NCBI GenBank assembly: GCA_964640125.1
Contig: CAZXGG010000001.1
Location: 13,708-77,707 of the forward strand
Reading direction: 5' to 3'
DNA: 64,000 bases
Origin: an uncultured Rikenellaceae bacterium
GTDB lineage: Bacteria; Bacteroidota; Bacteroidia; Bacteroidales; VadinHA17
Shown: in pieces, positions 1-64,000 of the stretch
How the letters are laid out: every line of letters begins with the position of its first letter
Position numbering within the stretch: the first letter of the stretch is position 1
Program-made: the position numbers and the translations under genes
The notes under the pieces: generated by a model
What the model saw: the letters and a program-made list of their open reading frames with translations, nothing else
What the model was told of the DNA's origin: nothing
The model's database searches: none

Positions 1-1
1 C

Positions 2-850
2 CATTCCCAATCCGCAATTCACGGCAATTCCGTATGTAAATCCGCACTTTCTTGCATGCATCAGGGCCTCCTCCAGTGTTAATCCCGCCTTCAAATGTGT
101 GTGCAGGTCGATCAAAGGAAAATTGCCGGCTGCCAGATCAACCAGTTTCTTCTCAAACTCCAGGTCTTCAAGTGCCTCTCCCGGGGTGGGAATATCATCG
201 GGTAACGGTTTTACCTTAACGTTTTTATAATAAACCACACTTCCGGGATCATGACATTGGAAAGCGAATGTTCCGGAAGAGAGGACGCGGCCTTTCATGC
301 CCTCGGGTCTGTATACTTCATCCGGTTCCGTATACTCAGCAATCAGCTCACCATTGATAAACGTCTTGATGGTCTTACCACAAACAATGATGTGGTATTT
401 GAACCATTCGTCATCCGGTACCGGTGATTTCCAGGTATTGCGAATGGCATAAATGCTCCCGGTCATTTTGTGCTCCACATAACTTCCCGGTTCTGCAGGA
501 TTGTTTGAATTGATCACCTGGCATTCATAGCCTTTTTCAGGCCAGCCTTCTTCCTGGAATTCGGTGTGAAAATAGATCCCGGAGTTGGAGCCGGGTGTGG
601 TTTTTACCTCAACCATTAACTCAAAATTCTTAAAATCATGGTTCATAACGTCTCCGTCATAAAAGAGATGTGAACGGGGACCGGAAGTGACCAGGGCACC
701 ATCCTCGACTTTCCAGGATGCGGTGTTTTCTGATGCCTTCCACCCCTCAAGCGTTTCTCCGTCAAACAAAGTGATCCAATCACTCTCCGACTGGCAACCC
801 ATCATGACCAGCGGAAGTAATAAACAGATGAATAAGTGCAAATTTCTCAT
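2..850 (-). CDS. DUF1080 (3-keto-disaccharide hydrolase family) lipoprotein with a C-terminal PHP-like domain; runs off the window start
   Basis: Not in the ORF track. Manual translation from ATG at 850: MRNLHLFICLLLPLVMMGCQSESDWITLFDGETLEGWKA...NSGIYFHT...GYECQV...FAFQCHDPGS.VYYKNVKVK (DUF1080 motifs LFDGxxLxGW, NSGI, QxHD), followed by FPLIDLHTHLK (PHP-like DxHxH). No stop before position 1. Confidence 0.85.
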   Translation of the reverse strand, partial: MRNLHLFICLLLPLVMMGCQSESDWITLFDGETLEGWKASENTASWKVEDGALVTSGPRSHLFYDGDVMNHDFKNFELMVEVKTTPGSNSGIYFHTEFQEEGWPEKGYECQVINSNNPAEPGSYVEHKMTGSIYAIRNTWKSPVPDDEWFKYHIIVCGKTIKTFINGELIAEYTEPDEVYRPEGMKGRVLSSGTFAFQCHDPGSVVYYKNVKVKPLPDDIPTPGEALEDLEFEKKLVDLAAGNFPLIDLHTHLKAGLTLEEALMHARKCGFTYGIAVNCGLGM

Positions 851-1002
851 GGTAAAAATGTATTTCAGGTTAGTAAAGAAAAGAAAGGATTCTCCTTATA
901 AAAGTAGAAATTATTTTTGGGGGAAACCAATCATTAACCGGAACAATACAGACATTGATGAAAAAGAAAAACAAATAGTGAAATATCCATTGACACCGTT
1001 TA

Positions 1003-2109
1003 CTAATGTTTCAGGGAATACCCCTGCTCCAGGATCAACGATCCCACTTCATCATTAACCCGTCTGAGAAAATCGGTATCAAAATGATAGGCATTTACTC
1101 TATGGTAGGAATAAGAGGGAATTTTTTGAATAATTTCTTCCTTTTCTGAAGCTTGTTCAGGAAAAAACCGGTCGAAAATTCTAGTTACTATATGTTCAGG
1201 ATTTTTGATCAGATCGGTATATTGAATTTCAATCAACTGATCTTCCGGTATTAATGTTTTATACTTCTGATAGCGTTCGATCAATGAACGGTAGGTATTC
1301 ATCACGATCTTCCATAAATCAGCATTACTCACCTCCTGCAATTGAAGGGTTATAAGAAACGCTTTACAGAACCGGAAGGTAGAAACCAGTGTTTCATATG
1401 GATCCCTGGATAAATAGATAAACTTTGCATCCGGGAACATGGTTAATAAAATGGGGATCCTGGCTGTATTGGGCGGATTTTTCGAAATGTACCTGGATCC
1501 TCTGGTGTTAATCATTGTCCGCTTGATAAAGCGGAGATAATTTTTGGCAAACTGGCTCTTCTCCTCATCCGTGATGTGTTCAACGAATAAAAACCGCTCT
1601 GCAATTTCATGATAATCCTTCGGGAAGTAAAACCAGTAATAGTAGCTGAAAAAAAATGCATTCCCGAAAGCGATTTCCTCCTCCTGCGGATTACTGCTAT
1701 CCATTTTCACCCCATCAACCGGTCTCATTTTCGGTAAAAAAAATTGCATGATCCATTTGATAATGCCCTTGAATGCAAACAGGTTATTGGGAAATACCGT
1801 ATGAAAAGTAGTCGGGTAAGCAGCATCACTCATGCAGGATAGCAGGTTGTGAATAAAGGTGGTACCACTTCGCCAGTGACCAATGATAAAGATGGGTGGT
1901 TTTTCAATAGTAACCTTTTTTTCCAGTTGCCTGTAACGGATTTCATCAAATGTGGAAATGAACGTCATGATTCCACTTATTGCCTTCGATCGGATAAAAA
2001 TATCCCGAAACTTCCGGTCAATGGTAAACACACGCTCAATCTTCTTTAAGACAGAATAGTTGCATCCCAACAGGGTGTTTACAGGAAATAGGAAATCTGA
2101 TCCGGCCAT
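1003..2109 (-). CDS. Sulfotransferase family protein (Sulfotransfer_3-like)
   Basis: 368 aa; PPIFIIGHWRSGTTF 5'-PSB motif, KNPPNTARI, and FIYLSRDPY...S 3'-PB motif. Confidence 0.88.
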   Translation of the reverse strand: MAGSDFLFPVNTLLGCNYSVLKKIERVFTIDRKFRDIFIRSKAISGIMTFISTFDEIRYRQLEKKVTIEKPPIFIIGHWRSGTTFIHNLLSCMSDAAYPTTFHTVFPNNLFAFKGIIKWIMQFFLPKMRPVDGVKMDSSNPQEEEIAFGNAFFFSYYYWFYFPKDYHEIAERFLFVEHITDEEKSQFAKNYLRFIKRTMINTRGSRYISKNPPNTARIPILLTMFPDAKFIYLSRDPYETLVSTFRFCKAFLITLQLQEVSNADLWKIVMNTYRSLIERYQKYKTLIPEDQLIEIQYTDLIKNPEHIVTRIFDRFFPEQASEKEEIIQKIPSYSYHRVNAYHFDTDFLRRVNDEVGSLILEQGYSLKH

Positions 2110-2342
2110 AACGCTTCTTTATCGAAAATCCTGTAACGGGTTGATTAATACTATAATTAATACTTTATCAGAATCTTGATTTCATATAAAATACAAAAAA
2201 TGCACGGGGAATGCAAGAGAAAAAAAGTTTTTGTTTAACCGCTAAAATATTGAAATTCAATTAATTCTAATGTTAGAATACCAATGAGGAGTAACCTTTC
2301 GTAGAAAAACTGGATAGGATATATCTGTAATGATGGTTTACC

Positions 2343-4757
2343 CTACTCGTATTTCAGTGATTGGGCCGGATTAGTATTGGCAGCTTTTACTGTTTGGGTA
2401 GTGACAGCTATCAAGGCAAACACGATTACCAACAGGCCTGTTATAAAAAAAACGAACCAGTGAACACCGGCTTTGTAGGGATAGTTGTCCATCCATTTTA
2501 TTATAGCCCACCAGGTTAGAGGGGTGGCTATCACAATGCCGATAAGGACCAACTCTAAAAACTCCTTTGACAGCAAGAAAAGTATATTGGTAACGCTTGC
2601 CCCATTTACTTTTCGAATTCCTATTTCTCTTGTCCGCTGAAGAACAGTATACGAAGAGAGCCCGAATAGTCCTATTGCTGCAATGATTATAGCAACCAAT
2701 GAAAACACACCGATTGCAACAAAAATTTGCTTCTCAATCCTGTATTGACGATCATAAAACTGATCCAGGAAAAAGTAATCAAAAGGATTTCCGGAGAAAA
2801 ATTCATTAAATGTACTTCTCAGTAATTCGATTGCCTGATTCATTCTTTCAGGACTTATTTTCATGGCGATGAAGGTGTTGTCTGCCGGTATATAATGGTA
2901 GAGTAAAGGAATGGGTTCCTGTTTCAGTGACATTTGGTGGTAGTTAGCTATTACACCAACAATATGCCTCTCTTCACCGGCAATATAAACCTTCTGACCA
3001 ATTGCGGCCTCCGGTGAATCATATTCCAGAAATTCGACCGTTTTTTGATTGATGATGACTGCCAGATCTTCTGTTCCATAATCCTGTGAAAAATTACGAC
3101 CAGCAAGAAGTTCAATATCAAAAGCTGGAATATAATCTTCGTCCATTCCAATTTTATACATAACCCCCCTGGTTACTTCTTCATTTATTTTTCGTATGCC
3201 ACTTGCCCAAAAGATTTCATCACCAGGAATGTTTGTCGATGCAGTTAAATGGTCGATTCCTGAAATTGAGTTTATTGTCTCTTTAAACGTTCTGAATCTT
3301 TCGGTAAAGGTTGTATCAATACCCATTTCCGGTCCTCTCAGAACCAGTGTCTGTTCAATATTCACTCCGAGATCTTGATTGCGCATGTACCGTAACTGTG
3401 AGTAGACCAGAAATGTTCCAGCAATAAAGGCCACCGAAGCTGTAAACTGGAAAACTACCAGGATCTTTCTTAAAAGATATCCCTTTCCCGAATCACTGAA
3501 TTTTCCTTTCAATACTTCAACCGGTTTGAAAGAAGAGATTATGAATGCCGGATAAAGTCCGGACAGAAGTGCTCCAACAATAAAAAGTAAAGTAAGCCCT
3601 GCCCAGAAAAGGGGTTCGACAAACAGAGCCATTGTCAGGTTTCTTCCGGTAAGCTGGTTAAACGAAGGAAGAACAAGAGCTACGATCAAAACAGAAATTA
3701 CAGCAGCAAAGATATTCATCAGCAAGGCTTCGGCCAGGAATTGACGGATCAACTGTTGTCTATGGGCTCCAACAACTTTGCGTATACCGACTTCCCTGGC
3801 TCTTTCAAGTGCACGACTACTGCTCATATTTATGTAATTGACCCAGGCAATGACAAGTACCGAAAGCGCGATAAGAGACAGAACTGAAACAACTTTCCCA
3901 TCTCCGTTTTCTTCGGGTTCTGATTCCTGCAAAAGGTCTGAATACAGATGTATGTCTTCAATCGGTTGCAGAATGAATTCCTGATAACCATTGTATTCTT
4001 CCCACTCTTCCTTTTTTTCTTCGGCCAGCCATTCTGCAAATTTCTGTTGAAAAGACAATGGATCCGTTCCCTCCGCCAGCAGAACATACGTGTTAAAATC
4101 ATACCATCCCCATGCTATCCGGCTTTGATTGTCGGAAAGTTGATGCAATGTTTCCGCTGAAATAAGCACGGTGAACTTAATGTGGGAATTTTCCGGAACA
4201 TCTTTTATTACACCCCTGACCTCACATGAATGTTCTCCCCAGAAAACAATCTCTTTGCCAATCGGATCCTGGTTGCCGAAATATTTTTTTGCCGTGGATT
4301 CAGTTACAACCGCTGTGAAGGGTTTCGATAATGCAGAGGTATCCCCTAACAGCAATTCCCAATCAAACATCTTCAAGAAAGAAGGGGTGACAATTTGTAT
4401 TTTCCTCTCCCGGAAAGAAAGATTATCATCGGTCGAAACAATACCCTCCAACGGAAATGCCCAGGAATATTCAAGAACCTCGGGAAAATTGTCTTTCATT
4501 GCCGGCCCAACTGCAGGAACTGCAGCAGCACAGGAAAACATAAGGTTACCATTCCGGTAAGCATCATACCTGATCCGATAAATGTTTTCGCTTTGTGCAT
4601 GGAATTCATCATAGCTATGCTCATAAAAAACATACTGCAAAAGCAACAGGCAGGCAGCTATGCCTACCGAAAGGCCAAGAAGGTTTAAAACAGAAAAGAC
4701 CTTGCTCTTATAAATATTTCGAAATGCTGAAACGAGGTAGTTTATGAATATCTGCAT
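2343..4757 (-). CDS. MacB/FtsX-family ABC transporter permease (duplicated, Bacteroidota type)
   Basis: 804 aa; two MacB_PCD/FtsX halves, with RAREVGIRKVVGA and RTREIGIRKVNGA motifs and C-terminal ANTNPAQSLKYE. Confidence 0.93.
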   Translation of the reverse strand: MQIFINYLVSAFRNIYKSKVFSVLNLLGLSVGIAACLLLLQYVFYEHSYDEFHAQSENIYRIRYDAYRNGNLMFSCAAAVPAVGPAMKDNFPEVLEYSWAFPLEGIVSTDDNLSFRERKIQIVTPSFLKMFDWELLLGDTSALSKPFTAVVTESTAKKYFGNQDPIGKEIVFWGEHSCEVRGVIKDVPENSHIKFTVLISAETLHQLSDNQSRIAWGWYDFNTYVLLAEGTDPLSFQQKFAEWLAEEKKEEWEEYNGYQEFILQPIEDIHLYSDLLQESEPEENGDGKVVSVLSLIALSVLVIAWVNYINMSSSRALERAREVGIRKVVGAHRQQLIRQFLAEALLMNIFAAVISVLIVALVLPSFNQLTGRNLTMALFVEPLFWAGLTLLFIVGALLSGLYPAFIISSFKPVEVLKGKFSDSGKGYLLRKILVVFQFTASVAFIAGTFLVYSQLRYMRNQDLGVNIEQTLVLRGPEMGIDTTFTERFRTFKETINSISGIDHLTASTNIPGDEIFWASGIRKINEEVTRGVMYKIGMDEDYIPAFDIELLAGRNFSQDYGTEDLAVIINQKTVEFLEYDSPEAAIGQKVYIAGEERHIVGVIANYHQMSLKQEPIPLLYHYIPADNTFIAMKISPERMNQAIELLRSTFNEFFSGNPFDYFFLDQFYDRQYRIEKQIFVAIGVFSLVAIIIAAIGLFGLSSYTVLQRTREIGIRKVNGASVTNILFLLSKEFLELVLIGIVIATPLTWWAIIKWMDNYPYKAGVHWFVFFITGLLVIVFALIAVTTQTVKAANTNPAQSLKYE

Positions 4758-4973
4758 CAGTCAATAAATTGATTTGATTTGATTTCATTTCAGGTATATC
4801 CGCTGGATGCCTATCCAGAACTAATGGATCGACAAGTCAGAAAGTGATTGATTTTTTCACCGCTGTTAATCAATACGAAGTTCTTCTTTGTCAAAGACTA
4901 TTTACTTGGACCTAAGATTATATAAATGTAAGAGAAATTATTCAAATTTGAACTGTTCCGGCATTTGATTCTT

Positions 4974-5348
4974 CTATAATGGGATCGGTACTCTCTCATC
5001 ACTAACCTTAACGTAAGTAAAATTTCCCTCGGTGACTTTGATCTGTTTTTCAATTTCGTATCGTCGGTTTACCCATGCTTCAATATGGACGGTAAGGGAT
5101 GTTCTCCCTTGTTTAATCACATCAACATAACAGGATAAAATATCTCCATTGAAAACCGGCAATTTAAAGGTTATTGAATTGATGGCAACCGTAACGATTC
5201 GTCCTTTAGCAATCTTCTGAGCAAAGATACCTCCGGCAATGTCCATTTGTGAAACCAGCCATCCTCCGAAAATATCACCTGCCGGATTGGTATCTTTCGG
5301 CATGGCCAGGACCTGTATGGTCAGTTCTCCTTTGGGTTTTTCTTTCAT
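4974..5348 (-). CDS. yciA: Acyl-CoA thioesterase (hotdog fold, YciA-like)
   Basis: AMPKDTNPAGDIFGGWLVSQMDIAG motif typical of YciA; GRTSLTVHIEAW. Confidence 0.88.
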   Translation of the reverse strand: MKEKPKGELTIQVLAMPKDTNPAGDIFGGWLVSQMDIAGGIFAQKIAKGRIVTVAINSITFKLPVFNGDILSCYVDVIKQGRTSLTVHIEAWVNRRYEIEKQIKVTEGNFTYVKVSDERVPIPL

Positions 5349-5395
5349 ACTATTATGGTTTTAACTGCAACCGACACAATTATCAGAGCAGGAGA

Positions 5396-6727
5396 TTACT
5401 TTATTATGTAAAGTTTTCCGGGATACCCGTCAACCAGTCCGGCTTTTTCTCCATCAAAGATCATGTTGTCTTCCAATCCCATGCGAATGATTTTCCCTTC
5501 CCATTCAGGGATTGCACCCACGACATTAAATTCAATCGCATAAGTTGTATTCGGATAGAGAAGGTGTTCCCCTGTGCCCGGGAGCCATTCCTGGTTGTCC
5601 GTTCTTCCGATGGTCATTCCCGAGCCATGGCCAAAATAGTTAACCGGATGGCTGTACATCGTGGGATTCAACCCCTCTGCTTTTCCCCTTTCAAGAACAT
5701 TCTTCAAAATTTCATTCCCTGATCTGCCGCCCACCATTTCCTCAAGAATAATTTCCTGAAATCGAATTCCTTTTTTATAAAGATCTTTCAGCCCCTGAGG
5801 AGCATCATCCTCATCTAATTTACAAACGTATGCCAGGTGCTGCATATCTGTTGTTAATCCCATATAGCTGATTCCAACATCGCAATGAAGCAGGTCTCCT
5901 CTGTGGATAACAGGATCTATGTTATACTTTTCTCTGTTTTCGGGTGAGCGGATGATATCCAGCGATGGGAAAAACCAGTAATCCAGTTTCATCTCTTTGA
6001 TCCGCTCACAGATCCACCATCGAACTTCATCGCTGGTTGTAACATCAGGGATTATGATGTTGTTTGAATAAAACTCTTTTATCAATTCATGCGCAATCTG
6101 GCAGCAGTTTTTGAAAAAGCTAACTTCCCACGGGGTTCTAGTTTCAAACCATCCAATAACTACATTTTTTGCAGATACAAGATGCTCCTGGTATTTTTTA
6201 TCCAGTGCATTGTAGAGTTGCTCATAGTGGAAATGGGATAAACCATTGGCATGACTGAAATCATCAATAGCGCTATTATCATAATTGATCCCGATTTTTT
6301 TTGGATCAGTTTTCCTGATATATTCAGCGACAGCTTCAAATTGTCCTTCTGCACCATTAGACCGGTCTTCGAATATTCCTTCATACATATATCCGGATGC
6401 ATAAGGACCATGCCAGGTGGCTGATAGTTTTTTGAAACCATCTTTGCTATCATGAAAAATCAGGATCGATAATCTTCGTGCTCCGTCACCAGGCCAGGTT
6501 GTTAATGTTCTATATACGGGATCTTCGCTGTATTCAAAACAGATCACGATCCACATGTCTATTCCTTCCCGGCGCATGATATCCGGTAATACATGATTCA
6601 GTTTCCATTCCAGGTTTTTGTTATACAATTCTGCCTGTTTTTCGAGAGTCAGAATGGGCGGGTAGTTCTGTGGCCGAACTGGCAGAATAAGCACGAACGA
6701 AAGCAATAAAATGATCAGTGTTTTCAT
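5396..6727 (-). CDS. M24 family (Xaa-Pro aminopeptidase-like) metallopeptidase with signal peptide
   Basis: Signal peptide; GDLLHCDVG...TDMQH, SHPVNYFGHG, IEF and LEDN metal-ligand pattern. Confidence 0.85.
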   Translation of the reverse strand: MKTLIILLLSFVLILPVRPQNYPPILTLEKQAELYNKNLEWKLNHVLPDIMRREGIDMWIVICFEYSEDPVYRTLTTWPGDGARRLSILIFHDSKDGFKKLSATWHGPYASGYMYEGIFEDRSNGAEGQFEAVAEYIRKTDPKKIGINYDNSAIDDFSHANGLSHFHYEQLYNALDKKYQEHLVSAKNVVIGWFETRTPWEVSFFKNCCQIAHELIKEFYSNNIIIPDVTTSDEVRWWICERIKEMKLDYWFFPSLDIIRSPENREKYNIDPVIHRGDLLHCDVGISYMGLTTDMQHLAYVCKLDEDDAPQGLKDLYKKGIRFQEIILEEMVGGRSGNEILKNVLERGKAEGLNPTMYSHPVNYFGHGSGMTIGRTDNQEWLPGTGEHLLYPNTTYAIEFNVVGAIPEWEGKIIRMGLEDNMIFDGEKAGLVDGYPGKLYIIK

Positions 6728-6742
6728 AGACTATTCGAATTA

Positions 6743-6925
6743 TTAAGGTTCCTGTTTCTTCTGTTTTCTAAACGAGGAAGGTATGAGTGTAAAATTGGTA
6801 ATCCCGAATTTTCTGGCTAGCATTTCAATCCCTAAAAGGGATACAGCACCTCCAGGCAGTATGGACACCGATGCAAAAACAGAGATTCTTCCAACATCCT
6901 TAAGTTGTTCTAATGCCTCTTTCAC
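6743..6925 (-). CDS. Small membrane protein or C-terminal relic resembling the LETM1-like motif
   Basis: GTG start overlaps the upstream TGA (GTGA). KEALEQLKDVGR...SILPGGAVSL resembles the QLKD...LPGG motif of bacterial LETM1-like proteins (from memory). Confidence 0.4.
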   Translation of the reverse strand: MKEALEQLKDVGRISVFASVSILPGGAVSLLGIEMLARKFGITNFTLIPSSFRKQKKQEP

Positions 6926-8073
6926 TTTTTCGGGAAATAATCCAATGGCAATGCTTCAGCAATTTTTTCCCTCGCCCAGTATCCGAACACCATAACCGAT
7001 CCGGGATCATACAGATATCCATCTGTATGGAAAACAGTTCTGGTGGACAGGGGTTTGATCCAGGATTCCTGATAAGGCTGAAGCTTATCAATGGTTCTCT
7101 GATATCCCATACCCCTCAGGTTATCCGATTCATACACATACCGGATATGCATATAAACGGAGCTGAAGAACACCATTCTCTCATATTCCAGGAACGTACT
7201 GCTTCTGACAAGATCTTTCTCATCGGATAATTCCGGTTCCGGTTTGTTTTTTTCCTGTCTCTGATTGGCAAATGGGATCATTGAATTTGTCCTTATTACC
7301 CTGAAGCCATCCTGATCAAGAGAATGATGAGCCAGAGAAGTCAGGAAATGTCGAAACGAACCATAATAGGCCTCTCTTCTATACTGCTCCCATCTCTGCC
7401 TCTCTTTCTCATCCCGGGGAGTCAGTGGTTCAAACTTTTCTTTTCCAAGATAAATATTTGATCCATCCGGTCTAAGCTCAAACCGTTCCAGAATATAGTG
7501 GATACGGTATCCCAGTGCCCTGTTTTCAATAACCAGCATGTCGTTCGTTTCGGCAAGCAAAACCTTTGACTCTTTGTCATAATGAAACCGTAAAACTTCC
7601 GGATTCAAAATTTCACATGCTGATACATTGGGAGTCGTCCCCAGGAAGCAATTCTTAAACTTCCTGTAGTTTGATCTCCAGGTACTTTTGCTCTTTTTTT
7701 CCACCACCTCCACCATATCCAGTTCTACAATCGAGGGAATCATCTGAACATCCTGCTCAATCCTTTCTCCATTGATGATCAATTTTCTTTCAAAGGTTTC
7801 ATAACCCACAAAGGATACGACCAGTACATGCTGGCCATAGGGAACATGGTCCAGCCGGTACATGCCATTCTCATCCGAGATGCAGCCCAGGGTTGAATTG
7901 GCAATAAATACCGTTGCATAAGGTAATGGGGCTCCCTCGTTATCTGTTATATTCCCTGTAATTACAGCGTTTCTCTGATCCTGAACCCATGAAGCGGTAT
8001 GGTTATTAACAGCACTTCCCGGATAATCCTGAAAAGGAATACACCCTAAAATAAAAAGTAATGCTGCATGCAT
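6922..8073 (-). CDS. Carboxypeptidase-regulatory-like domain (CarbopepD_reg_2) protein
   Basis: ITGNITDNEGAPLPYATVFI...SDENGMY.L...LVVSFVGYE N-terminal domain; C-terminal part resembles Bacteroidota hypotheticals. Confidence 0.82.
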   Translation of the reverse strand: MHAALLFILGCIPFQDYPGSAVNNHTASWVQDQRNAVITGNITDNEGAPLPYATVFIANSTLGCISDENGMYRLDHVPYGQHVLVVSFVGYETFERKLIINGERIEQDVQMIPSIVELDMVEVVEKKSKSTWRSNYRKFKNCFLGTTPNVSACEILNPEVLRFHYDKESKVLLAETNDMLVIENRALGYRIHYILERFELRPDGSNIYLGKEKFEPLTPRDEKERQRWEQYRREAYYGSFRHFLTSLAHHSLDQDGFRVIRTNSMIPFANQRQEKNKPEPELSDEKDLVRSSTFLEYERMVFFSSVYMHIRYVYESDNLRGMGYQRTIDKLQPYQESWIKPLSTRTVFHTDGYLYDPGSVMVFGYWAREKIAEALPLDYFPKK

Positions 8074-8238
8074 TATTATTCCCCTGGATAAGGATCTTCG
8101 TGTTTATATTGTTCACGAAGATCCTGTTGGTTATGGTGATCCATATCAACTGATTCCCCGAATTTACAAGAAAATTGTTTATCTCCTCTATCCATAGTAG
8201 ATTTGATTTCAAAATGAATCGATCAGGAACGAAGGAAA

Positions 8239-8961
8239 ATGGAGTATTCGCTTGAATGGAAACCGGAATTTTTTGAAGCGATTGTATTACTAACAACGGT
8301 AAGTATTTGCCTTGTTGGTTACGGGTTGACCATACGCTCCTCGTATTTACACAAACTATTTAATCGAAAATTTGGAGACGAGAGGGGAACAATCCGGTGG
8401 ATTTTCTTCTGGCGTTATGCCGGGTTTTTTTACTTCTTACTGATTCCTGTGGTAGTAATGTATACATTGTTATCACAGGATATTACCCGGTATGGTGTCG
8501 GTATTGTTAACCTTCCGGAATCCCTTATTTGGATTTTGGCACTGGGTGTGCTTATTGTCTTGTTTCAGGCAATATTCGCACGTAACCCGGTTAACCTGGA
8601 TCACTATCCTCAGATTCGTGTTCCGGTTTGGACCGTTTCACTGATCGTCAAAAACTCTCTTGGCTGGTTTCTGTACCTGGTTTCATACGAGTTCATGTTT
8701 CGGGGCTTTTTGTTGTTCGGATTAGTAGCTGTTTTTGGAGCATGGCCGGCGATCCTGGTAAATACCGTTATTTACTCCCTGGCACATCTTCCCAAGGGAG
8801 CCCGGGAAACCATCCTGGCTATTCCATTCGGAATTTTAATCTGCTACCTCACACTGAGAACAGGAACCATCTGGGTTGCTGTTTTCCTCCACTACATTCT
8901 GGCTGTTTCCAATGACATTTTTTCAATCATTGCCCATCCGGATATGAAATTCAAGAGCTGA
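8239..8961 (+). CDS. CPBP family (Abi/CAAX protease-like) intramembrane metalloprotease
   Basis: Multi-TM; YEFMFRGFL (variant of EExxxR), YSLAH and HYILAVSN motifs. Confidence 0.85.
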   Translation: MEYSLEWKPEFFEAIVLLTTVSICLVGYGLTIRSSYLHKLFNRKFGDERGTIRWIFFWRYAGFFYFLLIPVVVMYTLLSQDITRYGVGIVNLPESLIWILALGVLIVLFQAIFARNPVNLDHYPQIRVPVWTVSLIVKNSLGWFLYLVSYEFMFRGFLLFGLVAVFGAWPAILVNTVIYSLAHLPKGARETILAIPFGILICYLTLRTGTIWVAVFLHYILAVSNDIFSIIAHPDMKFKS

Positions 8962-9001
8962 TTCCCGTTTCCCGGAATTTGTTTATTTTTGTTCTGGTTT
9001 C

Positions 9002-9076
9002 GGGGCATTAGCTCAGTTGGTTTAGAGCACTTGCTTGACAGGCAAGGGGTCACTGGTTCGAATCCAGTATGTCCCA
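9002..9076 (+). tRNA. tRNA-Val (anticodon GAC); CCA not encoded
   Basis: Acceptor stem GGGGCAT/ATGTCCC; D-arm GCTC..GAGC; anticodon arm CTTGC-TTGACAG-GCAAG; T-arm ACTGG-TTCGAAT-CCAGT; discriminator A at 9076. Confidence 0.97.
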
Positions 9077-9229
9077 CAAACAGAAAAGACTGCCAAAGGT
9101 GGTCTTTTTTGTTTGTAAGTATATTCTTGAGAGAACTTGTCGTTCGAACCGAGGAGACTGCATTGCAGGCGACGAGCTCATGAACGATCCGCTTTAGCGG
9201 AGAGTGAATAATCCAGTATGTCCCACAAA
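9061..9229 (+). repeat. 20-bp direct repeat of the tRNA-Val 3' end (att-like) bracketing a 129-bp insert
   Basis: AATCCAGTATGTCCCACAAA occurs identically at 9061-9080 and 9210-9229. Confidence 0.9.
9076..9116 (+). terminator. Intrinsic terminator after tRNA-Val
   Basis: ACAAACAGAAAAGACTGCC-AAA-GGTGGTCTTTTTTGTTTGT long hairpin with U-tract. Confidence 0.8.
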
Positions 9230-9230
9230 A

Positions 9231-9385
9231 TAAAGAGGCTGTCTCAAAAGTCATATTTTTGGTCATCCTGAACTCCGGCCGGCAGGCAGGTGATTCAGGA
9301 TCTCGTGTGTCTGGTTATTAATATATTGAGATTCTGAAAAAATTTCAGAATGACGATCTTTGGGACTTTTGAGACGGCCCCTTTA
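9231..9385. mobile_element. MITE-like element with 22-bp terminal inverted repeats and an internal REP-like palindrome doublet
   Basis: Left TAAAGAGGCTGTCTCAAAAGTC (9231-9252) and right GACTTTTGAGACGGCCCCTTTA (9364-9385) are 20/22 complementary. Internal palindromes: GTCATCCTGAA...TTCAGGATCTC (9262-9304) and GAGATTCTGAAA..TTTCAGAATGAC (9328-9354). No ORF. Confidence 0.72.
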
Positions 9386-9670
9386 TCGTTAATAGTTAAA
9401 CGTTATTTGTTAATAGTCGTATACCTTTTGTGCTATTAATTCCATTTAAATAATTGATTATAAGCTAGTTATTCAAAACATTTAAGTAGGTGTCTGTCCC
9501 TATTTAATTTATTTGGGAATCCTTTTTTTGTATCCTTCTTCATCTTCGATTAATTCAATATCTTTGTTATAATCTGGTATTTATGAAGGAAAGCCTGCTC
9601 TATCCTCGATTGGATCGAGGTGCATGCCAGGTCAGTTCCCTGAAATAAATAACCTATAAATTATACGCCC

Positions 9671-10657
9671 ATGAAAAAGAAGATCACGCGCCGCAGGTTT
9701 ATTGAAACCACACTGGCAGGTACAGCAGCCGTTGCGATGGCTCCTGCACTGAGTTGCAACATGATTTCAAATCCCTATGATCCAAAAGGATTACCCACAC
9801 GTGTTCTTGGAAATACCGGTGTTACCGTGCCCATTTTAGGATTTGGATGCGGGAGCAGATGGATGGCAGTTGAAGATGACGATGAGGCACTCGGGATCCT
9901 TGAACATGCGCTCAATAACGGTTTGTATTACTGGGATACGGCAGCCAATTATGGCAATGAACGGACATCCAGTGAGGAACGGATCGGTAAGCTTCTTCCA
10001 ACCCGGAGAAAGGAGGTATTCCTTGTAACCAAGGTTGACGAGCGGGAAGGGGAAAAGGCGAAAGCGAGCATTGAAAGAAGCCTGAAACGGCTCCAAACTG
10101 ATACTATCGATCTGTTGCATGTGCACAGTATTGCTTCCGTTGCAGATGCCGAAAAGCTTGGAGAGAAGGGCCAGGTACTGGAGGTGCTCCACGACTATAA
10201 GCAACAGGGCATTGTCCGTTATATTGGTTTTACCGGGCATGCCACAGCGGATGGAATGAAAAGAGCAGCCGAGCTGTACGATTTTGAAGTGATGATGATC
10301 GCATTGAACCACTACGTTGAAACCACAGCTCAACCTTTCGAGGAACATGCTGTTCCGTTTGCCGCAAACAAGGGCATGGGGGTTATTGCCATGAAGGTAA
10401 TCCGACCGAGGGAAACGGTGGAAGGTCTCGCCCCGGAGATGCTTGTGCGCTATGCCCTGTCCGCAAAACATTTTTCCCTTGCCAACATCGGTACCGACAG
10501 CATGGAGGTACTCAAAGCCAACCTGGCACTGATAAAAGATTTTAAACCCCTTGATAGCCAGGAAATGAAGGACCTTCAGGCTGCATTAGAACCCTTCTTC
10601 CAAGATAAAAACCTGCCCTGGATGCATCCCTCTTATGTGGATGGACGGATGGTATAA
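9671..10657 (+). CDS. Aldo/keto reductase with Tat signal peptide
   Basis: TRRRFI twin-arginine signal; LGFGCG, WDTAANYG, FLVTK, SLKRLQTDTIDLLHVH, GVIAMK. Confidence 0.92.
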   Translation: MKKKITRRRFIETTLAGTAAVAMAPALSCNMISNPYDPKGLPTRVLGNTGVTVPILGFGCGSRWMAVEDDDEALGILEHALNNGLYYWDTAANYGNERTSSEERIGKLLPTRRKEVFLVTKVDEREGEKAKASIERSLKRLQTDTIDLLHVHSIASVADAEKLGEKGQVLEVLHDYKQQGIVRYIGFTGHATADGMKRAAELYDFEVMMIALNHYVETTAQPFEEHAVPFAANKGMGVIAMKVIRPRETVEGLAPEMLVRYALSAKHFSLANIGTDSMEVLKANLALIKDFKPLDSQEMKDLQAALEPFFQDKNLPWMHPSYVDGRMV

Positions 10658-10732
10658 ATAGATGTTTGCAAAATTTCCGGTTTTATTTCAGAATTTGCAA
10701 AAGTTGAACCTGATTATAACATTTACCGGCAA

Positions 10733-11584
10733 ATGAAAACCATTGTAAGGCTAATAGTCACCGGTTTAGTTCCTTTTCTTCTGAATGGAACAATCTCCTG
10801 TCAGACCAATGCAAAGCAACCGCTATATACTATCCCGGATACTAAAGTACAAACCGTTGAATCCAGGTATGTAGAAAATATGGTTTACAAGATTGATATA
10901 GCAATTCCTGAAAATTACTTCCGGACGGAGAAATGTTATCCAACACTATATATTCTGGATGCCTGGTCGTATTTTGGCTTTGCTGTTCAGGCTTACCGGG
11001 CACTTCGGGTGTTCGATGAAGTACCCGAAATGTTGATTATTGGAATTTCACACTTTGGTGACTCAAAAGATGATGTATTTTATCGAGCCAGAGACTACAC
11101 ACCCACTGAAGTGGATTCATCCCAATGGCTTCCAAAAACGGGTGGTGCTTCTGAATTTCAACAATTCATTGAATATGAATTATTTCCTTTCATTGAAAAT
11201 AATTACCGAACAACAGTAGGAGACCGGGCAATTTTTGGTGCTTCAGCAGGTGGAATTTTTTGCACTTATCTTTTGTTTAATCATCCTGGAATGTTTTGCC
11301 GTTACATCATTGGCGGACCAGCCGGGTGGTATGATAATTATATCGTATTAGACTACGAGAAGAGGTATTCAGAACTGCATGACAGCTTACCAGCGAGGAT
11401 TTTCATGACCGTTGGCAGTACGGAACATGAAATGCAAATTAAAGGTTGGGCTTCATTAAAAGATTCGATGATTTCCAGAGATTATGACGTCCTTGAGATG
11501 ACGGCTTTTAAAATCGAAGATGAAGGACATATTTCACAAGCGTTGATCGCCTTCATCAAAGGATTAAAGGCAGTTTTCAAATAA
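10733..11584 (+). CDS. Alpha/beta hydrolase, putative esterase (IroE/BesA-like), probable lipoprotein
   Basis: YPTLYILD, RARDYTP, GGASEFQQFI; GASAGG nucleophile elbow; C-terminal EGH. Confidence 0.85.
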   Translation: MKTIVRLIVTGLVPFLLNGTISCQTNAKQPLYTIPDTKVQTVESRYVENMVYKIDIAIPENYFRTEKCYPTLYILDAWSYFGFAVQAYRALRVFDEVPEMLIIGISHFGDSKDDVFYRARDYTPTEVDSSQWLPKTGGASEFQQFIEYELFPFIENNYRTTVGDRAIFGASAGGIFCTYLLFNHPGMFCRYIIGGPAGWYDNYIVLDYEKRYSELHDSLPARIFMTVGSTEHEMQIKGWASLKDSMISRDYDVLEMTAFKIEDEGHISQALIAFIKGLKAVFK

Positions 11585-11597
11585 GAGTAACAGAGAT

Positions 11598-11634
11598 AAA
11601 AAGACCCGGTCACCAGGTGGTGCCGGGTCTTTTT
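11598..11634. terminator. Bidirectional intrinsic terminator between convergent genes
   Basis: AAAAAGACCCGG-TCACCAGGTGGTG-CCGGGTCTTTTT, a GC stem with A and T tracts on either side. Confidence 0.85.
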
Positions 11635-11650
11635 CATTAAAACCGTAGTG

Positions 11651-12691
11651 CTACGATTCAATTTTCTCCAATTCTTTCCAGACCAGTGCGCTGGCGCCTA
11701 CAATGGCAGCCGTACCGGCTTTGAGTTCTGAGGGGAGAATTTTAACTTTATTGCGAAAGACCGGCAGGACATGCCGTTCCATGGAATCTTTTGTGGGTTT
11801 AAAAATCAGTTCACCAGCTGCTGCTGCACCGCCGAACAGAAAAATGGCTTCCGGGCTCAGGTGGTCAACGGTAATGGCCAGACCCCTGCCCAGCAACTCA
11901 CCGGTTATTTCAAATGCCTCCTTTGCTATTTTATCCCCTTTTACGGCTGCATTGTACACCATTTCCGAAGTCATCGAATTAAAGGGTATTCCGGCAAGTT
12001 CACTTCGGCTATCGTTATATTGTGCCAGAAGTTCATATACCGTTCGTGTAATGCCCGGTGCAGAGCAATAGGCTTCCAGGTGTCCCAATCCACCGCACCC
12101 GCATAAACGTCCTTCAGGCACCACAACAATGTGGCCACATTCCCCGGCAAAGCCATCATGGCCATAAACCAGGTCCCCGTCCACGATCAGACCACTGCCT
12201 ACTCCTGTACCGAGTGTTATCATCACAAAGTTTTTCATCCCCTTACCACCACCATATATCATTTCACCCAGTGCGGCAGCATTTGCATCATTGGTTAATT
12301 TGATGATTTCGATTTCGGGGACCTTCGCCTTAATCAGGTCTGCAAATTGAACCACTCCGACGAATGGCAGGTTGGGTGCAAGCTCAATGGTCCCCTTGTA
12401 ATAGTTACCATTCGGTGCTCCGATCCCGATACCTGCAATATCAATACCGGTTGTGCTTTTTCTGACTGTATCAATTGCCGATTTAATCTCAGTTGCAAGG
12501 GTACTTGTGTATCGTTCCAGGATCTCTTCCGATTTTTTCTGGCTTGCATCCGGATTCTCTTTCTTCTGGGGAGTGGGCAACTGGGGCTTTTTCTCATATA
12601 AAACATTGCCATCCCGGTCAACAATTCCTATGGCGGTGTTCGTTCCGCCAATGTCGATTCCTATCGCTATTTCACTCATATTTTTGATCAT
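11651..12691 (-). CDS. ROK family sugar kinase (glucokinase-like)
   Basis: GIDIGGTN, NDANAAALGE, TLGTGVGSG, GECGH...CGCGGLGHLEAY. Alternative start at 12679. Confidence 0.93.
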   Translation of the reverse strand: MIKNMSEIAIGIDIGGTNTAIGIVDRDGNVLYEKKPQLPTPQKKENPDASQKKSEEILERYTSTLATEIKSAIDTVRKSTTGIDIAGIGIGAPNGNYYKGTIELAPNLPFVGVVQFADLIKAKVPEIEIIKLTNDANAAALGEMIYGGGKGMKNFVMITLGTGVGSGLIVDGDLVYGHDGFAGECGHIVVVPEGRLCGCGGLGHLEAYCSAPGITRTVYELLAQYNDSRSELAGIPFNSMTSEMVYNAAVKGDKIAKEAFEITGELLGRGLAITVDHLSPEAIFLFGGAAAAGELIFKPTKDSMERHVLPVFRNKVKILPSELKAGTAAIVGASALVWKELEKIES

Positions 12692-12716
12692 CAGGTTTGC
12701 ATTAATAAAATACGGA

Positions 12717-14072
12717 TTATCTCATCCGGCTCCCTTTTGCTGCAAAGAAAAAGATGTAGGCATAGCAGACTGCCGGGACCAGAAATGCCCAGGTATATCC
12801 GGGGCCATCGGCAATGCTGCCCATGATAAGCGGAATGATTCCTCCACCAATAATCAGGCTGTTAATAATCCCTGATGCCGTGCTCAATTCCCCTTTATCC
12901 AGGTCTTTTACACTTAGTGAGAAAATAGTCGGGAACATGACCGAGTTGAAGAACCCGATGGATACCACGGTCCAGAGCGCAACCTGCCCGGTAGTAATTG
13001 CTGTAATGATTGCCAGAAGGGCTGCTACACCGGAAAATACCGATAGTGTACGGGTGTCACGACCGGCACCTATCTGCATGATAATGAAGTTAATCAATGC
13101 AACGATCAGGAAATATAAACCGTGTTTCCAATGCCAGTCGGTGACAAATGAACCGGCAAAAAAAGCAAGTACCAATATTCCAAGGACAAACTGGTATTTC
13201 CTGGCTGCAGTTTTTATATCCGAAAGCATAACGGCTCCAAAGAACCTGCCGATCATCGCACCACCCCAGTAGATTGATGCAAAACGGGAAGCGGCTTCGG
13301 CAGTCAGTCCCCCATTCTCAGGGATTCTGAGGTAATTGACAATTAAGCCCGCCGTACCGACTTCGGCCCCCACATAAAAGAAAATAGCCAGGGTACCCAA
13401 CAGTACATGCGGGTATCTCCAAACACTTTTTCGAATTTCCCCGGGGACTGCTGCACCAGTAATTTCCGGAAGCTTCATTGCCATGATGGCAAATGCGATC
13501 AGCAGCACCAGGATCCCCATGATAATGAATGGCATCTGTACTGTTTTTGCCGCAGATGCAGCATCCAGCATTTCTCCGGCACCTTTGAAAACAGCGACGG
13601 AAATGATCCAGGGTGCAATCATGGTTGCAACTGAATTCAATGCCTGCACCAGATTCAACCGTCCGGAAGCAGTTGTATCGGGTCCTAAAGCCGTCGCATA
13701 CGGATTGGCAGCAACCTGCAGCAATACAACGCCTGATGCAAGCACAAAAGTGGCTGCCAGAAACAGCGGATAGGACGGAATGGAGGCAGCAGGATAAAAC
13801 AGGAAACTACCCAATGCCATTAAAATCAATCCGACAATCAATGAAACTTTATACCCGATTCTTTTCACAATATAACCGCTTGGAATGGAAAGGATGGGAT
13901 AGGCAATGAAAAAGGCAGATGTAATAAACTGCGCTTCAAATTCACTCAATGTGAATACTTCCTTTACTTTGGCACTCAACGTAATAATAAACGTAGTCGC
14001 AAAGCCGAAAATAAAAAAGATAGCTCCGATAACGGAAAGTCCCAAGGTGTTGGTGGATTTCTTGTATTCCAT
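12717..14072 (-). CDS. Sugar MFS transporter (FucP/GluP glucose/galactose family)
   Basis: LQVAANPY, RLNLVQALNS, YVGAEV, YWGGAMIGRF and NSVMFPTIFSL FucP-family motifs. Confidence 0.93.
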   Translation of the reverse strand: MEYKKSTNTLGLSVIGAIFFIFGFATTFIITLSAKVKEVFTLSEFEAQFITSAFFIAYPILSIPSGYIVKRIGYKVSLIVGLILMALGSFLFYPAASIPSYPLFLAATFVLASGVVLLQVAANPYATALGPDTTASGRLNLVQALNSVATMIAPWIISVAVFKGAGEMLDAASAAKTVQMPFIIMGILVLLIAFAIMAMKLPEITGAAVPGEIRKSVWRYPHVLLGTLAIFFYVGAEVGTAGLIVNYLRIPENGGLTAEAASRFASIYWGGAMIGRFFGAVMLSDIKTAARKYQFVLGILVLAFFAGSFVTDWHWKHGLYFLIVALINFIIMQIGAGRDTRTLSVFSGVAALLAIITAITTGQVALWTVVSIGFFNSVMFPTIFSLSVKDLDKGELSTASGIINSLIIGGGIIPLIMGSIADGPGYTWAFLVPAVCYAYIFFFAAKGSRMR

Positions 14073-14215
14073 TATGTTTCTTATTAGTTAATAGATTAAT
14101 GATTGGTTAAGCCTGTTTCAGTTTGAAGAAAACAAATATATAAAATAATTGAGATTATCATTAAAAACAGGTTCTTTATACAGAAATAACTGGATGCGAG
14201 TGTTGTAGCCTGGTG

Positions 14216-15583
14216 TTATTCCAGTTCGTACTTTTTAATTTTTGCAAGCAAATTTACCCGTGATATTCCCAGGATATCAGCAGCTTTAGTCCGGTTTCCA
14301 CCAGTAAATTTCAGTACTTTTCTTATGTGTTCCTTTTCGATCTCCTGTATTGACTGGGGTTTGAAATCATTATTAAGTTCTTCATCACAGCATTGCTGTG
14401 CATGAAAGAAATGAGGGAGTGATGTTCGCCTTAATTCCGTTCCTGTCTCAATAATAATTGCACTGTTGATGATATTCATCAATTCTCTCACATTCCCTGG
14501 GAATGGATAGTTTTTCAGGCAGTTCATTAAGGAGGGACAAATCTTTTTGACATTTTTTTGATATTTCTCGTTGAATCTTTCAAGAAAAAAATTGGCAAGT
14601 AATGGAATATCTTCTAGTCGTTCGCGCAGGGGTGGAAGGTTAATGGAATTGATATTAAGCCGGAAAAAGAGGTCTTTTCTGAAATTTCCATTTTGTATCT
14701 CCTCAAAAAGGTTTTTATTGGTCGCTGCAATGATCCGTACGTCTACTTTAATATTTTTTGTAGAGCCCAGTTTATAAAACTCCTCTTCCTGTAAAACCCG
14801 CAGCAATTTCACCTGGATGGGAAGTGATAATTCTCCGATCTCATCCAGGAATAAGGTTCCACCATTTGCCTCTTCGATAAAACCGGTTTTGTCTTTATCG
14901 GCACCGGTAAATGCGCCCTTCTCGTGTCCAAAAAATTCAGAGGAAAAAAGCTCATGGGCAAATGTGCCGGCGTTTACAGCGATAAATTGTTTATCTTTTC
15001 TTTTACTGATTTCATGAATGGCTTTTGCTATCAGTTCCTTTCCGGACCCGCTCTCTCCCCAGATCAGGACACTATTATCCGTCACGGCAAACTTCTCTAC
15101 ATACCGAAATATCCGGATCATCTCTTCATTATTGGTAATGATATTCTCAAAAACCCGTTTGTGTTTAAGATCATCCCTTGAAGCAACTCCTGATGCACCG
15201 GGTTTTCTCTGTTCCAGCTGAACATTTTTCAAGGCATTGTGAATCGTATCGAGTAATTTCTCCTCATCAATGGGTTTGAGCATATAGTCAAAGGTCCCAC
15301 ATTTCATCGCTGATATTGCCAGGTCCACATCTTCCACGCCGGTTAATACGATCGTAACGATACTGATGTTGTTCTCATTAATATACTTCAGGATATCAAG
15401 ACCTGATACGTGAGGCATATCCATATCCAGCAAGAGAACATCAAATTTCTCCTTTTTCAGCAGATCAAATGCATTCCGGCTATCCTGAAGTGTTTTGGGT
15501 TCAAAACCTCCCGATTGAAGGAGAAAAATATTCAGAAAATTCAGGATTGCCAGATTGTCGTCGATTACGAGTACCTTTGTCAT
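14216..15583 (-). CDS. Sigma-54-dependent response regulator (NtrC/AtoC family)
   Basis: REC domain (VIDD, LLDMDMP, KP), Walker A GESGSGKE, GAFTGA, FLDEIGE, C-terminal Fis-type HTH (GNRTKAADILGISR). Overlaps the kinase stop (ATGA). Confidence 0.95.
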   Translation of the reverse strand: MTKVLVIDDNLAILNFLNIFLLQSGGFEPKTLQDSRNAFDLLKKEKFDVLLLDMDMPHVSGLDILKYINENNISIVTIVLTGVEDVDLAISAMKCGTFDYMLKPIDEEKLLDTIHNALKNVQLEQRKPGASGVASRDDLKHKRVFENIITNNEEMIRIFRYVEKFAVTDNSVLIWGESGSGKELIAKAIHEISKRKDKQFIAVNAGTFAHELFSSEFFGHEKGAFTGADKDKTGFIEEANGGTLFLDEIGELSLPIQVKLLRVLQEEEFYKLGSTKNIKVDVRIIAATNKNLFEEIQNGNFRKDLFFRLNINSINLPPLRERLEDIPLLANFFLERFNEKYQKNVKKICPSLMNCLKNYPFPGNVRELMNIINSAIIIETGTELRRTSLPHFFHAQQCCDEELNNDFKPQSIQEIEKEHIRKVLKFTGGNRTKAADILGISRVNLLAKIKKYELE

Positions 15584-17463
15584 TTTTTATCATTTAATTT
15601 AACCGGGATGCGGATAGTAAAAGTTGTACCTGATCCCAGTGTGGAGTCCACCTCAATTTTTCCATGATGATCTTTTATGATACCATATGAAATGGATAAA
15701 CCTAATCCTGATCCACCTTTATCTCGTTTGGTGGTAAAGAATGGATCAAAGATATTCCTTTTGGTTTTCTCATCCATTCCTTTTCCGTTGTCTGTTATGT
15801 TTATGACTACTTCTTCACTGGATTGGTCATAATCTGTTTTAATGGTGATCAATCCAACCCCATTCTCTATAGCCTGCGAGGCATTGATAATCATATTCAT
15901 CAACACCTGCTCCAGTTTCGGAATGTTTCCGTTGAATTCAGGGACATTGGGATTAAGATCGAATGTGACCTGAGCTTGTTTCTTTATGTGTTTTTGTGTA
16001 AAGGTCAGGTGAGTTTTTATCAAATGATTGATATCCACCATGTCCGACAGGGTTTCTTCATCTTTTCGTGCAAAATTCCTCAAGTCGAGTACAATTTGTT
16101 TTGTCCGGTTTGCTCCTTCAATCATATCACCTATAAGGATGGAAATATTCTCTTTAAAAAGATCATAGGGTAACCGTGCGATTTTTTCATTGGGGTGCCC
16201 GTCAAAATAGTGATCCAGTATGGGAAAAATATCATTGAAGGCTTCCTGAATGATCTTGAGGTTCCCAAGGATAAATGTATTGGGATTATTGATTTCATGA
16301 GCAACGCCTGCTACCAGTTTTCCCAGCGAAGCAAGCTTATAGGATTGAATGAGCTGTGATTCCAGTTGTTTGTTCAGTGTAATATCCCTGCACACCTCAA
16401 GTACTCTTTCAACCTCCCCCTCCTTATCAAAAATAGGATATGACCTCATTAAGAAATACTTACCATCCACTGATTTTTCCATCATGCTGTTTTTCCCTTT
16501 CCCGAAAGTAACAACTGCATTACAATTAGGGCATTTATGATCAGCATTAAACAATTTTTTATAGCATTTGCCGGAATTACCAATTTCATCCTTGTTGGAC
16601 ATGATGATGTTATAATCCGGATCAATTACGATAATCCTGTCAGCAATCGCCTCAAAGAATGTCTTGAAGTTTTCAGAACCCTGTTGAAGTTGTTCTGTTA
16701 GTTTCACCAGGGTTTCATTTTTTGAAATGAGAATTTTCTGCTGTTCTTCAAGTGCGTTCTTCTTTTCATTGTTTTCGATGGCTCGGGCTATCTTGCCAGA
16801 AATTTCCCGGATAAGAGTCTCCTCTTCCTCCAGGAACCGAACCTTTTTTATCAGGTGTACATGAATGTTACCTCTCTTCTTCTTGTTGAGTTTAATATCA
16901 ACATTCAACTCATTGTATCGTTTATATTTCAACGCATGTACATCCCCAAACATATTCCCATCCTGTTCAATTACAACTTTGGTGTGTTTTGGATGCTGAA
17001 ATCCTTCTTTTATATGCTGGGTACATTTTTCAATGGCTTCACTAAGGGATTTACTGGATTCCAGAGTATGGCTTATTGAATAGAGGCATTCCAGTTCTTT
17101 AATTCTTGCTTCCAGTTCCCGTTCAATTTTCGAGAATTGCAGCACTTTATCTTTAACAGAAAAAATGATATAATCACTGTTGGTATGGCTCACCGGGAAA
17201 AAAAGAAATACATTCCCCAGCTTTTTTGAAACGAACGTCCTGGGTAACTGGCTTTCTCTTGCATTTTCCAGCGTTTCTTTCATCTGGTATTCTTCACTTT
17301 TTTCAGCATATTCCCTTTCTTGAAATTCTTCAAAATGGATCCCGGCATCTTCGAATGATTTCTTTATCTTATCCCCGGCAAAGACCACCTTGTTGTCTCT
17401 TTCAAAGACAATGACGTTCTTAAACAACTCTATGACTAATTTAAATTGAGGCAGGTATTCCAT
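15580..17463 (-). CDS. Cytoplasmic PAS-domain sensor histidine kinase (NtrB-like)
   Basis: H-box GVAHEINNP, N-box QVLMNMIINA, G1 DNGKGM, F-box FDPFFTTK, G2 GSGLGL. PAS domain contains CY-x9-CPNC. No TM segments. Confidence 0.93.
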   Translation of the reverse strand: MEYLPQFKLVIELFKNVIVFERDNKVVFAGDKIKKSFEDAGIHFEEFQEREYAEKSEEYQMKETLENARESQLPRTFVSKKLGNVFLFFPVSHTNSDYIIFSVKDKVLQFSKIERELEARIKELECLYSISHTLESSKSLSEAIEKCTQHIKEGFQHPKHTKVVIEQDGNMFGDVHALKYKRYNELNVDIKLNKKKRGNIHVHLIKKVRFLEEEETLIREISGKIARAIENNEKKNALEEQQKILISKNETLVKLTEQLQQGSENFKTFFEAIADRIIVIDPDYNIIMSNKDEIGNSGKCYKKLFNADHKCPNCNAVVTFGKGKNSMMEKSVDGKYFLMRSYPIFDKEGEVERVLEVCRDITLNKQLESQLIQSYKLASLGKLVAGVAHEINNPNTFILGNLKIIQEAFNDIFPILDHYFDGHPNEKIARLPYDLFKENISILIGDMIEGANRTKQIVLDLRNFARKDEETLSDMVDINHLIKTHLTFTQKHIKKQAQVTFDLNPNVPEFNGNIPKLEQVLMNMIINASQAIENGVGLITIKTDYDQSSEEVVINITDNGKGMDEKTKRNIFDPFFTTKRDKGGSGLGLSISYGIIKDHHGKIEVDSTLGSGTTFTIRIPVKLNDKK

Positions 17464-17469
17464 GACACA

Positions 17470-20400
17470 TTAGTGAAAAAGGTTACTTTTTATATTCTTT
17501 CTGAAAAACATTTCTGAATAACTAAATGAGGTTTTTAATGGATTAATTGTTTTTAAATCGTAATCAATGATGGCAAAATTCGGCTTTTTATTTCGTGTAA
17601 AAAACTTCCCCAGAATTACTGGATTGACAAGGACACTGTTTGGTTTGCCTTCCCGATACATCCGATTAATTGTGCACATCTCTGAAAAAATCGCTTTGAT
17701 AGACTCATACCCGAATCCACCGTTAAAACAGGAAGCCAGCTTCGAAATCGTTTCCCATCCTTCATTCATGTTGTTGGGATAAATAACCGGTATTGATTCC
17801 TGTAGTCTTCTTTCGCAATTTGTATATGTCCCACGATCTTCTATAAAGGATGGTGCAGGAAGAACAACTTCAGCTCGCCTCGCAGTATCGGTGTAAAATG
17901 AATCGTGGACCAGCAGAAATTCCATGTTCTTAAACCATCTGGCAGTATCAAGGCATGCAAGTGGATCCTCACCAAAAATAAGTACTGCCTTAATTTTGCC
18001 TTCCATCAGTTCCTTTTTGATGTCCGTTGGAAGAAAAACCCGTTCAAGGTCGGTATTCCACATTTGCTCAATTCTTTTAATCTCCTCCCGTTCAAAAAAT
18101 TTGACATACCCCGGCAGGTGGTCGGGGTCAACACCCATATCGAGATGTCCTGCTGAGTTCGAATAATCTCGCAACAACATCAACCCATTATTTCTCCTTG
18201 AAAAGCGGTTCGTTAACAAAAGGTAGTTCCCAATGGCTTTCAAGTCGTTTTTCGTTTTTTCCTTCCGGGAATCCAGATTATAAATAAAAATGATGTTCGA
18301 TGAAGGATTATTGAGGAGATCGACCAATGTATCAAATTTTTCTTCATCAATTTCTGCTATGTCACAGGCCTCTTCTTTCCGAAACATGGCGATCATTTTT
18401 TTCAATTCCTCCAGCCCTTCAACCGTTGAACGAATCGATGTTTCATCATACTGATTTCTTTCTATCACTTGTTGAATGATCGCATTCATCAGCACTGTAT
18501 TGGTTCCTTTTCTGCTATCAATCCACAGGTCGGCAAATTTGGTAAGTTTTATTTCGGAGGAATTGATCAGGATCAGTTTTGTCCCATTCTTCTGTGCTTC
18601 TTTGATTTTCAGTTCCATAATCAGGTTTTCTTCCGACAGATCACCATTCACCACAACCAGCAGGTCGGCTTTCTGAAAATCATCCATGGTTACCGTTGAC
18701 GAGGTTATACCCAGCGAGTCATCGAGATCGATCAGGGCTGTTTCGTTTACGAGCGTATCGATACTGGCAATGTTATTGGTCCCTAACCCAGAACGACCGA
18801 ACTTCTGCAGCAGATAGAGTTGTTCATTGGGTAATTTAGGGGAGCAAAAGAGTGCAACCGACTGAGGACCATGTTGATCGACTATTTCTTTGATCCTTTT
18901 TGCAGCATGGTCAATGGCTTTATCCGAATCAACCTGTTCTGGTTTTCCATTTTTTCTTATCGTTGCACTTTGTACTTTATTACCATTCATCAGGTAGCGG
19001 TGACCAAACCGTCCCTTCATACACAAATAACCTTTATTGTGCGAATCTTTAATCCCCTCTGTTGAGTTTGATACATAAACGATGTCATCATTGATCACCT
19101 TGTAGTTTATTTTGCATCCGATGGAACAAAAATTACAGATGGTTTCTCTATTTTCTTTCGGGAGTGTACCCAACACTTTAAACGGGAATTTTTCTGTAAT
19201 TGCACCAGTAGGGCATGTATCGATACAGTTACCACAGGATATGCAATTTGTATCAAGCAGTGGCTTTTCCATAGCAGGTTTAACAATAGCTTTGAATCCC
19301 CGGTAGACAAATCCCATTGAAGCCACTTTCAATATTTCCGAGCAGGTTCTGGTACATCTTCCACAATTGATGCATTTATTTGGATCCAGCAGAATGAATG
19401 GATGTCGAGTATCGACTTCATATTTCCTTGTCTCTCCCAAATAATCGGAAATATCCAGGTCAAATTCATCGGCTAATTTTCTTAATGCACAATCATAATA
19501 TTCCGAACATCCACACTCCAGGCAACGTTCCGATTCGATACAGGATTGTTCATCAGTGAGCCCTGTTTCCACTTCCCTGAATGTCTTTTTTCGGATGGCA
19601 AGGGGTATTTCCGGCATGGTAATCCGGTCACTTTTCGTAATTCGTTCCAGTTCCCGTGAAGGGATTTCACCGAAGTAGTGTTTAAAACTCAGGTATTTGC
19701 CATTTCCCCTGCCGGTTTGACCGTTTTTAAGGTAGTCATCTATTGAACATGCTGCCTGTTTGCCCTGTGCGATAGCGCTAATTGCTGTATAAGCACCCGT
19801 AACAACATCTCCACCGGCAAAAACTCCGGGGATTGATGTTTCCATTGTTTTTTGATCAACAACAACGCTGCCCCAGCTCTCCAGCTTCAGGTCTTTTTCT
19901 CCTGTAAGAGAGGATGACTCGATCTGTTGTCCGATGGCACTGATCAGGAAGTCACAATCCAGAATGAATTCAGATCCTGGAATGGGCACTGGTTTGGGTC
20001 TTTCTCCTGGTCCGGCATCTTCCAGTTTCATTTTCAGGCATTCGATGGCTTTCAATGTTTTCCCATCGCGTATGATCGATTTGGGAAGGGTAAGGAAATT
20101 GATTTCAACTCCCTCATTTTGTGCAGCTTCAATTTCTTCGCTATGGGCAGGCATTTCGTTCCGGCTTCTCCGGTATATAATTTTCACCTCATCAACGCCA
20201 CATCTCAATGCGGTCCTGGCTGCATCGATTGCTGTATTTCCACCACCCACGATTGCCACTTTCCCCTGGATTGCAGGAACACCTTTGAGGATCACTTCCC
20301 GCAAAAAATCGATTCCCGGGATGACACCTTCTGTATCGTTTTCTCCCTCCACTCTCATTTTGCTTGCCCGGTGTGCTCCAACAGCGATGAATAGTGCATT

Positions 20401-21243
20401 AAAACCAGCATCCTGAAGGGATTTGATACTGATCTGTTTGCCAAATTCCACCCCCGTTTGTACCTTGATTCCAAGTCCGGTTATCCAATTAATCTCGGCA
20501 TCCAGAATTTTTTTTGGCAACCGGTATTCGGGGATACCATATCTCAGCATACCTCCCAGTTCCGGCAGTTTTTCAAAGATTGTAACCTCGTACCCTTCCA
20601 GGATCAGGTAATAGGCACAGGTTAATCCACCGGGACCTCCACCGATCACAGCAACCTTCTGGTTCTTCTTCTCTTTCAGGGCAGGGGTCCATTTGTTTTC
20701 TCCTTCCAGATCGGCAATATATCGTTTCAAATAGTTAATACCCACTGGTTGATCCACAATTGCCCTGCGACAGGCTGCTTCACAATCCCTGACGCATATT
20801 CTTCCAATGGAGAGTGGAAGGGGATTATTTTCTTTCACCAGCCGTATTGCGTCACGGTATTTCCTGGCAGAAATCAGAGCAATATAACCCTGTGCATCCA
20901 CATGGGCCGGACAATTGTCAATGCATGGTCCAATGCAGTCGGCATAGTGGTTTGAAAAGAGAAGTTCCAGTGCTGTTTTTCTCGAACTTCTGACCCGTTC
21001 GTTGTTTGTATATATAACCATGTTATCCTGTATCATGGTGGAACAAGAGGGAATCAGTTTTTGTATTCCTTCCACTTCAACCACACAGATGAAACAGGAT
21101 GTATCCGGTTCAATCCGTTTATCATGACACAATGTTGGGATCCTGTCAATCTTATGATCATGGATAACCTCGAGAATTGTTTTCCCTGATTCAGTAGTGA
21201 TTTGCTGGCCGTTAATGGTTACTTTAATTATTCCCATGTCCAT
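17470..21243 (-). CDS. Large NuoG/FdhF-like Fe-S flavoprotein with embedded GltD-type FAD/NADPH module (StnC/BfuA-like); no catalytic Cys/Sec
   Basis: [2Fe-2S] (C..CFIC..C); HYADC; GltD module (PCIDNCP, GGGPGG, GGGNTAID, YRR); 2x[4Fe-4S] (CINCGRC..C, CISCGNC..CP); CNFCSIGC cluster; molybdopterin-oxidoreductase fold with NNIASIDT where FdhF has NNVDxxxRxC/UH. Confidence 0.88.
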   Translation of the reverse strand: MDMGIIKVTINGQQITTESGKTILEVIHDHKIDRIPTLCHDKRIEPDTSCFICVVEVEGIQKLIPSCSTMIQDNMVIYTNNERVRSSRKTALELLFSNHYADCIGPCIDNCPAHVDAQGYIALISARKYRDAIRLVKENNPLPLSIGRICVRDCEAACRRAIVDQPVGINYLKRYIADLEGENKWTPALKEKKNQKVAVIGGGPGGLTCAYYLILEGYEVTIFEKLPELGGMLRYGIPEYRLPKKILDAEINWITGLGIKVQTGVEFGKQISIKSLQDAGFNALFIAVGAHRASKMRVEGENDTEGVIPGIDFLREVILKGVPAIQGKVAIVGGGNTAIDAARTALRCGVDEVKIIYRRSRNEMPAHSEEIEAAQNEGVEINFLTLPKSIIRDGKTLKAIECLKMKLEDAGPGERPKPVPIPGSEFILDCDFLISAIGQQIESSSLTGEKDLKLESWGSVVVDQKTMETSIPGVFAGGDVVTGAYTAISAIAQGKQAACSIDDYLKNGQTGRGNGKYLSFKHYFGEIPSRELERITKSDRITMPEIPLAIRKKTFREVETGLTDEQSCIESERCLECGCSEYYDCALRKLADEFDLDISDYLGETRKYEVDTRHPFILLDPNKCINCGRCTRTCSEILKVASMGFVYRGFKAIVKPAMEKPLLDTNCISCGNCIDTCPTGAITEKFPFKVLGTLPKENRETICNFCSIGCKINYKVINDDIVYVSNSTEGIKDSHNKGYLCMKGRFGHRYLMNGNKVQSATIRKNGKPEQVDSDKAIDHAAKRIKEIVDQHGPQSVALFCSPKLPNEQLYLLQKFGRSGLGTNNIASIDTLVNETALIDLDDSLGITSSTVTMDDFQKADLLVVVNGDLSEENLIMELKIKEAQKNGTKLILINSSEIKLTKFADLWIDSRKGTNTVLMNAIIQQVIERNQYDETSIRSTVEGLEELKKMIAMFRKEEACDIAEIDEEKFDTLVDLLNNPSSNIIFIYNLDSRKEKTKNDLKAIGNYLLLTNRFSRRNNGLMLLRDYSNSAGHLDMGVDPDHLPGYVKFFEREEIKRIEQMWNTDLERVFLPTDIKKELMEGKIKAVLIFGEDPLACLDTARWFKNMEFLLVHDSFYTDTARRAEVVLPAPSFIEDRGTYTNCERRLQESIPVIYPNNMNEGWETISKLASCFNGGFGYESIKAIFSEMCTINRMYREGKPNSVLVNPVILGKFFTRNKKPNFAIIDYDLKTINPLKTSFSYSEMFFRKNIKSNLFH

Positions 21244-21254
21244 GGATCAACAGG

Positions 21255-23021
21255 TTAATATTTCTCCACTGCTTCAAATTTGCACACATCATAACATTGT
21301 CCACACTTGATACAGGCTTCCTGATCAATTGTATGGAGTTCTTTTTTTTCTCCTGAAATACAATTAACAGGACATTTAATGGCACACAGGGTACAACCTG
21401 TACATTTTTCCGGAATGATGGAATAGGTAAGCAGTGCCGCACAGCTATGGGCAGGACATCTTTTTTCATGAATGTGTGCTTCATATTCTTCCCTGAAATA
21501 CTTGATCGTTGTCAATACCGGGTTTGGTGCAGTTTGTCCCAGTCCACATAAGCTGCTGTTTTTTATCTTCTGTGCTAACTCCTCAAGCAATTCAATGTCA
21601 TGTTCTTTTCCTTCTCCTGCTGTTATTCTCTCGAGGATTTCAAGCATTCTTTTTGTCCCGATCCTACAAAAGGTACATTTACCGCACGATTCGTTTTGAG
21701 TAAAGTTGAGAAAGAATTTTGCCAGGTCGACCATGCAGGTAGTGTTATCGAGTACGATTAAACCACCCGAACCCATGATGGCACCTGTCTGGGTAATTTC
21801 GTCATAATCGATTTTCAAATCTCCCATGGAAGCCGGAATGCATCCTCCGGATGGGCCTCCCATCTGTACTGCTTTAAACTCTCTTCCCTCTTTTACTCCT
21901 CCCCCAATCTCATAAACAATTTCATTAATGGTTATTCCCATGGGTACTTCAGCCAGACCACTTCTCGCGATTTTCCCTGCCAGGGCAAACACTTTTGTTC
22001 CCTTGCTTTTTTTCGTGCCCAGAGCGGCATATTGATCAGCTCCATTACGAATGATCCAGGGTATATTGGCGTAAGTCTCAACATTATTGATGTTGGTTGG
22101 CTTACCCCATAATCCTTTCACTGCCGGAAAAGGAGGTCTCAATCTTGGAACGCCTCTTTTGCCTTCAATGGAGGCAATTAACGCGGTTTCCTCACCACAC
22201 ACAAAGGCACCTGCCCCTTCTTTTATTTTTATCCTGAAATCGAGATCCGAACCAAATATACCTTCACCAAGAAATCTTTTCTTTTCACATTGCTCTATTG
22301 CCAGTCTTAATCGTTTAATGGCAAGAGGGTATTCAGCACGGACATACACATAGGCTTCATCCGAACCGATCGCATAGGCAGCAATCATCATCCCTTCCAA
22401 TACAGCATGGGGATCACCTTCCAGAACGCTTCTGTCCATAAATGCTCCCGGATCTCCTTCATCCGCATTGCAAATGATGTATTTTTTGTCTCCTTCCGAT
22501 TCTCGTGCAAACTTCCATTTCAGCCCCGTGGGAAATCCGCCACCACCCCGTCCGCGCAAACCTGAATTCATTACCATTGTAATCACCTCATCGGGGGTAA
22601 GCTCTTCGATAATCTGCTGAACAGCCTGATATCCGTCTCTATCAATATATTCCTCAATGGATGTTGGATCGATCACGCCACAGTTTCTAAGTACTATCCG
22701 ATTTTGTTTATTGAAAAAATCCTCCTGAAGTGACAGTGTGTTGCTTCTAACGATCCACTCTTCAACCGGCCGTTTATTCACAATATGCTGGTCAACAATT
22801 CGTTCGACTCTATCCGCTGTAACCTTGGCATATAAAAAACTCTCCTTCTCGTTTACCACTTCCACCAGTACCTCTTCATAACACATTCCCATGCACCCTG
22901 TCTCCTTTACAGGAATATCCAGATTTTTTTCCCGTACGGTTTTTTTCAGTGCTTTGTATACCAGGTCTCCTCCCGCTGAAATACCACAAGTACCCAGACC
23001 AACTTTTATTTCCATGTTCAC
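21255..23021 (-). CDS. nuoF: NADH-binding flavoprotein subunit, NuoF/HydB-like (StnB/BfuB-like)
   Basis: N-terminal thioredoxin-like ferredoxin (GTCG, GCMGMC); GRGGGGFP, CNADEGDPGAFMDR, GAGAFVCGEE, GGPSGG, ESCGKCTFCR; C-terminal 2x[4Fe-4S]. Confidence 0.93.
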   Translation of the reverse strand: MNMEIKVGLGTCGISAGGDLVYKALKKTVREKNLDIPVKETGCMGMCYEEVLVEVVNEKESFLYAKVTADRVERIVDQHIVNKRPVEEWIVRSNTLSLQEDFFNKQNRIVLRNCGVIDPTSIEEYIDRDGYQAVQQIIEELTPDEVITMVMNSGLRGRGGGGFPTGLKWKFARESEGDKKYIICNADEGDPGAFMDRSVLEGDPHAVLEGMMIAAYAIGSDEAYVYVRAEYPLAIKRLRLAIEQCEKKRFLGEGIFGSDLDFRIKIKEGAGAFVCGEETALIASIEGKRGVPRLRPPFPAVKGLWGKPTNINNVETYANIPWIIRNGADQYAALGTKKSKGTKVFALAGKIARSGLAEVPMGITINEIVYEIGGGVKEGREFKAVQMGGPSGGCIPASMGDLKIDYDEITQTGAIMGSGGLIVLDNTTCMVDLAKFFLNFTQNESCGKCTFCRIGTKRMLEILERITAGEGKEHDIELLEELAQKIKNSSLCGLGQTAPNPVLTTIKYFREEYEAHIHEKRCPAHSCAALLTYSIIPEKCTGCTLCAIKCPVNCISGEKKELHTIDQEACIKCGQCYDVCKFEAVEKY

Positions 23022-23028
23022 TATTCTT

Positions 23029-23526
23029 CTATTCGGACGTCTTATTTTTGTATTTCCTTACTACCTTTTTCGTCCTGTCAGGTGTAAGGTTGCCATAGGT
23101 CTCTTCATTAATCATGATAACCGGAGCCAACGAACAACAACCCAGACAGGCTACGGACTGAAGTGTGAATAGCCCGTCGTCAGTAGTTTCATTTACGGAA
23201 ATACCCAGTTCATTCTTGAGTGTATTAAGAATATTTTTTGCTCCATTGACATGACAGGCTGTTCCTTCACAAATTTTTATGACATGCTTGCCCAATGGTT
23301 TCAACCGGAACTGAGCATAGAAAGTAATGACGCCGTAAATCTCGGCAGACGGTATACCAACCACTTCACTAACGTAATGGATCACCTTTTCCGGAATGTA
23401 ACCATAAGAATCCTGAGCTGATTGTAACAATGGTATTAACGCTCCAGTCTGATCCTTTTTTGTGATCAGGTCAATTTTGAAATTTTTAATTTGCGGTCCT
23501 CTCTCCCGGATATCCCTCTCAGCCAT
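23029..23526 (-). CDS. nuoE: [2Fe-2S] subunit, NuoE/HydC-like (StnA/BfuC-like)
   Basis: CEGTACH and ACLGCCSLAP motifs. Start placed at ATG 23526 (preceded by AAGGA); the longer ORF from 23589 runs through a hairpin. Confidence 0.92.
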   Translation of the reverse strand: MAERDIRERGPQIKNFKIDLITKKDQTGALIPLLQSAQDSYGYIPEKVIHYVSEVVGIPSAEIYGVITFYAQFRLKPLGKHVIKICEGTACHVNGAKNILNTLKNELGISVNETTDDGLFTLQSVACLGCCSLAPVIMINEETYGNLTPDRTKKVVRKYKNKTSE

Positions 23527-23548
23527 TGGTTTCCTTTTGTTAAAATAT

Positions 23549-23590
23549 AAAACATGATATGGATACCCGAAAACCGGGCACCATACCATG
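23549..23590 (-). terminator. Strong hairpin plus U-tract between the regulator gene and the nuoE-like gene (terminator/attenuator or stability hairpin)
   Basis: Minus strand CATGGTATGG-TGCCCG-GTTTT-CGGGTA-T-CCATATCATG followed by TTTT. Confidence 0.6.
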
Positions 23591-23695
23591 ATCTGTTATT
23601 TACTACGAATTGAGTCTCTTATGAAATGCTTAGCTTTTGAGCGGTTAAATATAATTGGGACAAAGAATAATGATAATGATAAAACTCATCTATTT

Positions 23696-24682
23696 TTACA
23701 TCTCAAACATGTTTACCACCGGGAATTTTTTAACTTTTAAGACACCATCCAAACCAATGATCTTATTTTCAACAAACCGGTCAACCTCAGTGAAGTAACT
23801 TCCATGAACCATCAGTACCAGGTTATATTTACCTGTTGTAACATCACAGAAGGCTACGTTTTCTTCCGAATGTAATACCGAGTAAACCTTCTCAAGATGA
23901 TCATTTTCCAATGCGATAAGAACATAGGAACATACACGCTGGCTAAAATTCCGTTCTTTGGCTTTATCATCAGAAAGTGTGATTTCAGCATGCTCAATGA
24001 TCTCCCTGATTTTTTCATTTTCTGGTATGGTACCAATCGTCATAAAATCAACTTCATCAACACCATCCATTTTCTTCACTCTGTTTTCAAGTATCTCTTT
24101 ACATTCTCCTATGGTATCAGCATGAACCAGCAGTATGATGTCGTATTCTCCCTGAGTGGCATCGCAATAGAGTACGTTGTCCATGAAATAGAGCTCCCTG
24201 TAGATGGAAAAGAAATTTGCATCCTTATTGATCTTCAACATCATAAAAGCCGATTTTGATAGGGCTTCTTTTTCCTTTTCCGGAACCTCAACCTCTTGTG
24301 ATGGTTCAGGCAGATCCAGAACTTCATTGAATTTATTGGTCAAATCGTCAATGGTGAATGGTTTTTCCAGTAACAGGCTTGCTTCAAGAGTTTCAATTTC
24401 ATTTCTTACTTTATCGGCATAACCTGTAATGAAGATGACCGGTGTATCCGGATATTTCGATTTGATCATCTTTCCCAGTTCAACACCATTGATGTCTGGC
24501 AATAAAATATCAAGCACGATGGAATCCAATGGAATCTCCTCCTGTTTAAGTGATTCCAGCTTTTGCAGGGCAGACAAGCCCGTATCACAATTTTCAACGG
24601 CAATCCCTCTTTGGTTTAATCCTAAGGTCAGGCTTCTTCTCAAGGATGATTCATCATCCACTAATAAAATTCGCTTTTCCAT
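23696..24682 (-). CDS. Response regulator: receiver domain plus two tandem Lrp/AsnC ligand-binding domains, no HTH
   Basis: REC (LLVDDE, VLDILLPD, ITGY, EKPF), then two ~75-aa repeats (YCDATQGEYDIILLV / FCDVTTGKYNLVLMV). GGAGG 8 nt upstream supports ATG 24682; alternative start 24697. Confidence 0.82.
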   Translation of the reverse strand: MEKRILLVDDESSLRRSLTLGLNQRGIAVENCDTGLSALQKLESLKQEEIPLDSIVLDILLPDINGVELGKMIKSKYPDTPVIFITGYADKVRNEIETLEASLLLEKPFTIDDLTNKFNEVLDLPEPSQEVEVPEKEKEALSKSAFMMLKINKDANFFSIYRELYFMDNVLYCDATQGEYDIILLVHADTIGECKEILENRVKKMDGVDEVDFMTIGTIPENEKIREIIEHAEITLSDDKAKERNFSQRVCSYVLIALENDHLEKVYSVLHSEENVAFCDVTTGKYNLVLMVHGSYFTEVDRFVENKIIGLDGVLKVKKFPVVNMFEM

Positions 24683-24748
24683 TGTTAATTCCTCCATAAA
24701 TTTTAATGATTATTTTTTCTTGTTGAGATCCTTTTTTGACACTTCTCT

Positions 24749-24765
24749 ATCAACCCACATGCCAA
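24749..24765 (-). promoter_or_regulatory. Candidate sigma-54 (-24/-12) promoter for the redox operon
   Basis: Minus strand TTGGCATGTGGGTTGAT: GG-N10-GA with correct spacing, -12 GA instead of GC. The operon encodes a GAFTGA activator. Confidence 0.55.
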
Positions 24766-24830
24766 ACCTTATAATATGTTGATATTCTGTGCATTATAAA
24801 TTTTTCATTATAAAATCAGCCGATCACTTC

Positions 24831-24903
24831 TGGAAAAAAAATTTACAGTAAAATCATAAGCGTCTCTTTTTGAGTAAGATACAAACTGATAAAAAAGTTA
24901 ACA
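24831..24903. promoter_or_regulatory. Candidate enhancer (UAS) sites for the sigma-54 activator
   Basis: Two 17-bp TG-(A/T-rich)-ACA boxes, TGGAAAAAAAATTTACA (24831-24847) and TGATAAAAAAGTTAACA (24887-24903), about 65-140 bp upstream of the -24 element. Confidence 0.35.
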
Positions 24904-25012
24904 CTTTACACCGGTTTGCACATTCCCTTTCGGTTTTAACATTCTCTCCTTCCTTCTTTTTGCAGTGTTATATAGTTTTCACTACCTTCAAAAATCACTA
25001 ATTCTGTACTCT

Positions 25013-27316
25013 ATGAATGCTTTAAAAAAACACCTTCCGGAGGTCCTGTTTATTGCAGCCATAATTCTCATTTTCTTTTTATCCTTCATTTTATGCTCTC
25101 CTCCTGCGATGGTTCCTTCCGGTGCACCTGAGGATCAATTTTCGGCCGAGAGGGCATTCTCTCATACCGTTCAGATTGCCCGGGCACCTCATTGTCTTGG
25201 AACAGCTGAACATACGAGGATTAAAGAATACATTCAAAACGAGCTTCTGAACCTCGGACTGGAATATGGGGAGCAAGATACGACTGCTGTTTATGATCAA
25301 TCTGGTGTGAGGGCCGGTTACGTTTCCAATCTTTATGGGATATTGAAGGGAAACGGTACCGGGAAAAAGGCGGTTCTGTTTCTCGGGCATTACGATTCGT
25401 GTCCGCATACACCGGGTGCAGCCGATGATGGTTCGGCTGTTGTATCCATGTTAGAAGCGGCGAGGGCTTTAATAAACAGCGGCCCATTCGATAATGATAT
25501 CATCTTTCTTTTTACCGATGGTGAAGAATCCGGATTATTTGGAGCAAAAGTTTTTACCGAAGAACATCCGCTAATTGAAACCATTGGAGTCGTTATCAAC
25601 ATTGAAGCAAGGGGGTCCCGTGGCCCTGCCCTTGCATACGAATTCAATGAAAACAACGGGTGGATCATCCGGGAACTGAACAGGGCTATGCCCAGACTGT
25701 ACGCTGGTTCAATATTTTATGAGATCTATAAACGCATGCCCAATAATACCGATTTTACCATGTTTCGCAGGGCTGGTTTATCCGGGGTTAACATGGCTTT
25801 CATAGACGATTATGTGAACTACCATAGCATGACGGATTCACCGGAAAACCTCAGTCTGAAAAGCTTGCAACACCATGGCGATTTCATTATGGCCAGTGCT
25901 CGCCACTTTGGAAACATTCCCCTCGAAAACACGAAATCAGAAGATGTTATTTTTTTCAATTGGATCGGATCTTCTATGATCATCTATTCTGCCAGATTGA
26001 GTCTATTGTTGATTGTTATTGTCATGGTGCTCGCAATAATCTTTTTCTTTTTGGGTTTCAGAAAGCGCCAGCTCCGGTGGGGACGTGTATTGTTAGGATC
26101 ATTGCTCTTCATTCTAACCCTGACATTTATCCTTTTTATTTCATGGCTGTTGTTACTGGGAATAAAAAAGGGTTATCCCCACTACAATCATTTTTATGAT
26201 TTGAATTTTTACAACGTTAAATACTATTTCTTGACTTTTTCGGCTTTATCTCTTGTCTTTTTTTCGCTGGTTTATGGGCTCTTACAAAAACGTTTCAGGG
26301 TTTTGGAGCTTTATTCTGGTATTCTTATGTTCAACATTATCCTGCTGTTTTTTATCCACTTTCTTATTCCAACAGCATCCTATCTTGCAGTAGTTCCATT
26401 GTTATTCCTACTTGCCGGAGGAATTATTACGGTTTTGAAAGATCTGTCATTTGAAAACAGGAAATCATTTTTCTTTTTGATTCATCTGATCGCTATTTTA
26501 CCGATCCTTGGGTTGTATGTACCGTCCATCAATTTGTTTTATACTGCCCTGGGACTGGAGTTGATTTTTGCCGGATTGATCCTGTTGACAATTCTCTGGG
26601 GATATTTAGTTATTCCCATTTGCCTGGTAACCAAAAAACGAGTCTGGATCTTTCCATTGATTGCCCTGGTGATTTCCGGGACGGGTTTTCTAATGGCTCA
26701 CCTCCATTCGAAACCCGCTCCTGAAAGACCGTTACAAACCAGTTTAAATTATTACTTCGACAGTGACAGCAGTCGTGCCTTGTGGGTATCGGAATTTCTT
26801 GAAACGGATGAATGGAACAGTCAATTCTTCCAGAATGGGATAAGGGAACCGTTAACCGAGATTTATCCTCATGCCGACAGGCTCCGTTTAAAAAGTCCTG
26901 CCCCGGTTGTTTCCCTGGCTCTTCCTGAAATGGAGATATCTTCCGATACGGTTATTGAAAACCGGCGTTATATTGAGCTCACCATTACCACTCAAAGGGG
27001 AGCTGCATTTTGTGAGGCCTACTTTCATAAAAATTCCAAGCTGGTTGTTACCAGTGTAAATAATCGGCAGGTAGGTGCTGATACATACAAAAATTGGACA
27101 GGGGAGTATTGCGAATTGGTATATCACGGGTTACATGCCCATCCACTCCATTTATCCTTCAGCTGCACCGGGGATGAACCATTGGAGATGTTTATCATTG
27201 AAAGGAAATTTAATATTCGAGAGATTGAGGGTTTTGATCCGATGCAGGAATGGGTCATTCCCATTACAGGGTATAACAGTTACCAGGAGATCATAAAGAA
27301 AAGCTGGAGGTTTTAA
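25013..27316 (+). CDS. M28 family membrane metallopeptidase (ERMP1/vacuolar membrane protease-like)
   Basis: FSAERA, GHYDS, GAADDG, DGEE, NIEARG, PNNTDF and YHSMTD, followed by a multi-TM region. ATG 25013 preferred over GTG 24965. Confidence 0.92.
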   Translation: MNALKKHLPEVLFIAAIILIFFLSFILCSPPAMVPSGAPEDQFSAERAFSHTVQIARAPHCLGTAEHTRIKEYIQNELLNLGLEYGEQDTTAVYDQSGVRAGYVSNLYGILKGNGTGKKAVLFLGHYDSCPHTPGAADDGSAVVSMLEAARALINSGPFDNDIIFLFTDGEESGLFGAKVFTEEHPLIETIGVVINIEARGSRGPALAYEFNENNGWIIRELNRAMPRLYAGSIFYEIYKRMPNNTDFTMFRRAGLSGVNMAFIDDYVNYHSMTDSPENLSLKSLQHHGDFIMASARHFGNIPLENTKSEDVIFFNWIGSSMIIYSARLSLLLIVIVMVLAIIFFFLGFRKRQLRWGRVLLGSLLFILTLTFILFISWLLLLGIKKGYPHYNHFYDLNFYNVKYYFLTFSALSLVFFSLVYGLLQKRFRVLELYSGILMFNIILLFFIHFLIPTASYLAVVPLLFLLAGGIITVLKDLSFENRKSFFFLIHLIAILPILGLYVPSINLFYTALGLELIFAGLILLTILWGYLVIPICLVTKKRVWIFPLIALVISGTGFLMAHLHSKPAPERPLQTSLNYYFDSDSSRALWVSEFLETDEWNSQFFQNGIREPLTEIYPHADRLRLKSPAPVVSLALPEMEISSDTVIENRRYIELTITTQRGAAFCEAYFHKNSKLVVTSVNNRQVGADTYKNWTGEYCELVYHGLHAHPLHLSFSCTGDEPLEMFIIERKFNIREIEGFDPMQEWVIPITGYNSYQEIIKKSWRF

Positions 27317-27486
27317 CCAGCATCCCTGTTTCCCATGGCAATGTTATAATCGGTTCCTTCGGTTGTAAAAACCATTTCACTAAAACTGAGTTCCATGTCT
27401 CCTTTGGAGATTCCTTCTTCCTGTTCCTGTGCAAAGGTAAAGGACACAAAAAGTACAAAAATCAAAACAATAATACCTTTTTTCAT
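27313..27486 (-). pseudogene. 57-aa signal-peptide ORF, probably the truncated N-terminus of an exported (outer-membrane beta-barrel-like) protein
   Basis: Manual translation: MKKGIIVLIFVLFVSFTFAQEQEEGISKGDMELSFSEMVFTTEGTDYNIAMGNRDAG*. Clean Sec signal with A|Q cleavage. Its stop overlaps the M28 stop (TTAA). Confidence 0.55.
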
Positions 27487-27551
27487 GAAAATAAATAGTT
27501 AAATTAGTAGCTAATGTGAAAGCATATTATTTTTTAATACCAAAAACACCG

Positions 27552-29093
27552 ATGATGCGATTTCCCAATTTCATTTCTTTTAAGGCACAGGTCAGGTTAT
27601 TTTCATTAGCCGTGTTGTATCTCATTTCACAGACCTCGTATACTCAACTGATCTATCCTGAAAAACAAGCCGTACTGGATTATCTTTCCAAGCCAGAAAT
27701 CCTGGAGAAGTTTGGAAAGATCTCAGATGCCATATGGTCTTTTGCCGAGCTGGGTTTACATGAGTACAGATCTTCAGAATTGCTAGCCAGGAACCTGGAA
27801 GAGGCGGGATTTACGGTTGAGCGTGGATTAGCTGGAATGCCCACCTGTTTTGTGGCAACCTATGGATCCGGGAAACCGGTCATTGGTTTGCTGGGTGAAT
27901 TTGATGCACTTCCCATGCTTTCTCAAAAAGGGAGGGTTCCTGAACAGGATCCTCTGGTGGAAGGTGCCCCGGGCCATGGGTGTGGTCACAACACCATGTG
28001 TACCGCTGCTGCAGCGGCAGCCATTGCCGTTAAACAAGCCATGGATCAATTCAATATAAAAGGAACCATCAAGCTATTCGGATCCCCTGCAGAGGAGACG
28101 ATCATCAGCCGGCCTTATATGATCAGGGCGGGTTTATTTGACGGAGTGGATGCCGTTATTGACAACCACAGCAGCAGCAAGTTCGGAACATCGTATGGAA
28201 AGGGAGGGAATGCTGTGTTTTCAACCATTTTTACCTTTCGCGGAACTACAGCTCACAGTGCAGGGTCCCCCTGGAGTGGACGCAGTGCCCTGGATGCTGT
28301 TGAACTAATGAATATTGCCACCAATTACCTGCGTGAGCATCTTCACTACACATACCGCATGCATTATGTCATTCTGGAGGGCGGTGAAGCGCCAAATGTG
28401 GTCCCGGACAAAGCCAGTGTCTGGTATTATATCCGGAATACGGATGAGCGTGTTGAACCAATGTATGAACGGGTGATCGATTGTGCCAAGGGAGCTGCAT
28501 TGGCTACCGGAACAAAATTGTCCGATATCCGTTGCCTGACAGCAGTACACCAGAAACATGCCAATCAAGCCGCAGCCGAATTATTCCAGAAAAACATTGA
28601 ACTGGTGGGCATGCCGGAATGGACGAATGAAGAGGAAGTGTTTGCAAAGGCTTTGCAAAAAAACCTGCAAAAAGAAGAGATCGGGATGCCGGATAAAGTT
28701 GATTCCTTAAAGGCTCCAACCGGGGTTGCTGTTGGGGGTGGATCAACGGATGTGGGCGATGTTTCACTGATTGCTCCAACGGCAACGATTCTTTTCCCCG
28801 GGGCTGTGCCAGGTGCCATAGGGCACCACTGGTCTACCGTTGCCGGCAATTATGGATCTACAGCATGGAAAGGATTAAATGCAGGTGCCAAAGCCATTGC
28901 TGCATCCGCTATCGATCTGCTGACAAAACCGGAAGAGCTGAAGAAATTGCGTGATGAATTTGTAGACTACTCAGCGGATCATCCCTATAAATCCTTTCTG
29001 CCGGAAGATGCTTCTCCTCCTCTGGACCTCAATAAGGAGTTGATGGAAAAATGGAGACCACTGATGGAAGAATTTTATTTAGACCACCAGTAA
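27552..29093 (+). CDS. M20 family amidohydrolase (AbgB-like), probably exported
   Basis: GEFDALP, GHGCGHN, GSPAEE, GRSALDAVELMN, GGSTDVGDVS. ATG 27552/27555 preferred over GTG 27516. Confidence 0.92.
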   Translation: MMRFPNFISFKAQVRLFSLAVLYLISQTSYTQLIYPEKQAVLDYLSKPEILEKFGKISDAIWSFAELGLHEYRSSELLARNLEEAGFTVERGLAGMPTCFVATYGSGKPVIGLLGEFDALPMLSQKGRVPEQDPLVEGAPGHGCGHNTMCTAAAAAAIAVKQAMDQFNIKGTIKLFGSPAEETIISRPYMIRAGLFDGVDAVIDNHSSSKFGTSYGKGGNAVFSTIFTFRGTTAHSAGSPWSGRSALDAVELMNIATNYLREHLHYTYRMHYVILEGGEAPNVVPDKASVWYYIRNTDERVEPMYERVIDCAKGAALATGTKLSDIRCLTAVHQKHANQAAAELFQKNIELVGMPEWTNEEEVFAKALQKNLQKEEIGMPDKVDSLKAPTGVAVGGGSTDVGDVSLIAPTATILFPGAVPGAIGHHWSTVAGNYGSTAWKGLNAGAKAIAASAIDLLTKPEELKKLRDEFVDYSADHPYKSFLPEDASPPLDLNKELMEKWRPLMEEFYLDHQ

Positions 29094-29549
29094 CTAGTTG
29101 ATTTTCTTTACACGGAGTGCCTCTCCTTCCACAATCATTTTATAGCCCAGACCGACACTGTAAATTACAGCGGTAGGCCTGAATGCATGGTGATACCTGT
29201 AGGAGTACTCATCCTGTTGCCAGATCTTTCCATTACTGAGTTCGAAACAGGTATCGCCGGTCCAGCCGGTGAATTCACTAACAATAATATCCTCCAACAC
29301 ATCGGTGACCTGTTCCACAGAAACAAATTCCGATTGTCCGTCAACCAGAAAATAATAGGTCTCACCGTATTTATAAATGCTAATGGATGGCTGGTATGCC
29401 CGATAGTACCAATATTTTCTGATTGTCTGGATCCAGTATTGACGGTTAATGAGGGGAAAAAGCATTTCATGATCAAACCCCTTAAAGTCACCATTAATTT
29501 TGGATTTAAGGATAAGCTCTCCGTCCTGTATTATTTCTATGGCATTCAT
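29094..29549 (-). CDS. Hypothetical protein made of two ~70-aa tandem repeats
   Basis: INGDFKGF...FPLINRQYWIQ...YWYYRAYQP vs IVSEFTGW...FELSNGKIWQQ...YRYHHAFRP. Confidence 0.75.
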   Translation of the reverse strand: MNAIEIIQDGELILKSKINGDFKGFDHEMLFPLINRQYWIQTIRKYWYYRAYQPSISIYKYGETYYFLVDGQSEFVSVEQVTDVLEDIIVSEFTGWTGDTCFELSNGKIWQQDEYSYRYHHAFRPTAVIYSVGLGYKMIVEGEALRVKKIN

Positions 29550-29672
29550 GATCGGGTTAACGCCAGGATGTATTGTCCTGTTTCTTCACACTCTGGCAAA
29601 GCATCCGTTAAAGAATAGATTCTATAATTAAATATACCTTAACTGATGATCAAATCCAAACGAGTTGTAATA

Positions 29673-30746
29673 TTATACCGTTTCTGAAACTAGAATAAGT
29701 GAATGATTTACATTTCTATCGTGGTTATAAATCAGGATATTGCGAAATTGTTTTGGGGCAAAGGGTCCGTTCACCCGGATGATGTCCGGAATGGTTTTTC
29801 GTTTGATGATATTCGCCGCGAGCCAGACACCAAATGCTGATGATGTTGGGTATTCTCCGCAGAGGTGTTTAAAATAGGCCTGGTTTGTATTTTTAAACAA
29901 TCCGTTTTGCAGGTGTTGGTAAATTTTGTTTGCATCCAGATCACCATTCAGACCAAAAATAACAAGGTCAATACCATCCACAGACAACTGTTTGCGTGTT
30001 AGAAATTCGGATATTCGCTTTTCAGATTCCACCAGATGCCCCGGTTTATAATATGTTTCCAACCCACGTATTGTGGCGTACGGGTTATTGTTTTTTTTCG
30101 CATTGAGGGTGAAGAAGGTTGAGCCCTCTCCGGGAACTGCTCCCACCGACTCACATTCTGCCAGGTGCAGATGATCAATCAACTCTTTCTTAAACCTGTG
30201 ATTTACCGATTTTATTTCCTGGTGCTGCTTGGTTATTTCATCCACTCCCCCGACCAATATGCTGTTATCCGGTTTTTCCTGGAGCAGCAGCATGGCATTC
30301 AGAAGTGCATTTTCAAAAGAGAGGCTTCCATGCACATAGGTAATATTGTATTTATTGCATTTCAGCATGACGGCAATATAGGCTGCAATGGTATTATGAG
30401 TAGATTGGATAAACGAGGTCGGATTCAGGAATTTTTCCTGATTATCAATCATGGTTGTAAGGAACTTTTCCGTATCAGCCAGCATGCCCATTCCGGTTCC
30501 GGTGATAATGGCATCGGGCTCAACCACCGATGCGTCGTTCAGGGAGAGGGCAGCAGCGGTAACGCCGATTTTCAAACTTCGGCTGAGTCTTCGTGGAAGT
30601 ACTCCTTTCGGTATGATTTCATTATAATCTGGTTCAATGCATTTCAGGAATAACCCTTCATGCTTGACAATCTCCTCAAGAAACAGGGAGTTGTCAAATG
30701 TCCTCTGCGGTGAGATATTTCCTATGCCATTAATAAACACTTCCAT
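29673..30746 (-). CDS. Beta-ketoacyl synthase chain-length-factor-like subunit (non-catalytic; aryl polyene/flexirubin type)
   Basis: RRLSRSLKIG, AIITGTGMG, PTSFIQSTHNTIA, GEGSTFF, FKHLCGEYPTSSAF. No catalytic Cys (HGSLSFE). ATG 30746 lies next to the KS stop. Confidence 0.87.
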   Translation of the reverse strand: MEVFINGIGNISPQRTFDNSLFLEEIVKHEGLFLKCIEPDYNEIIPKGVLPRRLSRSLKIGVTAAALSLNDASVVEPDAIITGTGMGMLADTEKFLTTMIDNQEKFLNPTSFIQSTHNTIAAYIAVMLKCNKYNITYVHGSLSFENALLNAMLLLQEKPDNSILVGGVDEITKQHQEIKSVNHRFKKELIDHLHLAECESVGAVPGEGSTFFTLNAKKNNNPYATIRGLETYYKPGHLVESEKRISEFLTRKQLSVDGIDLVIFGLNGDLDANKIYQHLQNGLFKNTNQAYFKHLCGEYPTSSAFGVWLAANIIKRKTIPDIIRVNGPFAPKQFRNILIYNHDRNVNHSLILVSETV

Positions 30747-30747
30747 A

Positions 30748-31947
30748 TCAACAAGCCGAAAAGATAAGACTGGAGTTATTCCCTCCAAAGCCAAATGAGT
30801 TACTCAGGACATGTTCGATTTTTTTATCTGTCACCAGCTTTTTGACCGGTTGAAAACTCAGTTCTGTCATCTGCGTTTCAAAGTTCAGATTAGGAAAACA
30901 GACCTGATGGATAATCGATAAGATAGAAAACACTGCTTCAATGCCTCCTGCCGCTCCGAGTGTATGGCCGGTGTAGGGCTTGGTTGAAGAGATAAACGGT
31001 ACCGATCCGCCGAAGATTTTTTCAATGGCAATCCCTTCTGAAAGGTCATTGTTCTCTGTCCCGGTACCATGGGCATTGATGTAATGTATTGCTTCTTTTT
31101 GCAGCCCGCTTTGCAACAGGGCTTCATTCATGGAAAGAAATGCGCCAATCCCCTCGGGAGATGAAGCGGTCTGATGGTACGCATCATTGGCATTGGCACA
31201 TCCTTTCAATTCGCAATATGTTCTCCTGGTGCCAACTGCCTGCTCCGATTCAAGAACGACATAGCCTGCTCCTTCTCCCAGGTTCAATCCTTTGCGGTTT
31301 TGATCAAACGGACGACAGGGTCTGCTATCCAAAATCATCAACGAATTAAATCCATTCAGCGTAAATTTTGACAGCGCATCGGTACCCCCGGCGATGACAC
31401 GGTCAAGCATGTTATTTCTGATAAGCTGAGCCCCGAAAATGATAGCATTGGCTGATGAGGAACAAGCGGTACTAATGGTTGAAAGGTAATCCTTTGCATG
31501 AAGCAGGTCAGCAATTTTTTCAGTGCTGTCACTACAATCGTGTGTATCAACATAGATGCGAAACCGATCGGATGCCAGGTAATCGTAATAATGGATTTCC
31601 GTTTTATCCATGCCTCCAACCGTTGTGGCAGAAACCACACCCACTCTCAGGTCATCCGGGATTTTAGGATAGATACAGGCTCTTGTTGCCGCTTCCTTAG
31701 CGGCAATCATTCCAAGCAGAGCCGATCGGGTAAATTGCGCATGATCTTCTTTCCCCGCAAGTTCAGCCAGTTCTTCATTGCTGTGTTTTACTTCGCCAAC
31801 CGGCAGTGACTGTTTATGTATGGTGTCCAGGTAGGAGATATCACCAATGCCTGAATGCGAGTTTACCAATGAGTGTAGGGATTCATCAACATTATCACCT
31901 ATTGCAGTGATCAGACCAAAACCGGTTACATAGATCCGTTTGCTCAT
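30748..31947 (-). CDS. Beta-ketoacyl-ACP synthase (FabF-like; aryl polyene/flexirubin-type KS)
   Basis: Cys-His-His triad in STACSSS, NAHGTGT and GHTLGAAG; SNSFGFGG. Confidence 0.93.
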   Translation of the reverse strand: MSKRIYVTGFGLITAIGDNVDESLHSLVNSHSGIGDISYLDTIHKQSLPVGEVKHSNEELAELAGKEDHAQFTRSALLGMIAAKEAATRACIYPKIPDDLRVGVVSATTVGGMDKTEIHYYDYLASDRFRIYVDTHDCSDSTEKIADLLHAKDYLSTISTACSSSANAIIFGAQLIRNNMLDRVIAGGTDALSKFTLNGFNSLMILDSRPCRPFDQNRKGLNLGEGAGYVVLESEQAVGTRRTYCELKGCANANDAYHQTASSPEGIGAFLSMNEALLQSGLQKEAIHYINAHGTGTENNDLSEGIAIEKIFGGSVPFISSTKPYTGHTLGAAGGIEAVFSILSIIHQVCFPNLNFETQMTELSFQPVKKLVTDKKIEHVLSNSFGFGGNNSSLIFSAC

Positions 31948-31966
31948 CCTTATTCCTGTTTCAATG

Positions 31967-33250
31967 CTACGTTTTTTTCAGCCGTTCGTATTGAAATGCC
32001 AACAGCATTGTCACAACACAAAAGAGTATAAGAGACAATGCTTGGGGTACGATTTTCTGAAGATCTGCTCCCCGTAAAAACAGATCATAAAATCCATCCA
32101 CTCCCCAGTTTAGCGGTGAAATGACACTGATTTTTTGCATTATGGGTGGCATCATGTAGACGGGAACCCATATTCCTCCGATCGCAGCAAGAATAATTAC
32201 GGATACGGATCCGAAAGAAGCTGCCTGTTCGTGACTGGTGGCTATCGTTCCAAGTAATACTCCATAACCCGTTGCTGCCAGTGCCACAGAGAGGGATAAA
32301 ATGATAAGCGCTCCAGGATGCGAGCCAAGTTCAAGTGTCGGCATTCCCAGTAAGGGAAGAAAAACGATGCCAACCATCAGCATTAAAAAGAACTGGATCA
32401 GACAAACCACAAGATAGACTATGATCTTGGACAGAAGAACGGTAATGTATGAGCCGGGCATTAACTTCAGTCGCAAAGCACTACCATCGTCCCGCTCTTT
32501 AATAATATTTCCAGTCAGGGGAATGATGATAAAGAACATGGCGAACACAGTCCAGGCAGGAACATTGTGCTGTACGGAGTTGGGAAGTACCTCATTATAC
32601 TTGTTGGAAGCATAGGTTTGTTCAATGGTTATCCCGCTCTCTCCCAAAAACGACAATTCACTCCCTTCAGGCAACAAAGGTTTTACCTCTTCAGTGAATG
32701 CCTGAAAAATTATTTTTGATTCAATTTTTGATGTGAAGTTGTCGAGTGCATTCATTACCGACTGCTTGAACGAATTTTTTATTACGGGATCAAAATAGAC
32801 CACCACAGTTGCAGTGCGGGAGGAATCCGGTTCGTAACGAAGGGAATCAGCATTTCCTTCTGCAAGGGCTTTTTCAATCAATATCTTTGCCTTTTCTCTT
32901 AATGCCTTTGTAGATCCTTCTTTGATCAGGATACCAATTTGATAATTCCCTTCTGATATATTCTGGTGTAACACCTGTTCGGAAATGTTTTGATCATCCA
33001 ATGAAGTTTTCACTGAAAAGAAACCCGTTGATGCTAATCCCTGTTCAATTGCCATCCCCAATGAATCCAGGTCATTATTAACAACCAACACCTCCAGGTT
33101 TGTTTCATCCAGTTTACGAAACGTAGAATCCTGAATTAATGTCATAACAAAGATTAACACCATCGGCATAACAAACAAAATAGCCAGGCCGGCCATATCC
33201 CGGATGAGGACCAGTATTTCTTTGATTATGGATGATCTTAATTTCAACAT
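31967..33250 (-). CDS. ABC-2 type exporter permease
   Basis: 427 aa; PNSVQHNVPAWTVFAMFF, GGIWVP, SPLNWG; follows the ATPase gene. Confidence 0.92.
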   Translation of the reverse strand: MLKLRSSIIKEILVLIRDMAGLAILFVMPMVLIFVMTLIQDSTFRKLDETNLEVLVVNNDLDSLGMAIEQGLASTGFFSVKTSLDDQNISEQVLHQNISEGNYQIGILIKEGSTKALREKAKILIEKALAEGNADSLRYEPDSSRTATVVVYFDPVIKNSFKQSVMNALDNFTSKIESKIIFQAFTEEVKPLLPEGSELSFLGESGITIEQTYASNKYNEVLPNSVQHNVPAWTVFAMFFIIIPLTGNIIKERDDGSALRLKLMPGSYITVLLSKIIVYLVVCLIQFFLMLMVGIVFLPLLGMPTLELGSHPGALIILSLSVALAATGYGVLLGTIATSHEQAASFGSVSVIILAAIGGIWVPVYMMPPIMQKISVISPLNWGVDGFYDLFLRGADLQKIVPQALSLILFCVVTMLLAFQYERLKKT

Positions 33251-34005
33251 CAGTTATCTCTTAATCGTCTCCCTGTCAGTTGTAAAAAGATGGTTTCCAG
33301 GTCAGTATATTCCGGTTTACTTTGAATCAGTTGTTCCGGTCTGCCTTCAATGATAATCTCACCATAATCGATAATGGCAATGTGATTGCAAAAATTTTCG
33401 GCTTCTTCCAGGTAGTGAGAAGTATAAATAATGGTCGTTCCTTCTCCATTCAACTCCTTCAGGTAAGTCAGGATCACATTTCTTGATTGTACATCGATTC
33501 CTACCGTGGGTTCATCGAGAAAAAGGATTTTGGGTTGATGAAGGATTCCTGCAATCAGGTTCAATCTCCGTTTCATTCCCCCCGAATAGGTTTTCACTCT
33601 CCGCTGAGCTTTTTCTTCAAGTCCAAGAAGGTGGAGACATTGTGCGATTCTCTTTTTCAGAGTGGTTCCTTTTAAACCGTACATATTCCCAAAAAACCGG
33701 AGATTTTCATTGGCGGTAAGTGTTGGATAAAGGGCAATATCTTGGGGTACCACTCCGATCTCCTGCCTGATTTTTTTTAAGTGATCAGGTAACGGCAATC
33801 CGTTCACCCTGATTTCACCCCGAGTGGGTTTTAGCAAACCGCAAAGCATATTAACGGTTGTGGTTTTCCCGGCTCCATTTGGGCCAAGTAAGCCGAAAAT
33901 TGAATTTTCCGGAATCTGCAATGAGATATTCTTTACTGCGGGATCCGTTGTACCCCTGTAAAATTTGGTGATGTTCTCAAGCTGGATGACCGTTTTGAGG
34001 TTCAT
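33250..34005 (-). CDS. ABC transporter ATP-binding protein
   Basis: GPNGAGKTT, YSGGMKRR, FLDEPT, TSHY. Confidence 0.95.
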   Translation of the reverse strand: MNLKTVIQLENITKFYRGTTDPAVKNISLQIPENSIFGLLGPNGAGKTTTVNMLCGLLKPTRGEIRVNGLPLPDHLKKIRQEIGVVPQDIALYPTLTANENLRFFGNMYGLKGTTLKKRIAQCLHLLGLEEKAQRRVKTYSGGMKRRLNLIAGILHQPKILFLDEPTVGIDVQSRNVILTYLKELNGEGTTIIYTSHYLEEAENFCNHIAIIDYGEIIIEGRPEQLIQSKPEYTDLETIFLQLTGRRLRDN

Positions 34006-35027
34006 TCTTCCAGTGAAATGGTTCTTAATCGTTTATAGATCCGCTCTTCACGATTGGCTATATCAACCAGAATATCAGCAGCATCTTCATAGGTTTCTTT
34101 ACTATTCGCCCGGTTCTTAAATATTCTTCCAGACATAATAGCAAACTGTCGCCAGCGATCACCTGCTTCAGTCATCTCTTTTGATACTTCGTTTAACCAT
34201 TCTTTTCCAAGTACTCCCGCTGCTTCCTGTAAGAATGCAGCATAGATGAAGCGAAATCCTGCACCTCCGGTTCCAATTTCCTCCAGCATACGGATTACCT
34301 GACCCAGATAGAGTGATGCCTTTTTCGGGCCCAGTTTTGCAGGCCATTTTCTCATTCTTTTCGCCAGATACCGGATCCCTTTCACCCCAAACATGGGCAG
34401 GGGAATGTTCAACATATCCTGACACGTTTTTTTTATTCCTTTAACAATTGCCTTATCCAGATCATATGTTGGTGAAATCTTCTTTACATAATACATTCGG
34501 CCAATGGGTGGATAGGTTCCCTTTGCATACCTTACCCTTTTCAAATCATGGTATGAAAGTTTTTCCGGATTCTCCATGATGGGATCACTGATGATGTAAT
34601 CTCCATTTTCACGGCCAAATACGATGATATTATGAGCGTTAAAATGGAACCGATAGGGCTTGGGAAAGTATGTCAGGTGAAAAACCCCAACCAGGCAGCC
34701 GGTAGGAATTCCTCTTTTCAGATTTTCATCCAGGGCATCCATGGCATTCTTGGGGTTTGCGAATTTTTTCCGGCTGATTTCAATTTTCAAGCTTTTCGTC
34801 ACACGTTTAAATATCCATCCGGGCAATGGACGAAATGAACTGACAGGCAAATAGTTCAATTTAATAAATGGCATATATGAGAAAAACAGTCCCGAACCAA
34901 TGCCAAAAATCATCGGCTCACTCAAATCAATGCCATAGAAATTCAACAGATTCGAAGTAACGCCATTTTCGCAATGAGCAGCAGGTCTGTGAACAAAGGG
35001 TATGTTACTTTCTTGTTGCTTCACCAT
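34002..35027 (-). CDS. BtrH N-terminal domain protein (papain-like fold; found in flexirubin/DAR clusters)
   Basis: HRPAAHCENG, LSEPMIFGIGSG, FHFNAHN, EEIGTGGAGFR. Confidence 0.87.
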   Translation of the reverse strand: MVKQQESNIPFVHRPAAHCENGVTSNLLNFYGIDLSEPMIFGIGSGLFFSYMPFIKLNYLPVSSFRPLPGWIFKRVTKSLKIEISRKKFANPKNAMDALDENLKRGIPTGCLVGVFHLTYFPKPYRFHFNAHNIIVFGRENGDYIISDPIMENPEKLSYHDLKRVRYAKGTYPPIGRMYYVKKISPTYDLDKAIVKGIKKTCQDMLNIPLPMFGVKGIRYLAKRMRKWPAKLGPKKASLYLGQVIRMLEEIGTGGAGFRFIYAAFLQEAAGVLGKEWLNEVSKEMTEAGDRWRQFAIMSGRIFKNRANSKETYEDAADILVDIANREERIYKRLRTISLEE

Positions 35028-35440
35028 TATTCTTTTCCTGGTTCATTAAACGTACATAATTCATCAATCGTGATCGTAAATGTTTCGGCATATTTTTCGA
35101 GTATTTTTTTATCCAGTTTTCGAAAAACTCCCGGTTTCAAGTGCTTCCTCACCTTTCGTTTGGGCAATTCAAGGTATTGCGCAAGTAGCGAAATACTCAT
35201 GATGTTTTTTTCCATATAATAGGCTACCGGACTTACTTTCCCTTCCAATACCTTTTGTCTGGTGTGCTCAACTTTTTCCCGAATTTCATTCCAGGCCTGT
35301 TTCATGGCTTCATTTTTGGGTTCCCATCCGGTACTAAACACCTGAACATATTTGCCATTTTCGTCCACGGCATAACAGAGGTCCCTCATTTTGCCTTCCA
35401 TCAGGCCTGCATCATCTTGTGGGACTTCCTTTTTTCTCAT
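35027..35440 (-). CDS. Conserved hypothetical protein of flexirubin/DAR clusters (C-terminal HTH-like)
   Basis: 137 aa; VPQD, YAVDENGKY, GWEPKN, SPVAYYME; coupled to the BtrH-like gene (TAATG). Confidence 0.8.
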   Translation of the reverse strand: MRKKEVPQDDAGLMEGKMRDLCYAVDENGKYVQVFSTGWEPKNEAMKQAWNEIREKVEHTRQKVLEGKVSPVAYYMEKNIMSISLLAQYLELPKRKVRKHLKPGVFRKLDKKILEKYAETFTITIDELCTFNEPGKE

Positions 35441-35574
35441 GATTATCTGGTTAAATGTTGCAGATCAATGAAAACATTTTCTTTTTTTACGATTGCGAAT
35501 GGACTATCTCCTGGTTCTGTTTATTCTAATTCTCACTGATACAGAATATTAACATTGGCATTCATCCATCTTTA

Positions 35575-36711
35575 TCATACAACGGTCAACAGAGCATAGA
35601 CATATGAAAAGCGGGCGCTTTCAGGGATCATCAATAAAATCTTGTTCCCCTGTTTTAGTTTCCCGGAATGGAAAAGCTCTTCCATCATAAAATAGATTGA
35701 GGCAGCTCCGACATTTCCAAGCCGTGTAAGATTGGTATACCATTTTTCCTGTGGGATCTCAGCACCCCTGGATCTGGTTTCATCTGCAATTTTTTTACGA
35801 AAATATTCCGATGAGAGGTGGGGTAAGAAATAATCAATCTCATCAAGGTTCACGTTTCTCCTTTTTATCACATCAACATAAAAATCGGTGCCTTTTTTCA
35901 CGATGTTTTCATCGAGAAGTTTCACATCTTGTCGAAGGGAAAAAGCTGACCGGTTGAAAAGTTCTTCGGGTTCAAACTCCTTCCAGCCCTTCATCCCGCC
36001 ATTTCCATTGAGTTCACCACCAGCATACATGCAAGTTCCGATTACATTTGCATAGGAGATACTTTCAATCCATTCAATTTTCAAAGAGCGGTTTTTTCCG
36101 GGTTTATCCTGCAGTAAAGCAGCCCCGGCTCCATCAGACAGCATCCATCTGAGAAAATCCTTTTCAAAGGCAAGGATTGGTTTTTTCTCTAACTCTTTCC
36201 ATGATTCTGCTTCCATTTGGAAATTCTTGGCGGATTCCCATGAGGAGAATTTTTCTGAGCCTGCACAAACTGCATGTTTTGATTCTCCGGCCAACACGGC
36301 GAGATAGCCAAATTTCAATGCTTGCATTCCGGTAAGGCAGGCTCCTGACATGGAAACAATTTCAACCGGTTTTGTTTTTAGTTCTCCATGCACCATAGCA
36401 GTATGGGATGGTAAGAGTTGATCGGGCGAAGTTGTCCCACAAGCCAGCAAATCCATATCATTCAAATCAAACCCGTCACCGGCAAGTTTTCTTATTGCCT
36501 CAGCGGTCAGTTCTGCATTCGAGTGGGTTGAATTCCCGTTTTTATCCAATGCATAAAAACGGTTTGTAATCTGATTATTTCGTAATACAAGATATTTAGC
36601 CCTGGATGACTTATCGCCAATTTTCCCAAGAATCTCTTCCATCTCCTCATTGGTCACAGGAGCATTTGGAAGAAACTTTGATAGTCGTGTAATGTATACT
36701 TCACCTGGCAT
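35575..36711 (-). CDS. darB: DarB-type beta-ketoacyl-ACP synthase III
   Basis: LPSHTAMVHGEL, catalytic SGAC, FEKDFLRWMLSDGAGA, PHLSS, GNVGAAS, PESARF. Confidence 0.88.
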   Translation of the reverse strand: MPGEVYITRLSKFLPNAPVTNEEMEEILGKIGDKSSRAKYLVLRNNQITNRFYALDKNGNSTHSNAELTAEAIRKLAGDGFDLNDMDLLACGTTSPDQLLPSHTAMVHGELKTKPVEIVSMSGACLTGMQALKFGYLAVLAGESKHAVCAGSEKFSSWESAKNFQMEAESWKELEKKPILAFEKDFLRWMLSDGAGAALLQDKPGKNRSLKIEWIESISYANVIGTCMYAGGELNGNGGMKGWKEFEPEELFNRSAFSLRQDVKLLDENIVKKGTDFYVDVIKRRNVNLDEIDYFLPHLSSEYFRKKIADETRSRGAEIPQEKWYTNLTRLGNVGAASIYFMMEELFHSGKLKQGNKILLMIPESARFSYVYALLTVV

Positions 36712-36813
36712 ATCTATACACTAAATTGATAATTACAACAATATATCAACCCGCAAAGATAAGAATTGTTCAGAAAGAATGCATCCAAAATAAAGATTAC
36801 CAGGATGGATCGA

Positions 36814-37737
36814 TCAGTCGATCCCGGAATAATAACGGATCAATTTCCTTGTCTTTTTCCTGTTCATCGCATGCACCAGATAAAAAATTACAGATGCGAT
36901 GGGGGAAACCAGAAAAATAACAGTAAACAGGTAGTACTTAAACAGTTTCAACCAGGGGTCTCTTCCGGGATCCCCATAGGTTCCCTTTTTCAGTATAATC
37001 CTTGCCCAAATTTTGAACATCATATGGCCCCGCTTCTCAATACTGATCAGCACAGGATCTGGTGATACAGCGCCAAGTGCAACCCATTTCTCCTGTAATT
37101 CCTGATAATCGTTTCTCCTGCATGAATCGGCCAGAACTGTTCCATATTTTGAAGATTCCCGGACATCCGCTTCAGAGACTCCTGCCCGTGGAAAAAGTCT
37201 GCCCCATATTCCTTTCCCTTCTCTCTCTCCTTTCACCAGCCAGCGGATGATGGTAATGACACTGATTAAATTGGGGGCTTTATCGAGTAATACAATATTC
37301 CCAACGAGAGTACCACCACCATTGCAAATTTTCTCCTTGACAACTTCATGCGCCATCACCCACATATTGCGGCTGCCAATAATGGTCACCACCGGTTTGC
37401 CCTGGAAAATTCTTTTGGCCTCATCGGACTGAAGAAATGAATGAACGGGTATGGAGGGAGAGAGGTACCAGATTTGATATGCCAGGATAATGAGATCGCA
37501 GTGCTCATCCGGGTTATGTTGAAGTGGTTCCAGCTCACAGGGTATCCCGGCAACCGATTCCGGAAAAGCCTGGAAAAACTGTTTTCCGCTCCAGGGAAAG
37601 GGAAAGGGATTTTTCGGTTTCAACTCTTCAAACTGCAGCATAAATTCTTCATCTTCTTTCAATGAAGATGTAACAGCATGTACTATCTCGGTTAATTGTC
37701 CGGTTTGCGAATAATAAATGACCAGGATTTTTTTCAT
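36814..37737 (-). CDS. darA: DarA dialkylresorcinol-condensing enzyme
   Basis: MKKILVIYYSQTGQL, FPFPW, YQIWYLSPSIP, GSRNMWVMA, PRAGVS; directly upstream of darB. Confidence 0.88.
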   Translation of the reverse strand: MKKILVIYYSQTGQLTEIVHAVTSSLKEDEEFMLQFEELKPKNPFPFPWSGKQFFQAFPESVAGIPCELEPLQHNPDEHCDLIILAYQIWYLSPSIPVHSFLQSDEAKRIFQGKPVVTIIGSRNMWVMAHEVVKEKICNGGGTLVGNIVLLDKAPNLISVITIIRWLVKGEREGKGIWGRLFPRAGVSEADVRESSKYGTVLADSCRRNDYQELQEKWVALGAVSPDPVLISIEKRGHMMFKIWARIILKKGTYGDPGRDPWLKLFKYYLFTVIFLVSPIASVIFYLVHAMNRKKTRKLIRYYSGID

Positions 37738-37783
37738 ATTATTTTTTAATCGGTAATCGATTCAGTAGCTGTACTTCTGTTGG

Positions 37784-40700
37784 TTATCTTTCTTTACGTA
37801 ATTTAATGTTTTCAAAATAGGTGATGACTTTACGCAACAGATCCATAATTAGGGTTAAATACAATACAATGGTGGTTAGCCATATAAAAAAGAGGTTGAA
37901 CCATTTTGTTTCTATATATCTGCCGTTGATCATTTTATAGGGTGCATAAAAGTGTGCCCTGCCCACATTTGATTCGGGCATCATAAAAACCGGATCTTTC
38001 TTCCTTACCAGGCGGTCATCCATTTCAACAATTTTATTTACTGCAGTTCGGTTGGTTACAAAATCCGCCAGTTTGTTGTTGTAATATTTTTGTTTAAACT
38101 GATACACTCCATTTGCTCCGAGAGAATCAACCAGTTTGTTATAAATATTATCCTTTCTGTTATTCGCTTCCTGGGCTATTTCAGAAAAGAATAGTTTTGC
38201 CAGGTTCAGGAATTCTGCTGTTTGTTCTCCAACTTCCGGAGTAAATCGATCAGGTGTTAAATCCTCAATTCCCTCATAGGGATAAAAATCATAGAACCGG
38301 TATAGTCGGTTCAATTCATTTTTTAATATGGTCAGGTTTCCGGCCAGCACGGACTTATTCTCTTCTTCCCCCATTGCTCGGAAACACTCCTCAACTTTTA
38401 TCTCAAGTTGTGGAACAAGGAAAGAGGTTACATAAGATGCTGAGCTGATGGTTTGTTCTGCTTCGAAAAATAATTTTTCAAATTTATTATTTTTAAACTG
38501 ATCCACAGCCATTGCTTCATAAGCCCAACGGGTAGTCATGAGATCTCCCACAACGGGAACATATTCTTTGTGGGTCAGGCTTTTATGGAGGTCATCAAAA
38601 TGGATCATGGCTCCGCCCAACAACAATTGCGGGACCAAAATGAGCGGGATGAGAATATAAATTGACACTACAGAGTTCAGCCCGGCAGATATGTTTAACC
38701 CGATCATATTTCCGAAGCAGGATGTTGTGAAAAGGATTAGCCAGAATGAGAGTAGCATTCCTCTGATCTCCAGTACAGTATTTCCCACCAGAACAAAACT
38801 AAGGGTCTGTATTGCGGATAACACGAACAGAGACATGATCTTCGAATTAAGGTAGGTGGTTCGGCTCAGGTTAAGGAACGATTCCCTCTCCAGAATTTTT
38901 CTGTCTCTTATGATTTCCTCTGCACTAACCGTGATTCCCATAAACAGGGCCACTACAATAGACATAAATAAAAACACCGGAAGGTTTTTGTTTTGTTCAA
39001 AGATATAACCGGCTTCTTCGACATACTTTGAAAAGTATCCCAGAATGAATGCCAGGAGTGGAGCTTCAAGGAAATTTATCAACAAGTATTGTCTATTGGT
39101 GATTTTCGAAAGCAGATTCCGAATTCCGAAGGTGAAGAATTGCTCTCCAACACTTGCTATTTTAAAATTACTTTTGGGTAATTTGTATTCTGTATCATCA
39201 ATGGTAATTTCGGAATCAATATTCTCCTGGTATTTTTGAAACCACTCCTCTGGTGATATCCTTCTGCCTTCCAGGGGATTGCCAAATTCATCGATGTTTT
39301 TTGTCTCAATAATTTGTAATATTTGATCCGGATTTACATTTCCACAGGTAGGACATTCACTTTCGGCTGCATTGACCCGTGCACTGATCTTTTTAAAATA
39401 GACCACTGCATCGATTGGATTCCCCGAGTAAATGGGATACCCTTCTTTATCCAGAATCCATAACCGATCCAACATTTTAAAAATAGTTGAGGATGGCTGG
39501 TGAATGTTCGCTATAACGAGTTTCCCCTTTTCGGTTTGCTTTTTCAATATACGGATCAGCTTTTCTGAATCACTGGAAGATAATCCGGAAGTGGGTTCAT
39601 CGACAAACAAGACAGCCGGTTCCCGAATTAATTCCAACGCAATATTGAGTCTTTTTCTCTGCCCTCCACTAATGAATTTATTCAACGGGTTGCCAACAGG
39701 CAGGTCTTTTACTTCAAACAATTCAAGATCAATAAGAATTCGATGAATACTGTCTATAATTTCCTTTTTTGAAAAATCACTCAGGCACAATTTAGCATTA
39801 TAATAGAGGTTCTGGAAAACTGTCAGTTCTTCAAACAGCAGGTCATCCTGAGGAACAAATCCCAAATAACTTTTCAGCCGGTTTCTGTATCTATAAACAT
39901 CATAACCATTGATCTTTACCGTCCCTCTGTCCGGTTTTTGTTTACCGCTCAGGATATTCAAAAGGGTTGTTTTCCCAACTCCACTTCCTCCCATTATGCC
40001 GACCAACTGTCCTGTTTCTTCTGAAAAGTTGAAGGTATGTATCCCATTCTTGCTTTTCTTGAACCTGAATTCTATCTCTCTCCCGGAGAAAACAACCTGA
40101 GGGGTTTTTCCCTCAACAAGAAATTTTTTAACGATATCACTGAAATAGATGGATTCTATATTGGGTCCTTTGATAATTGATCCATGGTTGAGGAAATGGG
40201 TGCGGGAGGATTCAATTTTATGCCCTTCCAGATAGAGGTTCAACTGTCCAAAGTAGCGCAAAACGTAGGAGTTGATGCTTTGAATGTATAGCACCATTAT
40301 TTTCCCGTATAGGTTCTCTTTATAGATATGCTTCTCTTCTGGTTCTTTCTTTTTTTTCTTATCCATAAACCAGGCAATATTCTCGGACCATTCCTTGATC
40401 TGGTTATCGATAATTAGGAGTTTATCCTTTTCAATTTTGCCTGATTCCGGTTCAAGAATAAAGGTTCGTATATTCATCAGTTCTGAATCGGAAACGTTAA
40501 AGGTTCTGGCGACCGTTTCGATAAAATCATTCTCTTCGGGAGTCAAAACATTATCTTCATTCACGAACTCGATCAATTGAAGAAGGACAATGATCCGTTC
40601 ATCACGCAACAGGCCTTTTTTGATCTGCCGGCACACATTCGTTATTTGAAACGAAATGAGCGAATCACTTTCCTTTTGATCCTCCTTAACCTCAAAAAGA

Positions 40701-40888
40701 AGTTCTCTTTTATAAAAATCCAGGTAATTATTAAAAACCCGTAAATACTCTCCGGTTAATTCCTCGTTCAGATAACGTCTCAAATACATACTGACGATAG
40801 CTCTTCCCCTTTCAGAGATTCCTTTTTTATTTACCATGGCAACAATGGCAAATAAATGAATCAGTGCATTCAGAATAGACTCACTCAT
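37784..40888 (-). CDS. ABCG-type (NBD-TMD) transporter with N-terminal TerB-like domain
   Basis: 1034 aa; MSESILNALIHLFAI N-terminus, GGSGVGKTT, ISGGQRKR, VDEPTSGL, IHQPS, ABC2 membrane domain; ECPTCG motif in the linker. Confidence 0.88.
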   Translation of the reverse strand: MSESILNALIHLFAIVAMVNKKGISERGRAIVSMYLRRYLNEELTGEYLRVFNNYLDFYKRELLFEVKEDQKESDSLISFQITNVCRQIKKGLLRDERIIVLLQLIEFVNEDNVLTPEENDFIETVARTFNVSDSELMNIRTFILEPESGKIEKDKLLIIDNQIKEWSENIAWFMDKKKKKEPEEKHIYKENLYGKIMVLYIQSINSYVLRYFGQLNLYLEGHKIESSRTHFLNHGSIIKGPNIESIYFSDIVKKFLVEGKTPQVVFSGREIEFRFKKSKNGIHTFNFSEETGQLVGIMGGSGVGKTTLLNILSGKQKPDRGTVKINGYDVYRYRNRLKSYLGFVPQDDLLFEELTVFQNLYYNAKLCLSDFSKKEIIDSIHRILIDLELFEVKDLPVGNPLNKFISGGQRKRLNIALELIREPAVLFVDEPTSGLSSSDSEKLIRILKKQTEKGKLVIANIHQPSSTIFKMLDRLWILDKEGYPIYSGNPIDAVVYFKKISARVNAAESECPTCGNVNPDQILQIIETKNIDEFGNPLEGRRISPEEWFQKYQENIDSEITIDDTEYKLPKSNFKIASVGEQFFTFGIRNLLSKITNRQYLLINFLEAPLLAFILGYFSKYVEEAGYIFEQNKNLPVFLFMSIVVALFMGITVSAEEIIRDRKILERESFLNLSRTTYLNSKIMSLFVLSAIQTLSFVLVGNTVLEIRGMLLSFWLILFTTSCFGNMIGLNISAGLNSVVSIYILIPLILVPQLLLGGAMIHFDDLHKSLTHKEYVPVVGDLMTTRWAYEAMAVDQFKNNKFEKLFFEAEQTISSASYVTSFLVPQLEIKVEECFRAMGEEENKSVLAGNLTILKNELNRLYRFYDFYPYEGIEDLTPDRFTPEVGEQTAEFLNLAKLFFSEIAQEANNRKDNIYNKLVDSLGANGVYQFKQKYYNNKLADFVTNRTAVNKIVEMDDRLVRKKDPVFMMPESNVGRAHFYAPYKMINGRYIETKWFNLFFIWLTTIVLYLTLIMDLLRKVITYFENIKLRKER

Positions 40889-40981
40889 TGGATGATTGAT
40901 TTACCCGCAGAACTGACAAGTAATATTATAAAAAAAAGCCCACACACAAGCGCAGGCTTAAGATTTTTTCCCGATGATCAA

Positions 40982-41827
40982 TCAGGTAATAATTTCTTCA
41001 CGGAGTGTTTCAACAGCAGATGAAATGTTATTGACCTGTTCTTCAGTCAGTGTATCTCCAATGGAATCGTATATTTCCTTTAACGGAGCAAGATCATCAA
41101 TGAATTCCTGTATAATTTGCTCGTCCTGATACTCTTCAAGCAGGGTGATCAATTGTTCAAGTGGTTCTTTTTGTTCATGAATGATCTTTACAATGTCATA
41201 ATTGTGGTATACGTTGGCCGAAACATGTGTTGTAAGGAACAGCCCTTCTACCCAGCTACCGCCGATCACCAACAGGGAGAGACTGGCTTTGCCGTTTCGG
41301 TTCAAAAAATCGTAGGTGTCATTAAAGGAATCGGTAATAATTTGAATCAATTCTTCTTTGTCATCCAGTTGTTTTTCGATGCTTTCCACCAACGTTTCAT
41401 TAAAGGCACTGGAAATTTGCAATTCATCGGTAAGCTTTTTTGTTGCCTCCAGAAAAAGCATCACTTCCTGTTTCATATGGTAGGTGCTTGCATATGCCAG
41501 GTCTGCACCATATACCCCCAGGTTCAGTGCTTTACTCCTCTCTGTAAAATAACGATCCACATTGTTTGCCGAATTTGAAATTCCCAGAATGTATGAAATG
41601 CCTATATCGTTGAGCATTTGTGTTACTTCGAAAGAACTAGGGAGTGGAGCAATGAATTCTTCAACCTCTTTTTCGATGGCATCTTTCAGCATTGGCTGAA
41701 AGCGTTCTTTTTTATTCTCAGCATCTTCGCCAGTTGTTTTTCCTCTACAGCTGGTTAACAGGATAATCAAAAGGAGCAGTAAAATGCCGGAAAATGATAA
41801 AGATGAAAATGAGGTGGACTTTTTCAT
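40982..41827 (-). CDS. Hypothetical alpha-helical lipoprotein
   Basis: LLTSC lipobox; ALNLGVYGADLAYA and GSWVEGL conserved-looking motifs. Confidence 0.82.
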   Translation of the reverse strand: MKKSTSFSSLSFSGILLLLLIILLTSCRGKTTGEDAENKKERFQPMLKDAIEKEVEEFIAPLPSSFEVTQMLNDIGISYILGISNSANNVDRYFTERSKALNLGVYGADLAYASTYHMKQEVMLFLEATKKLTDELQISSAFNETLVESIEKQLDDKEELIQIITDSFNDTYDFLNRNGKASLSLLVIGGSWVEGLFLTTHVSANVYHNYDIVKIIHEQKEPLEQLITLLEEYQDEQIIQEFIDDLAPLKEIYDSIGDTLTEEQVNNISSAVETLREEIIT

Positions 41828-41916
41828 TTTTTTTGTTTTTAAGCGTTGTTTTAATCGGCATCAAATATACAATAAAATCATTGTTCTGAAGATACCCTGA
41901 TCCTAATTTTATGAAG

Positions 41917-43863
41917 CTAATAAATAGTTCGGTCACCCAAATCTTTGGAAAGTTGTTTTTTCAGGTTATTCAACATCATGTATTGTTCCTGCAATCCTTC
42001 AATTTCTTCCGGATGATTTGTTTCCTGTGCTGTTTTTATCCGATTCTGAATCTCTTTGATCGCCAGGATAATGCGTTTATTTTTAAAGGCAGTCAATGTT
42101 TCCGGGAGTATCTCTCTCAGTTTCATATCTTCGGATTCGATATAGTTTTCGTGTTTTCTCCAGATCTTGCTAAGATCATAGGATATACTTAATAAATCCG
42201 CACTGGTATCCCGGATGCTTTTATCCTGGTGGTGAATAAAGTATTTCTGGCCAATTGATTTTTTTTCTATCAGGTGGTGCTGGTACTCCTCAAATATCTG
42301 TTTGAACACGGGATTATTCATTTCCAGTTCATCATTTATTATCTCATTAACAATAAATTCTGCAACGGTTGTCTGGATCTCTTTTTTTGCATCCCCTGAA
42401 GGTCGAATACGAAACTCCCTGTCTCCATAGTTCAGTAACAACCGGATAATCTCTTTTTCCTGTGCTTCAGTATCTTCAATGAAGGAGGTTTGTTGTTTTA
42501 CTGGAATGGTTTGCGTGATTTGATTTTCGATCCTTCGAAGCCGTAAGTAGTTTTGTTCTGCAATTTTCCTTCTTGCTTTATTAATCTCCATGTAGAGGAT
42601 TCCCTCCTCAACCTGTAACCAGTTGCTGCACTCTTTAATGTATTCAGAACGAGTGATACTATCGGGTATAACGGAAATGGTCTGCACAATATCACGGATC
42701 AGATTGGCTCGTTCAACGGGATCTTTTTGCGCATCTTTCAGCAGGAGGCGGGTTTTAAAATGAATAAAATCCTGCTCATTTTCCTGAATGAAGCGTTGAA
42801 ATTCCGATGAGCTAATTTTCCGGGAATAGGAATCCGGATCCTCACCATCGGGAAGCAATAATACCCTGACATTAAGGTTCTCTTGCAGTATGAGATCGAT
42901 ACCGCGAAGTGAAGCCTTTACACCTGCCTCATCACCATCAAATAGGATAACGACATTATTCGTAAATCGCTTGATCAATCGTATCTGCTCAACGGTAAGT
43001 GCCGTGCCTGATGATGCAACAACATTTTCAACACCCATTTGATGGAGTGCCAGAACATCGGTGTACCCTTCCACCAAATAGCATTTATCCCCGGCCACCA
43101 TTGATTTTTTCGCATGATAAATACCATATAATGCTTTACTCTTATGGTATAGTTCCGATTCCGGGGAATTGATGTATTTGGCTGCCTTGGGATCTGCCTT
43201 CAGGATCCTTCCACCAAATCCTATTACTGCACCGGAAAGGCTGTGTATGGGGAAAATTATTCGACCTGCAAACCGGTCAAAGCTATAGGATTCTTTTTCT
43301 ATGGTTAACCCTGATTTTACCAGGTATTCCTTTTTATACCCTGTTTTCAGGGCTGTTTTCGTGAATTCATCCTTTTTTTCAAGGCAATAACCCAGCTGGA
43401 ATTTCTTCAGAAACTCGTGCCGGATCCCTCTTTCTTTAAAATAACTCAATCCGATTGCTATTCCTTCAACGCTATTGTGAAGAGTTTCCATAAAATATTT
43501 TTGAGCATAGGCAGAGACAACCTGTAGGCTTTCCCGCTCATTTTGCTGCTGAATTTCTTCCGGTGTTCGTTCTTTTTCAACAACCTCTATGTTGAATTTT
43601 TTTGCAAGAAATTTCAGCGCATCAGGGTAAGTCATGTGCTCATGTTCCATAATGAAGTTGACAACATTCCCTCCCTTTCCGCATCCAAAACATTTATAGA
43701 TTCCTTTTGAAGGTGAGACTGAAAATGAGGGTGTCTTCTCATTATGAAAGGGACACAATCCAAGGTAGTTTGTTCCCCGTTTCTTCAGGGTGACAAAATC
43801 CTGAATTACGTCTACAATGTCTACCGTATTAAAAATCCTATCAATGGTTGTGGGATCGATCAT
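41917..43863 (-). CDS. dnaG: DNA primase
   Basis: CPFH..CFGC zinc finger, FGGR, KYINSPE, VEGYTD, TOPRIM FDGDEAG, DPD. Start at 43863; alternative 43881. Confidence 0.97.
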   Translation of the reverse strand: MIDPTTIDRIFNTVDIVDVIQDFVTLKKRGTNYLGLCPFHNEKTPSFSVSPSKGIYKCFGCGKGGNVVNFIMEHEHMTYPDALKFLAKKFNIEVVEKERTPEEIQQQNERESLQVVSAYAQKYFMETLHNSVEGIAIGLSYFKERGIRHEFLKKFQLGYCLEKKDEFTKTALKTGYKKEYLVKSGLTIEKESYSFDRFAGRIIFPIHSLSGAVIGFGGRILKADPKAAKYINSPESELYHKSKALYGIYHAKKSMVAGDKCYLVEGYTDVLALHQMGVENVVASSGTALTVEQIRLIKRFTNNVVILFDGDEAGVKASLRGIDLILQENLNVRVLLLPDGEDPDSYSRKISSSEFQRFIQENEQDFIHFKTRLLLKDAQKDPVERANLIRDIVQTISVIPDSITRSEYIKECSNWLQVEEGILYMEINKARRKIAEQNYLRLRRIENQITQTIPVKQQTSFIEDTEAQEKEIIRLLLNYGDREFRIRPSGDAKKEIQTTVAEFIVNEIINDELEMNNPVFKQIFEEYQHHLIEKKSIGQKYFIHHQDKSIRDTSADLLSISYDLSKIWRKHENYIESEDMKLREILPETLTAFKNKRIILAIKEIQNRIKTAQETNHPEEIEGLQEQYMMLNNLKKQLSKDLGDRTIY

Positions 43864-44006
43864 GAATTGATAATGAGACAATTAAGATTTTCTACTCTGC
43901 CTGCTAAATTTAACATTATTAAATGAAACCATCATCTCTTTCGTTTCAAATTTATTCCCCATTCCAATCCGGGTTTAGTTTTGCTTTCCATATCAGGAAA
44001 ATCTCT

Positions 44007-44014
44007 TATTTTTG
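44007..44014 (+). promoter_or_regulatory. Bacteroidota -7 promoter element upstream of cobB
   Basis: TATTTTTG (TAnnTTTG) ends 11 nt before ATG 44026; TTTG at 43980-43983. Confidence 0.45.
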
Positions 44015-44025
44015 TATCTGATACG

Positions 44026-44721
44026 ATGAAAAAACTTGTAGCATTAACCGGATCTGGCATCAGTGCGGAAAGTGGCCTGAAAACCTTTCGTGAAATGGGT
44101 GGTTTATGGGAAGAATATGATGTCATGGAAGTAGCCAGTCCTGAAGCCTGGGAAGCTAACATGGAGCTGGTATTACGTTTTTACAACGAACGGAGAAAGC
44201 AGTTATTGCAGGCTGAACCCAATCCGGGGCATTTGGGACTATCTGACCTGGAAAAGCATTTCGACGTTGATATTATCACGCAGAATGTAGATGATCTTCA
44301 TGAACGAGCTGGAAGTACAACAATTCTTCACCTGCACGGTGAATTGAAAAAAGTAAGAAGCACCGTTGATCCGAATCTTATCTATGAACTGGATGGCTGG
44401 GAATTAAAAGCCGGCGACAAGTGTGAAAAAGGATTTCAGTTGCGCCCTCATATCGTCTGGTTTGGTGAACCGGTACCCGCTATTGAAAAGGCAGTAGAAA
44501 TTGTTCAACAAGCGGATTTCTTTGCTGTTATTGGTACATCATTAGTCGTTTATCCCGCGGCAGGACTGATCCATTATGTTCCCACATCCGTTCCAATATA
44601 TGTGATTGATCCAAATCCAGTACAAACACCCTATCACACAAACATTGAGTTCATCCAGGAAAAAGCAGGTGTGGGTGTAGGGCTGTTAAAAGAGAAATTG
44701 TTGGCACGTCTGAACGAATAG
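44026..44721 (+). CDS. cobB: NAD-dependent protein deacylase (sirtuin)
   Basis: LTGSGISAESGLKTFR, TQNVDDLHERAG, HLHG, RPHIVWFGE, GTSLVVYPAA. Confidence 0.95.
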   Translation: MKKLVALTGSGISAESGLKTFREMGGLWEEYDVMEVASPEAWEANMELVLRFYNERRKQLLQAEPNPGHLGLSDLEKHFDVDIITQNVDDLHERAGSTTILHLHGELKKVRSTVDPNLIYELDGWELKAGDKCEKGFQLRPHIVWFGEPVPAIEKAVEIVQQADFFAVIGTSLVVYPAAGLIHYVPTSVPIYVIDPNPVQTPYHTNIEFIQEKAGVGVGLLKEKLLARLNE

Positions 44722-44776
44722 GACGTTGATGCGACTGTTTTGATAAAAAAATCGTTATTCATAATTTCACGTTGAA

Positions 44777-45472
44777 CTAAGCCATTGCAAGGGTAACACA
44801 ACTCACTTTCGTTCCCTCCACATGAAGAATAGCCCGTGCACACGCTTCCAGCGTAGATCCCGTGGTTATGACATCATCCACAACAAGAATGTGCCTGTTT
44901 TGGAGATTCCCGGGATGGCTTACCTGAAATATATTCTCAACATTTTTCCATCGCTCATACCGGTTCTTTTTTGTCTGTGATACTGTGTCCACAGCACGGT
45001 ATACCGATTTTCTATCAAAGGGTTTTTCCATGCTCTCCGCTATTCCCCGTGCTATCCAGTCACTCTGGTTATATCCACGTTTTCTTTCTTTCCTGGGATG
45101 TAACGGAACGGGTAAAATCAAATCCACCCGATTATACAATCCCGATGCCTTTAACTCAGCCCCGTATATTCTTCCCAATTCAAAACCCAGCTCTTTTTGT
45201 CCCCTGTATTTTATTTTGTGTATCAGTACTTTAAACCGGCTACCCTTTTCAAAAAAATAGTAGGATGCTGCACTTTCTATATGAACCCTCCCCCAGAATA
45301 ACCGCGATACCGGGTTATCTTTAAGAAAATGAAAATTTGTTTTTGGAATTTGATAGAGACAATGGGTACAGATCAGTGATTCGTTACGGTAGAGATTTTT
45401 ACCGCAAACCACACAAAGAGAAGGATATAAGAGGCTTATAAAATCTTCTATTAGCCGGAATAAACCATTCAT
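44777..45472 (-). CDS. ComF family protein (double zinc ribbon + phosphoribosyltransferase)
   Basis: CVVC...CTHC, PVPLH, RGYNQS, LVVDDVITTGST. Confidence 0.93.
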   Translation of the reverse strand: MNGLFRLIEDFISLLYPSLCVVCGKNLYRNESLICTHCLYQIPKTNFHFLKDNPVSRLFWGRVHIESAASYYFFEKGSRFKVLIHKIKYRGQKELGFELGRIYGAELKASGLYNRVDLILPVPLHPRKERKRGYNQSDWIARGIAESMEKPFDRKSVYRAVDTVSQTKKNRYERWKNVENIFQVSHPGNLQNRHILVVDDVITTGSTLEACARAILHVEGTKVSCVTLAMA

Positions 45473-45592
45473 CTGAGGGCGTATGGCAAATGATAGCTAA
45501 AATAATAATAAATAGCACATTATACCCCCTTTCCCTCTTTTTAAATGACTATCTTTGATTGAAATCCAGAAAAAACTGAAAAATACTTCACC

Positions 45593-46066
45593 ATGATCAG
45601 GGGTTGGTTTTCATCCTTTGGGATTATATCATTCTCTTTTATGCTCTTTGTTCTGTTCTCTCAGTTTACATTTTCCCAAACTGATCAAAAACGATCATTT
45701 GTAGAGCTTGACTCCCATGAGTTTTACATTCAAATGAATTTAAAAGAGAATGTGGTTTTAATCGATGTCCGCACTGTTAAAGAATTTCAGAAGGAACGTA
45801 TACACCTTGCTATCCTGGCAAGTAATAGCAACGTATTGTTTTCGATCGCTGACACCCTCGATCTTGAACAACCAATATTCATTTATTGTGAAGATGAAGA
45901 CCGGAGTATTACCGCCTGTACTTTTCTGATCGAACGGGGATTCAGAAACGTTTATATGCTGAAAGAGGGAATAAATGGATGGAAGAGACGAAATCTGGAA
46001 ATTGACGATTCCAGAATCAAGAGGAGAACATCAAGGATAAAAAGGGATTTCTCTGGTAATGATTAA
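45593..46066 (+). CDS. Rhodanese-like domain protein with signal peptide
   Basis: LIDVRT..EF, IYCEDEDRS, GFRNVYMLKEGINGW. Confidence 0.87.
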   Translation: MIRGWFSSFGIISFSFMLFVLFSQFTFSQTDQKRSFVELDSHEFYIQMNLKENVVLIDVRTVKEFQKERIHLAILASNSNVLFSIADTLDLEQPIFIYCEDEDRSITACTFLIERGFRNVYMLKEGINGWKRRNLEIDDSRIKRRTSRIKRDFSGND

Positions 46067-46089
46067 TGGGTCCATGTACCCTCTTTTAC

Positions 46090-47235
46090 TTAGTGATCTA
46101 TCGTCACCTGGATAGAAAAGAATGAAAAGTTGTCATTAACTGGTAAAATGCTGTATGTTAGGGGTTTGCCGCTTTTAATCCGCATATCAATTAAGCCCAT
46201 TCCATGCTTTAGTGGATTAGAGAAATCATCATCGGTCAATTTTTCCACAAAAAGATTTTCCAATTCCTCATTGTTTAGCCGATTGATATGAGCCAAGTGA
46301 TTGCCAAGAAATTCTTCCTCTTCGTTACGAATGATATTCCCTGTGATGATTTTATTGGTATTCTCTTCCGAACCCACCAGTAAAATGCCGGTTTTCCCTC
46401 CCAGTCCATCCAGATCAGCTGCATGCTGGGAAATATTCTGCAGCATCTCAACCAGGACACTAAAAATTCTTTTTTTGACTACATATTTCTGGTTTTTGTT
46501 CAATTTCAAATTTTCAATGATATCCAGCATGTCAAATGCTCTCTGTCCTGAAAACTGGCTGCAATACACCAGGTTGAGGTTATGTTTCCCCAGAATATCC
46601 ATCAAATCCCGGGTAATATCAATCCCATAAAAATTAGGAGCCGGGGATGATTTTCCTGCAGCTGTATCACCGATCAATGTATCCATAAAGAAGTAAGAAT
46701 ATTTATCATCAACCGGATCAAATCTAAACCGGATTTTGTTCCCTGATTTTCGTGCAATTTCAATTAACCCCAGACCAGCTCCTCCTTTGGATGAAATCAC
46801 AGTTTCCCGTAAAACTGTTTGATAATAGGCCTTTAGCTCATCCTTATCCCGTTTATTGATGTTATCCAGTTTCTCCTTGAGGGAATCGATATGGTCATTA
46901 ACGATCAGGTTTCCCTGGGAAATATTATACAATTCGTCGAAACTCTGAATAAAGAAAATCCCATCACTTTCCGGGGGTTCTTCGTCGGGGATTTCCTGGT
47001 GTCTTGTAATGTTCTGAACACATTCAACCAGAATATAAAAGACCCGTTTTTTCATTTTTCTGCTGACATCGGCAAGGTCGAAGATACTCTGAGCAAATGA
47101 TATAAACCCGTCAGTAACCGCTCGGGTGAAAATACCCCGATAACCATAATTAATTTTATATTTGATCATATCCTTGAACAGGTCGTAAATAAAGGAGCGA
47201 TCAATAGAAGCGGGTTGTTCCATAGGAATTTTCAT
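46090..47235 (-). CDS. Tandem double SiaB-family (DUF6272) kinase-like protein
   Basis: Two repeats: KKRVFYILVECVQNITRH...SKGGAGLGLIEIARKSG and KKRIFSVLVEMLQNISQH...HGMGLIDMRIKSG. Confidence 0.82.
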   Translation of the reverse strand: MKIPMEQPASIDRSFIYDLFKDMIKYKINYGYRGIFTRAVTDGFISFAQSIFDLADVSRKMKKRVFYILVECVQNITRHQEIPDEEPPESDGIFFIQSFDELYNISQGNLIVNDHIDSLKEKLDNINKRDKDELKAYYQTVLRETVISSKGGAGLGLIEIARKSGNKIRFRFDPVDDKYSYFFMDTLIGDTAAGKSSPAPNFYGIDITRDLMDILGKHNLNLVYCSQFSGQRAFDMLDIIENLKLNKNQKYVVKKRIFSVLVEMLQNISQHAADLDGLGGKTGILLVGSEENTNKIITGNIIRNEEEEFLGNHLAHINRLNNEELENLFVEKLTDDDFSNPLKHGMGLIDMRIKSGKPLTYSILPVNDNFSFFSIQVTIDH

Positions 47236-47379
47236 CGAATGGCTAATACAAATTTAGAATTTATTTTGGTTTTTCAGCAATGCAGTGTGTTGTAACATCC
47301 ATGGTTTGTTTTGAAAACGGGTTATCTGCAATGGAACAACCAAGTAAAGAAAAACATAGGCGCTGACCGGATGTTATCT

Positions 47380-48126
47380 TTATTTAGCACAAACAACAAC
47401 AAAATCCCTGGCGTCTTTGGAAAGTTCATTTTCACTGTAATCACCATAAATAGTTATCAGTTCGAGGTTAGATCGAGCGATCAGGTGTTCTATTTCATAC
47501 CGGAAGAAAAAACGCATATCAAACTCCCATGTGTCTGATACTTCATTTCCATTTTCTTCCCAACATAATTTCATGGTTACGTGTGATGTTTGCCTGATCA
47601 GGTCTGCGTGTGCTGTTACATATCGTTGGATCCGCTTGCCCTTATCATACTCTCCATCAAAATCTTTATAATGGTCAATTCCTTCAAGGAGGATGGAAAG
47701 ATCGGGCACATAAAGATCAAAAATAAACTGCCCGTCAGGCATCAGGTGATCAGCCACTCGATTAAAGAATTTCAATTGATCCTCCACCTCAAGGACATGA
47801 GAAAGCATGCGAAAGGGGGCAAGGATGAGGTCGAATTTCATATCAATATTCATTGCCACTGCATCCTCAACCCAAACACGGTGTCTTGTTTGCGGTTTCA
47901 TTTTCCCATGCAAAACATGAATCATTGAGGGGCTTATATCGATTCCATAGATATCAACGCCCCTGTTCAGCGCATTCAGGAAAAGCCGTCCTGTACCAAC
48001 TCCTATTTCCAGTACTTTCCCCCGACTCTGGCTGGCTTTAGTCAGAAAAAAATCGTTGTCAGTCCCGTTCCTTACCCGGCTATAAATCACATCATAGAAC
48101 CGGGCTATGAATTCAGGGTATTCCAT
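47380..48126 (-). CDS. Class I SAM-dependent methyltransferase
   Basis: VLEIGVGTGR, GIDISPSM, FDLILAPF. Confidence 0.92.
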   Translation of the reverse strand: MEYPEFIARFYDVIYSRVRNGTDNDFFLTKASQSRGKVLEIGVGTGRLFLNALNRGVDIYGIDISPSMIHVLHGKMKPQTRHRVWVEDAVAMNIDMKFDLILAPFRMLSHVLEVEDQLKFFNRVADHLMPDGQFIFDLYVPDLSILLEGIDHYKDFDGEYDKGKRIQRYVTAHADLIRQTSHVTMKLCWEENGNEVSDTWEFDMRFFFRYEIEHLIARSNLELITIYGDYSENELSKDARDFVVVCAK

Positions 48127-48134
48127 ATGGTTCC

Positions 48135-48812
48135 TTAATGGTTCATAATCGCTTCTGCAATAGCCAGATCAATTGAGGTTGTAATCTTCATGTTACAAGG
48201 ATCTCCTTCCAGCAGGCTGACAGTGTATCCTTTTGATTCTAAAACCGTGGCATCATCGGTAAATTGAGGAACAAAAGGTTGATGATAGGCTGTTTTTATC
48301 TGTTGAGATAAAAAAACCTGCGGGGTTTGACACACTTTAATACGATATCGCTCTATCGATTTGTTGTGTTTGTTTTCGATCAGCCTGACAGATTCACTAA
48401 GGGGAATAACAGGCAAGGCATTCCCATGTTGTACAGCATGATCAAAGCACCGTTCTATCATGGATGGGGTGATTAAGGGCCTTGCACCATCATGAATAGC
48501 TACGTACCCGTTATCTCCGATTTGATCCAGGCCGTTTTTTACGGAGTCAAACCGCGACGCTCCTCCCTGCACTGTTGTATGCAAAACAGAAAATGAATAC
48601 TTCTTGCACAATTCATCCCAATAATTCATCTTATCCTCCGGCAACACAACAACAATGTTCATTCCGGTGGAATACTCAAAGAAGGCCTCAATCGAGTACA
48701 TCAATAACGGTTTGCCTCTGAGAAGGAGGAATTGTTTTGGTACGGTGCTGTTCATGCGGTGGCTTTTTCCACCTGCAACAATAATCACGCTCTGTTTCAT
48801 ACTCCCGTTCAT
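48135..48812 (-). CDS. ispD: 2-C-methyl-D-erythritol 4-phosphate cytidylyltransferase
   Basis: IVAGGKSHRM..VPKQF, GGASRFDSV, IHDGARP, QTPQVF, TDDA, NMKITT. Alternative start 48800. Confidence 0.95.
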   Translation of the reverse strand: MNGSMKQSVIIVAGGKSHRMNSTVPKQFLLLRGKPLLMYSIEAFFEYSTGMNIVVVLPEDKMNYWDELCKKYSFSVLHTTVQGGASRFDSVKNGLDQIGDNGYVAIHDGARPLITPSMIERCFDHAVQHGNALPVIPLSESVRLIENKHNKSIERYRIKVCQTPQVFLSQQIKTAYHQPFVPQFTDDATVLESKGYTVSLLEGDPCNMKITTSIDLAIAEAIMNH

Positions 48813-49070
48813 TATACAATCTGATCCGGTTGATCAACTAAAAATAGACATATTTTCCCATTTTTGCATGTTATGTTAAATAGAATTGATACCGGAAGGT
48901 TTGCAATCAATTGTGCATTACAGTTTGGCGAAGAGGGATTTCCAAAATACACGTTTGATTTGTTCGCCATCACATAAATGATGGGCTATGAACAGCTTGT
49001 TGTTCATAACCTGCGGATCCGTTCAGGCGATCTTCTATTCATTATTCATGCAATTCTGGTTTACCGTGTA

Positions 49071-49466
49071 TCAGTAACAGATCTGTATCTGATAAAAAAC
49101 ATAAACCAGGTAGAGGATGGTAAGGATAAATAATGTGAAGAGGAAATAGTTATAGAAGGTTCTTGAACTTTTAATTCTTCGTCTCATCATCATTCCACCA
49201 TTTGGAATAAAAAGAGCTAACAGGATCAATACAAAATGAAGATCGGTGATTAACCCGGTCAGGTCTTTATCTACGAAGATTAAATAATAGAAAAAAGTAA
49301 GGATAATGATCAGATAAACCAGGTATCCAATTTTAAGGAACATGGTCGAGACCACTCGTTTTCTATTGATCATTAGGGGTTTAGTAAAGACTGTAGCCAG
49401 GACGAAGATCAATAAAAAAGCGGAAATAACTAATAGGTGAAGAAGGAATTGAACGAAATGGCTCAT
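49071..49466 (-). CDS. Hypothetical membrane protein (4 TM)
   Basis: 131 aa with four hydrophobic segments. Confidence 0.75.
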   Translation of the reverse strand: MSHFVQFLLHLLVISAFLLIFVLATVFTKPLMINRKRVVSTMFLKIGYLVYLIIILTFFYYLIFVDKDLTGLITDLHFVLILLALFIPNGGMMMRRRIKSSRTFYNYFLFTLFILTILYLVYVFYQIQICY

Positions 49467-49558
49467 ATTCCAGGATTAAGTTATTCTACTTCATTAGCCA
49501 AAAATAATAGATTCGGATTAATTCAGTTCCATTTTACCCGATTTTCTGGTGCCTGTAA

Positions 49559-50440
49559 TTATTCATCTGCAAACCGTTTCAAATCATTATAATCGAAAGT
49601 CCATTCGGGTGTAACGAGTTTTCCGGAGGACGCTAATGGATACCAGGGCGAATTTCCTTGGGGATTTACCAGGATATGAATTTCCTGTGCCGGCATATAA
49701 CTTTGAGCCAGTAGAAACTGGTACTCTCCGGTTTTTTCATTTAGGATCATATCGACCACGATAACAGCATGACCCGGGAATCCCCCCTGGATGAAAACGT
49801 CCCCAATTTCCATATCTTCTGTGTTCTTAACGGGTATAAGTTCCCGGTTTAACGAATAGGAACCGGCATAGGTGAACACCAGTTCCAGGTAATCCAGAAA
49901 AGTATCATGGGAATAATCTCGTTGTGCTGTTTTTACCCACCGCATATTATGTTCGATATCGATAACCCGGAAGCCCTCAGCATATTTCACATAATCTGCC
50001 CGTTCCCCGTTTGTGAAATTAAAAGAGATTTTTGGAAACTGATTTTTCTCAAATAGATATTCAGCCCTTAGCCGGATGATGGCATCCGCACATTGTTGAA
50101 GGTTTTTATCTCCAATATCCAGGTTCACAACAGCGCAGTGAATTCCTTCTCCCGGCTTAACGGATCCGTCATAGAGCAATACGTTTGTACCATGCGGTTT
50201 GAGTGGAAGGTTTCTTAAGAATGAACCAAAGGAACCTGTTTCAGCTATTGTCCTCCGGTATCCGGATTGTGTTCTAAACCGGGTAAGAATGGTTGTACCA
50301 TCGCGGTTAAAAACAGAATCTTCACTATCGTTTTGTACCCTGCGAATGGATTTTCCCGCATTCCGGTCATGTGCATCATGGATACCCTGGCAGTAAACCA
50401 AAAGGGTGATAACAAGACCATACAGGGTGAAAATTTTCAT
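49559..50440 (-). CDS. DUF4846 domain protein
   Basis: FLRNLPLKP, LQQCADAIIRLRAEY, GDVFIQGGFPGHAVIVVD, LAQSYMPAQ. Confidence 0.85.
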   Translation of the reverse strand: MKIFTLYGLVITLLVYCQGIHDAHDRNAGKSIRRVQNDSEDSVFNRDGTTILTRFRTQSGYRRTIAETGSFGSFLRNLPLKPHGTNVLLYDGSVKPGEGIHCAVVNLDIGDKNLQQCADAIIRLRAEYLFEKNQFPKISFNFTNGERADYVKYAEGFRVIDIEHNMRWVKTAQRDYSHDTFLDYLELVFTYAGSYSLNRELIPVKNTEDMEIGDVFIQGGFPGHAVIVVDMILNEKTGEYQFLLAQSYMPAQEIHILVNPQGNSPWYPLASSGKLVTPEWTFDYNDLKRFADE

Positions 50441-51408
50441 TGGGCCTGTTTTTCTTCCTCATTCCACACCAGGGCACTTGCACCCAAAATTGCAGCATGA
50501 GCACCATTGAGTTTTGAGGGCAGCAATTTTACTTTGTTTTTATATATTTTCAGCAGGTTTTCTTCCATATACTGTTTGGTGGGTTTAAAAATAAAATCGC
50601 CGGCATTGGCTAATCCGCCAAACAGAAAGATGGCTTCCGGGCTGGAGAATGCGACACAATCGGCGAGTACTTTCCCAAGGATTTCTCCGGTAAAATCAAA
50701 AGCATCGAGTGCAATTTTATCATCATTTTTTGCGGCATCATGAATTATTTTAGCATTCATTTTATTGTATGCGATACTCCGTAAACTGCTCGGTTGGGCG
50801 GTGTCGGCAAGCAGTTCGAACACGGTTCGTTTTATTCCCGGGGCAGAAGCATAGGTTTCCAGACAACCTCTTCTTCCGCAGGCACATTCCCTTCCCATGG
50901 GATCAACCAGTATGTGTCCAATCTCTCCGGCAAAACCGTCATGCCCGTAAACCAGGTTTCCGTTTACCACCACTCCGCTACCCACGCCTGTCCCCAGGGT
51001 AATCATTATAAAATCATTCATCCCCTGAGCACCTCCATACATCATCTCGCCTATGGCAGCAGCATTGGCATCGTTGGTCAGGACAATGGTGGGAAAATCA
51101 AAATATTGCTTCATTAGATCCACCAGGGGAATAACCCCTTTCCAAATCAAATTGGGGGCATATTCAATGGTTCCCAAATAATAATTCCCATTGGGTGCAC
51201 CAATTCCAATTCCTTTGACCTGAACGTCTTCCTTCAAATCCTCCAGCATCCGGTTAACATCCTTTACAATTGCTCTCAGGAATAGTTCTATTTCAGCGTG
51301 GGCCTGGGATGAGATAGCGCTTTCAGCCAGACACTTCCCGTCCCGGTCAATCACTCCCAGAACGGAATTCGTTCCACCAATATCAATACCAATAGCAACC
51401 TCTTTCAT
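50437..51408 (-). CDS. ROK family sugar kinase (glucokinase-like), second paralog
   Basis: GIDIGGTN, NDANAAAIGE, TLGTGVGSG, GEIGH...CACGRRGCLETY. Confidence 0.93.
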   Translation of the reverse strand: MKEVAIGIDIGGTNSVLGVIDRDGKCLAESAISSQAHAEIELFLRAIVKDVNRMLEDLKEDVQVKGIGIGAPNGNYYLGTIEYAPNLIWKGVIPLVDLMKQYFDFPTIVLTNDANAAAIGEMMYGGAQGMNDFIMITLGTGVGSGVVVNGNLVYGHDGFAGEIGHILVDPMGRECACGRRGCLETYASAPGIKRTVFELLADTAQPSSLRSIAYNKMNAKIIHDAAKNDDKIALDAFDFTGEILGKVLADCVAFSSPEAIFLFGGLANAGDFIFKPTKQYMEENLLKIYKNKVKLLPSKLNGAHAAILGASALVWNEEEKQAQ

Positions 51409-51494
51409 GTTTGTATCGTGTTACAGGATTAGATGACCATCCCCCGGTCGATTCGCCGGTTAGCAAATGTAAAAAGTATTCCGTATGAACAACC

Positions 51495-52223
51495 TTACAA
51501 TTTCTCAAATTCTACAACAAAACAATCCGGATAATCAGCATTTAGCTTTTTTACCAGTCGTTCCGCGTCATTGCGGTTTGGAAAGGCACCAATGATAATC
51601 CGATAAACTTTCACCATGTTGATGATCACCACCTGGACGGTTACCTCATTTTGGTATCTGTCTTTCAGGTTTTCGGTTATCCTCATCAGGTTTGCCAGCT
51701 CTTTGAAACTTCCAATCTGTACACCAAAACCTGCGGGATAAACCCGTCGGGCAAGCAATTCATAAAACTCCTGTTCCCCTGTATCCTGTTGCGGCGCTTC
51801 AACAGTTGTTTGGTCGGAGGTTCCTGTCTTTATGCCAAGCACTTCAACCTTGACATCTACAAGACCCAGGGGGATAAAATCCAGTTGTTGAGCGGCCTTT
51901 TTTGACAGGTCAATTACTCTTCCTTCCACAAATGGTCCCCGGTCATTGATCCGTACAATGGTTGTCTTATTATTGGAAAGATTGGTTACTTTTACCTCTG
52001 TTCCAAACGGCAAAGAAAGATGTGCAGCTGTTAGTTTGTCATGATCATAGATCTCCCCACTGGCAGTGGTCCGCCCCTGAAACTTATCACCATAGAAGGA
52101 TGCTTTCCCATATTGAATATAAACATCCTGTCCGGCTGACGTTATGGACAGGGTTGCTATAAGCAAACAAAAAGAAAGTAAATTCCCTGGTCTTTTCATG
52201 CAATATGGTTTGTTTCCGTTCAT
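51495..52223 (-). CDS. rlpA: Septal ring lytic transglycosylase RlpA (DPBB + SPOR)
   Basis: GKASFYG, TASGE, TAAH..LPFGT, VRINDRGPF, IDLSKKAA; SPOR domain VQIGSF. Alternative start 52199. Confidence 0.92.
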   Translation of the reverse strand: MNGNKPYCMKRPGNLLSFCLLIATLSITSAGQDVYIQYGKASFYGDKFQGRTTASGEIYDHDKLTAAHLSLPFGTEVKVTNLSNNKTTIVRINDRGPFVEGRVIDLSKKAAQQLDFIPLGLVDVKVEVLGIKTGTSDQTTVEAPQQDTGEQEFYELLARRVYPAGFGVQIGSFKELANLMRITENLKDRYQNEVTVQVVIINMVKVYRIIIGAFPNRNDAERLVKKLNADYPDCFVVEFEKL

Positions 52224-52240
52224 GGGTTTACCACCTGGGA

Positions 52241-55165
52241 TTAATAACCAAATAGTTCCTCAAGCGTTAATTCCTTAACTGATCCAAGGTTTTTCAGAAC
52301 ATCCATATCGATCATATCTCTGCTTCCCAATACAAGGAAGTTATAATGTTTCCCGGAAATATGGTTGTTGGTGAAATCTTCTAGCTCTTCCAATGTAACT
52401 GTTTGCATGGTTTCATACACATCTTTGCGAATATCGTATTCAATACCACGATCTTTGTTTATCTGATAGGTGCTGTAAATATTTGTTTTTGTTATTCTTT
52501 CAGTTTCAATACGTTTCATGATTGTTTCACGGGCAAGATCGAATTGTTTTTGCGCTTTTGGCATGTTGTTCATTAACTCAAGCATTGCATCGGTTGCAGT
52601 TTTCAGCTTGTCTGCCTGGGTCCCAACGTAGGAATAAACATAATGCGATTTATCCGGTTTTGATGGTATACTGAATGTGGCAAAGGCAGAATAGGCCAGC
52701 GCACGGGATTCCCGGATCTCCTGAAAAACGATATTCGACCCAAAATATTCATTGAAGAGCTGTGCCATGGGTATTAATTCATGGTTAAATTTCGTGTCTT
52801 TTGTTAAAAACAGGATATTTGCCTGAACCATGTCATAATCCACAAAATAGACCTGGTTTTCGTCGGTCTCTTTTTCTGCAAAATAGACTTGTTCCGGATA
52901 TTCTTTTAAAATGGCCGGGATGATGTGAAAACGATCAAGGATAACACGAGCGTCAGATAAATCGATTTCCCCATAGAAAAAGATCCGGTGTTTATATTCA
53001 GTCAAGTCTTTCAATAGATCGGTAAGTTCCCCGGGGTCAATGTTCAATAATTCTTCCTCCGGAATGAGATGGGTAAACGGAGATTGTTGGCCATACATCC
53101 CATAGTTGAACAAGCCACCCCATAAAATCGAATTTTTGTTCAGCTTTGCATCTGCTCGGGATTTCAGGATTCCATCAACATAATCCTCGTATGCTTTCTG
53201 ATCCGGTTCCACATTTGACAACACGTGTTCCAGTAGTTCAACCCCTTTCTCAAAAGATTTCTCCAATCCGGTAATGTAAATATAAGATCGTTCATTTCCG
53301 GCATATACACCCATACTGAGACCCAGTTTAAACCATTCTTTCTGAAGATCTGCTGCAGAATAATCATCTGTTCCCAGATAGGGTAGGTAGTTAACCGCAA
53401 GTGGCAATTTGATATTATGATTCTTACCCATATCCAGGATATATTGCAGGGTGAATATATCATTGGTTTTGTTTTCGATATAGCTGATATCAATTCCACT
53501 ACCCAGTTTTCGAGAGGTTATTTCTTCTTCAAAATCAACAAAAACCGGTTCAATCGGTTCGGGTTGGTCTTTGATAAATTCTTTGTAAAAACCAGATTGG
53601 TCTTCCCTGTTTATCGGCACCGAAGTAATTTGTGGTTTTTCAACTTTAACCAGATTATCATTTTCTCCGGTTTGTTTATATACAAGCACATAGTTTTCAT
53701 TATACTGATTTTGCGCAAACTCCGTGATCTCTGTTTTATCAATCTCTTCCAGATCATCCAGAAAGGAAACCAGGTTGACATAATCAACATCTTTTACAAA
53801 ACCATCAACATAGTTAAATACTCTGGCATAATTGCTTTCCTGCTGGCGCATTTCCGACAGTTTAAGGTCATTGATCACGGCTTCGATGGTCCAATCCTCA
53901 AACTCTCCCGATTTAATCTTCTCAACTTCTGCAAGCAAAAGATCCTGTACCTCTTCAAGGGTTTGACTTTCGCGTGGTGTTCCATAGAAATAATGTGCTC
54001 CATAATCGGCAAGAAAATAGGGATAACATCCGGCAGACAACACCTTCTGTTCCTGAACCAGGTTCAGGTCAATTAATCCTGCCTGGCTATTGCTAAGGAT
54101 CATATCGATCAGCGTGACATATTTATAATCTTCTGAATTCATTCCGTTAAAGCGAAATGCCAGGATCAGGTTTTCGGCAGATGGCCCCGTGACCGTATCA
54201 ACAATGGGCTGATCAATTGCCGGTGCTTCTGGGCGTGCTTGGACAGGCAAATCACCCGGTTCCATATCCCCGAAATGTGCATCAATGATTTGAATGGTCT
54301 CTTCAAAGTCAAGATCTCCAGATAATACAATTGCCATATTGTTTGGAACATAATAGGTTTCAGCAAAATGATAAATATTAACCAGTGATGGATTTTTCAG
54401 GTGTTCAGGTAATCCAATAATAGAACGCCCATAGGGGTGATCTCCGAACATTTTGGACATCAACACTTCATCGGCTCGAACATTATCATCATCCTGATAC
54501 ATATTATACTCTTCATAAACTGTTTCGAGTTCGGTATGAAAAATACGCAGGACCATATCCGTGAACCGCTCACTTTCCAGTTTTGCCCATTGTTCCAGTT
54601 CATTCGATGGTATGTCGTTAATGTAAACAGTCATATCATAGTCGGTACCGGCATTGGTCCCTGTTGCCCCAATACTAGCAGCCAGTTTGTCATAATCATT
54701 GGCGACCGCAAAACGGGCTGCAAGAGCAGATACACTATCGATCTTAAAATAAAGCTGTGTCTTTGTCTCCGGGTCCTGGGTATTACGGTGTTGTTCAAAC
54801 AGATTCGAGATTTCATCCAGGAGTGGTTTCTCTTTCTCCCAATCAAGCGTTCCGATTTCATCCGTCCCCTTAAACATCATGTGTTCAAAATAGTGGGCGA
54901 GACCCGTTGTTTCGACGGGATCTGAAGCGGATCCTGCTCTGACTGCTATGGCGGTATAAATTCTGGGCTCATCTTTGTTATCGGTAAGGTAGACCTTTAA
55001 CCCATTTGCCAGTGTATAAATCCTTGCCTTTACAGGATCGTTGGTGACATATTCATAGGTAAAACCGTTTTTATCGGTTTTCTGCTTTACCTCGTACTTT
55101 TCTGTTGTACAAGCAGAAAGAAGAAGTACAAAAAGCAGGATCTGAAAGAAATGTCGTTTTTTCAT
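52241..55165 (-). CDS. M16 family (insulinase) zinc metallopeptidase, lipoprotein
   Basis: LSAC lipobox, GLAHYFEHMMFKG (HxxEH), FQEIRESRALAYS. ATG 55165 preferred. Confidence 0.93.
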   Translation of the reverse strand: MKKRHFFQILLFVLLLSACTTEKYEVKQKTDKNGFTYEYVTNDPVKARIYTLANGLKVYLTDNKDEPRIYTAIAVRAGSASDPVETTGLAHYFEHMMFKGTDEIGTLDWEKEKPLLDEISNLFEQHRNTQDPETKTQLYFKIDSVSALAARFAVANDYDKLAASIGATGTNAGTDYDMTVYINDIPSNELEQWAKLESERFTDMVLRIFHTELETVYEEYNMYQDDDNVRADEVLMSKMFGDHPYGRSIIGLPEHLKNPSLVNIYHFAETYYVPNNMAIVLSGDLDFEETIQIIDAHFGDMEPGDLPVQARPEAPAIDQPIVDTVTGPSAENLILAFRFNGMNSEDYKYVTLIDMILSNSQAGLIDLNLVQEQKVLSAGCYPYFLADYGAHYFYGTPRESQTLEEVQDLLLAEVEKIKSGEFEDWTIEAVINDLKLSEMRQQESNYARVFNYVDGFVKDVDYVNLVSFLDDLEEIDKTEITEFAQNQYNENYVLVYKQTGENDNLVKVEKPQITSVPINREDQSGFYKEFIKDQPEPIEPVFVDFEEEITSRKLGSGIDISYIENKTNDIFTLQYILDMGKNHNIKLPLAVNYLPYLGTDDYSAADLQKEWFKLGLSMGVYAGNERSYIYITGLEKSFEKGVELLEHVLSNVEPDQKAYEDYVDGILKSRADAKLNKNSILWGGLFNYGMYGQQSPFTHLIPEEELLNIDPGELTDLLKDLTEYKHRIFFYGEIDLSDARVILDRFHIIPAILKEYPEQVYFAEKETDENQVYFVDYDMVQANILFLTKDTKFNHELIPMAQLFNEYFGSNIVFQEIRESRALAYSAFATFSIPSKPDKSHYVYSYVGTQADKLKTATDAMLELMNNMPKAQKQFDLARETIMKRIETERITKTNIYSTYQINKDRGIEYDIRKDVYETMQTVTLEELEDFTNNHISGKHYNFLVLGSRDMIDMDVLKNLGSVKELTLEELFGY

Positions 55166-55173
55166 GGTTTGCG

Positions 55174-56967
55174 TTATTTGTTTAGGAATTGATCGGTTTG
55201 TTTTTTTGTCCGGTATGTTTGAATGATCCATTCAATTTCGTATTCCCAATTGGATCTGACCTCGATCTCCTCATCGTAAAACAGCACCTCTTCGGGTTGT
55301 ATTTTTTTAGAAAAGTCGCCCGTATCCCATTTCCCATTTGAATTCCAGTCAACGATCGATTTCAATTTGTATGGTCCCGGTTTAAGATACCGGAATGTGA
55401 TCAGAGAATCCTTTTCAACAGATGTTTCTTTCAGGATGTTATCTTTTCCATCCATTAATTGAACCACAAGATGCTGTTTAACATTGGAAACAGAGAGCAG
55501 GATTGCACCATAATAATCCATGGACTGGGTTTTAAAACGCCATGTTGTGGTATCGTGGGTAACCCGATAGAGATCGATAAAGGCCCCTGGAAATAATGTC
55601 AGGCTGTAGAAGCTGTTTTCCTTCCATGATGGTGAGATGAAAAATGTACGATACCCCAATGTATCCCCTGCGAGTTTAAAAAGAACGGGATGCTGCAACG
55701 TATCTTCACTTTCAACAAGTTCTATCCTGGAGGTATCAATTTGATGAATCGGTGTGGGTGTTTCCAGCCTGATTTTCCCATTCAGATCAAATCCTCTGCC
55801 ACTGGAAAGATTCGTAGTTATGCTGAGTTGAGGTGCCGGCTCCTCTTCTGGCTCGGTATCTCTCCCTCTTGTTCTGGGTTGGATCGGTTTGGTATATCGG
55901 AGGGTGATGGTATCCTTGAATTCGACCAGATTATTGGTGCTGTCGTTTTTTAAATAGAGAACCTCAATATCCAGAAACTCAAGGTTGCTTATGGAGGTAT
56001 CACTGATCCAAAAACTAACTGAATCTCCGTTCACATATCGTTCAAGCAGATACCAAGCCGTATCAGCATCCCTCTCCACCAGATGAATTTCGGGAATCGT
56101 TTTCAGTGGCTCGTTGAAAATGAACAACAAATGCTCCGGTCGCTTTCTCTCTGTGGTTTTTAAATATTGTTCGAATTTCTCTTCCTGAAACAGGTACAGC
56201 TTAAGGTTTTGAATAACCGGTGGATTTACTGTAATGGCAGTCGAATCCAACCGGATTGTATCCAATAATGGCTGAACGTCTGGCTTTACAACGATCATCG
56301 AATCAAGAAACGCTATGAATTCGCCGGGCTGATCATACCTGTAATTCATGTTGGCATCCTTTAATGCATACAGCCTGAAGGTATCTGCTTTCAAATTATT
56401 GAGCCGGAAATTCCCAAATTCATCGGCTTTGCTTACATAATTGGGTACAAGGTTTGTAAACGCAGAATCTTCCAGGTTTTCATGTAGAAGAATATAAACA
56501 TTCTCTTCCATTTCAAGGTTAAATGCTCGGATTACATTACCTGAAATGGATAATGAATCAATCCGTTCACCCGTAGAGATAACAAATTCAAAATTTTCCA
56601 GGGGATTACCTTCGTTGTTATCCACAATGGCGTCGAAAAAATTAAAGGTATAGGTGGTATTGGGAGTAAGATCCTCCGATAATTCCACCATGAGGGATTT
56701 CCCTTTAAGTCGTATTTCAGGCCTTGCCGTAAGAGGGGGAGAAACGAGTAATTTCTGATAAACTTCCTTCAATTGAATATATTCATCAAAGGTAATTTCA
56801 AATTTGTTGGTTTGAACGTTGGTGGAATAGTTTTCCGGGATACTTTTTTTGATTTCTGGCGGTGATTCATCCAATTTACCACCGGAAGGAGTGCCCACTT
56901 TGGCACAATAATAGAGGAAAATGAATGTGGTTCCGATGAGCAGTAATATGACATGCTTTGCCTTCAA
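55174..56967 (-). CDS. Ig-like (Big_5) domain lipoprotein
   Basis: YYCAKVGTPSGG..DESPP, ITFDEYI, AIVDNNEGNP, DWNSNGKWDTGD. TTG start. Confidence 0.85.
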   Translation of the reverse strand: MKAKHVILLLIGTTFIFLYYCAKVGTPSGGKLDESPPEIKKSIPENYSTNVQTNKFEITFDEYIQLKEVYQKLLVSPPLTARPEIRLKGKSLMVELSEDLTPNTTYTFNFFDAIVDNNEGNPLENFEFVISTGERIDSLSISGNVIRAFNLEMEENVYILLHENLEDSAFTNLVPNYVSKADEFGNFRLNNLKADTFRLYALKDANMNYRYDQPGEFIAFLDSMIVVKPDVQPLLDTIRLDSTAITVNPPVIQNLKLYLFQEEKFEQYLKTTERKRPEHLLFIFNEPLKTIPEIHLVERDADTAWYLLERYVNGDSVSFWISDTSISNLEFLDIEVLYLKNDSTNNLVEFKDTITLRYTKPIQPRTRGRDTEPEEEPAPQLSITTNLSSGRGFDLNGKIRLETPTPIHQIDTSRIELVESEDTLQHPVLFKLAGDTLGYRTFFISPSWKENSFYSLTLFPGAFIDLYRVTHDTTTWRFKTQSMDYYGAILLSVSNVKQHLVVQLMDGKDNILKETSVEKDSLITFRYLKPGPYKLKSIVDWNSNGKWDTGDFSKKIQPEEVLFYDEEIEVRSNWEYEIEWIIQTYRTKKQTDQFLNK

Positions 56968-57083
56968 TCTGGTAAACTGGCTTTTACAGTGATCTCTGCA
57001 AACTTACAAAGAATATGGTGATTTTAATGGTTAGGGGAAAAGTAATTGGATATATTTTGTAGATTTGAAGACTAAATTGCTTG

Positions 57084-57884
57084 ATGATGATTTTGGCTTA
57101 TATCGAATGGAATGTTAACCCCGAAATATTCAGGATTGGCAATTTTGCAATTCGCTGGTATGGTTTATTATTTGCCTCGGGTTTCTTTTTTGGCTACTGG
57201 ATCCTCGCAAAATTTTTTAAAAAAGAGGGTATTCCAATTGAAGTGCTGGATAAATTAACCATTTATACGGCTGTTGGTACAATCGTCGGGGCAAGGTTGG
57301 GGCATTGCCTGTTTTATGAACCAGGGTATTACCTGAGTCATCCCATCGAAATCCTGAAAATCTGGAGAGGAGGGCTTGCCAGTCATGGTGCAGCCATCGG
57401 CATCTTACTGGCAATTTACTTCTTTGCAAAAAATACAAGAAAGAGCTACCTCTGGACCATTGACCGTATTGTTATTGTCGTTGCATTGGCTGGATTTTTT
57501 ATCCGTATAGGGAATTTAATGAACTCCGAAATATATGGTATGGAAACAACATTACCCTGGGGATTTGTTTTTTTACGCAATGGCGAAACAATAGCGAAAC
57601 ATCCTACTCAAATTTACGAGGCATTGACCTATTTCATCATTTTTATTCTTCTTTACATCCTCTATATCCGGGCCCAGGGAAGAATAAATGAAGGCAGACT
57701 GTTTGGTCTTTTTCTGATCCTGGTCTTCACTGCCCGGTTTTTTATTGAGTTCATAAAAGAGGATCAGGTGGCATTTGAAGCAGGCATGAAACTGAATATG
57801 GGTCAATGGCTTAGCATTCCATTTGTTTTGACAGGCCTGGGATTTTGGATCCGTTCGATGCTAAAACCAGCAACCGAAAACTAG
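57084..57884 (+). CDS. lgt: Prolipoprotein diacylglyceryl transferase
   Basis: IRWYGL, GARLGH, GGLASHG, RIGNLMNSEIYG, HPTQIYE, RFFIEF, MGQWLS. TAGATTTG promoter-like motif at 57060-57067. Confidence 0.96.
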   Translation: MMILAYIEWNVNPEIFRIGNFAIRWYGLLFASGFFFGYWILAKFFKKEGIPIEVLDKLTIYTAVGTIVGARLGHCLFYEPGYYLSHPIEILKIWRGGLASHGAAIGILLAIYFFAKNTRKSYLWTIDRIVIVVALAGFFIRIGNLMNSEIYGMETTLPWGFVFLRNGETIAKHPTQIYEALTYFIIFILLYILYIRAQGRINEGRLFGLFLILVFTARFFIEFIKEDQVAFEAGMKLNMGQWLSIPFVLTGLGFWIRSMLKPATEN

Positions 57885-57971
57885 TAAAAGAACCCCAGTG
57901 TAACCTGGTTGACTTGTCCGAAATAAAAATATTTTGTTGTATAACATGCTTTACGTTACATTAACATGTTG

Positions 57972-57979
57972 TAAATTTG
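57972..57979 (+). promoter_or_regulatory. Bacteroidota -7 promoter element for the metal-uptake operon
   Basis: TAAATTTG (TAnnTTTG) ends 26 nt before GTG 58006; preceded by TAACATG direct repeats at 57942 and 57962. Confidence 0.45.
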
Positions 57980-58005
57980 CTTATAACCAACAATTCTAAT
58001 GGGTT

Positions 58006-58377
58006 GTGCTTTATTTTAGAAAAATAGCACGTTTTATTATTCCGGTAATGATCCTTACCGTATTATGTTTTGTGTTGAATTCAAATCTGAACCAGCATTA
58101 CCATAAGCTTGCCAGCGGCTCAATCGTTAAACATGCCCACCCCTATAAGAAAGAAAATTCCGGTGTCCCTTTTCAATCCCACAATCACAGTTCCTTTGAG
58201 TTCCTTCTCCTGGATAACATCTCTATTGCACTGTTTACGTTTATTTTTTTTATTTTAACATTGACTCTTTTCCCCCGGTTTCTTAACAATGCATATTTTC
58301 CGATCCTGGAAATCTATAAACCGACTGATCTCTACTTTCTGAAAAACTATCACGCACCTCCTGCAACCCGATATTAA
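58006..58377 (+). CDS. His-rich membrane leader protein ending in HAPP (DUF2946/RAPP-like uORF)
   Basis: N-terminal TM; HYHKL..GSIVKHAHPY...SHNHS; second hydrophobic segment; C-terminal YHAPPATRY. Confidence 0.72.
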   Translation: MLYFRKIARFIIPVMILTVLCFVLNSNLNQHYHKLASGSIVKHAHPYKKENSGVPFQSHNHSSFEFLLLDNISIALFTFIFFILTLTLFPRFLNNAYFPILEIYKPTDLYFLKNYHAPPATRY

Positions 58378-58457
58378 GATTTCCATCATACCTCAATCCA
58401 CCGGTTAGAGACTGGAAGGGTTGTATTTAAATTGCGAACTTAATAAAGGGTAAAAAG

Positions 58458-59795
58458 ATGAAAAAATCTGTTTTTTTATTCATACTGGTATTTTTTCTAG
58501 GTCTCTGGCAAAATCTTTTTGCACAGGAAGAAGCTCTTTCTGACTCTTTAGCACTGCTCAGACAAGAACTTCGGTCTCTGCAACAGAAATACGAACGGGA
58601 ATTATTGAAACTCGACAGCCTGATGATGCAATTTGAAACAAAAATAAAAACCAGGGAACAAGAGGATGATTTGCAAAAGCTGCTTGAAGAAGCGGATCAG
58701 CTGGCAGCAAAAGAGAAAGAAGATGAGATGGATCTGTCCAAAAAGTTTCACACGGGTGTTCGCCAGCAACAGGGATTAAATCCCAATATAAGTCTGGGGG
58801 GTGATTTTTTTGGTGCGTTCAGCTCATCCGATCATGAATTCATTACGGAACCGGGGGATTTTTCCTATGGAAACAATGGATTTTTTCTGCGAGAAGTAGA
58901 GCTTGCCCTGGTTGCACCGCTCGATCCGTTTACACGGGGCAAGAATTTCATTTCCATTACCGAGGATGGGATCAACATTGAGGAAGCCTATATGGAGTGG
59001 CTTAACCTGCCCCTTAAGATGAACCTTAAGATTGGGATTTTTTACGCTGAATTCGGGCCGTTGAACAGGTATCATGATCATGCTTTGCCACAATTTGACC
59101 GCCCCAGGGCGCTTGTGAATTTGTTCAGCAATGCGGGACTTGGTGGTGTGGGTTTTGCAGCCAATTTTATGTTGCCGAAAATTCTTTTTTCTGATGCCAG
59201 CACACTGGATATATCCATTATAAACGGTGGAAATGATGTGAGTTTCGATAGCAAGCTGGATGCCGGGCTTCTCTATATCGGCCAGTTCAAAAATTACTAC
59301 GATATCTCAGAAAACAGCTATTTCGAATTCAGGCTAAGTGGTGTTACCGGGAAGAATCCAACAGCTGGAGATAACAGGTCCTATATTGGAAGTCTTGGCT
59401 TATCCTATAAATGGGTACCGGTGGGAAGGTCAAAATACCGGACGTTTGACTGGAAGACTGAATTTCTGTACAGTTACAGAGAAGACGCCTCAGGAACCAT
59501 TCAGAGCAAGGGTTTCTATTCATCCATTCAAAATAAACTTAGTGCCCGTTTTTGGATCGGTGGCCGGATTGGCTATTCGGAATTGCCTGCCGACAACAGA
59601 CAACAGGAATGGGATTATACCATAAATCTCGACTTCTGGCAAAGTGAATTTATTTTTACCCGCATTCAATATCAATATAACTGGAGAAACATAGTGAGTT
59701 GGGAATCCTTTCCGGTAGGATTGCTCCCCAACAACCACACTGTTCTTATCCAGGTATGTTGGGCTATGGGACCACATAAACACGAAGCTTACTAA
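58458..59795 (+). CDS. Outer-membrane beta-barrel/porin associated with metal (Zn/Mn) uptake
   Basis: Signal peptide, coiled coil, NPNISLGGDF, LREVELAL..PLDPF, IEEAY, FGPLNRYHDH, SEFIFTRIQY; His-bearing C-terminus GPHKHEAY. Confidence 0.8.
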   Translation: MKKSVFLFILVFFLGLWQNLFAQEEALSDSLALLRQELRSLQQKYERELLKLDSLMMQFETKIKTREQEDDLQKLLEEADQLAAKEKEDEMDLSKKFHTGVRQQQGLNPNISLGGDFFGAFSSSDHEFITEPGDFSYGNNGFFLREVELALVAPLDPFTRGKNFISITEDGINIEEAYMEWLNLPLKMNLKIGIFYAEFGPLNRYHDHALPQFDRPRALVNLFSNAGLGGVGFAANFMLPKILFSDASTLDISIINGGNDVSFDSKLDAGLLYIGQFKNYYDISENSYFEFRLSGVTGKNPTAGDNRSYIGSLGLSYKWVPVGRSKYRTFDWKTEFLYSYREDASGTIQSKGFYSSIQNKLSARFWIGGRIGYSELPADNRQQEWDYTINLDFWQSEFIFTRIQYQYNWRNIVSWESFPVGLLPNNHTVLIQVCWAMGPHKHEAY

Positions 59796-59816
59796 AGAAC
59801 ATTTAACACAAACACC

Positions 59817-60923
59817 ATGAAGAAAGAAAGGCAAAAAAAATGGTTCTATACAACCATACTCATAGTGACATGCATGCTGGTAGCTGCAGAGACAACTCAG
59901 TTACAGGCACAACATAGAAACCAGCAAAGGACGCAGACCCGGTATCATGGAGGAGCATTGGGAGCATCATTGAATATTGTTTGTTCCTTCTCCGATTATG
60001 CTGCCATTGCCAGTCAAATTGCAGGAGATCAGGCAAACATAACGTTTATTGCCCACGGGGAGCAGGATCCTCATTTCGTTCCCCCAAAACCCAGTTATGC
60101 CATGATGCTTTCAGATGCTGATGTATGGATCACGACTGGGATGGACCTGGAGATGTGGTCTACCACGCTGCTTGACAAAGCTCGTAACCGGCAAATCATG
60201 GATGGCGAGATCGGTTTTATTGCTGTGTCGGATGGGGTGAAGATTCTGCAAAAAGTTGAAAAGGGAGATCGGACCGAAGGAGATGTTCATTTAATGGGCA
60301 ACCCGCACATCAATACCGGCCCCTTGAATTGGAAAATCATTGCCAGGAATATCACCATCGGACTTATAAAAATCGACCCGGCAAATGCCGACTTTTACCA
60401 AATGAACCGCGACGAGTTTTTAGAGAGGATCGATCGTACTCTGTTTGGCGATAAACTGGTGGATCTGTTCGGGGGTGAAACATTAACCAAACTGCTGGAA
60501 AATAAAACCCTGTTTACATTTCTGGAAAACTCCTATGAGGGAGGGAAATTGATTGATCATCTGGGTGGCTGGTTAAAAGAGGCACTGCCTTTCAGGGGCA
60601 AAAAGGTGGTAGCCTATCACAAGAACTGGGCTTATTTTGCTGAAACATTCGGCCTGAATGTCATCGGATACATTGAGCCAAAACCAGGTATTCCACCATC
60701 AGCAAAACATGTACAAACTATGATCCAGTTGATTAAAGATCAGAATATTAAATTGATGCTGGTTGCCAGTTATTTTGAGAAAAAATCACCTCAAATGATT
60801 GAGGACAAAACGGGTATTAAAGCCCTCTATCTTCCGCTTTTCGTGCAGGGGGTTCCCGGAATCAATGATAATTTTCAGCTGGTTGATTACTGGATAGAAC
60901 AGATCAATGCCAACATTAAGTAA
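59817..60923 (+). CDS. Metal ABC transporter substrate-binding protein (ZnuA/TroA family)
   Basis: QDPHFV, GDVHLMGNPH, VAYHKNWAYF, IEPKPGIPPS..H. Confidence 0.92.
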   Translation: MKKERQKKWFYTTILIVTCMLVAAETTQLQAQHRNQQRTQTRYHGGALGASLNIVCSFSDYAAIASQIAGDQANITFIAHGEQDPHFVPPKPSYAMMLSDADVWITTGMDLEMWSTTLLDKARNRQIMDGEIGFIAVSDGVKILQKVEKGDRTEGDVHLMGNPHINTGPLNWKIIARNITIGLIKIDPANADFYQMNRDEFLERIDRTLFGDKLVDLFGGETLTKLLENKTLFTFLENSYEGGKLIDHLGGWLKEALPFRGKKVVAYHKNWAYFAETFGLNVIGYIEPKPGIPPSAKHVQTMIQLIKDQNIKLMLVASYFEKKSPQMIEDKTGIKALYLPLFVQGVPGINDNFQLVDYWIEQINANIK

Positions 60924-60974
60924 AAAGAATGGGTATATTTATCGCTTTATTATTCATGATTAACCTACTGGAAA

Positions 60975-61823
60975 ATGCTGGATAATCTGGTTTTCCTTGC
61001 TGCTCCTATTACTGCCTGCATAATGCTTGCTGGCATTCTGGGCTATTTTGGCAACCACATCCTGTCGCGCGGCATAATTTTTATTGATATTGCGCTTGCC
61101 CAGATTGCGGCACTGGGAACCATGATCGGACTGCTGTTGGGATTCGCGGAAGAATCGCTTTCCGTTCAAATCATTTCTTATGCTTTTACGCTTGTAATAA
61201 TAGCCCTTTTTGCATTAACAAAATTCAGAAAGCAGGTCATCCCGCAGGAGGCAATCATCGGAATAATCTATTGCCTTGGATTGGGATTAGCCATGTTGCT
61301 GGCGGAAAGGATTCCCGGCGGTTCCAATTTCATTACCAAAACCATTACCGGTAATGTTTTATGGGTAACCTGGAAAAATGTGTTATCCTGTTTTATTTTA
61401 TTTGCGATCATTGCTATTATTCATTTATTTTTTCAAAAATCCTTTATTCGTATCTCCGGTTCAAACGATGGTCTTCCTTATTCTCCTGGAAAGACAAGGT
61501 TATTCGAGCTGTTATTCTACGTAACCTTTGGAATTGTCATAGTCAAAGCTGTACCGGTGGGTGGTGTTTTCCTGATTTTTACGCTGCTGATTGCCCCCAC
61601 TGCTACAGCAACGCTATTCACACAAAAATGGAGGGCCCGGTTTATCTGGAGCTGGATCATTGGGGTCCTGGGATCTTTCAGCGGCATTTACATATCCTAT
61701 AGTATGAATATTTCAAACGGCCCGGCGATTGTTTGTCTTCTCGGTTTGATCGCTTTTCTCCTTGCATTTTTGAAGCTTTTATCCAAAAAATTTCGCTCCC
61801 TGAAACATAATAACAAGAACTGA
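60975..61823 (+). CDS. Metal ABC transporter permease (ZnuB/ABC-3 family)
   Basis: GYFGNHILSRGIIFIDIALAQIAALG, EAIIGIIY, GVFLIFTLLIAP, NGPAIV. Confidence 0.9.
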   Translation: MLDNLVFLAAPITACIMLAGILGYFGNHILSRGIIFIDIALAQIAALGTMIGLLLGFAEESLSVQIISYAFTLVIIALFALTKFRKQVIPQEAIIGIIYCLGLGLAMLLAERIPGGSNFITKTITGNVLWVTWKNVLSCFILFAIIAIIHLFFQKSFIRISGSNDGLPYSPGKTRLFELLFYVTFGIVIVKAVPVGGVFLIFTLLIAPTATATLFTQKWRARFIWSWIIGVLGSFSGIYISYSMNISNGPAIVCLLGLIAFLLAFLKLLSKKFRSLKHNNKN

Positions 61824-62671
61824 TGTTTACTGCTTTGGACTTTATGCTGGCGCCCTTTGTGGCATGTCTTCTTCTTATTCTGATCATGGTTTATTTCGGA
61901 ATCCATGTTATCAAAAGGGAAATAATATTCATCGATATTGCGCTGGCACAGATTGCTGCTCTGGGCAGTGCTTTTTCCCTGGTCCTGCAGGAGATGAATA
62001 TTGTCCATCATAACCAGGGTGGTGAGCATGATTCAAGAACGTTTATGGCCTACCTGTTCTGTACACTTGCTGCAGCAATTTTTACGGTACTAAAAGATAA
62101 AAAGATCAAAATCCCGCTCGAGGCAATTATTGGAATAGCCTATGCTGCTGCAGCTACCGGTGCGGTCATCATATTGGATAAGGGTGCCGGTGGGGATGTA
62201 CACATTCATGATATGCTTGCCGGTGCAATTCTATGGGTATCCTGGTCTCAGAATCTGCGCTTCCTGGTTGTTGTTGCTGTTGTGGGAAGTTTTCACTATA
62301 TCTTCCGTCACAAATTTCTTGCTTTAACAAAACATTACCAATCAGAAAAAACCGTGGTTTCAAACCCTAAATTGTGGGATTTTCTTTTCTATTTCAGCTT
62401 TGGAATTGTTATTGTTGAAGCAGTCAATGTGGGTGGAATTTTGACCATCTTTGCCTTCCTGATTATCCCTGCATCCATCTCTGCATTGTTTGCACAAAAT
62501 TGGTCTTCTCGGATCATTATCGGCCTTATAGTTGGTAGCATTGCAACCATTCTCGGGCTGTACCTGTCCTGGATTATGGATATACCCTCCTCTCCGGCAA
62601 TCATTCTTTTCCTGGGACTCTGTTTACTGGTTTCCCTTCTTTTGAAATTATTCCATTTCTTAAAAACCTGA
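61823..62671 (+). CDS. Metal ABC transporter permease (ZnuB/ABC-3 family), second paralog
   Basis: YFGIHVIKREIIFIDIALAQIAALG, EAIIGIAY; His-containing loops HHNQGGEH and DVHIHD. Confidence 0.9.
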   Translation: MFTALDFMLAPFVACLLLILIMVYFGIHVIKREIIFIDIALAQIAALGSAFSLVLQEMNIVHHNQGGEHDSRTFMAYLFCTLAAAIFTVLKDKKIKIPLEAIIGIAYAAAATGAVIILDKGAGGDVHIHDMLAGAILWVSWSQNLRFLVVVAVVGSFHYIFRHKFLALTKHYQSEKTVVSNPKLWDFLFYFSFGIVIVEAVNVGGILTIFAFLIIPASISALFAQNWSSRIIIGLIVGSIATILGLYLSWIMDIPSSPAIILFLGLCLLVSLLLKLFHFLKT

Positions 62672-62788
62672 GTTCAGGTATTGGTTTCCGTTGCCCTCCT
62701 GATTTTGTTTTACATACTTTACGACACGATCTTTACTCCTCAAAATAAAATTGGTTATTTTTACCGCGTACAGGTTTCTTCCGGTTGT

Positions 62789-63382
62789 ATGACCAGACAA
62801 AAAAAAATAGTCACAAAAACCTACCATATCAAAAATATGGTATCCAATTGTGCTATTCATCTGCTGAAAGAAAAATTTAACAAGTCTAACATTCACGTAG
62901 AGTATATAACACTGGGGATGGCTGTATTACGTTATGATCCCGGGATTGTTAGTGAAAAAAAAATTCGGCAGATCCTTCAAAAATATGGTTTTGATATAAT
63001 CCTCGGGCGTGAAAAGATCCTGGTTGAAAACATTAAATTCGCGGTAATTGAGCTCATTCACCAGTTAAACAATGTTGATTCCATTATCAGAAAATCAGAT
63101 TATCTGGTTGAGAAACTGGGTATGAGCTACCAATACCTGTCCAAGGTCTTTTCAGCAACAGAGGGTATAACACTCGAAAAATACATTATACTTCAAAAAA
63201 TTGAACGCATTAAGGAACTTGTGCACCAGGACGAATATACATTGAGCGAGATTGCTTATATGATGGATTATAGCAGTGTCCAATATCTTTCCAATCAATT
63301 CAAAAAGATTACCGGATTGTCTGTTTCAGACTTCAAGAAAAACGAAACGCCCCTGAAAAAACCGCTGGATAACCTCTATTGA
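62789..63382 (+). CDS. AraC family regulator with N-terminal HMA-like domain
   Basis: YHIKNMVSNC, YQYLSKVFS..EGITLEKYII.QKIERIKEL, LSEIAYMMDYSSVQYLSNQFKKITG. ATG 62789 preferred over TTG 62681. Confidence 0.9.
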   Translation: MTRQKKIVTKTYHIKNMVSNCAIHLLKEKFNKSNIHVEYITLGMAVLRYDPGIVSEKKIRQILQKYGFDIILGREKILVENIKFAVIELIHQLNNVDSIIRKSDYLVEKLGMSYQYLSKVFSATEGITLEKYIILQKIERIKELVHQDEYTLSEIAYMMDYSSVQYLSNQFKKITGLSVSDFKKNETPLKKPLDNLY

Positions 63383-63541
63383 TCCGATTTTATCAACCCG
63401 CATTCAAACATGGCTGTGCACTATTCCTGATTGTACCAAACGGTTCCCGGCTTAATTTTTGTAACATTTTTACTAAATTTTATAACAACGGTCTGATGGA
63501 GAAACAATATTATTGCACTAACATTCAATAAAATCGATCTT

Positions 63542-63799
63542 ATGAAGCTTAAAAAGAATATTGCAATCAGTGAATCCGGGTTTGTTTTTGATCCAAATTC
63601 CGGGGAATCGTATTCCTTAAATCCCATTGGTGCTGAAATTATTGAACTGCTTAAACTGGAAAAAGAGTCCGATGAAATACAGACCATTATGCTAAAAAAA
63701 TATGATACGGATACTGCATCCTTTGAACGATATTATTATGACTTCATCAATATACTGGAACAATATGGCCTGGTAGAAAAAAGTTCCCGGGAGGAATAA
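63542..63799 (+). CDS. PqqD-family (RiPP recognition element-like) small protein
   Basis: 85 aa; NIAISESGFVFDPNSGESYSLNPIGAEIIELL...YD...FINILEQYGLV fits the PqqD three-strand/three-helix pattern. Confidence 0.82.
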   Translation: MKLKKNIAISESGFVFDPNSGESYSLNPIGAEIIELLKLEKESDEIQTIMLKKYDTDTASFERYYYDFINILEQYGLVEKSSREE

Positions 63800-63912
63800 A
63801 ACATGCAACTCCAACGATTTTATTGTTGGTCTGTTATGTGCGTTTTTCCCAAATGCATATACTATATCGGACCGATTTCATTTCCAACTAATGTTATTCA
63901 AACCTACCCTTG

Positions 63913-63999
63913 ATGGACAAAATAAAACTGACACTGGCTGTTACAGGGCTCAATAATACGGACAATCCGGGTCCCGGTATACCTGTAATTCGAAGCATC
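63913..63999 (+). CDS. N-terminus of a probable ATP-grasp protein (truncated by window end)
   Basis: MDKIKLTLAVTGLNNTDNPGPGIPVIRSI..., a Rossmann-like VTG...G..VIRS start typical of pre-ATP-grasp domains. Only 29 codons are visible. Confidence 0.55.
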   Translation, partial: MDKIKLTLAVTGLNNTDNPGPGIPVIRSI

Positions 64000-64000
64000 A

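What the first reader, a model, noticed from the sequence alone, without database searches (positions are those of the whole stretch)
14216..24903. Self-regulated electron-bifurcating transhydrogenase (Stn-like) module in a Bacteroidota genome
Seen: one co-oriented block of REC-2xLrp regulator, NuoE-like, NuoF-like, NuoG/GltD chimera, PAS kinase and sigma-54 activator. Gaps from nuoE onward are 11 bp or less, and a -24/-12 candidate lies upstream. Known: StnABC of Sporomusa ovata is an NADH/ferredoxin:NADP+ bifurcating transhydrogenase with this three-subunit architecture. Inference: an Stn/Bfu-family enzyme under a dedicated three-protein signalling circuit that may integrate redox and amino-acid cues. 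I know of no description of this enzyme-plus-regulator arrangement. It is the strongest candidate for a new system in this window.
Basis: partly seen in the sequence, partly recalled or inferred. Interest (0 to 1): 0.85.

Follow-up and report, generated by a model that had tools for sequence, protein, structure and literature searches.

The report
Transhydrogenase operon with its own regulators
A known type of electron-bifurcating NADH/ferredoxin:NADP+ transhydrogenase is encoded here in one conserved six-gene unit, together with a sensor kinase, a sigma-54 activator and an unusual response regulator that carries two small-molecule-binding domains and no DNA-binding domain.

Summary
Six co-oriented minus-strand genes (14216-24697) encode a REC-RAM-RAM response regulator without an HTH, NuoE-like, NuoF-like and GltD/NuoG-Fdh-like subunits, a cytoplasmic PAS/GAF histidine kinase, and an NtrC-type sigma-54 activator.

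The three enzyme subunits match the solved NfnABC/StnABC transhydrogenases (large subunit E 6e-250 and 2e-215). The Fdh-like domain has Val-Asn where formate dehydrogenases carry the Mo-ligand Cys/Sec-His, and it lacks the pterin cap. It is not a formate dehydrogenase.

The gene order recurs:
- A NuoE-like gene follows the REC-RAM-RAM gene in 13 of 13 other genomes, one of them from another phylum.
- The same holds in 54 of 59 testable metagenome loci.
- All five downstream genes are present in 19 of 20 loci that are long enough.

A -24/-12 element lies upstream in 12 of 14 genome loci and 38 of 56 metagenome loci. Two 17-bp dyads 56 bp apart precede it. The genome has rpoN.

The enzyme is a new member of a known family, already noted in Bacteroidetes. 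The hard-wired regulatory circuit and the REC-RAM-RAM regulator appear undescribed in the papers I could search. The sensed signals and the regulator's target are inferred only. Interest is moderate (0.55), not 0.85.

The parts
24887..24903 (-). Distal candidate enhancer dyad (UAS1), TGTTAACTTTTTTATCA. It has 3 mismatches to TGTAAA-N5-TTTACA and starts 56 bp upstream of UAS2.
   Evidence: The same 56-bp pair is seen in five other genome-derived loci (L015 of the same genus, L103, L104, L106, L107) and, by my reading of the listed distances, in 21 of 40 promoter-bearing metagenome loci.
24831..24847 (-). Proximal candidate enhancer dyad (UAS2), TGTAAATTTTTTTTCCA. It has 1 mismatch and starts 83 nt upstream of the -24 element.
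   Evidence: dyads with 2 or fewer mismatches number 16 in 12 upstream regions, against 1.08 in shuffles (highest of 300 shuffles: 4); a dyad of this kind lies 40-220 nt upstream of a sigma-54-like site at only 3 places in the whole assembly, this one included.
24750..24764 (-). Sigma-54 type -24/-12 promoter element, TGGCATGTGGGTTGA. It starts 67 nt before the ATG at 24697.
   Evidence: One search gives the site. The strict pattern lies upstream of the REC-RAM start in 12 of 14 genome-derived loci and 38 of 56 metagenome loci, plus 2 loose matches. rpoN is present.
23696..24697 (-). Response regulator REC-RAM-RAM: a receiver plus two Lrp/AsnC ligand-binding domains and no DNA-binding domain. 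The probable true start is M6 at 24682.
   Evidence: D14, D15, D63 and K112 are invariant, and T91 nearly invariant, in the 20-sequence alignment A1.
23029..23589 (-). NuoE-like [2Fe-2S] subunit (StnA / NfnC / BfuC). The probable true start is M22 at 23526.
   Evidence: 9n5u_C E 6e-54; 9bov_C 1.5e-51; 8oh5_A 3e-44. Homologous ORFs are 167-182 aa.
21255..23021 (-). NuoF-like FMN/NADH subunit with a C-terminal 2x[4Fe-4S] domain (StnB / NfnB / BfuB).
   Evidence: Complex1_51K, NADH_4Fe-4S, Fer4 at residues 532-586; 9bov_B E 7.6e-264; 9n5u_B 5e-261; 8oh5_B 3e-255.
17470..21243 (-). Large subunit (StnC / NfnA / BfuA): N-terminal [2Fe-2S], a GltD/NfnL-like FAD-NADPH domain, NuoG-type clusters, and a degenerate Fdh-like domain.
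   Evidence: 9bov_A E 6e-250; 8oh5_C 2e-215; 9n5u_A 3e-179. V832-N833 stand where Fdh has the Cys/Sec-His. No PF01568 cap domain was found.
15580..17463 (-). Cytoplasmic sensor histidine kinase: PAS-like, GAF-like, coiled coil, Cys-bearing PAS, DHp, CA.
   Evidence: no hydrophobic segment; C300, C311 and C314 conserved; C358 in most; model pLDDT 81.8.
14216..15583 (-). NtrC-type sigma-54 enhancer-binding response regulator (REC-AAA+-HTH_8). It overlaps the kinase gene by 4 nt.
   Evidence: The GAFTGA and Walker A motifs can be read in the sequence printed.

Best explanation
This is a six-gene, sigma-54-dependent operon that encodes an Nfn-Bfu (StnABC/NfnABC-type) electron-bifurcating transhydrogenase together with its own signalling proteins.

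Enzyme (assigned by homology). The large subunit takes or gives a hydride at an FAD in its GltD-like domain with NADP(H). It passes electrons through Fe-S clusters to the NuoF/NuoE-like core. There, FMN and neighbouring clusters couple NAD+/NADH with ferredoxin: 2 NADPH + NAD+ + 2 Fd(ox) <-> 2 NADP+ + NADH + 2 Fd(red). The Fdh-like domain is a pterin-free remnant.

Regulation (inferred from anatomy and conservation).
1. The soluble PAS/GAF kinase senses an intracellular cue, possibly redox or metal through three conserved cysteines in its last PAS domain.
2. It phosphorylates the NtrC-type activator.
3. The activator binds two 17-bp dyads about 80 and 137 bp upstream of a -24/-12 promoter and switches on the whole operon, its own gene included. 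This gives positive autoregulation.
4. The first gene product, REC-RAM-RAM, has a complete phospho-acceptor pocket but no DNA-binding domain. It most likely acts as a second, metabolite-gated receiver that competes for or drains phosphoryl groups. In this way it would tune the output to a small molecule bound by its RAM domains; an amino acid is the obvious guess, because NADPH demand follows biosynthesis.
For: Enzyme.
- All three subunits match the solved NfnABC/StnABC complexes.
- The domain set and gene order equal stnABC (passages of PMC7483475, and PMC10482914).
- The BfuB-type C-terminal 2x[4Fe-4S] domain is present.
- The GxGxxG FAD and NADPH motifs, the FMN loop and the cluster cysteines can be read in the sequence printed.
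- No Mo ligand and no cap domain, as reported for the C. saccharolyticus and S. ovata enzymes (passages of PMC11829005, and PMC10482914).
- PFOR and RnfC are present in the genome, so a ferredoxin pool is expected.

Linkage.
- A NuoE-like gene lies directly downstream of the REC-RAM-RAM gene in 13 of 13 other genomes. All five downstream genes are present in 10 of those 13; the other 3 are cut by contig ends.
- One of the 13 is a Candidatus Deferrimicrobium MAG (L023).
- In metagenomes, 54 of 59 loci with at least 700 nt downstream have the NuoE-like gene, and 19 of 20 loci with at least 9.5 kb have the full order.
- In a NuoF tree of 48 rows, the 41 regulator-linked or contig-cut rows fall on one side of a branch with 99% support. 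The 5 unlinked enzymes of the same order form a separate clade.

Promoter.
- The strict -24/-12 pattern lies within 4-84 nt of the called start of the REC-RAM gene in 12 of 14 genome loci.
- It lies within the 300 nt upstream of the estimated start in 38 of 56 metagenome loci, with canonical TTGC at -12 in 30 of the 40 sites.
- The assembly-wide density of the pattern is 215 sites on both strands of 3.84 Mb, which is about 0.009 per 330 nt.
- The dyad is enriched 16 against 1.08 and shows a fixed 56-bp spacing.
- rpoN and 15 full-scoring Sigma54_activat matches are present.

Receivers.
- The acidic pocket, the phospho-Asp and the Lys are invariant in REC-RAM-RAM.
- The H-box and GAFTGA motifs are present.
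Against: - There is no expression or biochemical data.
- The window's own -12 is TTGA, and 16 of 56 metagenome loci lack the motif as I wrote it.
- I derived the dyad consensus by eye from the same sequences that I then counted. With 15 activators in the genome, assigning the dyads to this one is an inference.
- REC-RAM-RAM homologues stand without the enzyme genes in 5 of 59 testable metagenome loci: L127, L139, L173, L174, L176.
- L190 has REC-RAM-RAM plus the enzyme genes but no kinase or activator downstream; an IS200-like gene lies there instead.
- A sister clade of the enzyme in the same order has no such regulators within 8 kb.
- The RAM ligand, the kinase's signal and the target of REC-RAM-RAM are all unknown.
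- C358 of the kinase's PAS domain is not conserved in L108 and L111.
- The Fdh-like domain alone scores better against true formate dehydrogenases (E about 1e-62) than against the NfnA/StnC remnants (3e-42 and 1e-29). Its history may therefore differ from theirs.
Confidence: 0.6

Rival explanations
1. The enzyme and promoter are as above, but REC-RAM-RAM acts on the enzyme itself. It would be a phospho- and metabolite-gated accessory subunit or brake of the bifurcating complex, not a modulator of the transcriptional branch.
For: - It has no DNA-binding domain and needs some protein partner.
- Its gene sits directly before nuoE in 13 of 13 genomes and 54 of 59 metagenome loci.
- In L190 it stays with the enzyme genes while no kinase or activator gene follows.
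Against: - Homologues also occur with no enzyme gene nearby: L174, L176 and L139.
- No interaction was tested.
- Receivers without an output domain that serve as phosphate sinks or connectors are common (recalled).
Confidence: 0.2
2. The complex belongs to the same structural family but has a different physiological reaction. Examples are NAD(P)H-dependent sulfur or polysulfide reduction, as first reported for the Thermococcus Nso complex, or a non-bifurcating NADPH:ferredoxin or NADH:NADP+ activity.
For: - Activity is inferred from homology only.
- Kremp et al. note that Nso is highly similar to Stn (passage of PMC7483475).
- The window's Fdh-like domain is less decayed than in the solved enzymes.
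Against: - All cofactor modules of the bifurcating core are present, including the BfuB C-terminal cluster domain.
- Every member of this architecture that has been assayed for it bifurcates: S. ovata, T. sibiricus, C. saccharolyticus (passages of PMC7483475, PMC9304861 and PMC11829005).
Confidence: 0.1
3. The regulators are only neighbours and control other genes. The enzyme genes would be transcribed from an ordinary housekeeping promoter.
For: - The window's -24/-12 match is not above chance when taken alone.
- An AT-rich stretch with sigma-70-like hexamers lies upstream.
Against: - Gene order is conserved across classes and into another phylum.
- The gaps are 4-11 nt or an overlap.
- The conserved promoter and dyads sit in otherwise unconserved intergenic DNA.
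Confidence: 0.04
4. The large subunit is an NAD(P)-linked formate dehydrogenase.
For: The Fdh-alpha model TIGR01591 matches residues 701-1198, and solved formate dehydrogenases match at E about 1e-60.
Against: - Val-Asn replace the Cys/Sec-His.
- The match covers only positions 1-503 of the 672 in the Fdh-alpha model.
- No PF01568 domain is found.
Confidence: 0.01

Closest known systems
NfnABC of Caldicellulosiruptor saccharolyticus (PDB 9bov/9bp5) and StnABC of Sporomusa ovata (PDB 8oh5/8oh9)
   Same: - Three subunits of the same kinds, in the gene order reported for stnABC.
- The large subunit is built as [2Fe-2S] NTD + NfnL/GltD-like FAD-NADPH domain + NuoG/Fdh-like remnant without pterin.
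- NuoF-like subunit with a C-terminal 2x[4Fe-4S] domain, and a NuoE-like [2Fe-2S] subunit.
- Matches of E 6e-250 and 2e-215 (large subunit), 8e-264 and 3e-255 (NuoF-like), 1.5e-51 and 3e-44 (NuoE-like).
   Different: - The large subunit is about 80 residues longer (1257 against 1178 and 1172 aa).
- Its Fdh-like domain scores higher against true formate dehydrogenases than against theirs.
- The N-terminal domain of the NuoF-like subunit shows three cysteines. By my reading this is nearer the Zn-type site described for C. saccharolyticus than a 4-Cys [2Fe-2S] site. I did not test this.
- The passages I read on those enzymes mention no regulator genes ('regulator' occurs 0 times in PMC7483475). 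Here a kinase, an activator and REC-RAM-RAM are fused into the operon.
Archaeal Nfn-Bfu of Thermococcus sibiricus, with the Thermococcus litoralis Nso complex described as similar to Stn (the 963-aa chain 9n5u_A is named NfnA; I recall but did not confirm that it is the archaeal enzyme)
   Same: Same family: large subunit E 3e-179, NuoE-like subunit E 6e-54.
   Different: The archaeal large subunit is shorter and has only a partial C-terminal domain (passages of PMC10482914 and PMC9304861). The Deferrimicrobium variant L023, with a 678-aa large subunit, is shorter still.
NtrB/NtrC-type and AtoS/AtoC-type two-component systems with sigma-54 promoters
   Same: A HisKA/HATPase kinase, a REC-AAA+-HTH_8 activator with GAFTGA, a -24/-12 promoter, and upstream 6-N5-6 dyads. 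The best NCBIfam models are AtoS, AtoC and NtrC.
   Different: - All NCBIfam scores are far below the equivalog cut-offs (for example AtoC 418.8 against 714), so these are not orthologues.
- The sensor part has no Pfam family in residues 1-240.
- A second receiver protein with RAM domains is encoded in the same operon.
Lrp/AsnC (RAM) ligand-binding domains and stand-alone RAM proteins
   Same: Two AsnC_trans_reg stretches, each predicted with the beta-alpha-beta-beta-alpha-beta order. The nearest solved sequences are archaeal stand-alone RAM proteins (2zbc, E 1.6e-5).
   Different: There is no HTH. Two RAM domains stand in tandem behind a receiver. A Tyr-Cys-Asp motif is conserved in both RAM domains. 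I found no paper describing this architecture.

Membership tests
Nfn-Bfu / Stn (BfuABC type 1 transhydrogenase) | Three adjacent genes for NuoE-like, NuoF-like and GltD/NuoG-like subunits | tested here: met
   The order is as in S. ovata stnABC (passage of PMC7483475).
Nfn-Bfu / Stn (BfuABC type 1 transhydrogenase) | NuoF-like subunit with FMN/NADH site, [4Fe-4S] and an added C-terminal 2x[4Fe-4S] ferredoxin-like domain | tested here: met
   Pfam Complex1_51K, NADH_4Fe-4S, and Fer4/Fer4_7 at residues 532-586. The match to 9bov_B runs over residues 3-585.
Nfn-Bfu / Stn (BfuABC type 1 transhydrogenase) | Large subunit with an NfnL/GltD-like FAD-NADPH domain inserted between the N-terminal [2Fe-2S] and the NuoG-type clusters | tested here: met
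   Fer2_4 at 6-81, Fer4_20 at 105-184, Pyr_redox_2 at 196-494 and Fer4_Nqo3 at 615-683. The match to 9bov_A covers residues 4-1040.
Nfn-Bfu / Stn (BfuABC type 1 transhydrogenase) | Fdh-like domain catalytically dead, with no pterin site | tested here: met
   V832-N833 stand at the Cys/Sec-His position in alignments to YjgC and FdhF. There is no PF01568 domain. The Fdh-alpha model is matched only to position 503 of 672.
Nfn-Bfu / Stn (BfuABC type 1 transhydrogenase) | NAD+-dependent reduction of ferredoxin by NADPH (coupled, bifurcating) | not testable with these tools
   This needs purified enzyme.
Sigma-54 dependent operon with an NtrC-type activator | -24 GG / -12 GC element at a conserved place upstream | tested here: met
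   12 of 14 genome loci and 38 of 56 metagenome loci. The window's -12 reads TTGA, a minority form seen in 9 of 40 sites.
Sigma-54 dependent operon with an NtrC-type activator | rpoN in the genome; activator with AAA+ domain, GAFTGA and HTH | tested here: met
   (421 bits, over the cut-off). GAFTGA is visible in the sequence.
Sigma-54 dependent operon with an NtrC-type activator | Upstream activator sites bound by this activator | tested here: inconclusive
   The dyads are enriched and regularly spaced and rare elsewhere in the genome. Binding was not tested, and the consensus came from the same data.
Lrp/AsnC transcription factors | N-terminal HTH DNA-binding domain joined to one RAM domain | tested here: not met
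   Pfam found no HTH. A receiver stands at the N-terminus and two RAM domains follow it. It is therefore not an Lrp/AsnC regulator, only a carrier of that ligand-binding domain.
NAD-linked formate dehydrogenase (FdsABG type) | Mo/W-bisPGD site with Cys/Sec ligand and a cap domain | tested here: not met

The most novel reading that the evidence does not exclude
REC-RAM-RAM is a new class of response regulator that couples two-component phosphorylation and a bound metabolite directly to the bifurcating enzyme. It would be a detachable fourth subunit that gates electron flow between the NADPH, NADH and ferredoxin pools. Redox-pool balancing would then be controlled both post-translationally and, through the sigma-54 branch, transcriptionally by one kinase.
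Probability: 0.15. Interest if true: 0.8.

Novelty: new variant of a known kind. Interest (0 to 1): 0.55.

Why it matters
Nfn- and Stn-type transhydrogenases set the balance between the NADPH, NADH and ferredoxin pools of anaerobes. In the papers I could search, nothing is said about how cells decide when to make them.

This locus offers a compact and widely conserved unit to test that question. It consists of one soluble kinase, two receivers, one promoter with two dyads, and one enzyme. It occurs in sediment Bacteroidota and in at least one other phylum. With it one can ask directly which intracellular signals control a bifurcating enzyme.

It also brings to light a response-regulator architecture, receiver plus two RAM domains, for which I found no description. 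If its ligand is an amino acid, the module would link biosynthetic demand for NADPH to supply.

Tried and rejected
- Genome-contig scan with the whole REC-RAM-RAM alignment. By the residues matched and the E-values, only 1 of the 80 loci (L023) was a full-length relative. I did not examine the other 79 further. I turned to the genome search with the C-terminal half and to a metagenome scan with the RAM-only alignment A2.
- Phylum-wide search with the whole protein. Only 5 candidates per genome were scored, so its 3 of 400 is a lower bound.
- Fold search of the REC-RAM-RAM model. The listed hits were led by receiver domains, and nothing was learned about the RAM pair.
- Fold search of the kinase sensor model. 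It returned generic PAS/GAF sensors at low TM-scores. I use it only to name the folds. I could not measure distances between the cysteines in the model.
- ESM Atlas on kinase residues 1-375. GAF/PAS clusters came up at 0.93. This is a lead only.
- Pfam on kinase residues 1-240. No family was found.
- Sequencing runs. No RNA holder was listed, so there is no evidence on expression either way.
- Complex prediction was not used. I claim no specific protein contact strongly enough, and a kinase-receiver pair would tend to pass by likeness to solved pairs.
- The search of protein representatives, the listing of cluster members and the look-up of encoding contigs (closed) were not used.
- Formate dehydrogenase reading: rejected.
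- Whole-intergenic RNA fold. It was not better than shuffles (z -1.32); only the local hairpin is noted.
- Literature. Searches, and passages read, found no description of regulators tied to Stn/Nfn-Bfu or of a REC-RAM regulator. The library holds open-access papers only, and supplements are closed. The supplementary tables of PMC9304861, which list Bfu gene clusters, could hold such neighbourhoods; I could not see them.

Full report
WHAT IS THERE. Between 14216 and 24697 the minus strand carries six ORFs in a row: 333, 186, 588, 1257, 627 and 455 aa.

Pfam reads them as follows:
- Receiver + two Lrp/AsnC ligand-binding (RAM) stretches, with no HTH.
- Thioredoxin-like [2Fe-2S] (NuoE type).
- Nuo51 FMN domain + NADH_4Fe-4S + a C-terminal two-cluster ferredoxin domain (NuoF type).
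- Fer2_4 + Fer4_20 + Pyr_redox_2 + Fer4_Nqo3 + Molybdop_Fe4S4 + Molybdopterin.
- HisKA + HATPase_c, with a sub-threshold PAS_4 hit.
- Receiver + Sigma54_activat + AAA lid + HTH_8.

NCBIfam agrees and gives no equivalog-level name to any of the three regulators. The gaps after nuoE are 7, 11 and 6 nt and then a 4-nt overlap.

Two called starts are probably too early. Homologues of the first protein begin at the MEKR/MQKR that corresponds to M6. NuoE-like homologues are 167-182 aa and align from about residue 20-30.

THE ENZYME. Each subunit finds the solved bifurcating transhydrogenases first:
- Large subunit: 9bov_A (1178 aa) E 6e-250, 8oh5_C (1172 aa) 2e-215, 9n5u_A (NfnA, 963 aa) 3e-179.
- NuoF-like: 9bov_B 7.6e-264, 9n5u_B 5e-261, 8oh5_B 3e-255.
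- NuoE-like: 9n5u_C 6e-54, 9bov_C 1.5e-51, 8oh5_A 3e-44.

I did not look up the entry titles. The chain lengths fit the subunit sizes given in the papers I read in passages: StnC of S. ovata has 1172 aa (PMC10482914), and NfnA of C. saccharolyticus is about 130 kDa (PMC11829005). Those papers describe the same three-part large subunit, a bifurcating core in the NuoF/NuoE-like pair, and a formate-dehydrogenase-like domain without pterin.

I tested that last point here. In alignments of residues 692-1257 to YjgC and to the FdhF of the CO2 reductase, the Cys(-His) of the active site is aligned to V832-N833. The alignment stops near residue 1196, at position 763 of 985 and 506 of 743 of the targets. 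The Fdh-alpha model is matched only to position 503 of 672. No PF01568 cap domain is found.

One oddity remains. This remnant scores better against real formate dehydrogenases (about 1e-62) than against the remnants of the two solved enzymes (3e-42 and 1e-29).

The genome also has a pyruvate:ferredoxin oxidoreductase and RnfC above their cut-offs. A reduced-ferredoxin pool for such an enzyme is therefore plausible. Nfn-Bfu had already been noted in Bacteroidetes (passage of PMC9304861). The enzyme is a new member of a known family.

ARE THE REGULATORS REALLY LINKED? Among 40 relatives, full-length large-subunit homologues fall into two groups.
- The same genus (G002, G003, G004; 90-96%) and one other genus of the family (G022; 58%) carry the kinase and activator next to the large-subunit gene. 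In G004 the contig ends before them. Where the contig reaches (G002, G003, G004) they also carry REC-RAM-RAM upstream.
- Six genomes of the same order (G010, G032, G019, G033, G035, G006; 37%) have NuoE-NuoF-large genes with none of the three regulators within about 8 kb at the threshold I printed (80 bits).

Searching with the RAM half of the first protein found it in 1 of 400 other genomes of the order and in 8 of 301 genomes of a second class of the phylum. The source names on the closest database homologues are Ignavibacteriales and Bacteroidota.

Every one of these genomes has the REC-RAM-RAM gene directly before a NuoE-like gene. So do the three same-genus genomes and one Candidatus Deferrimicrobium MAG from the otherwise unhelpful genome-contig scan. 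That is 13 of 13. All five downstream genes are present in order in 10 of the 13; the other three run off their contigs.

The Deferrimicrobium locus is a variant. Its large subunit has 678 aa, its NuoF-like subunit 448 aa, and its kinase 366 aa without the PAS/GAF part.

A metagenome scan with the RAM-only alignment returned 80 loci.
- Of 59 loci with at least 700 nt downstream, 54 have the NuoE-like gene next.
- Of 20 loci with at least 9.5 kb downstream, 19 have all five genes in order. Some loci duplicate each other or the genomes above (for example L118/L181, L162/L163, L126 = L104 and L140 = L106), so these are not 80 independent cases.
- The exceptions are real. In L174, L176 and L139 the homologue (39-45% identical) is followed by unrelated genes: MFS transporters, a flavodoxin-like gene, a 4Fe-4S protein and unknowns.
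- L190 has NfnA-like and NfnB-like genes, then REC-RAM-RAM and the three enzyme genes, then an IS200-like transposase and no kinase or activator. A glutamate dehydrogenase gene lies nearby.

I built a FastTree of 48 NuoF-like sequences, leaving out loci without a near-complete NuoF. It puts the 41 rows from six-gene or contig-cut loci on one side of a 99% branch. The five unlinked enzymes of the same order form a separate 100% clade. L023 and L190 sit on long branches whose placement is unreliable. The regulators therefore travel with one clade of the enzyme.

THE PROMOTER. Alone, the window's TGGCATGTGGGTTGA (24764..24750) means little. However, the pattern TGG[CT]A[CT]-N5-[CT]TG[CA] lies upstream of the REC-RAM-RAM start in 12 of 14 genome-derived loci, 4-84 nt before the starts my script called. 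Several of those called starts are probably too early. In the metagenome set it lies within the 300 nt upstream of the estimated start in 38 of 56 unique loci, and two more match loosely. The surrounding DNA is otherwise not alignable.

In the whole assembly the pattern occurs 215 times on both strands of 3.84 Mb, which is about 0.009 per 330 nt. Most sites have the canonical TTGC at -12 (30 of 40); the window's TTGA form is a minority (9 of 40). I allowed both forms after seeing the window, which favours the count slightly.

Upstream of the promoter I saw a dyad, TGTAAA-N5-TTTACA.
- With 2 or fewer mismatches it occurs 16 times in 12 upstream regions of 400 nt, against 1.08 in dinucleotide shuffles (highest of 300 shuffles: 4).
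- Two copies start 56 bp apart, about 77-85 and 133-141 nt before the -24 element. This holds in the window (24847..24831 and 24903..24887) and in L015, L103, L104, L106 and L107. By my reading of the distances listed, it also holds in 21 of the 40 promoter-bearing metagenome loci.
- The consensus came from the same sequences, so the enrichment is partly circular. The fixed spacing is not.
- In the assembly, only 3 sigma-54-like sites have such a dyad 40-220 nt upstream, and one of them is this operon.

rpoN is present, and there are 15 full-scoring Sigma54_activat matches. The activator has Walker A and GAFTGA motifs. That this activator binds these dyads is inference.

THE SENSORS. The kinase has no hydrophobic segment. 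A model built on 15 orthologues (pLDDT 81.8) shows a PAS-like domain (4-103), a helix, a GAF-like domain (140-204), a 60-residue coiled coil and a PAS domain (276-360). Foldseek and the Atlas point to PAS/GAF sensors in general. C300, C311 and C314 (C-x10-C-x2-C) are kept in at least 90% of the 15 orthologues, and C358 is invariant among them. In the wider comparison, C358 is lost in L108 and L111, and the Deferrimicrobium kinase lacks the whole domain. A metal or Fe-S redox site is a reasonable guess and no more.

REC-RAM-RAM has an invariant acidic pair, phospho-Asp and Lys (D14, D15, D63, K112), a nearly invariant T91, and a Tyr-Cys-Asp motif in each RAM domain. Its model (pLDDT 73.5) shows a receiver and two beta-alpha-beta-beta-alpha-beta units joined by disordered linkers. 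The nearest solved sequences to the RAM pair are archaeal stand-alone RAM proteins (E 1.6e-5). More than 700 database proteins match at E < 1e-5, and all of the best 120 are full-length at 46-98% identity.

HOW IT MOST LIKELY WORKS. Shown here: the anatomy, the family of the enzyme, the conserved linkage, and the conserved promoter architecture.

Inferred:
1. The kinase reads an intracellular cue and phosphorylates the activator.
2. The activator turns on the whole operon from the dyads and the -24/-12 site, its own gene included.
3. REC-RAM-RAM is a second receiver that has no DNA-binding part. It modulates this flow according to a metabolite bound by its RAM domains.

I prefer a phosphate-sink or connector role for REC-RAM-RAM, because homologues also occur away from the enzyme genes. 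A direct action on the enzyme is the main rival, because the gene hugs nuoE and stays with the enzyme in L190.

An amino-acid signal would make physiological sense, since NADPH is spent on biosynthesis. NfnAB-like and glutamate dehydrogenase genes lie beside the module in L190, and GltD-like genes lie beside it in L104, L107 and L111. None of this was tested.

NOVELTY AND SCORE. The enzyme is known. An operon that welds it to a kinase, a sigma-54 activator and a REC-RAM-RAM receiver was not found in the papers I could search (passages), nor was the receiver's architecture. No RNA run holds the stretch. I rate the finding a new variant of a known kind, with interest 0.55.

Noticed in passing
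window 23554-23589 (minus strand), with a U-rich run to about 23540: A hairpin with a stem of about 16 bp, followed by GUUUUAUAUUUU, lies between the REC-RAM-RAM gene and the probable nuoE start. It is kept, with loop changes, in the three same-genus loci. It could be an attenuator or partial terminator that uncouples the first gene from the rest. Other lineages have only 20-130 nt here.
   Followed up: partly
window 24682 and 23526: The ORF starts are probably called too early. Homologues suggest that REC-RAM-RAM starts at M6 (a GGAGGA lies 8 nt before that ATG) and that NuoE starts at M22.
   Followed up: partly
L017-L022 (G010, G032, G019, G033, G035, G006): A second clade of NuoE/NuoF/large-subunit genes occurs in the same order (large subunit 37% identical) without the three regulators. 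In L021 a 1375-aa ORF at 1115-5242, 37% identical to the kinase over its best aligned segment, ends about 400 nt before the NuoE-like gene.
   Followed up: no
L190 5517-9479; also L104 7241-8620, L107 15862-17109, L111 2418-3794: NfnB/GltD-like genes lie beside the module in four lineages. In L190 they come with an NfnA-like partner and a glutamate dehydrogenase gene. A classical NfnAB pair may therefore sit next to the Bfu-type enzyme.
   Followed up: partly
L023 (Candidatus Deferrimicrobium MAG) 9953-17282: The same six-gene order occurs in another phylum with trimmed parts: a 678-aa large subunit without the Fdh-like domain, a 448-aa NuoF-like subunit, and a 366-aa kinase with a hydrophobic N-terminus instead of PAS/GAF. 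TGTAA-N7-TTACA-like dyads lie upstream.
   Followed up: partly
L174, L175, L176: Orphan REC-RAM-RAM genes (39-42% identical) still have a canonical TGGCAC-N5-TTGCT element about 50-56 nt upstream. In L174 and L176 no enzyme, kinase or activator gene lies nearby; L175 is too short downstream to tell. In L174 a flavodoxin-like gene, a 4Fe-4S protein and an MFS transporter follow.
   Followed up: partly
G000 contig C53 near 15235 (+): A second place in the assembly has a sigma-54-like site (TGGCATCCCACTTGCA) preceded by two TGTAAC-N5-GTTACA-like dyads. It lies next to another Sigma54_activat gene (C53:14149-14643, minus strand).
   Followed up: no
G000 contigs C101, C13, C134: The genome holds further NuoF-like genes. 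On C101 a NuoF-like gene, a NuoG/Fdh-like ORF (862 aa) and a GltD-like ORF (489 aa) lie within 7 kb. On C134 a 1091-aa ORF matches both rnfC/NuoF-type and GltD-type queries. These may be other bifurcating or diaphorase complexes.
   Followed up: no
window 24965-29093 (+) and 11651-14072 (-): The flanking genes are M28 and M20 peptidases (divergent, upstream) and an MFS transporter and a ROK kinase (downstream). They are conserved only within the genus.
   Followed up: partly
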